From Candidatus Iainarchaeum sp. (lineage in GTDB: Archaea; Iainarchaeota; Iainarchaeia; Iainarchaeales; GCA-2688035): a stretch of 16,900 bases of DNA. The stretch lies in contig JAQTNI010000031.1 in the NCBI GenBank assembly GCA_028713935.1, forward strand, positions 1-16,900, in the 5' to 3' direction. Each line of letters starts with the position of its first letter. Position 1 is the stretch's first letter. The notes beneath the pieces are model-generated. The model did not search any database and had not been told where the DNA came from. It saw nothing but the letters and a program-made list of their open reading frames with translations. Shown here piece after piece: positions 1-16,900 of this stretch. The position numbers and the translations under genes are program-made.

Positions 1-661
1 CTTCTCCGAACTCGGTTTCCTTGAATTTTTTGTGCCCAATTCCTCGCGTCAAAAGCTCTTGCATTAAACCTTTTTTCAGCTTGCGTGCTTGCTCAATAAC
101 CTCGTCGGTTTGTTGGATAGCAGAATCAATACAAAACAAAACAGATGCAATATGTGATTGTTCAATCAACGGAGGAGTTGAAATTTTAACTGTTTTTAAT
201 AATTTCATGTTCAGGCCATTTCTTCCTTCTGCTCCTGATAAATTTCTTAACTCAGAATACCTCGATTGCAAATTATAGTAAAGATATTCTGGGACTATTT
301 TATGTTCATTTGGAATTATCCCAACTATAGATTGGTTGCAGGTTGTACTAATTCCCAAAATTCCAACTGTGCCCCTTGTTTTCCCCTGGCCATTCAATGC
401 AATAACAATTGTTTTTTTAGGCAATAATATTGTGTTCGAATTTTGCATTCCTTTTTCTGAAATAAATCCTGTCGTTCTAATAATTAACCCTTGGTGTACG
501 TCCCCTGAAGTCATCCAAGGAATATCTCCGTCCCAGTAATCTTTTACTTTGGTGCTTGGAGTGCTTCCAGTTTTTAAATTTCCAGCATCAGTTAAATCTA
601 AAATGCCCCAATCTTTTGGTATTTTTCCAGATTCAGTTTGTTTGAACTTTTGTTTGAGCAT
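1..661 (-). CDS. hsdS: Type I restriction-modification specificity subunit HsdS (N-terminal part; 3' end lies beyond the left window edge)
   Basis: Absent from the ORF track because it has no in-window stop. The reverse strand from ATG 661-659 is open for 220 codons to position 1: MLKQKFKQTESGKIPKDWGILDLTDAGNLKTGSTPSTKVKDYWDGDIPWMTSGDV...IALNGQGKTRGTVGIL...KISTPPLIEQSHIASVLFCIDSAIQQTDEVIEQARKLKKGLMQELLTRGIGH. This is a target-recognition domain followed by the conserved PPLxEQ...helical spacer typical of HsdS. The start overlaps the upstream gene by 29 nt. Confidence 0.85.
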   Translation of the reverse strand, partial: MLKQKFKQTESGKIPKDWGILDLTDAGNLKTGSTPSTKVKDYWDGDIPWMTSGDVHQGLIIRTTGFISEKGMQNSNTILLPKKTIVIALNGQGKTRGTVGILGISTTCNQSIVGIIPNEHKIVPEYLYYNLQSRYSELRNLSGAEGRNGLNMKLLKTVKISTPPLIEQSHIASVLFCIDSAIQQTDEVIEQARKLKKGLMQELLTRGIGHKKFKETEFGE

Positions 662-1634
662 ACTTTCCCTCAATATTATCAATAATTGCTTTCCCTTGAG
701 TCAAAACTTCTTCATAAGTCATAATCTTAATGTGAGATAATTGGTAGTTCCACTTTCTGATTTTTTTTACTGCTTCGGGTGTTGCATCGTTTCCAATGAT
801 AACAATTCCACGTGGTCGAAGCTCGTTAATTCCTTCTTCATCAGCTATTACTGTGCTATGTGCAGCGGCGATTGCTGATTCCATATAATTAATTAGCTGG
901 TCGACTGCTTGGATAACTTTAGCAGATACGCTTCCATCGGAATTAGTTATTTCATCAGAGATTAATTTTATTTCAACGATATCATTAGTTTTATTATACC
1001 GTTCAAGGTAAAAATCAAATTTGCTGTATGCTCCCCTTAATTTTTGCGGCTCGGCCGTGATATATTCAAGCCCAAAAAGCCAGGAATGCGCATAAAGAAA
1101 CTCTTGTAAATCAGCTTCTGATATTTTTTTTACTTTAACATTTTTAATTTTAGTATCTAATTCTTCAACATCGTTTTTAAAGTCTGGAAGTCGAGTTTTA
1201 CTCAATTCGATTATTTTTTCAGCAACTTTTTTAAGCGCATCGTCACGTTGTTGCTCTACATCCTTTTGGCGAATTTGATAATTTTCAATTAGCTGCTGTT
1301 TTTCATGGAGCTCCATCTGAAGCTGTTGAACCTCGTCTTCAATGGTTGGTTTCCAACCGACAACTTTGGCTATCTTTTTAAGGAAAAAAAGGACTGACTC
1401 TAGATGTGCCAAAGTGTGGAGATTAAAACCATAATTTTTAAACCACTTAGAACCGCCACGCCTAGGTTTTTTGGAGTCGGATAAAAAACGGACAAATTCT
1501 TCGCCAGTTTTTTTATTTTTTGCCGCAAAGATTTTTCCTGAACGATTTTTTTCAGAATAGACTGTTTCTTCTGCTAGCGATTCATAGGGCTCCCCGAGTT
1601 TCATGTCGTGCGCAGGAGTCTTTTCATCAGTCAT
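633..1634 (-). CDS. Shedu-like (DUF4263-type) PD-(D/E)xK nuclease with an unclassified basic plus coiled-coil N-terminal region, embedded in the type I R-M operon
   Basis: 333-aa ORF. The C-terminal half reads EFLYAHSWLFGLEY...KFDFYLERYNKTNDIVEIKL (ExK at 966-974)...QAVDQLINYM...RPRGIVIIGND...KWNYQLSHIKIMTYEEVL. That gives a D..ExK..Q arrangement plus the terminal hhhhG..N..h.hhTY(D/E)xhL signature I associate with DUF4263/SduA. It overlaps the hsdM stop by 8 nt and the hsdS start by 29 nt. Confidence 0.6.
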   Translation of the reverse strand: MTDEKTPAHDMKLGEPYESLAEETVYSEKNRSGKIFAAKNKKTGEEFVRFLSDSKKPRRGGSKWFKNYGFNLHTLAHLESVLFFLKKIAKVVGWKPTIEDEVQQLQMELHEKQQLIENYQIRQKDVEQQRDDALKKVAEKIIELSKTRLPDFKNDVEELDTKIKNVKVKKISEADLQEFLYAHSWLFGLEYITAEPQKLRGAYSKFDFYLERYNKTNDIVEIKLISDEITNSDGSVSAKVIQAVDQLINYMESAIAAAHSTVIADEEGINELRPRGIVIIGNDATPEAVKKIRKWNYQLSHIKIMTYEEVLTQGKAIIDNIEGKYAQTKVQTN

Positions 1635-3318
1635 AATACCCTAACTCCTTTAAGTATTTTTCCAGTTCTTTTTCAGTTTCGTTTCTTTTTAGTTCATTTG
1701 ATCTTAGTTTTAAGTATGCTTCCTTCACATTGATTTTTTCTTCCTGTTCTGTAATGTCAACGTAGCGCGTGACATTTAGATTGTAATCGTTTTCTCCAAT
1801 TTCTTTGAGTGTTGCAACTTTTGCGTATTTTTCAATGTCTTTGAATTCGTCAAAAGCATTCCAAATTTTTTCGAGGTCTGAATCTCTCAAAAAGTTCTGA
1901 GCTTTGCCCTCTTCGAAATCGTTGGCTGCATAAATGAACAAGATTTTGCCTTTGCGCTTGGCTTCCTTTGCACGATTAATAATCAAAATGCAACCTGGTG
2001 AGGGGGTATTGTAGAAAAGGTTTGCTGGCAATGAAATTACTGCTTCAATAAAATCTTTTTCCAAGAATTTTTGTCTAATTGTGCCTTCTTGCCCTCCACG
2101 GAACAACACCCCATTATCAAGTACAATTCCGAGTTGGCCATTATCTTTTAGTGTTGCAAACATGTGTTGAATCCAAGCCCAATCCGCAGTTTTTTGTGGA
2201 GGCAAGCCAAAGGAAAAGCGGCCATATGGGTCTCCTTTGACTAGTTCATCTCTGCCCCATTCATTCTGATTCCACATTGGGTTGGCGATTACTCGATCAA
2301 AGAGCATTAGTTGTCTGTCTTCAAGCAATTTTGGCGTCAGTAATGTGTCGCCTTTTTCTATTCTGGCGTCAAGTACGCCGTGCAATAACAGGTTCATTTT
2401 GCAGATTGCCCAAGTATTAAGGTTTTTTTCTTGGCCATAAAGTGAAATGTTCTGCGGGTTTTTCTTGTGCTCTCGTAAATACCGCACTATTTCAATCAGC
2501 ATTCCGGCGCTGCCCAGGCATGGGTCACAAGCTCGCATTCCCTCTTCCGGTTTGAGCAAGTGAGCAATTAATTGCACCACCTTTTGGGGGGTGTAGAATT
2601 CTCCGCCTTTTTTCCCTGCATCATCAGCAAATTGTTTAATCAAATATTCGTAAGCCCGGCCAAGCAAGTCTGGTTCGGAAAGGTCGGAGTTTCGCAGGCG
2701 ATACGCGCTGAAGTGTAAAATAAGTTTTGATAAAACGCGGTCTGGCAGGCGGTCTTTGTTGTTGAAATCAGTAACTCCTAATACCCCTTCAAGTAAGGGG
2801 TTTTGTTCTTCCAGTGCTTCGTTAGCTTTGTTTATTGCTGCACCAATGTCGCTGGTTGTTTTGCGCAGCTCTTCCCAGCGTGCGCGCGGCGGAACAAAAA
2901 ATTGGTGTTCATCTGGGTCTTCCCAGGCAGCTTTTTTGTTGCCCATTTCTTTTTCGATTTTTTCAGCTTCTTCTTCAAACACATCATTTAAGCGTTTGAG
3001 AAAAAGCATTCCAAAAATGTAATTTTTATAATCTGAAGAATCAATGCTACCGCGCAAAATGTCTGCGGCTTTCCAGAGGTGAGTTTCAAGCTCTTGTTGG
3101 GTTAATTTGGAAGTTGCTTTTTCTTTCGGGATAAATAGGTTTTGACCGCCAACTTTTTGAAGCTCGACGATACCCTCTTCTTTGAGTTCTTGCAAGTACT
3201 TTTCTGCAGTATTCCAAGAAATTCCTATTTTTTTGGCAATCTCTTCAGGGGTTATTGGTTTTTCATGTTTTTTGATTAAATCCAAAATAGCTGCCTTTCT
3301 AATATCTGCCTTTGCCAT
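1627..3318 (-). CDS. hsdM: Type I R-M N6-adenine DNA methyltransferase HsdM with an extra N-terminal winged-HTH domain
   Basis: The track ORF begins at TTG 3327; the first ATG is at 3318 (MAKADIRK...). It has the HsdM N-terminal helix LWKAADILRGSIDSSDYKNYIFGMLFLKRLND and AdoMet motif I RACDPCLGSAGML. Catalytic motif IV appears as NPMW (VIANPMWNQ, 2272-2283). The first ~75 aa, ILDLIKKHEKPITPEEIAKKIGISWNTAEKYLQELKEEGIVE, look like a wHTH. Confidence 0.9.
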   Translation of the reverse strand: MAKADIRKAAILDLIKKHEKPITPEEIAKKIGISWNTAEKYLQELKEEGIVELQKVGGQNLFIPKEKATSKLTQQELETHLWKAADILRGSIDSSDYKNYIFGMLFLKRLNDVFEEEAEKIEKEMGNKKAAWEDPDEHQFFVPPRARWEELRKTTSDIGAAINKANEALEEQNPLLEGVLGVTDFNNKDRLPDRVLSKLILHFSAYRLRNSDLSEPDLLGRAYEYLIKQFADDAGKKGGEFYTPQKVVQLIAHLLKPEEGMRACDPCLGSAGMLIEIVRYLREHKKNPQNISLYGQEKNLNTWAICKMNLLLHGVLDARIEKGDTLLTPKLLEDRQLMLFDRVIANPMWNQNEWGRDELVKGDPYGRFSFGLPPQKTADWAWIQHMFATLKDNGQLGIVLDNGVLFRGGQEGTIRQKFLEKDFIEAVISLPANLFYNTPSPGCILIINRAKEAKRKGKILFIYAANDFEEGKAQNFLRDSDLEKIWNAFDEFKDIEKYAKVATLKEIGENDYNLNVTRYVDITEQEEKINVKEAYLKLRSNELKRNETEKELEKYLKELGYYD

Positions 3319-3351
3319 AAGAATCAATAAACATATTATGGAGCGTCATAG

Positions 3352-3366
3352 TTTTTAAATATATAC
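3352..3366 (-). promoter_or_regulatory. Candidate TATA/BRE box for the hsdM operon
   Basis: The minus strand reads GTATATATTTAAAAA, centred ~41 nt upstream of ATG 3318. This is compatible with a short leader. Confidence 0.3.
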
Positions 3367-3430
3367 TTTTTGGGTTGGGGTTGTGTTTAGCCACCTAGCC
3401 ATAATGGCAATATGCTCTTTCTAGAATTTG

Positions 3431-3461
3431 TTCAACCGGTAGGTTGATTGTAATTCAACCG
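3431..3461. promoter_or_regulatory. Direct repeat TTCAACCG (3431-3438 and 3454-3461), a candidate operator in the divergent hsdM / TrmB-like intergenic region
   Basis: An exact 8-mer occurs twice with 23-nt start-to-start spacing, about two helical turns. It lies immediately upstream of the TATA-like TTATATTA at 3465-3472. Confidence 0.3.
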
Positions 3462-3464
3462 CAG

Positions 3465-3472
3465 TTATATTA
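3465..3472 (+). promoter_or_regulatory. Candidate TATA box for the TrmB-like gene
   Basis: TTATATTA lies 37-44 nt upstream of the in-frame ATG at 3509. It abuts ATG 3473, which argues against 3473 being the true start. Confidence 0.3.
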
Positions 3473-3508
3473 ATGCGGCTGAGTGAAGTAGTTATATACA
3501 GAGAATGT

Positions 3509-4021
3509 ATGGATGAGCGGGTTTTGAGGTTTCGGGAGTTATTCCAAGGGTTAGTGCCGAATTTTGGTTTGTTGCATGCAAAGGCGTGCGTTGCTTTGTT
3601 GTCTGGGGGGATTAAGACTGCAAAAGAATTGTCTCAAGAGACTTTGATTTCTCATAACAAGATTTATTCTGTTTTAAAGGATTTGGCGCGTGAAAAAATT
3701 GTTTTTTGCACTAATGCTGACCCAGTGACTTTTTACATTAAGGATTTTCCAAAGATTTATGAGAAGCTTGTGAATAGGAAGATTTGTTTTTTGCAGAAGC
3801 TTCCGGAAGAATTGGACAAAATGCTCAGCAATGAAAACGAGGCCCTGGAAGAGAAAGAGTATTTGATAAAAGTTTCTGAAAAACAAACACGGTTGTTTGA
3901 TAATAAAAACAAGGTTTTGGTCAAAGAACCCTTGGAAGTAAAGCAAGTGTTAAAGCAATTGAATATTTATATTGAAAAACTCGAACCAAAAAAAGAATAC
4001 ACATACGCGATTTATCATTAG
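3509..4021 (+). CDS. TrmB-like winged-HTH transcriptional regulator (short form: HTH plus coiled coil, no effector domain)
   Basis: FGLLHAKACVALLSGGIKTAKELSQETLISHNKIYSVLKDLAREKIVF matches the TrmB/archaeal wHTH pattern (LGL..EakvY..Ll..g..ta.ela...gi.r..vY.vL..L...G.v). The track ORF starts at 3473; I prefer ATG 3509 because of the TATA position. Either start is possible. Confidence 0.55.
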   Translation: MDERVLRFRELFQGLVPNFGLLHAKACVALLSGGIKTAKELSQETLISHNKIYSVLKDLAREKIVFCTNADPVTFYIKDFPKIYEKLVNRKICFLQKLPEELDKMLSNENEALEEKEYLIKVSEKQTRLFDNKNKVLVKEPLEVKQVLKQLNIYIEKLEPKKEYTYAIYH

Positions 4022-4036
4022 CTCCAATAACAAAGG

Positions 4037-4048
4037 CTTATTAAAAAA
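4037..4048 (+). promoter_or_regulatory. Candidate TATA box for the 264-aa gene
   Basis: CTTATTAAAAAA is centred ~26 nt upstream of ATG 4069, which is leaderless-type spacing. Confidence 0.4.
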
Positions 4049-4068
4049 TCGCGACTAATTAAAATAGA

Positions 4069-4863
4069 ATGTACTTGCAAATTCCAAAAAAGTATACAGT
4101 CAATAAAACTACAATGAATTTGGACTTCTATTACTTGGCGTTAGTAAAAAAGAAGTTCAAAATCCCTACTTTGAGGCCAGATACTTCCAAGATTTCCCAC
4201 TCGAATAAGCTTTATTTCGGAGAATACTATGATGCATTGAGAAAACGCCTCGAAATATTTTGTTTTCAAGAAAGGACAGCAATGGAATTGAATGCACTTC
4301 CAGCAAATAATGATAGTCTATTTCTACTTAGGGTTTTCATTTTTGCTTACATAGTTAATACTTGCGCAATATTGGATAATGTTTGTTGGTGTTTAAACTA
4401 TTTTTATGATCTTAAATGTGACAAATACGACATTGGGATGAGGTTCTCAAATAAAAAAGAGAAAGAATTCTTAAAAAAATTAAATAGAAAGAATGCCAAT
4501 CTCGCACAAAAATTAGATGGAAAAGATATTCAAGAATGGATTGATTGGTTTGAGGAATATCGAGATATAATTCAACACAGATCTATGATTCATGTAATGC
4601 CAGTTCAAGAAGCTGGCAAGCAAATAGCTATAAAAATACCTTCAGATCCAACTCTCGCTGCAGGGGTGCCCGTTAGCAAAGGGGGTAAACTACTTTCGTA
4701 TGAAGAGAATTGGGATAGAATCTACAAAGAGAAGGGGAATCCCTTTATTGAGATCGAAAAATTCTATTGCAATACAACAGAGAAAATAACCAGCATAATT
4801 TCAGCCCTAATGGAAGAAATTTCGGATGGAAAAACTTACTCAGACAGCATCCCAATTGTATAA
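4069..4863 (+). CDS. Hypothetical protein with an HEPN-like Rx4H motif (candidate RNase/toxin)
   Basis: 264 aa. It has a hydrophobic helix FIFAYIVNTCAILDNVCWCLNYFYDL, then a helical segment, then EWIDWFEEYRDIIQHRS with R-x4-H at 4561-4578. This spacing and order are typical of 4-helix HEPN families of the Abi/Cthe_2314/MAE_18760 type. I did not recognise any other domain. Confidence 0.4.
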   Translation: MYLQIPKKYTVNKTTMNLDFYYLALVKKKFKIPTLRPDTSKISHSNKLYFGEYYDALRKRLEIFCFQERTAMELNALPANNDSLFLLRVFIFAYIVNTCAILDNVCWCLNYFYDLKCDKYDIGMRFSNKKEKEFLKKLNRKNANLAQKLDGKDIQEWIDWFEEYRDIIQHRSMIHVMPVQEAGKQIAIKIPSDPTLAAGVPVSKGGKLLSYEENWDRIYKEKGNPFIEIEKFYCNTTEKITSIISALMEEISDGKTYSDSIPIV

Positions 4864-4877
4864 GCTAGAAACAGCAA

Positions 4878-4887
4878 CATATATTAA
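4878..4887 (+). promoter_or_regulatory. Candidate TATA box for the small RHH gene
   Basis: CATATATTAA is centred ~30 nt upstream of ATG 4913. Confidence 0.4.
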
Positions 4888-4912
4888 CACCTATAGTCAT
4901 TATGTAAAGCGT

Positions 4913-5041
4913 ATGCCGTATAGAAGTGGTGTTACTACTATTCAGTTGAGCCCGGATACGAGGGATAAGCTCAAGGATTTGGGTAAGAAAGGCGAGACTT
5001 ACGAGGAAATTATTCTTAGGCTTGTTAAAGCGTATAGGTAG
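4913..5041 (+). CDS. Small ribbon-helix-helix antitoxin-like protein (archaeal putative-antitoxin / VapB-like type)
   Basis: 42 aa: MPYRSGVTTIQLSPDTRDKLKDLGKKGETYEEIILRLVKAYR. The pattern TIxLsxdtxxxLxxLgkkGEtYeevIxRLl matches the short archaeal RHH antitoxin family usually paired with PIN toxins. The track ORF starts at 4826 and overlaps the upstream gene; ATG 4913 has its own TATA. Confidence 0.5.
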   Translation: MPYRSGVTTIQLSPDTRDKLKDLGKKGETYEEIILRLVKAYR

Positions 5042-5094
5042 GCTTTTTGTGTTAAAAGGTTTTCTGCCCAATTTTTTGAATAGGTTTTTAGTCT

Positions 5095-5850
5095 ATGGAT
5101 TGGGTTCTTGCCATTGATAAAATCAAAATGGGACTTAGCAGGAAGCATTTGGTTACTATTTTTGGCTCCTGCGAAGTTGATTACGTTGGCAGAGCCACTA
5201 GCAAGCTTTCCAAGGGTAAAAGACTTGTCTTAATCAAGGGGGATAATTCTATTAGCATTCACCAAAATAGGCTAGTCAGGCCCACAAATTACATGATGAA
5301 CACAAGCATAACAATAGAATCGACAAAACAGGGGGCTGTTTTAACTGCAAAGCGGCTTAATCCGAGAGAAATTATTACTGTAATGTTTGACAAAATTGAT
5401 GATGTTCAATCATATGAAATGGAAATCAGCGACGACCTAAGGCTAAGCGGTTCTGAAAGAGATTTGAATGACATTTTAATGGAAGACTTGTCTATGATAG
5501 AACCAGGATTAAAGCCAATTAACCAGCAGGAGCATTTCAGAAAAGGAATAGCGGACATTATTGCAGAAGACAAACACGGCCACTTGGTGGTTATAGAGCT
5601 AAAGCGTAGGCAAGCTGACTATGCGAGCGTAACCCAATTGCAAAGGTATATGCAAGAAGTTCAATCAATCAAAAACTGCAAAGCAAGAGGTATACTATTG
5701 GCTCCAAGCATAAGAAAAAATGCCTTAGAATTATTAGAAAAAAATGGTTTGGAATTCGCAAAAATAGATTTTGAATTAAAGCCCTCAAGCAAAGAAAAAG
5801 CGCACATCAAAGGGTTACAGAAGAAGCAGCAAACCTTGGACAAATTCTAG
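5095..5850 (+). CDS. nucS: Endonuclease NucS / EndoMS (mismatch-specific PD-(D/E)xK endonuclease), full length
   Basis: The N-terminal domain reads CEVDYVGRATSKLSKGKRLVLIKGDNSISIHQNRLVRP. The C-terminal nuclease reads GIADIIAEDKHGHLVVIELKRRQADYASVTQLQRY. The C-terminal tail GLQKKQQTLDKF (QQTLDKF at 5827-5847) resembles the PCNA-interacting tail of archaeal NucS. Confidence 0.9.
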   Translation: MDWVLAIDKIKMGLSRKHLVTIFGSCEVDYVGRATSKLSKGKRLVLIKGDNSISIHQNRLVRPTNYMMNTSITIESTKQGAVLTAKRLNPREIITVMFDKIDDVQSYEMEISDDLRLSGSERDLNDILMEDLSMIEPGLKPINQQEHFRKGIADIIAEDKHGHLVVIELKRRQADYASVTQLQRYMQEVQSIKNCKARGILLAPSIRKNALELLEKNGLEFAKIDFELKPSSKEKAHIKGLQKKQQTLDKF

Positions 5851-5953
5851 TAAAAAATCCAAAAATTGGGGGTCTAACAGTTACTATTTTAAATGCTATG
5901 TTGAATACTGGGGCAGGGCTGCGAGCAAGCTTCCAAAGGGAAAACGCCTGTTA

Positions 5954-6568
5954 ATGATTAAGGGGGATTCTTCTTTTGCAATTCACCAGAACAGGCTTTT
6001 GAGGCCTGCTAATTACATGATGAATGCATCTGTTTCAAATGAAATCGAGGGAAACACTCTTGTGATTACTGCGCGCAAGGCAAAGCCGAGGGAAATAATA
6101 AAGGCTGTTTTTTATTGCATTGATGACGTAAGGGCATATGAAATGGACTCAGTTTCCGACATAAGACTTTTTGGCTCTGAAAAAGAGTTAAGCGATGAGT
6201 TGATGCAGGACCTTGGCTTTCTTGAAAAAGGCTTAAAACCCCTGAACCAGGAAGAAGTGCTGCGCAAAGGCCTTGTTGATATTCTCGCAGAGGATTCAAA
6301 AGGCAGGCTTGTTGTAATTGAACTGAAACGCAGGCAGGCAGATTTTAATGCTGTGCAGCAATTGAAGCGTTACATGGACCAGGTCAAAAATCTCAAGGGG
6401 ATAGAAACAAGGGGGATTTTGATTGCCCCGGATATAAGGAAAAACGCGCATGAGCTTCTTGAAAAATACGGGCTTGAATTTTTCCACCTTGATTTTGAAA
6501 TAGGCAATCCCAAAGCAAAAATAAAGGGACTGCAGAAAAAACAGCAGACAATTGACAAATTTTGTTAA
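5954..6568 (+). CDS. Second NucS/EndoMS paralog, 5'-truncated relative to the family (possible pseudogene or N-terminally shortened isoform)
   Basis: About 60% aa identity by eye to the upstream NucS. Catalytic residues are retained (VDILAEDSKGRLVVIELKRRQADFNAVQQLKRY) along with the tail GLQKKQQTIDKFC. In-frame homology continues upstream of ATG 5954 to about 5882 (YYFKCYVEYWGRAASKLPKGKRLL), but that stretch back to the in-frame stop at 5777-5779 contains no ATG/GTG/TTG. Confidence 0.75.
   Translation: MIKGDSSFAIHQNRLLRPANYMMNASVSNEIEGNTLVITARKAKPREIIKAVFYCIDDVRAYEMDSVSDIRLFGSEKELSDELMQDLGFLEKGLKPLNQEEVLRKGLVDILAEDSKGRLVVIELKRRQADFNAVQQLKRYMDQVKNLKGIETRGILIAPDIRKNAHELLEKYGLEFFHLDFEIGNPKAKIKGLQKKQQTIDKFC
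6518..6562 (+). repeat. Left copy of a direct repeat: the nucS-2 3' end encoding KIKGLQKKQQTIDKF
   Basis: It shares an exact 18-mer CAGAAAAAACAGCAGACA (6533-6550) and flanking similarity with 8532-8579. Confidence 0.6.
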
Positions 6569-6579
6569 GTTGCTGATTC

Positions 6580-7836
6580 TTACCTTTTTTTGAGCAGTAG
6601 TTTGCCTATTTTTTTCTCAAGCTCTTTCAAATAAAAATCCGGGGCTGTTTGTTCTTTTCTGGCTGAGAGAACAATATCCATGGCAGTCTGCGGATCTTTT
6701 TTTGCAATTTTTAATATAATTGCAAAAACTGTGCATTGTTCATGTTTTCCGCGTTCTTCTATATTTAACGCATTTATTAGAATGGGCAATATTTTTTCTT
6801 CAGAATAAGAGCAGAGTGCATCAACTGATTGTGACTCTTTGTTGAAAACTTCATCTCCATAATTGGTTATTGCTTGAAGAGACAGCTTGATTTTTTCTTG
6901 TTCGATTTGGCTAAAAACAGAAAGAAGTTCTGGAAAATTTGCCTGTTTAATTGGCCGTAATTCCTTTTTCAAAAACAACACAATCCATTCATTAGACAAG
7001 TTTGTAAAAGAATGCCAAAAGCCAAAACCATTAGGGCGCAATACAGGAATAGGCGGGCTATGAGATGAAAATATTGCGGTATTTAATTTTCTTTTCTCAA
7101 CAGAATCAGAATAGGAAAACTTGACACAATTTTTTATATGGCTGTAACCGTTTCTTCCAGGGGCAACTCCGCCAAGAATCGTCACCCACGCTTTCAATGC
7201 TTCAGGATGAGAATTAATTGAATCAAATTCTTTTACTCCTGTGTTGGCTCCGGAAGTTGTGCCGCGCGGTGGGAGCAAAAGGATTCTTTCAACTGTGGTT
7301 TGGCCTTTTTCATCAGTCATTAAAATGAAGCTTTTTTTCCTTCTAACTACAGCCATTTTTTTGTCAAAAAATCTTTCCCTAATTTCTTTTTGCAATAAGC
7401 CGCTATGCAAAATCTCGTCAAAATTGAAAACTCTAGTATTCCATAAGAAATCGAAATGGGCGCGGTATGCAGAAGCAGTTTCCTTGCTTTTTATAACAAA
7501 AACAAAAATTGGCTTAAGAAACCACAAGAATATTGCTACCCTGTCCCCGTATATTAGGGTAGTTGCAGGCCCTGCGTATTCTGGCGGAATCGGCTTGAAT
7601 TCAGACAATGCGCTTTTTAGGAAACCCCTGCCTTCTACATATAATTGCCTGGCTGTGATGCCTTTCTTTTCCCTTTCCTTCAAATACCATTGGGTAAACT
7701 CTGGATCGATTTCCATTGCCCGGTCTGTTGCTCCCCATCCAACAAATGGTTTGCCTACCTGAATCAAATCAGTAAATGCTTTTTTGAAAGCATTTTTTCC
7801 TCTGAAAACTATGATTTCGGGAGTTAACTGGGCCAT
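6580..7836 (-). CDS. Hypothetical 418-aa protein; N-terminal ~135 aa resemble the effector (C-terminal) domain of TrmB-family regulators without any HTH
   Basis: This is a long ORF with no plausible competing frame. The N-terminus reads PEIIVFRGKNAFKKAFTDLIQ...YLKEREKKGITARQLYVEG...TTLIYGDRVAIFLWFLKPIFVFVIKSKETASAYRAHFDFLWN. That follows the pattern of TrmB-like regulator C-terminal domains (..iYgdkvai...p.aI.I.n..ia.....F..lW). I did not recognise the remaining ~280 aa. Confidence 0.55.
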   Translation of the reverse strand: MAQLTPEIIVFRGKNAFKKAFTDLIQVGKPFVGWGATDRAMEIDPEFTQWYLKEREKKGITARQLYVEGRGFLKSALSEFKPIPPEYAGPATTLIYGDRVAIFLWFLKPIFVFVIKSKETASAYRAHFDFLWNTRVFNFDEILHSGLLQKEIRERFFDKKMAVVRRKKSFILMTDEKGQTTVERILLLPPRGTTSGANTGVKEFDSINSHPEALKAWVTILGGVAPGRNGYSHIKNCVKFSYSDSVEKRKLNTAIFSSHSPPIPVLRPNGFGFWHSFTNLSNEWIVLFLKKELRPIKQANFPELLSVFSQIEQEKIKLSLQAITNYGDEVFNKESQSVDALCSYSEEKILPILINALNIEERGKHEQCTVFAIILKIAKKDPQTAMDIVLSARKEQTAPDFYLKELEKKIGKLLLKKR

Positions 7837-7907
7837 GAAAAAAATGTGCCAAGAAACATTAAAAAGGGTATAGACCTGCTTTGCCCTGTCAGAGTTGGCT
7901 CTTTGCC

Positions 7908-7926
7908 AGTCCTGGTAGCCAGGACT
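7908..7926. promoter_or_regulatory. Perfect inverted repeat AGTCCTGG-tag-CCAGGACT in the divergent intergenic region
   Basis: It has 8-bp arms and a 3-nt loop. It lies between the 418-aa gene (minus) and the RHH antitoxin gene (plus), ~25 nt upstream of the TATA-like TATTTAATTA (7952-7961). Confidence 0.35.
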
Positions 7927-7992
7927 TTAAAAAACTGCTCCTGCCGAAAGCTATTTAATTAGTTTGACTAAGTTTATGTTAGGTTAAGTTAT

Positions 7993-8256
7993 ATGCAGAA
8001 AACTGTTGCAGTGAATGTGAAAGTAAAAGATTATACCAACAGGGTAATCGGGGTTGTAAAGGAGAGGTATGGCCTGAAAGACAAGGGAGAAGCGCTTGAC
8101 AAGTTTGCTGAGCTTTGCGGCGAAGAATTTGTTGAACCAGAAGTCAGGGAAGAAGTTATTAGGGAAGTAATTGAATCATGCGAAAGGCACATAAAAAAAT
8201 ACGGTTTCAGGAAAACCAGCATTAAGGAACTGGACAAGCTTTGCAGAGGCGAATAA
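7993..8256 (+). CDS. RHH-type antitoxin (RelB-like; archaeal DUF2683-like)
   Basis: 87 aa. AVNVKVKDYTNRVIGVVKERYGLKDKGEALDKFAE gives a beta-strand/helix/helix RHH pattern. Its stop TAA is immediately followed by the toxin ATG (8254-8259 TAAATG). Confidence 0.65.
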   Translation: MQKTVAVNVKVKDYTNRVIGVVKERYGLKDKGEALDKFAELCGEEFVEPEVREEVIREVIESCERHIKKYGFRKTSIKELDKLCRGE

Positions 8257-8538
8257 ATGCCTTTCTCTTTCGGCTTGTCTGATGAGCTTAAGGCAGAAAT
8301 AAAAATTCTGTCAAAAAGAGACAGGAAGACATGCGAAATACTGAACAAAAAAATAATAGAAATAGCAAACTCTGATGAAACAACAATAGAGCACTACAAA
8401 AATCTTCGCCATGACTTAAAAGAGTACAAAAGAGTGCACATTGCAAAAAGCTTTGTATTGCTGTTCAAGGTCTTTAAAAAAGAGAATTTCATTCTTTTTG
8501 ACAAATTCAGGCACCATGACGACATTTACAAAAAATAA
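8257..8538 (+). CDS. relE: RelE/ParE-superfamily type II toxin (mRNA interferase-like)
   Basis: 93 aa. LSDELKAEIKILSKRDRKTCEILNKKIIEIANSDE...YKNLRHDLKEYKRVHIAKSFVLLFKVFKKENFILFDKFRHHDDIY matches the RelE/StbE layout (f.k.lkkL.k......i.kki..l...P....k.L.g.l.g.yR.ri.g.yRliY.i......i.ll.ig.H.diY). Confidence 0.75.
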   Translation: MPFSFGLSDELKAEIKILSKRDRKTCEILNKKIIEIANSDETTIEHYKNLRHDLKEYKRVHIAKSFVLLFKVFKKENFILFDKFRHHDDIYKK

Positions 8539-8579
8539 AGCAGGAATTACAGAAAAAACAGCAGACACTGGACAATTTT
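8532..8579 (+). pseudogene. Orphan remnant of a nucS 3' end (right copy of the direct repeat), encoding KIKQELQKKQQTLDNF
   Basis: The frame starting at 8529 reads QKIKQELQKKQQTLDNF. Compare KIKGLQKKQQTIDKF (nucS-2) and HIKGLQKKQQTLDKF (nucS-1). It contains an 18-nt exact match to 6533-6550 at 8550-8567. No nucS body lies upstream, since it abuts and overlaps the relE stop. Confidence 0.55.
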
Positions 8580-8602
8580 CATAAAATTAATTCAAAAAAT
8601 AG

Positions 8603-8613
8603 TTTTATATTTT
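8603..8613 (+). promoter_or_regulatory. Candidate TATA box for the AdoMetDC-like gene
   Basis: TTTTATATTTT is centred ~26 nt upstream of ATG 8634. Confidence 0.4.
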
Positions 8614-8633
8614 GTTAAACGCTTTGTGTTAAT

Positions 8634-9005
8634 ATGGCTGATTTAGAACCAAAAATTTACAGGCAAAGACTGATTATTGAAGGACATTATTCAATTCAAG
8701 CTGATGGCGAAACAATTAGAGATTATTTAAACAAGCTTTCAAAAGTGTGTGAAATGAGAATTTTTTCAGGGCCTTATTCCTGGCCTCCGGATAAATGGGA
8801 TAACCCCGAAGTCAAATTATTTGAATTAAACGGATTTGTAGCATGGACTGAAAGCGGAAGCCACGTATACGCCTGGAGACACTGCAACTTCTTCACAGTA
8901 GATGTCTACAGCTGCAAAAAATTCAATACAACCAAAGTTACCAACTTCACAAAAAAATACTGGAAATCAAAAGACCTAAAACACAAAAAAATAAACGCAA
9001 TCTAA
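8634..9005 (+). CDS. S-adenosylmethionine decarboxylase-like (SpeH/AdoMetDC class 1 fold) pyruvoyl-enzyme homolog
   Basis: 123 aa. GFVAWTESGSHVYAWRHCNFFTVDVYSCKKF aligns by eye to the SpeH core ...vvisESHltiHTWPEygyaaiDlFTCG, with an ES candidate self-cleavage site, aromatic-W, and a D-x-(F/Y)-(T/S)-C motif. It has an extra Gly-Ser between ES and H. Confidence 0.5.
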   Translation: MADLEPKIYRQRLIIEGHYSIQADGETIRDYLNKLSKVCEMRIFSGPYSWPPDKWDNPEVKLFELNGFVAWTESGSHVYAWRHCNFFTVDVYSCKKFNTTKVTNFTKKYWKSKDLKHKKINAI

Positions 9006-9156
9006 AAACTCTTTAATTCACTGCAAACAAACTCTCGTTAGCTTCCTTCTTTTCATTAACCAGTGGGACTTGCACCTGTAGATCGGTATGGGAGGCGAAA
9101 AGCAGGCTATGATAGACAAATTCTTCTGAAATCAGCGGAAACCCGCTTCTGCTTGG

Positions 9157-9167
9157 TTTAAATTTTT
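9157..9167 (+). promoter_or_regulatory. Candidate TATA box for the XPD-like helicase gene
   Basis: TTTAAATTTTT is centred ~27 nt upstream of ATG 9189. This supports 9189 rather than the track's TTG at 9168. Confidence 0.4.
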
Positions 9168-9188
9168 TTGTTTTGCTCTTATTTGCTT

Positions 9189-11132
9189 ATGGAGCAGGAT
9201 TATTCAGATTTTTTTCCTTATGAAGAATTCAAGCCCTTGCAGATAAACGCAATGGATTTTGTTTCAGAGGTTGTTGAAAGCAAAACAATAGGCCTGTTCG
9301 AGGCTTATTGCGGCTTTGGAAAAACAATTGCAACTTTTGCGCCTGTCCTCGCTGCAGGAAAAAAAATTCTGCTTTTAACCCCCACTTATTCCGCGAGAAA
9401 CGCAGCAACAGCGGAAGCACTGAAAATAAACAAGGTCAAGGGCAAAAAAATCAGGATTGCTGATTTGCGCGGCAAGCAGGTCATGTGCAGGAAATTTGAA
9501 AAGGATTTTTTCAGCCACGAGGCCTGCCTGAATGCAGTGAAATACAAAAAGGACTGTGAATATTATTCCAATACTTTTTCAAAAAACAGGATGCTTTCAA
9601 AAGAAGCAAGCTCCACAATTAGCAATTTGCAGAGAACAGTGACTGAAAATCCGCAAAAATTTTTCGGCTCAGGCCTGATTGAAAAAGAGCCCTTGTTTTT
9701 CCAGGCTTTCCAGAAAACCTGCGATTCAAAAGGGCTGTGCTCTTACGAAATAATGAAAAAAATGATTGAAGAGGCAGACATTGTAATCCTGGATTATTTC
9801 TGGTGCTTCACTGGAATTTTCCATATCCTCAAAAAATTAATCAATCCAAAGGAATTCGTATTGCTTGTTGACGAAGCAGACATGCTTGTGGAAAGGCTTT
9901 ACACTGATTTTCAGGTACAACTTGGCCTGCAGGGCCTCCAGAGGCTTTCCAAGCAGGCAGGCCTTCTTCTTTCAAGCGGGGAATTGCAGGAAACAGACAT
10001 TGAATTCCTTTCAGAATTCATTCGGCATGCTTCTGAGTTTATCCAGAAAAACAATCCTGAAAGGCCTTTGGAACCGCAAGTGATAATTGATTTTTTTGTA
10101 AAAAAATTCAGGGAAAATGCAAGAGAACAGGGCCTCGAGGGAAACATTGGCTTTGAAACAATAATTGAAAACCTTTCAACTGTTGCAGAAGCAATTTCCG
10201 GTTCCGAAGAATTTGAAAAAGCAAGCGCAAGGCCGGATATTTTCCTTGCACACCTTGAAAAAATAAAAAATTCTTCCGAATACCTGTCTTTTATTTCAAA
10301 GGCAAAAAACAGGATAATTGTAAAGCCGTTTGAAATAAACAGCATTGTCCTTGCAAACGGAATGACTCTTTACTCCACGCTAAAGGAATTCCAGAGCGCA
10401 ATTCTTTTTTCAGCCACTCTCGGGGATTCTGTTTTGTTCCAGAAAGAGCTTGGCCTTAATCCTGAAGAAACAAAAATTTTCAAGGCGGCAAGCATGCCCC
10501 ACAAAAATCTCCTGGTTTTGATTGACACAGAGCTTGACTCAACCTACAAGGCAAGGGACAGGAATTTTTTTGAATACATTGAAAAAATAAAGGCAATCAG
10601 GCAGGCAGACAATTCCCTGCTTGTGAGCTGCTGCAATTCTTTTGAAGCGGAAAAAATCCTGAAAGAACTGCCTTTTTTGGAAAATGCCGAACAAGCGGAA
10701 AACCTTTTGCCTGAAAAAACATACGTACTGAACATAAGGACAAAGCATGCGAGAAGCACAAACAAGGCAAAAAGAATGCGCAATTGCATAATAATCGGCC
10801 TGCCATTGCCTGACTATTCCGATTTTTATTTCAAGCAGAGAAAAGATTACCTTGAAAAAAAATACGGCAAATCAGAGGCAGGCAGGCTGATTAACGGGAA
10901 AGCAGTCCACACTGCTGTGCAATTAATGGGCAGGATTACAAGGGATTTGACAAGCCCGAAAACAATCACTCTTGCTGACAGGAGATATGTTCGGGATTTT
11001 TTTTTGGGGGACTTTTATTTCAAGTCAATTCCGGATTATCTGAAGCCATACATCAAAACAGTTGATTCAACGCAAAAACTCAAAATGGAAATAAGGGCTT
11101 TCTGGCAGAACGCGAAGATGGAGCAGGATTGA
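9189..11132 (+). CDS. xpd: XPD/Rad3-family (DinG-like) superfamily 2 DNA helicase with an Fe-S cluster domain
   Basis: Walker A is EAYCGFGKT and the DEAH-type box is LLVDEADML. Cys residues spaced as in the XPD 4Fe-4S domain occur at VMCRKF, EACLN, KDCEYY and GLCSYE. Motif VI is VQLMGRITRD. Size is ~647 aa from ATG 9189. Confidence 0.8.
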   Translation: MEQDYSDFFPYEEFKPLQINAMDFVSEVVESKTIGLFEAYCGFGKTIATFAPVLAAGKKILLLTPTYSARNAATAEALKINKVKGKKIRIADLRGKQVMCRKFEKDFFSHEACLNAVKYKKDCEYYSNTFSKNRMLSKEASSTISNLQRTVTENPQKFFGSGLIEKEPLFFQAFQKTCDSKGLCSYEIMKKMIEEADIVILDYFWCFTGIFHILKKLINPKEFVLLVDEADMLVERLYTDFQVQLGLQGLQRLSKQAGLLLSSGELQETDIEFLSEFIRHASEFIQKNNPERPLEPQVIIDFFVKKFRENAREQGLEGNIGFETIIENLSTVAEAISGSEEFEKASARPDIFLAHLEKIKNSSEYLSFISKAKNRIIVKPFEINSIVLANGMTLYSTLKEFQSAILFSATLGDSVLFQKELGLNPEETKIFKAASMPHKNLLVLIDTELDSTYKARDRNFFEYIEKIKAIRQADNSLLVSCCNSFEAEKILKELPFLENAEQAENLLPEKTYVLNIRTKHARSTNKAKRMRNCIIIGLPLPDYSDFYFKQRKDYLEKKYGKSEAGRLINGKAVHTAVQLMGRITRDLTSPKTITLADRRYVRDFFLGDFYFKSIPDYLKPYIKTVDSTQKLKMEIRAFWQNAKMEQD

Positions 11133-11150
11133 CAATTCTCGTTTGAGTGC

Positions 11151-11160
11151 TTTTTTAAAT
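11151..11160 (+). promoter_or_regulatory. Candidate TATA box for valS
   Basis: TTTTTTAAAT is centred ~25 nt upstream of TTG 11180. Confidence 0.35.
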
Positions 11161-11179
11161 TCTTTCTTATAATTGTTTT

Positions 11180-13582
11180 TTGAGTGGTTTTTTGGCTATT
11201 GATGAGAAATCCTGGTCCAAGGAAATTGAACAGGCAGTTATTGAAAACTGGCAGAAAAATTTCCCTTATAAATTCAATTCTGCTTCAAAGAAAAAAGTGT
11301 TTTCAATAGATACTCCTCCGCCTTATGTCAACACTCCAATTCATATCGGGCAGGCAACAACTTATGTTTTAATGGATTTTTTTGCGCGCTTCAAGAGAAT
11401 GAAGGGCTTTGAAGTGCTTTTTCCGCTTGGCCTTGACAGGAACGGATTGCCAATTGAAATGGCTGCTGAAAAAAAGTTTAAAATAAGGCTTAACGAAATT
11501 CCGCGCGAAGAATTTATTGCAAAGTGCAGGCAGGTTCTTGAAGAAAGCAGCTCTGAATCAATTGATTCTTTTTTGAAGCTTGGCATTAGCTTTAATTCTT
11601 TAAAGCAGGGAAAAGAAATTGGTTCGCTTTACCTTACTGATTCTCCGGAATACAGGGCAATTACACAGGCAACTTTTATTGACCTTTACAAAAAAGGCCT
11701 TGTTTATGAAGATGAAAGAATTACGAATTATTGCCCTGGCTGCAGGACAACAATTGCGGATTCGGAAGTGGAGTATGCGGATTTGCCCTCCAAATTCAGT
11801 GACATTGTTTTTAAGGTGAAAGAAACTGGCGAGCAAATAATCATTGGGACAACAAGGCCTGAGCTTGTCTGCACCTGTGGAATGGTAATATTCAATCCAG
11901 AAGATGAAAGATACAGGCATCTTGAAGGAAAAACAGCTGTTTCCCCGATTTTTGAAAAAGAAATTCCAATAAAAGCGCATCCAATGGCGGAAATTGGGAA
12001 AGGCACTGGCTTGGTAATGATGTGTTCCGCTGGAGACCTTTCAGACATCCGCTTTTTCAGGGAAATGAATCTGCAGCCAGTAATTGCAATTGGCTCTGAC
12101 GGAAAAATGAATTCCAATGCAGGGTTTTTGCAGGGGCTGCGTGTGCGTGAGGCAAGGCAAAAAATGATTGAAGAACTGAAAACAAGGGGCTTGTTTGCTG
12201 GCCAAAAGGATGTTGCCCACAGGACTCCAATTTGTGAAAGAAGCAAGGACGAAATTGAATTCATTTCAATGCAGGAATTTTACCTTGAACAGGTGAAATT
12301 CAAGGGCAAAATGAAAGAGCTTGCGGAAAAAATAAATTTTTTTGACTCCAAAAGCAGGCAAATGCTTTTGGATTGGATTGATTCTGTTTCAATTGACTGG
12401 CCGATTTCAAGAAGAAGATATTATGCAACTGAAATTCCTTTGTGGTACTGCAAAAAATGTTCCTCGCCTTTTCTCCCGCTAAAAGGAAAATATTACCAGC
12501 CATGGAAAGACTCCCCTCCCACAAAAAAATGCCCCAAATGCGGAGCAACGGAATTCAAAGGCGAGGAAAGGGTTTTTGACACATGGTTTGATTCCTCAAT
12601 AAGCCCGCTTTTTATTTTGGGCTATGAACGCAACGAAAAATTTTTCAAAAATTCTTTTCCCTGCACTTTAAGGCCCCAGGGAAAAGAAATTGTAAGGACC
12701 TGGCTTTATTACACAGTGCTCAAATGTTACCTGCTTACTGGAAAATGCGTTTTCAGGGATGCCTGGATTAATTACCACATTGTTGACGAAAAAGGAAACA
12801 AAATGAGCAAAAGCAAGGGAAACATTATTGACCCCCACCAGGTACTGGAAAAATTCGGTGCCGAACCCTTTAGATTGTGGAGTGCAATTGAAGGGGATTT
12901 GACAAAAACAGATTTCAGGTGCAGTTTTGAAAGGATTGCGGGAGCCCAAAAAACACTTGTAAAGCTCTGGAATGTTGCGCGCTTCATTTCTCTTTTTCCA
13001 AGGCCAAAGCAAAAAGCAAAAACAAAGCCAAGGGAAATTGACAAGTGGATAATCCAGGAAATGGATGAAATTACTGCCTTTTCTTCAGATTGCTTTGAAA
13101 AATATGATTTTCACGGCCCTGCAGTAAAAATAAAAAATTTTTTGTGGGAAACATTTGCATCGCACTATTTGGAAATTGCAAAAAGCCGCGCTTACAACGA
13201 CAAAAAAACCTTTTCAAAGGCAGAACAGGAAGCTGCTGTTTCTACTTTGTATTATTGCCTTGAAACAATGCTCAAAATCCTTTCTCCAATACTGCCAATG
13301 CTTGCTTTCAGGATTTATTCGGATTTGAACAACGGAAAAGACATTCATTCTGAAAAATTCCCAAAACCTGGAAAAAAACAAAAATTTTCTTTTTCTGCGC
13401 AGGAATTGTGCGAGCTTGACAGCGCAGCCTGGAAAGCAAAAAAAGAGGCCGGCAAAGGCCTAAGGGACGAAATTGCGGAACTCGTGCTTGAAAAAAAATT
13501 TTCGGGAATTGCAAAGGATTTGCAGGAAACCCACAATGCAAAAAAAATTTCCTTTGGAGAAAAAACAGAAATAAAAATCTGA
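11180..13582 (+). CDS. valS: Valyl-tRNA synthetase (compact archaeal type, 800 aa), apparent TTG start
   Basis: Class Ia signatures: IDTPPPYVNTPIHIGQA (HIGH region, 11342-11353 encodes HIGQ) and NKMSKSKGN (KMSKS). The CP1/editing region TTRPELVCTCGMVIFNPEDERY and GTGLVMMCSAGDLSD match the ValRS patterns TTRPET...HPeDeRY and GTGavk.tPAHD. Zn-knuckle motifs are YCPGC, WYCKKC and KCPKCG. The in-frame reading opens at 11159 after a TAA, and the first in-frame ATG lies beyond the HIGH motif. Confidence 0.8.
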   Translation: MSGFLAIDEKSWSKEIEQAVIENWQKNFPYKFNSASKKKVFSIDTPPPYVNTPIHIGQATTYVLMDFFARFKRMKGFEVLFPLGLDRNGLPIEMAAEKKFKIRLNEIPREEFIAKCRQVLEESSSESIDSFLKLGISFNSLKQGKEIGSLYLTDSPEYRAITQATFIDLYKKGLVYEDERITNYCPGCRTTIADSEVEYADLPSKFSDIVFKVKETGEQIIIGTTRPELVCTCGMVIFNPEDERYRHLEGKTAVSPIFEKEIPIKAHPMAEIGKGTGLVMMCSAGDLSDIRFFREMNLQPVIAIGSDGKMNSNAGFLQGLRVREARQKMIEELKTRGLFAGQKDVAHRTPICERSKDEIEFISMQEFYLEQVKFKGKMKELAEKINFFDSKSRQMLLDWIDSVSIDWPISRRRYYATEIPLWYCKKCSSPFLPLKGKYYQPWKDSPPTKKCPKCGATEFKGEERVFDTWFDSSISPLFILGYERNEKFFKNSFPCTLRPQGKEIVRTWLYYTVLKCYLLTGKCVFRDAWINYHIVDEKGNKMSKSKGNIIDPHQVLEKFGAEPFRLWSAIEGDLTKTDFRCSFERIAGAQKTLVKLWNVARFISLFPRPKQKAKTKPREIDKWIIQEMDEITAFSSDCFEKYDFHGPAVKIKNFLWETFASHYLEIAKSRAYNDKKTFSKAEQEAAVSTLYYCLETMLKILSPILPMLAFRIYSDLNNGKDIHSEKFPKPGKKQKFSFSAQELCELDSAAWKAKKEAGKGLRDEIAELVLEKKFSGIAKDLQETHNAKKISFGEKTEIKI

Positions 13583-13586
13583 GATT

Positions 13587-13859
13587 ATGAAAAAGCAAAA
13601 AAATCCACGGGATTTTTCTGAATCAAATGCGAAAAGCCTTGAGAAGCAGATTATTGAATCAAACAAAGAAGAAAAGGGAGAACTGCTTTATTGCCCTGTT
13701 TGCGGCTCCACAAACCTGAAACCAATTATTTACGGCTTTTCAAAAGACAGCGCGGCTATTTCCCCTGAAATGAAATGCACTGATTGTGGCTTCAAAGGAT
13801 TTATGCTTAGCGCAAAACCTGATAGCCTTGTTAAAATAAGAAAAAACTTGAAAAAATAG
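13587..13859 (+). CDS. Small zinc-ribbon protein (CPVCG...CTDCG)
   Basis: 90 aa with two CxxC pairs 30 residues apart. It starts 4 nt after the valS stop, so it is probably co-transcribed. Confidence 0.5.
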   Translation: MKKQKNPRDFSESNAKSLEKQIIESNKEEKGELLYCPVCGSTNLKPIIYGFSKDSAAISPEMKCTDCGFKGFMLSAKPDSLVKIRKNLKK

Positions 13860-14401
13860 TCAAGGCACAAAGACAGCCGCCGCAATCACTGTTACCCAGT
13901 CATCGCCTTTTGTTCCAATGCTGGATTGCGTGCAATTGTAGGTTTTCACTATTTTGCCATTGATTTTGAAATACTGCTCTTTTTCCTTCCATTCAACTGC
14001 ATTCGGAGCTTCTATTCCTAAAATGCTTGAAAGCATGCTTGCAGCCAGGTCTTCAGCATAATCCCCCGCAGTTTGCTCTGTCTGGCCAAAGCAATGGTGC
14101 TCAGAAATATATCCGTGCTGGTTTTTGTCTGCAGGCTCTGCCATTCCAATTGCCGCAGCCATAAGCCTGTTCGGCTCATTGCTTTCGTTCCTGCTCATTA
14201 CGCAGAAAACAACCTGCCCAGGATTCAGGTGTTCAAGGCCGCTTTTCTTGCTTCAATCTGGCAGCCTGGCGGAAGAATGCTTGAAACAGAAACAAGGTTG
14301 AATTTTTCAATTCCCGCATCGCGCAAAGCCATTTCAAAGCTCATGAGTTTTTCCTTGTGGACACCAACGCCATTAGTGAAAAAAACTTTTTTTGGAACCA
14401 T
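13860..14401 (-). pseudogene. pdaD: Pyruvoyl-dependent arginine decarboxylase PdaD, split by a -1 frameshift (or a 1-nt homopolymer assembly error) near 14243-14246
   Basis: Two adjacent minus-strand ORFs are involved. The first reads [58 protein letters not shown], with the VSS|I self-cleavage motif. The second, in frame -1, reads ([18 protein letters not shown])MSRNESNEPNRLMAAAIGMAEPADKNQHGYISEHH...VTVIAAAVFVP. Adding one A to the AAAA run at 14243-14246 yields a continuous ~180-aa PdaD (..[23 protein letters not shown]..). Confidence 0.75.
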
Positions 14402-14503
14402 TGTATTCAATTGCAGCACCTCGTTCAAAATTACAAAATTTTTTTTAAAATAAAACAATAAATAAGTGGAAATAGTATAAAAACATTTCTGAAAAACTTT
14501 TTT

Positions 14504-15805
14504 TTAATTTATTTTCCTGAATTCTTTTCCCGCTGTTTCCGCTTTTTTTCCAAGAGTTTCCTCTATTTCCATTAACCTATTGTACTTGCAAACTCGCTCC
14601 CCTCTTGACGGCCCGACTTTTATAAAAGCGCTGTTTACTGCAACTGCAAGGTCTACCATTGCAGTGTCATTTGTTTCTCCGCCTCCCCGATGGGAAATTA
14701 TTGTTATCCAGCCGTTTTTTCTTGCCAATAGGCAGGTTTCCAAGGTTTCGCTTAAAGTGCCAATCTGGTTCAGCTTTATTATTGTCGCACTGCCGCTTTT
14801 TGTTTCAATTGCCTTTGCCAATCTTTTTGGATTTGTTGTTGTAAGGTCATCTGCCACTATTGCAACTTTTTTTCCAATTGCGGCATTGAGTTTCTGCCAA
14901 TTTTCCCAGTCGTCCTCGTGCAATGCGTCTTCAAGCATTATTATCGGGTATTTTTCAGCCCATTCTTCAAAAAGCCCAATCATTTCCAGGGATGAAAGCG
15001 CCTTTCCTTCTTTTTTCAGCCTGTATTTTCCATCTGAAAATATTTCCGAAGCAGCAATGTCCAATGATATTCCAACTTCCTGGCCTGCCTTGTAGCCAGC
15101 CTTTTCTATTGCTTCCAATATAAGTGCAATTGGCAATTCGTTGTTTGCCAGTCCGCTTGGTGCAAAAGCCCCTTCATTCCCGACATTTGCAGAAAGCCCC
15201 TTTTCTTTCAGGAGTTTTTTTAAGGAAAGATAAACTTCTATGCCGCACCGCACATTTTCTTTCACAGTGCCTTTTCCGATTGGGGAAACAAGGTATTCCT
15301 GAAAGTCAGTTGATTTGTCAGCGTGTTTGCCGCCTTCTATTGCAACCATCATGGGATTTGGCAGCACATATTTTTTAATTTTCAAATTAAAAGCGCCCCT
15401 AATGTAATCGTATAACTGCATTTTTTTTTCCTGTGCAGCAGCGCACGCAACTGCAACAGAAACCCCGAGAATTGCATTTGCGCCAAGGTTTCTCTTGTTT
15501 TCAGTTCCGTCCAATTCAATCATTTTTTTGTCTATTTCTTTTTGATTGAATGCGGACATTCCTTTTAATTTTGGGGCAATTTTTTTGTTAATATTTTCCA
15601 CTGCCTTTAGCATTCCTTTCCCAAAAAACCTGTTTTTGTCCCCATCCAACAATACAAAAGCCTCATGAGAACCCGCAGAAGCCCCATAAGGAACGGAAAA
15701 AAAACCGTTTGCCCCGCTTTCAAGGGAAACCTTTACTTCCAAAGAAGGGTCAGACCCGCTGCTCAAAATTTCCCTTGCTTTTACAGATTTAATCCTGCTT
15801 TTCAT
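14504..15805 (-). CDS. eno: Enolase (phosphopyruvate hydratase)
   Basis: 433 aa. IKSVKAREILSSGSDPSLEVKV...VPYGASAGSHEA...SHRGGGETNDTAMVDLAVAV...RGERVCKYNRLMEIEETLG contains the canonical enolase motifs end to end. Confidence 0.95.
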   Translation of the reverse strand: MKSRIKSVKAREILSSGSDPSLEVKVSLESGANGFFSVPYGASAGSHEAFVLLDGDKNRFFGKGMLKAVENINKKIAPKLKGMSAFNQKEIDKKMIELDGTENKRNLGANAILGVSVAVACAAAQEKKMQLYDYIRGAFNLKIKKYVLPNPMMVAIEGGKHADKSTDFQEYLVSPIGKGTVKENVRCGIEVYLSLKKLLKEKGLSANVGNEGAFAPSGLANNELPIALILEAIEKAGYKAGQEVGISLDIAASEIFSDGKYRLKKEGKALSSLEMIGLFEEWAEKYPIIMLEDALHEDDWENWQKLNAAIGKKVAIVADDLTTTNPKRLAKAIETKSGSATIIKLNQIGTLSETLETCLLARKNGWITIISHRGGGETNDTAMVDLAVAVNSAFIKVGPSRGERVCKYNRLMEIEETLGKKAETAGKEFRKIN

Positions 15806-15835
15806 TTTCCTGCCTTGTTAACAATCCAATTATCC

Positions 15836-15843
15836 TAATATAG
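15836..15843 (-). promoter_or_regulatory. Candidate TATA box for eno
   Basis: The minus strand reads CTATATTA, centred ~34 nt upstream of ATG 15805. Confidence 0.3.
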
Positions 15844-15877
15844 CAAAAAACAAATTATTAATTGTTTTTGTTGAATA

Positions 15878-16417
15878 TTAAGTTTCTATTTTGCAATAAT
15901 CAACCTCTTCATAGATTTTGCATATTTCTTTCGCTTTCATGGATTCATCCCAGGGGTAACTATTCAGTGCGGAAAGGATTTTCCAGAATCCGGGGTCTTT
16001 TATTGCAGTTATAAGTTTTCTTGCTATGGTAATTGCTTCTTCAAGATGATTCTGGCTTTGCATTATGTTTTTTGCCGCAGGGCACCATTCATCTATGCAA
16101 AGCCTGAGTCCCTTGTTAGATTTTCTCAGCACAAAAGGATAGGTTCTGCAATCAATGGGCCTGTGGGAATATATTGCGCACTGCCCCCCAATATCAAAAT
16201 TGCAGTCACAAATTTTTGTGCCTTTTCCCAAGGATATGCTTTTGTTGAAAATATTTTTTCCACATCTCTTTGAAAGGTATTCCTCTTCGTATGGGTAAAG
16301 AATCACATAATTTTTTCTTTCACAGCCATTGCAGTTCTTGCAGCACGGCACTCCACCAAAGCCTTTCGAATAAATATAATCATAAACCCTGAACAATGCT
16401 TCCTTGTCTGTAGCCAT
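15878..16417 (-). CDS. YkgJ-family (UPF0153) cysteine-cluster protein, putative Zn/Fe-chelating domain
   Basis: 179 aa. CCKNCNGCERKNYVILYPYEEEYL...CNFDIGGQCAIYSHRPIDCRTYPF matches the CxxCxxCC ... C.IY..RP..CR.yPf signature. Its ATG overlaps the upstream gene's TAA (TAATG at 16415-16419). Confidence 0.7.
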   Translation of the reverse strand: MATDKEALFRVYDYIYSKGFGGVPCCKNCNGCERKNYVILYPYEEEYLSKRCGKNIFNKSISLGKGTKICDCNFDIGGQCAIYSHRPIDCRTYPFVLRKSNKGLRLCIDEWCPAAKNIMQSQNHLEEAITIARKLITAIKDPGFWKILSALNSYPWDESMKAKEICKIYEEVDYCKIET

Positions 16418-16900
16418 TAAGATTCCTTCAATTCTTTCTGTTTTTTCTTTTCAATTACAACTCTTTTTATTTCAGGCAAATCCAATAATTCCTGTTTAAG
16501 GGAAAGCAGGATTGCAGTGTCAAGAAAAGAATAATCCGGCTTTGGAAACTTTCCAAGCAAAAGTTTTTGCACATCATTCCAATTTCTTTTTACATAAATC
16601 AGGCTCTTGATTTTTTCACTTCTCTTTTTGTTTTTTTCGGAAAAAGCCTCTTTAAGCATGGCGGAGTCAATTTTGCCGAATTTCCACAAATAATAAGCAT
16701 CAAACATCGCATCGTGCCCGACAAAAATTGTTTCTTCTTTTGAAAAACCGCGTTTTGCAATTTCTTCTTCAATCAGGATTTTCTTGAAAAATTCGTCCTG
16801 AAAAAAAGGGTTTTTTTCCAGCCCCTTTAAATGAACCTGCCTGTCAAAATCTGATTTGCCATTGATATAATCCGGCTCAACAAAAAAAAAGTTTTCTTCA
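16417..16900 (-). CDS. HAD-like hydrolase C-terminal part (5' end beyond the right window edge)
   Basis: The track lists only 16417-16707 from an internal Met, but the frame stays open to 16900: EENFFFVEPDYINGKSDFDRQVHLKGLEKNPFFQDEFFKKILIEEEIAKRGFSKEETIFVGHDAMFDAYYLWKFG. The K...(E/D)ETIFVG(H)DxxxD layout resembles HAD motifs III/IV. The assignment is weak. Confidence 0.35.
   Translation of the reverse strand, partial: EENFFFVEPDYINGKSDFDRQVHLKGLEKNPFFQDEFFKKILIEEEIAKRGFSKEETIFVGHDAMFDAYYLWKFGKIDSAMLKEAFSEKNKKRSEKIKSLIYVKRNWNDVQKLLLGKFPKPDYSFLDTAILLSLKQELLDLPEIKRVVIEKKKQKELKES

Follow-up and report, generated by a model that had tools for sequence, protein, structure and literature searches.

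What does a Shedu nuclease gene do inside a type I restriction–modification (R-M) operon, and does its position there reflect function or convenience? The locus that raises this question lies in a stretch of 16,900 nucleotides of Candidatus Iainarchaeum sp. (contig JAQTNI010000031.1, positions 1 to 16,900), which is called the window. The archaeal host proposed in an earlier note on this DNA agreed with the NCBI label of the encoded protein (MDD5163582.1, 'Candidatus ainarchaeum sp.') and with the archaeal-type genes in the window, which included NucS, a pyruvoyl ArgDC and TrmB.

The gene, sduA (633..1634, minus strand), encodes a Type 1 Shedu nuclease of 333 aa from an ATG start, as assigned by Pfam, PADLOC, Foldseek and profile matches. 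Its relatives formed 76 clusters with 42–72% identity over the full length, so sduA is no chance ORF. The ORF list and the sequence reproduced the overlaps given in the earlier note. The start of sduA shares 8 nt with the end of hsdM (1627–1634), whose stop codon TGA (1629–1627) falls within the sduA start, ATGACTGA. The 3' end shares 29 nt with the start of hsdS (633–661; sduA stop 635–633, hsdS ATG 661). A Shine-Dalgarno-like AAGGAG (1645..1650, minus strand) is located 10 nt 5' of the sduA ATG within the hsdM coding sequence, and a GAGGG (667..671, minus strand) 5 nt 5' of the hsdS ATG within the sduA coding sequence; both are putative translation signals. Judging from these reading frames, hsdM, sduA and hsdS are probably carried on one transcript and translationally coupled.

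The identity of both flanking genes, and with it the M-X-S order of overlapping frames, was confirmed with Pfam, PADLOC and TIGR00497. The hsdM gene (1627..3318, minus strand; ORF 1627..3327, with the likely true ATG at 3318) encodes a type I methyltransferase that carries a winged-helix extension at its N-terminus (Pfam N6_Mtase 1.4e-105, HsdM_N 4e-32, HTH_24 3.5e-8; TIGR00497 hsdM 247.6 bits, cut-off 242.75). Only the 5' part of hsdS (1..661, minus strand) is present, truncated by the contig end (Pfam Methylase_S 7.1e-27; PADLOC Specificity_I 2.7e-50). Its start at 661 was supported by the agreement of the HsdS N-terminus, MLKQKFKQTESGKIPKDWG, with that of the closest relative, MGKQNYKQTEVGEIPKDWG. 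With the PADLOC models MTase_I and Specificity_I both matched, and hsdM and hsdS adjacent on one strand, the cluster was identified as a type I operon. Since the contig ends within hsdS, the window contains no hsdR. This gene was located 3' of hsdS in every sufficiently long related locus (L001, L008–L011, L016, L017, L034, L036–L040), and the operons of the closest relatives continue after sduA with hsdS, a small ORF, hsdR and a YgjP-like peptidase gene. From these relatives only, a full R-M system would be expected at the sduA locus.

The assignment of the protein to DUF4263, the nuclease core of Shedu, held in both sequence and structure searches. Pfam SduA_C (PF14082) matched residues 172–310 (E 1.5e-13; 51.7 bits, gathering cut-off 27; profile positions 3–158 of 159), and nine PADLOC SduA models matched the 333-aa protein, the best at 3.7e-17. 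With the AlphaFold2 (AF2) model (pLDDT 80.7), the top five Foldseek matches in the PDB were chains of 8ti8 and 8ti9, the Shedu of Bacillus cereus (E 4.5e-4 to 1.7e-3, prob 1.00). At the sequence level, Shedu structures were reached only by a C-terminal family profile broadened with distant members, which matched 8ti8_A at E 8.2e-6 and the Escherichia coli Shedu 8ps4 at 1.3e-3. A single-sequence phmmer search of SduA against the PDB gave nothing but coiled-coil noise, and the full-length family profile gave coiled-coil matches only.

In an HMM alignment to 8ti8_A, the DUF4263/PD-(D/E)xK nuclease domain comprised residues 172–325 (660..1121, minus strand). Motifs I–IV of B. cereus Shedu (E204, D249, E264/K266 and Q295) corresponded to E173, D207, E221/K223 and Q246, with codons read from the minus strand at 1118–1116, 1016–1014, 974–972, 968–966 and 899–897, respectively. 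All five residues were invariant across 29 homologs, including the D, E, K and Q that had been noted earlier as the catalytic core. The homolog alignment contained 49 invariant columns, every catalytic residue among them, and SduA is under clear purifying selection. By alignment and structural model, SduA is a Shedu-family nuclease with an intact active site, and it is predicted to be catalytically competent. Further traits expected of a Shedu member would be assembly into homotetramers via the nuclease domains, nuclease activity and protection against viruses.

The basic N-terminal module and the helical, heptad-like segment described in the earlier note were both present in the confident AlphaFold model. 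The N-terminal domain (residues 17–92; 1359..1586, minus strand; AF2 of the domain alone, pLDDT 94.7) consisted of four antiparallel strands and one helix and was net basic; F36 and W64 were invariant in the 29 homologs. The order of its elements, beta4-alpha (E8-18, E22-31, E37-49, E52-59, H66-82), fits the N-terminal layout of Type 1A Shedu, a beta-beta-beta-beta-alpha arrangement that is related to sPC4/Whirly and was modelled as a homodimer (Gu et al. 2023). For the sPC4/Whirly fold, monomer comparisons fail and dimers were used instead (Gu et al. 2023). The earlier description of the N-terminus as faintly PC4-like found no significant backing in structure searches: 4bg7, a PC4 homologue from phage T5, ranked 28th in Foldseek (E 0.53, TM 0.31). 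No relative of the domain was found in Pfam, the N-terminal profile matched nothing in the PDB sequences below E 0.69, and Foldseek searches of the monomer against PDB and BFVD returned nothing below E 0.1 (best E 0.17), in line with the earlier view that the domain is unclassified. Because it has no significant structural relative, the PC4/Whirly assignment is unproven and the ligand of the domain is a guess; a role as a sensor or nucleic-acid-binding domain is presumed. Among 1.84 billion representatives, the domain was seen in 9 clusters, only ever fused to SduA_C. It is specific to its family and previously undescribed. The helical linker that follows (residues 101–167; 1134..1334, minus strand; AF2 helices H101-147 and H149-167) had a coiled-coil-like composition and weak Pfam matches to coiled-coil families, and occupies the position of the B. 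cereus Shedu linker domain.

The architecture thus resembles that of B. cereus B4264 Shedu (SduA; 8ti8/8ti9; Type 1A), in which a beta-rich N-terminal domain is likewise followed by a helical linker and then, at the C-terminus, by a DUF4263 nuclease; all four catalytic motifs could be aligned. However, identity in the structural alignments was 13–18%, the N-terminal domain showed no detectable sequence likeness or significant fold likeness to sPC4/Whirly, and the linker comprised two long helices, against four short ones in B. cereus. With E. coli SduA (8ps4/8ps5), the protein shares the DUF4263 nuclease core, the Type I/Type 1 architecture and a long N-terminal region, but the N-terminal clamp domains of the E. 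coli protein are unrelated in sequence. Both of these characterised genes stand alone, whereas sduA lies within a type I operon of a DPANN archaeon.

The novelty implied for this position in the earlier note was too high. A survey counted 602 Shedu genes located inside R-M systems, type I among them (Fig. S8E), as well as 11 DPANN Shedu proteins, and Shedu within R-M was proposed to complement R-M (Gu et al. 2023). That type I R-M systems host embedded defence genes has been described as a general phenomenon, 'guilt by embedding' (Payne et al. 2024). A Shedu gene inside a type I operon is an arrangement already reported; the additions are the DPANN lineage and the N-terminal domain, which together bring an archaeal lineage with an undescribed domain into the Shedu family. 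In the examined part of Supplemental Table S3 of Gu et al. (2023), MDD5163582, MBI5347170 and MBN1168984 were not found. The phenomenon is the same as in that survey, a DUF4263 gene within an R-M cluster, but the survey gave counts only, whereas here one lineage was traced in which most loci have sduA in the hsdM|hsdS slot and in which the gene was exchanged among type I families no more than 30% identical.

Linkage to hsd genes recurred among the homologs. At 17 of about 27 distinct loci, sduA was located inside a type I operon, nearly always immediately 5' of hsdS, and three more loci adjoined other modification or restriction genes (N6_N4 MTase-NmeDI_C, DndB, and type III mod/res). Approximately one third of the family members were found outside R-M. 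No relatives were found on viral contigs. A neighbouring gene of ~280–296 aa, present at many loci, was considered as a general partner of sduA and rejected, since only 3 of 12 such neighbours were homologous (L021, L024 and L029).

The sduA gene also differed from its surroundings in its history. At L008, L011 and L020, the SduA proteins were 71–80% identical, whereas HsdM, HsdR and HsdS were only 25–29%, 24–30% and 24–28% identical, and nucleotide similarity (72–79%) was limited to the sduA ORF and ended at its borders. Therefore, sduA moves as a single-gene cassette, and has repeatedly entered unrelated type I operons at the same position. Overall, SduA and HsdM identities were uncorrelated (rho 0.10). 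Joint travel of sduA with hsdS was rejected on the low HsdS identity at these three loci.

A mobile cassette in a permissive slot could be a mere passenger, the hsdM|hsdS junction serving as an insertion and expression site for a selfish or neutral sduA with no adaptive tie to R-M. The slot does accept diverse cargo, since in related operons it also held a CBASS pair, a YhcG nuclease gene or a DUF3800 gene; at L013, the sduA copy was disrupted in an otherwise intact operon; and the cassette borders coincide with ORF borders. Still, no transposase, integrase or repeat was present at these borders in the loci read, the invariant columns noted above indicate purifying selection that includes the catalytic residues, and ~63% of the loci in this lineage are embedded in type I operons; among all Shedu genes, the share inside an R-M system of any type is ~11% (Gu et al. 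2023). We consider a passenger without function for R-M very improbable.

The opposite possibility is that the operon controls the nuclease. PrrC of EcoprrI and TgvAB of Vibrio cholerae VPI-2 are, like sduA, second-line effector genes nested among hsd genes and co-expressed with them. By analogy with PrrC, HsdM2-HsdS (or R2M2S) would bind and silence SduA, and a viral anti-restriction protein that disables R-M would release it as a backup. The precedent itself (Payne et al. 2024), the fixed M-X-S position, whose overlapping frames would favour stoichiometric co-synthesis, the repeated recapture of the cassette beside hsdS in type I families no more than 30% identical, and the presence of the embedded state across deep branches of the family tree all fit such a guarded effector. 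However, SduA proteins that are 71–80% identical would then have to bind HsdM and HsdS proteins that are only 24–29% identical, and the recurrence of near-identical cassettes among widely divergent type I families makes a specific M2S interface less likely. Family members without any hsd genes exist, unrelated cargo occupies the same slot, and known Shedu is inhibited by its own N-terminal domains and needs no partner. PrrC is also a different kind of enzyme, an ABC-ATPase anticodon nuclease with tRNA as its substrate that the R-M complex is known to keep silent, whereas SduA is a DNA nuclease from a self-regulated family; searches of Pfam, NCBIfam and PADLOC gave no PrrC or RloC homology, only SduA models. 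Silencing by the R-M complex is in our view quite unlikely.

Characterised Shedu proteins act alone (Gu et al. 2023; Loeff et al. 2023). In B. cereus Shedu, the N-terminal domain and linker inhibit the nuclease, and expression of the single gene protects against phage (Gu et al. 2023). On balance, we favour a corresponding reading here, in which SduA is an autonomous second defence layer embedded in the type I operon. SduA would be a homo-oligomeric nuclease that its own linker and N-terminal domain keep silent until the latter encounters an invader-specific feature of nucleic acid, e.g. DNA ends or single-stranded DNA. Sensing of DNA ends is the best-characterised Shedu trigger (Loeff et al. 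2023). Embedding would let sduA be expressed and inherited along with the R-M operon, and cooperation of the two systems is plausible, since the linear ends left by type I cleavage are known targets of Shedu enzymes. The other cargo in the slot, the members outside R-M and the disrupted copy at L013 support autonomy.

The autonomous reading ignores one aspect of the data. The strict and repeated adjacency to hsdS in unrelated type I families shows more specificity than ordinary defence-island clustering and could mean a direct dependence on M2S. In that case, this DPANN/CPR lineage of SduA would be devoted to type I R-M as an accessory subunit or obligate partner, with an N-terminal domain that reads the state of M2S or R2M2S or its DNA products, such as translocation that has stalled, ends left by cleavage or a block imposed by anti-restriction proteins. 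Obligate partnership would explain why the cassette was recaptured beside hsdS in unrelated type I families; we nevertheless consider it unlikely.

Dependence could also run through the DNA, with SduA not regulated by M2S and acting after HsdR. The nuclease would recognise ends or single-stranded tails from type I cleavage and nick or degrade the fragments, a division of labour to which we assign a low probability. E. coli SduA does bind to free ends of DNA, nicking a set distance away (Loeff et al. 2023), B. cereus Shedu has been proposed to sense single-stranded ends (Gu et al. 2023), the conserved aromatics F36 and W64 are placed in the basic sheet, and the three loci with other modification or restriction genes show that members without hsd can still adjoin such genes. 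On the other side, action after HsdR is purely inferential, and in a CPR-like clade of the family sduA is accompanied by LexA and a conserved ~295-aa partner gene with no restriction gene nearby. The extension that SduA replaces a missing RecBCD-like clearance in the tiny DPANN genomes, so that co-location reflects dependence, appears improbable too. A DUF4263 nuclease that works with a separately encoded partner is described for KELShedu of E. coli (Sci Adv 2025, PMC12577705), but there the partner is KELA, a protein that binds dsDNA, instead of an R-M system; a KELA-like gene was absent from the window.

Type I systems that share no more than 30% identity and carry this cassette at the same position make a clean natural test of whether a defence gene is embedded in an R-M operon merely for convenience or because its function requires it. 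Should coupling prove true, a DNA nuclease family would join PrrC, the only well-understood example of an effector guarded within a type I operon; without coupling, SduA would be a further ordinary case of defence-gene nesting.

T-runs were present inside the operon and are uninformative in a genome of 36–41% GC. Upstream, a TATA-like A/T-rich element, GTATATATTTA (3356..3366, minus strand), read from the sequence ~40 nt 5' of the hsdM ATG, is a candidate archaeal promoter for the operon.

The window, an entire 16,900-bp contig from a DPANN archaeal MAG, carried sduA at 633–1634 on the minus strand. The gene had an ATG start and encoded a protein of 333 aa, identical to NCBI MDD5163582.1 ('DUF4263 domain-containing protein [Candidatus ainarchaeum sp.]'). 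Upstream was hsdM (1627–3318, minus strand; Pfam N6_Mtase 1.4e-105, HsdM_N 4e-32), which scored over the cut-off of the NCBIfam hsdM model, and downstream was hsdS (start at 661, minus strand, truncated at the contig end; Pfam Methylase_S 7e-27). The hsdM and sduA frames overlapped by 8 nt, with the hsdM stop codon inside ATGACTGA. The start of hsdS, backed by an N-terminus conserved in the HsdS of the nearest relative, was 29 nt before the sduA stop. The motifs AAGGAG (1650–1645, minus strand) and GAGGG (671–667, minus strand) stood ahead of the internal start codons of sduA and hsdS, respectively. All features that the earlier note had described, from the reading frame to both overlaps, were present where it had placed them. 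An N-terminal winged helix-turn-helix is unusual for HsdM. The HsdM of the window contained one of approximately 60 aa (3140–3318, minus strand; HTH_24 3.5e-8, HTH_11 5.6e-8), perhaps a controller or autoregulator fused to the enzyme. It was kept in the HsdM of two relatives' loci, L001 and L036 (84% identical), and the DPANN HsdMs of loci L009, L011 and L017 (588–590 aa) also had N-terminal extensions. A TrmB-family regulator gene (3473–4021, plus strand) was divergent from the hsdM promoter region.

The nuclease core of Shedu, proposed earlier from the sequence, was recovered by profile search: Pfam SduA_C matched residues 172–310 (E 1.5e-13, 51.7 bits, cut-off 27), as did nine PADLOC SduA models (best 3.7e-17). 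The five top-ranked PDB matches to the AlphaFold2 model (29 homologs, pLDDT 80.7) were all chains of the Bacillus cereus Shedu structures 8ti8/8ti9 (E 4.5e-4 to 1.7e-3, probability 1.0). A C-terminal-domain profile widened to take in distant members matched 8ti8_A (E 8.2e-6) and 8ps4, the Shedu effector of E. coli (1.3e-3). The catalytic motifs of B. cereus Shedu, E204, D249, E264/K266 and Q295 (Gu et al. 2023), aligned in 8ti8_A (chain numbering offset by +2) with SduA E173, D207, E221/K223 and Q246. These residues, which include the D..ExK..Q core read earlier from the sequence, were invariant in 29 of 29 homologs (41–72% identity), and this alignment and invariance make SduA very probably an active enzyme. 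It is highly unlikely that sduA is a purely neutral passenger, because SduA was strongly conserved. Outside Shedu, the structure closest to its nuclease fold is that of EndoMS (Gu et al. 2023); the window also encoded tandem NucS/EndoMS paralogues (NucS_N and NucS_C; 5095–5850 and 5954–6568, plus strand), the second with a shortened N-terminal domain.

Within the first 170 residues, AlphaFold2 predicted a compact domain built from four antiparallel strands plus one helix (residues 17–92; pLDDT 94.7 when modelled on its own), followed by two long helices (101–147 and 149–167). B. cereus Shedu has the same succession of N-terminal domain, helical linker and nuclease. The N-terminal domain of SduA was strongly basic (net charge approximately +9 over residues 28–72, counted from the translation), and the aromatic residues F36 and W64 were invariant in the homolog alignment. 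It had no match in Pfam or, by profile, among PDB sequences, and a structure search returned no significant neighbour (best E 0.17 in PDB, 0.11 in BFVD). Among 1.84 billion representative proteins searched by profile, only nine clusters contained it, and all full-length proteins with the domain were fused to SduA_C. Repeats of the sPC4/Whirly fold, which defines Type 1A Shedu, including that of B. cereus, have this strand-strand-strand-strand-helix order (Gu et al. 2023). The T5 PC4 homologue gave E 0.53 and TM 0.31 in a monomer comparison, and comparisons between monomers fail for this fold according to the authors of Type 1A Shedu (Gu et al. 2023). On these data the domain may or may not share the PC4-like character suggested in the earlier note.

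The SduA family was small (76 clusters at 90% identity), with a single architecture of 330–350 aa. Its hosts were DPANN archaea (Aenigmatarchaeota, Nanoarchaeia, Pacearchaeota and Nanohaloarchaea), one MAG labelled Methanosarcinales and CPR bacteria (Woesebacteria); no family member was found on viral contigs. The conserved hsd neighbourhood that the earlier note had proposed to look for among homologs was evident, with sduA inside a type I operon in 17 of approximately 27 distinct loci (the window, L001, L007–L011, L013, L015–L017, L020, L034, L036–L038 and L040), usually between hsdM and hsdS. The commonest order was hsdM, sduA, hsdS, a variable gene, hsdR and a YgjP-like peptidase, and reading frames often overlapped or abutted. 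By comparison, 602 of 5,499 Shedu genes (11%) were reported within any R-M system (Gu et al. 2023). Three further copies of sduA stood behind modification or restriction genes of other kinds, namely an N6_N4 methylase carrying NmeDI_C in L003, DndB in L035 and, in L028, a type III mod-res pair. The remaining loci formed a single clade, probably of bacterial (CPR) origin. Three loci of this clade (L021:4557–7852, L024:273–3095 and L029:4601–7507) had, in this order, LexA, small ORF(s), sduA and a conserved protein of approximately 295 aa (48–54% identity, no Pfam match), an arrangement that may represent a two-gene form of Shedu linked to the SOS response. In a Woesebacteria locus (L005:5621–6799), sduA overlapped an upstream 392-aa ORF without Pfam match by 11 nt. 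Other genes of this island encoded UvrD, a Type ISP/MmeI-like enzyme, DUF2779 and Hypoth_Ymh.

Between pairs of loci, SduA identity did not correlate with that of the flanking HsdM (Spearman rho 0.10, p 0.37), so the hsd linkage is not simply inherited vertically. The clearest case was that of loci L008, L011 and L020, in which SduA was 71–80% identical while HsdM, HsdR and HsdS were 25–29%, 24–30% and 24–28% identical, and the order differed in L020 (R-x-sduA-S-x-x-M). DNA identity (72–79%) started approximately 20 nt into the sduA ORF and stopped at its stop codon, and similarity was absent from the flanks. Taken together, these comparisons show that sduA was transferred as a one-gene cassette between unrelated type I operons. 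In L011 and L020 it came to lie immediately before hsdS, and in L008 one gene intervened. A neighbour-joining tree had the embedded state on every deep branch, with two departures. In a Pacearchaeota MAG (L013:1561–2516), sduA was interrupted near an A7 run, giving two ORFs that lacked part of the linker, either as a pseudogene or through an assembly error, in an otherwise intact hsdM-hsdS-hsdR operon.

Repeated capture beside hsdS favours some functional tie, such as SduA attacking the DNA ends produced by HsdR or acting as a PrrC-like effector silenced by the HsdM2–HsdS complex. However, nearly identical cassettes served HsdM and HsdS partners that were <30% identical, which argues against a specific SduA–Hsd protein interface; we regard the HsdR-end model as unlikely and the PrrC-like model as somewhat less likely still. 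We favour, with some reserve, an autonomous Shedu nuclease, given that SduA belongs to the Shedu family and has kept its active site, and given the behaviour of characterised Shedu enzymes and the one third of the family living without hsd genes. SduA would be expressed together with the type I genes to form a second layer of defence, self-inhibited independently of a partner, and triggered when its basic N-terminal domain reads a feature of invader nucleic acid.

Diverse N-terminal sensors of Shedu (Type 1 versus Type 2), its genes within BREX and type I–IV R-M clusters, and 11 examples from DPANN have been described (Gu et al. 2023), and the embedding of defence genes in type I R-M is described as general, PrrC being the paradigm (Payne et al. 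2024). Relatives are already labelled 'Shedu anti-phage system protein SduA domain-containing protein' at NCBI. To our knowledge, the family-specific N-terminal domain, the near-fixed position of this lineage between hsdM and hsdS, and the evidence that unrelated type I operons exchanged the cassette are absent from these papers; they are modest additions.

Beside sduA, the slot between hsdM and hsdS of related operons held unrelated defence cargo: a CD-NTase and Cap15 CBASS pair (L017:6929–8390), a YhcG/DUF1016 PD-(D/E)xK nuclease (L010:2392–3438) and a DUF3800 protein (L040:5922–6563). The hsdS-hsdR interval was a second variable slot. In L001 (10188–10475) it contained a conserved ORF of approximately 95 aa without Pfam match, related by phmmer to an ORF in L010 (6439–6750) and similar in size and position to a 94-aa ORF in L036 (9273–9557). 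Elsewhere (L038:9173–10927, L037:9245–10849, L009:6677–7711) the occupant was an unannotated protein (330–344 aa or 534 aa) or an AAA_15/AAA_21 ATPase of 584 aa. Of the 14 loci that were long enough, 11 had a gene for a YgjP-like metallopeptidase after hsdR; none was called in L008, L017 or L020. Elsewhere in the window, a pyruvoyl-dependent arginine decarboxylase gene was divided over two ORFs (13860–14198 and 14225–14458, minus strand) covering Pfam profile positions 1–54 and 68–161, a split that could stem from a frameshift or in-frame stop, from misassembly or from decay into a pseudogene.

What the first reader, a model, noticed from the sequence alone, without database searches (positions are those of the whole stretch)
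4069..5041. HEPN-like Rx4H protein followed by a 42-aa RHH antitoxin-like gene: candidate non-canonical toxin-antitoxin or Abi module
Seen in sequence: the 264-aa protein has a helix ILDNVCWCLNYFYDL and, about 60 residues later, EWIDWFEEYRDIIQHRS (R-x4-H, 4561-4578). This order is typical of minimal HEPN RNase domains. The last ~90 residues are an unrecognised extension. Fifty nt downstream, with its own TATA (4878-4887), is a 42-aa RHH (TIQLSPDTRDKLKDLGKKGETYEEIILRLV). It belongs to the short archaeal antitoxin type that normally partners PIN/VapC toxins. Established knowledge: HEPN toxins are usually neutralised by MNT nucleotidyltransferases. An RHH-HEPN pairing in toxin-then-antitoxin order is not a standard described pair. 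The pair sits between an R-M operon and other nucleases, which is a defence-island context.
Basis: partly seen in the sequence, partly recalled or inferred. Interest (0 to 1): 0.65.

Follow-up and report, generated by a model that had tools for sequence, protein, structure and literature searches.

The report
Stand-alone archaeal HEPN gene beside RHH
The 264-residue protein is probably a divergent archaeal RNase of a known toxin-like superfamily (HEPN), but the small gene after it is an independently conserved DNA-binding protein with its own promoter, so the two are neighbours by insertion and not a toxin-antitoxin pair.

Summary
Both ORFs and the R-x4-H motif are at the stated coordinates. 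The HEPN guess holds up. In 56 remote homologs (about 16% mean column identity) R165 and H170 are the only invariant residues. D166 is at least 90% conserved in the 27-sequence alignment. D103 is at least 90% conserved and lies in predicted helix-2. In a confident AlphaFold model the motif ends helix-3. The only recurrent Pfam match is Cthe_2314-like HEPN (PF18730). It is below threshold for this protein (17.5 vs 27.1 bits) and is hit by 13 of 56 relatives. Foldseek gave no significant match. The 42-aa gene is DUF7557, a minimal RHH-like protein.

The toxin-antitoxin reading is not supported. None of 77 DUF7557 loci holds a relative of the 264-aa protein, and none of 24 loci of that family holds DUF7557. 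A TrmB-like gene and DUF7557 are adjacent in three genomes. Elsewhere they are separated by varying cargo, including an AbiL-like ATPase and CARF-like and IetA-like genes. The HEPN gene is the cargo in this window. Relatives of DUF7557 that do sit in TA-like pairs are 62-80 aa; the 42-aa form lacks their C-terminal tail.

Verdict: a new member of a known kind, of modest interest.

The parts
4069..4863 (+). 264-aa protein, a divergent archaeal relative of the Cthe_2314-like HEPN family (predicted metal-independent RNase). It is the cargo gene of a variable slot.
   Evidence: ORF. 55 remote homologs by full HMMER. PF18730 hit at E 0.0042, 17.5 bits, below the gathering score of 27.1. 13 of 56 relatives hit PF18730, best E 2e-7. 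AlphaFold model with pLDDT 89.1 and pTM 0.87. The ATG at 4069 is preferred over the database call at TTG/L23 (242 aa), because homologs align from about residue 4-16 and Y22 is at least 90% conserved.
4561..4578 (+). Codons for R165-D-I-I-Q-H170, the predicted catalytic R-x4-H motif (family consensus fRDxxxHR).
   Evidence: R165 and H170 are invariant in 27 and in 56 sequences. D166 and R171 are at least 90% conserved in the 27-sequence alignment, and R171 also in the 56-sequence one. The motif lies at the end of model helix 152-169 and the start of the following loop, which is the position described for HEPN in PMC3710099.
4369..4413 (+). Codons for ILDNVCWCLNYFYDL (residues 101-115) in predicted helix-2, with conserved D103 and W107.
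   Evidence: D103 is at least 90% conserved in both alignments and W107 in the 27-sequence one. Both lie in model helix 81-112. A conserved acidic residue in helix-2 is a described HEPN feature.
4032..4048 (+). A-rich TATA-like element (AAAGGCTTATTAAAAAA) 21-37 nt upstream of the 4069 ATG, a possible own promoter for the HEPN-like gene.
   Evidence: Read from the sequence only. Inference, not tested by conservation.
4866..4912 (+). Conserved promoter block of the DUF7557 gene. Consensus: aaaacg.a.ac.TTTATTAA.cACCTAyAG.cgTTATATAG...tATG.
   Evidence: DNA alignment of 24 Iainarchaeia loci. Conservation starts at about 4866, right after the HEPN stop codon, and is independent of the upstream gene.
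4913..5041 (+). 42-aa DUF7557 protein, a minimal RHH-like (strand-helix-helix) protein and a conserved flank gene rather than a dedicated partner.
   Evidence: Pfam PF24434 at E 4.8e-12. 73 homologs, up to 90% identical. 15 invariant columns. Third-codon-position variation shows selection on the protein. Best PDB profile match is the RHH antitoxin MazE7, E 0.056.
3473..4021 (+). TrmB-like wHTH regulator gene, the conserved left flank of the variable slot.
   Evidence: Pfam TrmB at E 1.7e-6. It lies upstream of DUF7557 on the same strand in 8 other distinct loci, adjacent in 3 of them.
5095..5850 (+). NucS/EndoMS endonuclease gene, 53 nt downstream of DUF7557. It is a conserved right neighbour in 3 loci.
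   Evidence: Pfam NucS_N and NucS_C. 74% identical orthologs directly follow DUF7557 in L012 and L030.
633..3327 (-). Neighbouring defence operon: a wHTH-HsdM-type N6-adenine methylase (1627-3327) overlapping a Shedu-type SduA_C nuclease (633-1634).
   Evidence: Pfam N6_Mtase at 1.4e-105. SduA_C at 1.5e-13. PADLOC SduA at 3.7e-17 and MTase_I at 4e-161.

Best explanation
The window comes from an Iainarchaeia (Diapherotrites, DPANN) genome. Gene 4069-4863 encodes a stand-alone, divergent member of the Cthe_2314-like branch of the HEPN superfamily. By analogy with characterised HEPN RNases, it is inferred to be a metal-independent endoribonuclease. Its active site would use R165 and H170 (motif RDxxxHR at the end of helix-3), assisted by D103 in helix-2, and probably assembles across a dimer. 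It most likely acts as a single-gene abortive-infection or stress RNase. It sits as horizontally acquired cargo in a variable slot between a conserved TrmB-like regulator gene and a conserved DUF7557-NucS unit, next to a methylase plus Shedu-type nuclease operon. The 42-aa gene 4913-5041 is a separate transcription unit. It encodes a minimal RHH-like DNA-binding protein (DUF7557) with its own DNA-conserved promoter, probably a small transcription factor that may autoregulate. It evidently descends from the archaeal COG1753/VapB-type RHH antitoxins but has lost the toxin-binding tail. The adjacency of the two genes results from insertion of the HEPN cassette just upstream of the DUF7557 promoter and does not reflect a functional pairing. 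Shown: the conservation patterns, the predicted secondary structure, the synteny and the lack of co-occurrence. Inferred: RNase activity, a defence role, dimerisation, and DNA binding by DUF7557.
For: HEPN identity:
- R165 and H170 are the only invariant columns in 27 and in 56 homologs with 16-22% mean column identity. D166 and R171 are at least 90% conserved in the 27-sequence alignment. D103 is at least 90% conserved.
- In the AlphaFold model (pLDDT 89.1, pTM 0.87), helix 81-112 carries D103 and W107, a helical insert spans 129-149, and helix 152-169 ends at the motif.
- PF18730 is the only Pfam family hit repeatedly, by 13 of 56 relatives with best E 2e-7, and by the window protein at E 0.0042 over residues 88-171.

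Stand-alone cargo:
- An hmmsearch with the family profile finds no relative in any of 77 DUF7557 loci.
- No DUF7557, even at E<=1, is found in 24 loci of the HEPN-like family.
- The TrmB-like gene lies upstream of DUF7557 in 8 other distinct loci. It is adjacent in L015, L011 and L067. It is separated by different cargo in L014 (AbiLi-like ATPase, 5e-32), L030 (CARF3/Csa3-like 3e-51 and IetA-like AAA 1.6e-22), L012, L013 and L029.
- GC content is lowest (0.30-0.33) over the HEPN gene.
- Family members elsewhere sit beside defence genes: Dam methylase and DndB; a PF05168 HEPN and a C5 methylase; Pycsar-like PycTM and AGS_C. One sits in a prophage tail and lysis module.

DUF7557 independence:
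- The promoter block and the gene are conserved at DNA level in 24 loci with unrelated upstream genes.
- Downstream neighbours are heterogeneous: thermosome x3, NucS x3, TBP x2, Fic x2.
- At least 5 MAGs carry two copies.
- The 62-80-aa relatives have a C-terminal tail and overlapping RelE-like or PIN genes downstream, and the 42-aa form has neither. This fits the description of COG1753 in PMC2701414.
Against: The window protein scores below Pfam's gathering threshold for PF18730 (17.5 vs 27.1 bits). Foldseek against PDB and BFVD gave no significant match. The best HEPN hit, 7bxo_F, has E 2.5, probability 0.38 and TMt 0.54. PDB sequence and profile searches found no HEPN. PADLOC has no model that matches. 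No activity data exist for any family member, and all named homologs are 'hypothetical protein'. How a potentially toxic RNase is kept silent without a partner is unexplained. The context sample for the HEPN-like family is small, since many contigs are short. In L012 the gene in the same slot position also has an RNx3H motif, so a loose HEPN-DUF7557 link cannot be fully excluded.
Confidence: 0.65

Rival explanations
1. The 264-aa HEPN RNase is a toxin, and the downstream 42-aa RHH is its cognate antitoxin, in a non-canonical toxin-then-antitoxin type II module or a two-gene Abi system.
For: The two genes are on the same strand, 49 nt apart, with no T-run terminator between them. The DUF7557 fold and sequence resemble RHH antitoxins: PF02697 at E 0.023 and MazE7 at E 0.056. 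Longer relatives are genuine TA-like antitoxins. In L012 the gene just upstream of DUF7557 is an unrelated 403-aa protein that also has a C-terminal RNAVGH motif. The closest homolog, P0075, has a small canonical RHH gene next to it, although convergent and beside a methylase.
Against: 0 of 77 DUF7557 loci carry a relative of the 264-aa protein, and 0 of 24 loci of that family carry DUF7557. The window's DUF7557 is 83-90% identical to copies that sit next to unrelated genes. It has its own conserved promoter, which starts right after the HEPN stop codon. It is only the RHH core and has no toxin-binding tail. The slot between the TrmB-like gene and DUF7557 is empty in three genomes. The 403-aa protein of L012 has no detectable similarity to the family or to any HEPN model.
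Confidence: 0.07
2. The 264-aa protein is not a nuclease. It would be an all-helical protein of another fold, or a non-catalytic HEPN-like binding domain, in which the conserved R, H, D and W serve ligand binding or structure. The PF18730 similarity would be a weak convergent motif match.
For: The Pfam score is below threshold. There is no significant Foldseek or PDB match, and the top structural hits are generic long helical bundles. An R-x4-H alone arises in 10% of shuffles. Non-catalytic HEPN domains are known (PMC3710099).
Against: R and H are invariant across 56 sequences at about 16% column identity, with a polar residue after the R and a conserved acidic residue on the neighbouring helix. 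This is the pattern of catalytic HEPN domains, and non-catalytic ones usually lose it. The motif position in the model matches the HEPN description. 13 of 56 relatives reach PF18730 independently and no other family recurs.
Confidence: 0.15
3. The HEPN-like protein works together with another neighbour. It could be an RNA-targeting accessory of the adjacent methylase plus Shedu-type nuclease operon, or it could be under transcriptional control of the upstream TrmB-like regulator, as a multi-gene defence unit.
For: HEPN domains are often embedded in or next to R-M systems (PMC3710099 abstract and Table 1). Family members elsewhere lie beside DNA methylases. The TrmB-like gene ends 47 nt upstream on the same strand.
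Against: The TrmB-like gene is conserved with DUF7557 whether or not the HEPN gene is present. The methylase-nuclease operon is on the opposite strand and was not found next to other family members. The neighbours of family members are heterogeneous.
Confidence: 0.1

Closest known systems
Cthe_2314-like HEPN family (Pfam PF18730; Anantharaman et al. 2013, PMC3710099)
   Same: It is the only recurrent profile match, for the window protein at residues 88-171 and for 13 of 56 relatives. It shares a conserved R-x4-H with a polar residue after the R and a helix-2 acidic residue. It occurs as a stand-alone gene, and the 2013 survey lists 'None detected' for conserved gene-neighbourhood partners, as found here.
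   Different: The window protein scores below the family's gathering threshold. The family was described as bacterial, whereas this is a DPANN archaeal branch. It has an N-terminal beta-hairpin plus helix, and a beta-rich insert (about residues 177-228) between the motif and the last helix. Many relatives carry extra N- or C-terminal domains of 110-190 aa.
Single-protein HEPN abortive-infection genes (AbiD/AbiF, AbiJ, AbiU2, AbiV)
   Same: They are stand-alone HEPN proteins of about 200-400 aa found in defence islands and prophages, with no dedicated antitoxin gene. This is the likely mode of action by analogy.
   Different: There is no detectable sequence match to these families in Pfam or PADLOC. 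No phage-resistance phenotype is known for this family.
HEPN-MNT type II/VII toxin-antitoxin modules
   Same: A putative HEPN RNase toxin with an R-x4-H motif. The weak Foldseek resemblance is to the HEPN toxin 7bxo_F.
   Different: No MNT nucleotidyltransferase gene lies nearby. The protein is twice the size of MNT-associated HEPNs. No conserved two-gene module is found.
COG1753 / VapB-type archaeal RHH antitoxins (PF02697; Makarova et al. 2009, PMC2701414)
   Same: The DUF7557 RHH core resembles them weakly (E 0.023). Relatives of 62-80 aa in Woesearchaeota, Methanosarcinales and Haloarcula precede overlapping RelE-like or PIN genes, as described for COG1753.
   Different: The 42-aa Iainarchaeia form lacks the C-terminal tail. 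It has no overlapping downstream toxin gene, has heterogeneous neighbours, has a DNA-conserved promoter, and occurs in two copies per genome. It behaves as a solo regulator gene.
Defence islands and variable integration hotspots flanked by core genes
   Same: The slot between the TrmB-like gene and DUF7557 is empty in some genomes. In others it holds different cargo, including defence-type genes (AbiL-like ATPase, CARF/Csa3-like, IetA-like AAA ATPase, and the HEPN gene here).
   Different: No integrase, tRNA or repeat boundaries were found. The sample is only 9 loci, and some cargo (L029, L013) is not obviously defensive.

Membership tests
HEPN superfamily (catalytic type) | Conserved R-x4-6-H motif | tested here: met
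   R165 and H170 are invariant in 27 sequences and in 56 sequences.
HEPN superfamily (catalytic type) | Polar residue (N, D or H) immediately after the conserved R | tested here: met
   D166 is at least 90% conserved in the 27-sequence alignment. Criterion from PMC3710099.
HEPN superfamily (catalytic type) | [quoted passage not shown] | tested here: met
   In the AlphaFold model (pLDDT 89), helix 152-169 ends at R165-Q169, and H170 is the first non-helical residue. This rests on a predicted structure, not a solved one.
HEPN superfamily (catalytic type) | Conserved acidic residue in helix-2, near the motif | tested here: met
   D103 is at least 90% conserved and lies in model helix 81-112.
HEPN superfamily (catalytic type) | Four-helix up-and-down bundle that superposes on solved HEPN domains | tested here: inconclusive
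HEPN superfamily (catalytic type) | Metal-independent endoRNase activity | not testable with these tools
   Needs biochemistry.
Pfam PF18730 HEPN_Cthe2314 | Score at or above the gathering threshold (27.1 bits) | tested here: not met
   The window protein scores 17.5 bits, E 0.0042. 13 of 56 relatives match at E<=0.1, best 2e-7. It is therefore filed as a divergent relative, not a formal Pfam member.
Type II toxin-antitoxin module (264-aa plus 42-aa) | The two genes co-occur as a conserved pair across genomes | tested here: not met
   0 of 77 DUF7557 loci hold a relative of the 264-aa protein. 0 of 24 loci of the 264-aa family hold DUF7557.
Type II toxin-antitoxin module (264-aa plus 42-aa) | A bicistronic operon with tight coupling | tested here: not met
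   There is a 49-nt gap. DUF7557 has its own promoter block, conserved in 24 loci, which starts right after the HEPN stop codon. Transcripts were not measured.
Type II toxin-antitoxin module (264-aa plus 42-aa) | The antitoxin carries a toxin-neutralising region in addition to its DNA-binding domain | tested here: not met
   The 42 aa cover only the strand-helix-helix core. Relatives next to RelE-like or PIN genes are 62-80 aa, with a tail of about 30 aa.
Type II toxin-antitoxin module (264-aa plus 42-aa) | Toxicity of one product, neutralised by the other | not testable with these tools
   Needs expression experiments.
HEPN-MNT module | An adjacent minimal nucleotidyltransferase gene | tested here: not met
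   No NTP_transf_2 or MNT domain was found in any neighbouring ORF of the window.
Pfam PF24434 DUF7557 (42-aa protein) | Score at or above the gathering threshold (25 bits) | tested here: met
   45.6 bits, E 4.8e-12.
Ribbon-helix-helix (MetJ/Arc) superfamily (42-aa protein) | N-terminal beta-strand followed by two helices, with homology to known RHH proteins | tested here: inconclusive
   Only weak matches: PF02697 at E 0.023 and MazE7 (6a6x) at E 0.056 over the strand and the start of helix 1. JGI names two homologs 'predicted CopG family antitoxin'.

The most novel reading that the evidence does not exclude
DUF7557 would be an antitoxin-derived solo RHH regulator that has become a fixed gene of Iainarchaeia, with two copies per genome and a DNA-conserved promoter-operator. 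The site just upstream of its promoter would be a recurrent landing pad for defence cargo. The RHH might then set the expression of whatever lands there, including this previously unannotated archaeal branch of HEPN RNases. That would be a loose, transcription-level 'guardian' relationship and not a classical TA pair.
Probability: 0.12. Interest if true: 0.55.

Novelty: new member of a known kind. Interest (0 to 1): 0.3.

Why it matters
The analysis assigns a probable function, a HEPN-type RNase with named catalytic residues, to an unannotated and almost purely metagenomic protein family. It extends the Cthe_2314-like HEPN branch, described as bacterial and without context, to DPANN archaea, whose defence repertoire is poorly known. 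It also removes a false lead: the attractive 'HEPN plus RHH' toxin-antitoxin pairing is an accident of insertion. The by-products may be more useful than the original finding. One is a small RHH gene with a remarkably conserved promoter. The other is a variable, partly defence-loaded slot between a TrmB-like gene and DUF7557 in Iainarchaeia. All of this remains incremental, and no new kind of system is shown.

Tried and rejected
- A k-mer-prefiltered homolog search for the 264-aa protein found only the protein itself. The same search with the family profile added just 3 proteins. The full HMMER search was needed.
- A single-sequence AlphaFold model was useless, with pLDDT 35.
- Foldseek against PDB and BFVD gave only noise-level helical-bundle hits.
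- PDB sequence and profile searches for the family gave only chance hits such as TCTP and importin.
- NCBIfam, PHROGs and PADLOC had nothing for either protein.
- No relative of the 264-aa protein was found in GenBank phages or PLSDB plasmids. IMG/VR gave a single distant locus.
- I tested whether the 403-aa gene upstream of DUF7557 in L012, which has an RNAVGH motif, belongs to the same family or to any HEPN model. It does not.
- I looked for repeats, target-site duplications or tRNAs flanking the inserted gene. Only chance-level repeats and no tRNA turned up. The bacterial-type promoter and terminator scan was uninformative for an archaeon.
- An apparent inverted repeat flanking the DUF7557 gene (ACCTATA/TATAGGT) is not conserved in other loci.
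- Source names for homologs are all 'hypothetical protein'.
- No paper mentions DUF7557 or PF18730.
Full report
**1. What is there**

The window has a same-strand run of genes:
- a TrmB-like wHTH regulator, 3473-4021;
- a 264-aa ORF, 4069-4863;
- a 42-aa ORF, 4913-5041;
- two tandem NucS/EndoMS genes, 5095-5850 and 5954-6568.

On the opposite strand to the left lie a wHTH-HsdM-type N6-adenine methylase (1627-3327) and, overlapping it by 8 nt, a 333-aa protein with a Shedu SduA_C nuclease domain (633-1634). Further right are housekeeping genes: an XPD-like helicase, a class I aminoacyl-tRNA synthetase, arginine decarboxylase and enolase.

- ILDNVCWCLNYFYDL is residues 101-115.
- RDIIQH is residues 165-170, at nt 4561-4578.
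- The intergenic gap is 49 nt, with ATATATTAA at about 4879-4887.

The closest relatives of the small protein, of NucS (74%) and of the TrmB-like protein (up to 59%) are all from Candidatus Iainarchaeum / Diapherotrites MAGs. The window is therefore from a DPANN archaeon of that group.

**2. Is the 264-aa protein a HEPN?**

An R-x4-H by itself is weak evidence, since it appears in 10% of shuffles of this sequence. The word-indexed search found only the protein itself. A full HMMER scan of 1.8 billion representatives found 55 remote homologs, the best at 35% identity and E 1.5e-15.

Conservation:
- In an alignment of 27, and then of 56, sequences (22% and 16% mean column identity), R165 and H170 are the only invariant columns.
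- D103 and R171 are at least 90% conserved in both alignments.
- D166, W107 and Y22 are at least 90% conserved in the 27-sequence set.
- The family motif is fRDxxxHR.

Predicted structure. With the alignment, AlphaFold gives a confident model, with pLDDT 89.1 and pTM 0.87. Its elements are:
- an N-terminal beta-hairpin and helix;
- long helices 44-75 and 81-112, the second carrying D103 and W107;
- a helical insert at 129-149;
- helix 152-169, which ends exactly at the motif, with H170 as the first loop residue;
- a beta-rich insert, followed by a long C-terminal helix at 229-251.

The reference survey of the superfamily (PMC3710099) states four things that all match. [quoted passage not shown] The residue after the R is typically N, D or H. 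A second conserved acidic residue sits in helix-2. [quoted passage not shown]

Family assignment. The only Pfam family that recurs is PF18730 (Cthe_2314-like HEPN). The window protein hits it at E 0.0042 and 17.5 bits over residues 88-171, below the gathering score of 27.1. 13 of 56 relatives hit it, the best at E 2e-7. By scaling from the window protein's score, that best hit would be about 32 bits, above the threshold. This figure is my inference, not a printed value.

Evidence against. Foldseek found no significant match in PDB or BFVD. The HEPN toxin of the Shewanella HEPN-MNT complex (7bxo_F) appears only at rank 30, with probability 0.38. PDB sequence and profile searches and PADLOC were negative.

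I conclude that the protein is very probably a catalytic HEPN domain protein and a divergent relative of the Cthe_2314-like family, but not a formal Pfam member.

Two further points. The 'unrecognised C-terminal extension' is part of the conserved family architecture, because several homologs align to residues 240-253. The ATG at 4069 is a better start than the database's TTG at L23.

**3. What is the 42-aa protein?**

It is Pfam DUF7557, at 45.6 bits and E 4.8e-12. It has 73 homologs in the word-indexed search, many 80-90% identical and mostly of 41-48 aa, and 15 invariant positions. Its pattern fits a minimal ribbon-helix-helix:
- strand: TTIQL;
- helix: TRDKLKxLG;
- turn: KKGET;
- helix: YEEIILRL.

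Homology evidence for RHH is only weak: PF02697 VapB-type at E 0.023, and the RHH antitoxin MazE7 at E 0.056. The 71-aa reading from the ATG at 4826 is an over-extension.

**4. Are the two genes a module?**

I tested this in both directions.

(a) From the DUF7557 side. A scan of one genome per GTDB species returned 77 DUF7557 loci with up to 5 kb on each side. An hmmsearch with the profile of the 264-aa family found no member in any of them. Among the 25 close (Iainarchaeia) loci the neighbours are heterogeneous. Downstream genes include thermosome x3, NucS x3, TBP x2, Fic x2 and MazF x1. Upstream genes include an ABC ATPase, a P-type ATPase, Mrr and others. None shows the overlapping arrangement typical of TA pairs.

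(b) From the HEPN-like side. In 24 loci carrying members of the 264-aa family, about 20 of them distinct, there is no DUF7557 even at E<=1. There is also no recurrent small same-strand downstream gene. The closest homolog (P0075) does have a 44-aa canonical RHH next to it, but that gene is convergent and sits in front of a C5 methylase.

**5. Why the two genes are adjacent**

A tblastn of the window proteins against all fetched loci shows the TrmB-like gene upstream of DUF7557, on the same strand, in 8 other distinct loci. The arrangement varies:

| Locus | Between the TrmB-like gene and DUF7557 |
|---|---|
| L015, L011, L067 | Nothing: the genes are adjacent, 54-300 nt apart |
| L014 | AbiLi-like ABC ATPase (PADLOC 5e-32) plus a 202-aa partner |
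| L030 | CARF3/Csa3-like protein (3e-51), IetA-like AAA ATPase (1.6e-22) and two unknowns |
| L012 | 176-aa protein, Zn-ribbon protein and a 403-aa unknown |
| L013 | A methyltransferase |
| L029 | Membrane and secreted proteins |
| This window | The HEPN-like gene |

A DNA alignment of 24 loci shows that conservation begins at about 4866, three bases after the HEPN stop codon. It runs through a promoter block (aaaacg.a.ac.TTTATTAA.cACCTAyAG.cgTTATATAG...tATG) and then the gene. In the gene it has the 2-of-3 codon periodicity expected for a protein under purifying selection.

The HEPN gene also has the lowest GC of the region, 0.30-0.33. The simplest reading is that a HEPN cassette of about 0.85 kb (4022-4865) landed in a variable slot just upstream of the DUF7557 promoter.

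**6. Relation of DUF7557 to antitoxins**

More distant relatives of 62-80 aa, from Woesearchaeota, Methanosarcinales and Haloarcula, carry a C-terminal extension of about 30 aa. They are followed by overlapping ORFs:
- 108-113-aa ORFs with a RelE/ParE-like KELKYKxFRFYFI motif;
- a canonical RelE-like 90-aa protein (L056);
- a PIN protein (L070).

This matches the published description of the archaeal COG1753 RHH antitoxins, which pair with PIN and, in methanogens, with RelE (PMC2701414). The 42-aa Iainarchaeia form has only the DNA-binding core and no partner. It looks like a solo derivative, and without a tail it is unlikely to neutralise any toxin in the usual type II manner. The same paper reports RHH-HEPN fusions (paREP1), so RHH-HEPN combinations are not entirely unknown.

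**7. Mechanism proposed**

Shown: the conservation of R165, H170 and D103 across the 56-sequence alignment (D166 in the 27-sequence set only), the predicted helix topology, the cargo-in-a-slot synteny, and the defence-type neighbours here and for other family members. Those other neighbours include Dam methylase and DndB in L088, Pycsar-like PycTM and AGS_C in L103, a PF05168 HEPN and a methylase in L006, and a prophage tail and lysis module in L087.

Inferred: the protein is a metal-independent endoRNase whose R/H site probably forms across a dimer. It would act as a stand-alone abortive-infection or stress effector like AbiD/F, AbiJ, AbiU2 and AbiV. The N-terminal and beta-insert regions could gate its activity.

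Also inferred: DUF7557 is a small dimeric DNA-binding regulator, possibly acting on the conserved ACCTAyAG...TTATATAG element of its own promoter.

How the RNase is held in check is unknown.

**8. Novelty and score**

The Cthe_2314-like HEPN family was listed in 2013 as bacterial, catalytic and without detectable context. No paper mentions PF18730 or DUF7557. This is a new and divergent archaeal member of a known kind, and the proposed non-canonical TA module is not supported.

Interest is modest, at 0.3. The more interesting residue is the conserved DUF7557 promoter-gene unit and the variable, partly defence-loaded slot upstream of it.

Noticed in passing
window 633-3327 (-): The 'R-M operon' is a wHTH-HsdM-type methylase (1627-3327) that overlaps by 8 nt a 333-aa protein with a Shedu SduA_C/DUF4263 nuclease domain (633-1634). 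No HsdS or HsdR was seen. This is an unusual pairing of a methylase with a Shedu-type nuclease.
   Followed up: partly
window 4866-5041, and L010-L036: The DUF7557 gene and about 47 nt of promoter are conserved at DNA level across 24 Iainarchaeia loci that have unrelated flanks. At least 5 MAGs carry two copies. Copies sit in front of thermosome, TBP, NucS and Fic genes.
   Followed up: partly
window 3473-5041 versus L011, L012, L013, L014, L015, L029, L030, L067: The interval between the TrmB-like gene and DUF7557 is a variable slot. It is empty in 3 genomes. Elsewhere it holds an AbiL-like ATPase pair, CARF/Csa3-like plus IetA-like AAA genes, a methyltransferase, or unknown genes.
   Followed up: partly
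L045, L046, L049, L055, L058, L062, L072, L076 (about 5000-5550 in each): DUF7557-like proteins of 62-80 aa are followed by overlapping 108-113-aa ORFs that have no Pfam hit but carry a RelE/ParE-like KELKYKxFRFYFI motif. This is probably an unannotated RelE-like toxin family in Woesearchaeota and Methanosarcinales.
   Followed up: no
L012 3738-4949 (the same gene is at L003 2738-3949): A 403-aa protein directly upstream of DUF7557-NucS has a C-terminal YRNAVGHE (RNx3H) motif. It has no hit in Pfam, PADLOC or PDB and no similarity to the 264-aa family. It could be another cryptic HEPN.
   Followed up: partly
window 5095-5850 and 5954-6568: There are two tandem NucS/EndoMS paralogs. The second lacks about 45 N-terminal residues of the PH-like domain.
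   Followed up: no
L087 2445-3818: A 457-aa distant member of the HEPN-like family lies inside a prophage tail and lysis module, between tail genes and upstream of a holin and an amidase. This suggests a phage-carried moron.
   Followed up: no
L103 2395-5639: A 212-aa family member sits immediately downstream of Pycsar-like genes (PycTM and AGS_C) and a 226-aa unknown, all on the same strand.
   Followed up: no
L097 1720-1938 and L098 1776-2003: Two family loci share a related convergent 72-75-aa ORF (..DIPRIKHGKxQTxDTLISEEALLLAKxLRNE..) just downstream. It was not seen in the other loci.
   Followed up: no
window 6580-7836 (-): A 418-aa ORF has no Pfam, NCBIfam or PADLOC hit. Its N-terminal approximately 130 residues weakly resemble ORFs near DUF7557-like genes in L078 and L045 (tblastn 1e-8 and 4e-6).
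   Followed up: no

Follow-up and report, generated by a model that had tools for sequence, protein, structure and literature searches.

We analysed a stretch of 16,900 nucleotides, referred to here as the window, from a DPANN archaeon of the Iainarchaeota, and compared it with 24 related loci. Two NucS/EndoMS genes lie in tandem on the plus strand and are followed by a variable region of small accessory genes, beyond which lies a gene for an XPD/Rad3-type helicase (9168..11132, plus strand; Pfam DEAD_2 and Helicase_C_2). This helicase is syntenic in the related loci L003 and L004, with 80-85% amino acid identity, and is the conserved right-hand anchor of the variable region.

The first gene, nucS-1 (5095..5850, plus strand), is complete, matches Pfam NucS_N and NucS_C, and is xenologous: its amino acid identity to the single nucS of the 24 relatives is 49-66%, the closest match being L024. 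The second gene, nucS-2 (5892..6568, plus strand), has the same two Pfam matches and is the native orthologue of the relatives' nucS, with 58-93% amino acid identity (75-93% in nine loci from the genome collection). It lacks its promoter and about 24 N-terminal codons. The homology to L003 begins at position 5892, equivalent to L003 1077 and about codon 25, and the first in-frame ATG is at 5954. The gene shows no sign of decay, because its dN/dS against L003 is 0.048. What the initial annotation described simply as tandem nucS copies is therefore a foreign copy followed by the native gene truncated at its 5' end. Relatives carry one nucS each, versus two in the window. Both window genes end in a C-terminal PIP motif of the form Qxx[LIM]xx[FY][FY], the tails being QQTIDKFC in nucS-2 and QQTLDKF in nucS-1.

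Repeated copies of the nucS 3' end

The 3' end of nucS-2 is found again beyond the first accessory genes. The gene-proximal, attL-like copy (6517..6568, plus strand) comprises the last 15 nucS-2 codons together with a Cys codon and the stop, and has the PIP box inside it. Its segment 6517-6562 aligns with 8531-8579 (46 versus 49 nt, one 3-nt indel, about 41 identities; self-BLAST E 3e-6), and the reading frame is preserved between the copies (KIKGLQKKQQTIDKF versus KIKQELQKKQQTLDNF). An exact 18-mer, CAGAAAAAACAGCAGACA, occurs at 6533-6550 and 8550-8567 and nowhere else in the window, for a chance expectation of 0.05. The distal copy, relic A (8531..8579, plus strand), is an attR-like displaced nucS 3' end. 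It lacks a start codon, nor is there any nucS body upstream, since stop codons directly precede the repeat (...QAP*RHLQKIKQELQ...), and it begins within the final codons of a toxin gene, whose stop is at 8536-8538. A profile of the relatives' nucS ends detects relic A with an nhmmer E of 0.0016, and it carries the window-specific variants at 4/4 diagnostic sites. The arrangement is the same in two independently assembled contigs, L001 and L002, and therefore is not an assembly artefact. The initial annotation had recognised this in-frame recurrence and the bodiless second copy starting inside the toxin's last codons, and both observations hold.

Two further copies are present. The tail of nucS-1 (5810-5856, coding part 5810-5850, ..KGLQKKQQTLDKF*) is a third, PIP-box-coding member of the repeat family, D2. 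The fourth is relic B (9097..9136, plus strand), an older displaced nucS tail with the sequence GAAAAGCAGGCTATGATAGACAAATTCTTCTGAAATCAGC, which reads EKQAMIDKFF-stop (stop 9127-9129) and runs into the ancestral flank upstream of XPD. A 25-mer across the nucS stop of L004 matches 9112-9136 with 3 mismatches, a match of any kind being found in 0/200 shuffles, and the profile of relatives' nucS ends gives an E of 0.015 at 9098-9128. Relic B has a counterpart in L003 at 4237-4275, and its FF* tail type is the current nucS tail of L004.

The genome is AT-rich and the repeat includes an A-tract, raising the question whether A-rich stretches of low complexity resemble each other here by chance, as the initial annotation had warned. 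We rejected this explanation, whose probability we regard as negligible. The 18-mer pair arose in none of 200 dinucleotide shuffles and relic B in none of 200 shuffles, the profile E-values are low, and the repeat is found at the homologous place in three other genomes, with nucS-tail repeats in only three other of the 24 loci.

Accessory genes and cassette boundaries

Between the gene-proximal copy and relic A lie orf418 and a putative toxin-antitoxin pair, relBE. Orf418 (6580..7836, minus strand) encodes an accessory protein that has no Pfam, PADLOC or NCBIfam match. Only 21 homologues were found, from DPANN and Patescibacteria, with Bro-N, KTSC and Fic genes as neighbours. The fold matches of its AlphaFold model (pLDDT 85) cover a cupin barrel and a TrmBL2/NucT-like domain, with a helical region at the end, and on this predicted fold we rejected orf418 as a candidate recombinase.

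The putative antitoxin of 87 residues (7993..8256, plus strand) is relB-like by position only and had no family match in the Pfam or NCBIfam searches. It ends at 8256 and the toxin ATG is at 8257, as in a single operon, and this order of the two genes, with nothing between them, is conserved in seven loci. The toxin of 93 residues (8257..8538, plus strand) would belong to the RelE/YafQ superfamily, as it matches TIGR00053 (YafQ family) with an E of 2e-17 and 63.6 bits, under the curated cutoff of 87.25. It also matches RelE_StbE (E 0.007) and the HP0892 toxin in the PDB (E 0.01), with no Pfam match above threshold. There are 257 homologues; those with a named source come from Diapherotrites or Micrarchaeota, and the sources call them RelE or YafQ.

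The relBE module (7922-8550) is 89.5% identical to its copy in L003, where the neighbour is a Fic/Doc gene instead of orf418. The segment 6563-8531, which the initial annotation took for one inserted cassette, is thus composite. Its reading as inserted cargo is supported by the age of relBE. Between the window and L003, the dS of relBE is 0.37 (pS 0.295, 103 sites), versus 1.19 for nucS and 0.87 for XPD. As this is about a third of the values for the flanking host genes, relBE moved after the lineages split. Together with relics that carry their own genome's variants at 4/4 sites, the low dS indicates that the module arrived or re-formed separately at the same site.

Relic A is followed by the AdoMet_dc cassette (8603..9005, plus strand), with its own TATA-like box (8603-8613) and a gene for a 123-residue protein of the S-adenosylmethionine-decarboxylase family (8634-9005; Pfam AdoMet_dc, E 4e-8). 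This gene had been called housekeeping-type in the initial annotation, but it is not a conserved neighbour, being absent from this site in L004 and in L003, which has three other small genes there. It is bounded by relic A on one side and by a cassette-end element and relic B on the other. Because the older relic B sits just upstream of XPD, the AdoMet_dc gene is itself a cassette.

The cassette-end element (9062..9101, plus strand; GGGACTTGCACCTGTAGATCGGTATGGGAGGCG) is the ~40-nt element also found at the boundaries of the NUDIX and relBE cassettes of L048. A profile built without the window sequence finds it with an E of 2.8e-4, the best match in 136 kb. The 3' part of such elements corresponds to the acceptor/T-stem strand of tRNA-Tyr. 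A degenerate element with a tRNA-Tyr 3'-end relic may lie upstream of the relB promoter (7889..7929, plus strand; hairpin AGTCCTGG/CCAGGACT); its homology is positional, from alignments of seven relBE modules, and nhmmer gave no significant match to it in the window. The element precedes the relB promoter in every copy of the module: the copies in L052, L048, L043, L045 and L047 are clear, that of L003 is partial and that of the window is weak.

In L043, L045 and L048, relBE is found among cassettes of 0.6-1.3 kb with one or few genes each, separated by tRNA-Tyr 3'-end relics or by the ~40-nt element ending in the tRNA acceptor strand. The L043 and L045 arrays are headed by a tRNA-Tyr gene, which the short L048 contig does not show. 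The tRNA-Tyr relics were checked in two loci, and in both they match the acceptor sequence of the same genome. In the L048 array, NUDIX is followed by relBE and, beyond a third element, by a C39 peptidase gene; the window too has an array of one- and two-gene cassettes, with orf418 and relBE followed by AdoMet_dc.

The insertion point in related genomes

When the 24 related loci and the window were searched by self-BLAST, the nucS 3' end proved to be directly repeated in the window, in L006 (3708-3739 versus 4295-4326, 30/32) and in L025 (7675-7735 versus 14313-14373, 52/61); apart from these, only three further loci gave hits, to repeats without any relation to nucS. L003 additionally has a 66-nt copy of its own nucS 3' end at 3035-3098. 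In these three relatives, each genome's own nucS end is therefore duplicated across different cargo, which supports the initial annotation's proposal of an integration hotspot with attL/attR-like repeats. The cargo is a Fic/Doc gene plus relBE in L003, a ParE-family pair of 0.55 kb (555 bp), 33% identical to the window toxin, in L006, and 6.6 kb including a nucleotidyltransferase and a subtilase in L025; apart from the relBE module that L003 shares with the window, the cargoes are unrelated. Every gene-proximal copy ends in an intact PIP-type tail and stop, and the relics carry their own genome's nucS variants at 4/4 diagnostic sites. The repeats range from ~28 to 66 nt, and in three cases their right ends fall 6-12 nt short of the stop codon.

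The unoccupied state can be seen in L017 and L024, where nucS and enolase are adjacent and convergent; the L025 relic lies ~200 nt from the enolase 3' end. L004 has no relBE and retains the ancestral FF* nucS tail. For the window's own species, we found no empty site, circular junction or alternative arrangement. In L020, L012, L007 and L018 variable cargo follows nucS with no detectable relic. Judged by these comparisons, insertions into the nucS tail appear to have occurred independently in the window and in at least three relatives. The initial annotation's suggestion of repeated rearrangement at this locus also holds.

As the window has two tandem nucS copies, one of them truncated, the relics might be leftovers of additional tandem nucS paralogues whose bodies were deleted or overwritten by cargo. 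We think this very improbable. No trace of a nucS body precedes any relic, and the cargo directly abuts the relics, with a gap of just 18 nt in L006. The truncation in the window removes the 5' end, whereas every relic keeps just the last 30-70 nt. Furthermore, the variants in the relics are those of the native genome, not of a diverged paralogue, and relatives have a single nucS.

Origin of the insertions

Any account of the locus has to cover what we observed: nucS-tail repeats that recur around different cargo, sites that are unoccupied in relatives, and cargo that is comparatively young and contains no recombinase. We lean towards a serial, att-type insertion of accessory cassettes without their own recombinase at the nucS tail of Iainarchaeota. 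The attachment site would be the last 30-70 bases of nucS, where the PCNA-binding (PIP) tail at the C-terminus of the protein is encoded. The incoming DNA, presumably a circle, would bring a segment resembling the nucS tail and recombine reciprocally with the tail in the chromosome. This would rebuild the full tail at the gene and displace the former tail, as a non-coding relic, beyond the cargo. Repeated events would give the array of nucS-2 tail, orf418 and relBE, relic A, AdoMet_dc and the cassette-end element, relic B and XPD. Serial events are supported by relic B and its L003 counterpart, which have the older FF* tail and continue into the XPD flank. The window and L003 have different cassettes in the interval from relic A to relic B, so that extra exchange events are needed, a point against this reading. 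The crossover may lie in the A-tract of CTGCAG-AAAAAA-CAGCAG, an imperfect dyad formed by the Leu-Gln-Lys-Lys-Gln-Gln codons that is found in every repeat pair and at which three relics start. Precedents in archaea are documented for att sites within protein-coding genes, for integration in tandem and for the loss of integrases (PMC8371274).

The recombination could be conservative and site-specific, by a tyrosine-type recombinase acting in trans, or a Campbell-type homologous recombination of excised circles. No recombinase or integrase domain was detected in the window ORFs, where the domain scan agrees with the absence stated in the initial annotation, in the L025 cargo, or in the scanned cargo ORFs of L003 and L006; IMG/VR yielded no virus or plasmid with a nucS-tail attP. 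Since no integrase was found, we infer the integrating enzyme. The variation in repeat length and right ends speaks against the preferred reading, as a single enzyme with one fixed core would yield more uniform repeats. Further points against it are the lack of a recombinase gene in all four cargoes, the relic-free variable cargo behind nucS in several relatives, and the negative results for an empty site or circular junction in the window's own species and for an attP in IMG/VR.

That variation, and the lack of a recombinase, would also suit homology-facilitated illegitimate recombination of linear foreign DNA, with one end anchored in nucS, an illegitimate join in the tail, and selection for an intact nucS in place of a dedicated site; the duplication would then be a by-product. 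The nucS-1/nucS-2 junction at ~5892 looks illegitimate, and the left 14 nt of the L003 relic have window-like synonymous variants, suggesting a foreign donor. We nevertheless consider this quite unlikely. At least five independent joins would be needed within the same 70 nt, all including the same A-tract, and the repeat copies resemble each other and their own genome more than a diverged donor. Illegitimate joins of this kind normally delete recipient DNA and do not duplicate it. Moreover, cassettes of the same family form regular arrays with tRNA relics, as is typical of insertion at specific sites.

Another possibility is that the relics are the attR sites of once complete integrative plasmids or proviruses with their own integrase, reduced by deletions to addictive or useful genes, so that small mobile cassettes never existed. 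Archaeal elements are documented to integrate in tandem and to lose their integrase once integrated (PMC8371274), toxin-antitoxin pairs are the expected last survivors, and L045 has a Phage_integrase gene beside tRNA-Asp, ~4 kb from its cassette array. However, the youngest-looking events (L006, L025) already have no integrase, replication or virion genes, and L006 comprises 555 bp only. In each of seven contexts, the relBE module is a discrete unit of ~0.6 kb bounded by one and the same element, and decay alone is unlikely to leave 4/4 cargoes without an integrase. Such an origin is therefore unlikely.

With serial att-type insertion as the preferred reading, the features of an att duplication are largely present: the repeats copy the target 3' end, the frame is intact and relatives show an unoccupied single-copy site. 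No gene for a tyrosine or serine recombinase was detected within the element or beside it. A transposon with a target-site duplication of 2-15 bp was rejected, as the repeats are 28-66 nt and neither terminal inverted repeats nor a transposase domain were found. An integron or CALIN was rejected as well. We found no IntI integrase and attI in the window, where nucS heads the array, as tRNA-Tyr does in L043 and L045, and single-strand folds of six boundary regions gave no long attC-type hairpin of 55-140 nt. Fold z-scores were between -1.3 and +1.8 in 5/6 regions; L048 787-908 reached -3.7, with several short hairpins rather than one long.

More speculatively, Iainarchaeota, and perhaps other DPANN, might have an integron-like gene capture that works without IntI and attC, a proposal that we regard as doubtful. 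Promoter-bearing cassettes of 0.5-2 kb (toxin-antitoxin pairs, NUDIX, Fic, AdoMet_dc and others) with a ~40-nt end element would be shuttled by a candidate trans recombinase between the 3' ends of resident genes, with tRNA-Tyr as primary and nucS as second site. The boundaries would then be gene-end copies, and the PCNA-binding tail of NucS would be rewritten at each insertion as a side effect.

Comparison with known systems

CIMEs next to ICEs in streptococci are integrase-less, att-flanked elements that are mobilised in trans and built by site-specific accretion. The nucS cassettes are similarly short, bounded by att-type repeats, devoid of an own recombinase and arranged in tandem at one attachment site. 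CIMEs are bacterial, however, with a known partner ICE that supplies the integrase, and here no partner element or enzyme was identified. Casposons insert repeatedly at the 3' end of the aEF-2 gene and have Cas1, a polymerase, terminal inverted repeats and target duplications of 14-15 bp. As in our case, a conserved archaeal protein gene is targeted repeatedly at its 3' end, and tandem arrays may arise, but all four of those features are absent here.

Archaeal integrative elements of the pNOB8/SSV type target the 3' ends of tRNA or protein genes via tyrosine recombinases (PMC8371274). They too leave direct repeats of the target 3' end, restore the gene, can stack and may be without an integrase. 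In contrast, insertion here is into the nucS segment that encodes the PIP box, a target of integration on which our literature search found no report, the units are tiny (0.55-2 kb, maximum 6.6 kb), and 0/4 cargoes have an integrase, replication or virion gene. Integrons and CALINs are also reported in Archaea (PMC9668308). They resemble the arrays described here in their one- or two-gene cassettes, rich in toxin-antitoxin and acetyltransferase genes, often with no integrase nearby and with a short conserved end element. They differ in that our loci have no IntI and no attC-type folds, that the boundaries are 3' ends of resident genes (nucS, tRNA-Tyr), and that the window relBE and AdoMet_dc cassettes, the two whose upstream regions were read, have their own TATA-like boxes. 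In Photorhabdus chromosomes, toxin-antitoxin modules are flanked by Tn3-family res sites (PMC13617665). There too a solitary ParE/RelE-type operon without any mobility gene lies between two site copies, and the empty locus of relatives has just one. The sites in Photorhabdus are bacterial transposon resolution sites, whereas the archaeal repeats copy the coding end of a host gene.

Little is understood of how DPANN archaea, whose genomes are tiny, come by their accessory genes and exchange them. On balance, the nucS tail appears to behave as a reusable docking site for mobile DNA without its own recombinase, with mostly toxin-antitoxin pairs as cargo. It would give DPANN a sequence-defined gene-capture site with a clear contrast between occupied and unoccupied states, datable cargo and a parallel site at tRNA-Tyr. 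It would also provide a testable handle on the movement of solitary toxin-antitoxin modules without visible mobility genes, a question that is open in bacteria too, and it suggests that a candidate recombinase, or else a route that needs none, is at work. As each insertion would swap the end of the PIP box, the tails being FF*, FC* and LFEALDGH*, the insertions could modulate the coupling of mismatch repair to PCNA.

Duplication of the nucS 3' end

The last 15 codons of nucS-2 (6517-6562), the second of two tandem nucS genes, are repeated at 8531-8579, as seen both on reading the window and with repeat tools. The exact 18-mer CAGAAAAAACAGCAGACA occurs in the window only at 6533-6550 and 8550-8567, against a chance expectation of 0.05, and two hits were found in none of 200 shuffled sequences. 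This confirms the duplication proposed in the initial annotation, and the possibility it had raised that the similarity is generic low complexity is not upheld. Chance and A-rich composition are ruled out as the source of the repeats by the shuffle controls, for the 18-mer and also for the older relic described below. The second copy, which we call relic A, keeps the reading frame, has stops just 5' of it, is not preceded by a nucS body and starts within the final codons of a toxin gene. The same arrangement is present in two short contigs assembled independently from other sequencing runs. With two independent assemblies in agreement, and the phenomenon also present in data of other projects, an assembly artefact is ruled out.

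Both nucS copies contain NucS_N and NucS_C domains. The DNA between nucS-2 and relic A carries orf418 (6580-7836, minus strand) and a toxin-antitoxin module, relBE, made up of an 87-aa putative antitoxin (7993-8256) and a 93-aa toxin (8257-8538). The toxin gene matches YafQ/RelE toxin models (TIGR00053, E 2e-17, which is under the curated cutoff), and its product weakly matches the HP0892 toxin structure. Beyond relic A follow an AdoMet_dc family gene at 8634 and an XPD-type helicase gene at 9168. The cargo has a GC content of 32-41% compared with 40-43%, which is only slightly lower and not decisive as a marker of foreign DNA.

We found no family match for orf418 in Pfam, PADLOC or NCBIfam. 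It was considered as a hidden integrase or transposase and rejected, given the lack of family matches and a confident model that fits cupin and TrmBL2/NucT-like folds; its fold is not that of a recombinase. Only about 20 homologues were found, in DPANN archaea and Patescibacteria (CPR bacteria), which gives orf418 the look of an accessory gene shared across domains. Proteins of about 235 aa with a TrmB domain contain about 30% of its length, and in another contig it lies between Bro-N/KTSC and Fic genes.

Recurrence and unoccupied sites in related archaea

Species-representative genomes and metagenomes were scanned on the basis of nucS, which gave 24 related loci; their organism titles, where carried, are Iainarchaeum, Micrarchaeota or simply archaeon. 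Comparison of each locus with itself yielded few significant short direct repeats: those of the nucS tail in the window, L006 and L025, and those of three other loci, which are unrelated to nucS. A further case, in L003, was added by targeted search; there the 66 nt at 1691-1756 recur at 3035-3098 with one nucleotide deleted, behind a Fic/Doc gene and the relBE pair that the window also has. The repeat of L006 (3708-3739 and 4295-4326, 30/32 identical) encloses only a ParE-family pair of 0.55 kb, whose toxin is 33% identical to the window toxin and whose antitoxin is unrelated. In L025 (7675-7735 and 14313-14373, 52/61) the cargo of 6.6 kb encodes a nucleotidyltransferase, an unknown gene and a subtilase. 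The L025 relic lies about 200 nt from the 3' end of the enolase gene, and therefore the 6.6 kb sits exactly between nucS and enolase. No recombinase was found in the repeat-bracketed cargoes of the window and L025 or in the scanned cargo ORFs of L003 and L006, and the absence of an integrase pointed out for the window holds.

Sites without such cargo were also found in relatives. In L017 and L024 the nucS and enolase genes are directly convergent, which is the unoccupied state. L004, from the window's own clade, has nucS with a tail ending in ...IDKFF*, one small ORF and then XPD, and is without relBE. More generally, almost every relative has a different stretch of DNA between nucS and enolase. 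An empty site in the same species was sought by exact-protein look-ups with nucS-1, the toxin, AdoMet_dc and XPD, which led to no contigs other than the two identical short ones. The reading of the nucS 3' end as an integration hotspot is supported by these comparisons of sequence, and the repeats of L003, L006 and L025, each made from the locus' own tail, extend it beyond the window.

Composite cargo and probable separate arrival of relBE

The 2 kb following nucS-2 had been regarded as a single cassette (6563-8531). They are bracketed by the repeat, but the limits need correction and the segment is composite: window 7922-8550, with promoter, antitoxin and toxin, is common to L003 at 89.5% identity, and its left neighbour is orf418 in the window as against Fic/Doc in L003. 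The synonymous divergence of relBE between the two loci is 0.37 (pS 0.295, 103 sites), compared with 1.19 for nucS and 0.87 for XPD, four to five standard errors away. At the four relic-region positions where the nucS tails of the window and L003 differ, each relic has the variant of its own genome; in L003, the first 14 nt at the left of the relic show window-like synonymous variants. The lower divergence and the own-genome variants argue that relBE reached, or was re-formed at, the same site separately in two lineages, each time duplicating the resident tail. A raised identity of the nucS 3' end between the window and L003 was also considered as a sign of co-transfer with the cassette, and the 4 mismatches in the last 54 nt compared with 17% overall are too few sites for significance. 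Relics could in principle be the remains of tandem nucS paralogues. This is very improbable, because no fragments of a nucS body precede them and they bear native variants.

The toxin gene ends in TAC AAA AAA TAA (8527-8540), with an A-run at the stop, and in the -1 frame the relic of PIP, the PCNA-binding tail of NucS, is open. The PIP relic of L006 (4274-4330) follows the ParE stop directly and in frame. The toxin would gain a PIP-like tail by frameshifting or by read-through of the stop. A fusion of this kind was rejected as a general function, with the L003 relic 46 nt away and internally frameshifted, and the match of frames is probably a coincidence of sequence.

An older relic and the AdoMet_dc gene

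A second displaced nucS end, relic B (GAAAAGCAGGCTATGATAGACAAATTCTTCTGAAATCAGC, 9097-9136), lies just upstream of XPD and translates as EKQAMIDKFF-stop, followed by flank. A 25-mer across the nucS stop of L004 matches 9112-9136 with three mismatches, no match of any kind was found in 200 shuffles, and the nucS-end profile gives E 0.015. L003 has a counterpart at 4237-4275. The presence of relic B with an FF*-type tail in both the window and L003 indicates that the ancestral nucS tail was FF*.

The gene at 8634, taken for a housekeeping-type gene in the initial annotation, lies between relics A and B and is cargo as well (8634-9005). The corresponding position holds three unrelated small genes in L003, none of which is in L004. 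In the nucS-XPD interval of L004, the small ORF 6895-7257 has no family match, and a short repeat of the nucS-stop region, TGAAAACAGC, appears to flank it (6836-6850 and 7250-7275). Possibly this ORF is one more insertion of the nucS-tail kind, in minimal form.

The window also has a gene for a pyruvoyl-dependent arginine decarboxylase (13860-14458, minus strand), which changes frame near 14234-14252 and is thereby split in two. L004 has the gene in one frame, and in L012 it forms a single ORF. The split points either to a pseudogene with a frameshift or to an error of sequencing. The AdoMet_dc-family cassette encodes another pyruvoyl decarboxylase. Since AdoMet_dc-family paralogues act as arginine decarboxylases in some archaea, the acquired cassette might substitute for the broken gene.

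Tandem nucS copies and the upstream island

Two nucS copies are indeed present in the window, and a single one in each relative. NucS-2 (5892-6568) is 58-93% identical in amino acids to the relatives' proteins over all loci, and 75-93% in the nine loci from the genome collection, and is their orthologue. NucS-1 (5095-5850) is 49-66% identical, with its best match in L024, and is a foreign copy. The nucS-2 gene is without a promoter and its first ~24 codons: homology to L003 begins at 5892, and the junction lies ~41 nt past the nucS-1 stop (5851-5954 region). From the orthology and 5' truncation of nucS-2 and the foreign character of nucS-1, the tandem consists of an incoming gene and a freshly truncated resident one. 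The dN/dS of nucS-2 against L003 is 0.048, with no accelerated protein change; the truncation would be either very recent, or the gene still expressed from an internal ATG at 5954.

Upstream of nucS-1 we find a defence-type island composed of a Shedu SduA nuclease (633-1634, minus strand), a type I HsdM methylase that has an HTH at its N terminus (1627-3327, minus strand), a TrmB regulator (3473-4021) and two overlapping ORFs, of which the first is weakly HEPN-like (4069-4863) and the second a DUF7557 ORF (4826-5041). These genes (633-5041) have no tblastn match in any relative's locus, where an ABC transporter or other genes lie upstream of nucS. The island, whose left border is outside the window, probably arrived together with nucS-1.

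Cassette arrays headed by tRNA-Tyr

The window toxin has 257 homologues, with Diapherotrites/Micrarchaeota as named sources. The relBE module does not adjoin nucS in L043, L045, L047, L048 and L052, and its nucleotide identity is 73-78% where measured (L043, L045, L047). In L043 and L045 it is found within arrays of cassettes of about 0.6-1.3 kb with one or a few genes each, such as ATP-grasp, Fic, a PIN pair and HicAB with NUDIX. The cassette arrays span 2515-6975 in L043, 2668-4662 in L045 and 207-1516 in L048. The cassettes of L043 and L045 are separated by repeats of 19-23 nt, GCAAATCCGGGAGG(C/G)GGGA, which are the 3' end of the intron-containing tRNA-Tyr(GTA) heading both arrays, and in the two loci checked they match the acceptor sequence of their own genome. 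No integrase was found inside the L043, L045 and L048 arrays; L045 has one beside tRNA-Asp, ~4 kb from the array.

Many boundaries carry a longer cassette-end element of ~40 nt: GGGAGTTGCACnCGnAG, nine bases, GGGAGGCGGGA. Several boundaries, including all three found in L048, have this conserved element (GGGAGTTGCAC...GGGAGGCGGGA) in place of the tRNA 3'-end copies. In L048 the NUDIX and relBE cassettes are bounded by two of the copies, and a C39 peptidase gene comes after the remaining one. A profile built without the window sequence finds the element at window 9062-9101, in the interval between AdoMet_dc and relic B (E 2.8e-4, the best match in 136 kb). Ahead of the relB promoter, both the window (7889-7929) and L003 have a degenerate copy of the element. 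A scan of IMG/VR for the element gave two doubtful hits.

The cassettes might be the decayed remains of once-complete, integrase-bearing elements. We consider this unlikely: the youngest events are already a TA pair of 0.55 kb or without any mobility gene, and the boundaries of the relBE module are discrete in seven contexts, both of which fit decay poorly. Homology-facilitated illegitimate recombination would explain the variable repeat lengths, but it leaves unexplained five or more joins within the same 70 nt and the regular tRNA-relic arrays, and is in our opinion less probable still.

Mechanism and relation to known systems

In the simplest account, incoming circular DNA would carry a segment resembling the nucS tail and recombine reciprocally through it with the nucS tail of the chromosome, which would regenerate nucS and displace the old tail; repeated events would give an array. 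The sequence CTGCAG-AAAAAA-CAGCAG, or synonymous variants of it, is found within all repeat pairs. Formed by Leu-Gln-Lys-Lys-Gln-Gln codons, it makes an imperfect dyad around a spacer of 6 nt, and its A-tract is the start point of three relics. We infer that it may be the crossover core. A route free of recombinase is also conceivable: a circle might be looped out where two repeats recombine and then be taken into the genome of a relative by homologous recombination of the Campbell type. Degenerate-pattern scans of IMG/VR for a virus or plasmid with a nucS-tail attP gave nothing or 13 chance hits, without nucS context, and we found no report in the literature of nucS as an attachment site.

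The proposed recombination of nucS tails follows the logic of archaeal integrative elements, which are documented to target protein genes, to integrate in tandem and to lose their integrase (PMC8371274). A bacterial parallel to the nucS-tail cassettes is seen in solitary ParE/RelE operons that have Tn3 res sites on both sides and a single such site at empty loci (PMC13617665). Among the functional classes of cassettes in reported archaeal integrons, TA cassettes are the most frequent (PMC9668308), and in content our locus is like an integron or CALIN. However, it has neither IntI nor attC, by which integrons are defined; attC sites were rejected, as the boundary regions are without a long-hairpin fold. 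The nucS locus rather works like a hotspot of site-specific integration at which elements without an integrase accrete, and the arrays headed by tRNA-Tyr may be a general cassette-capture system of these archaea.
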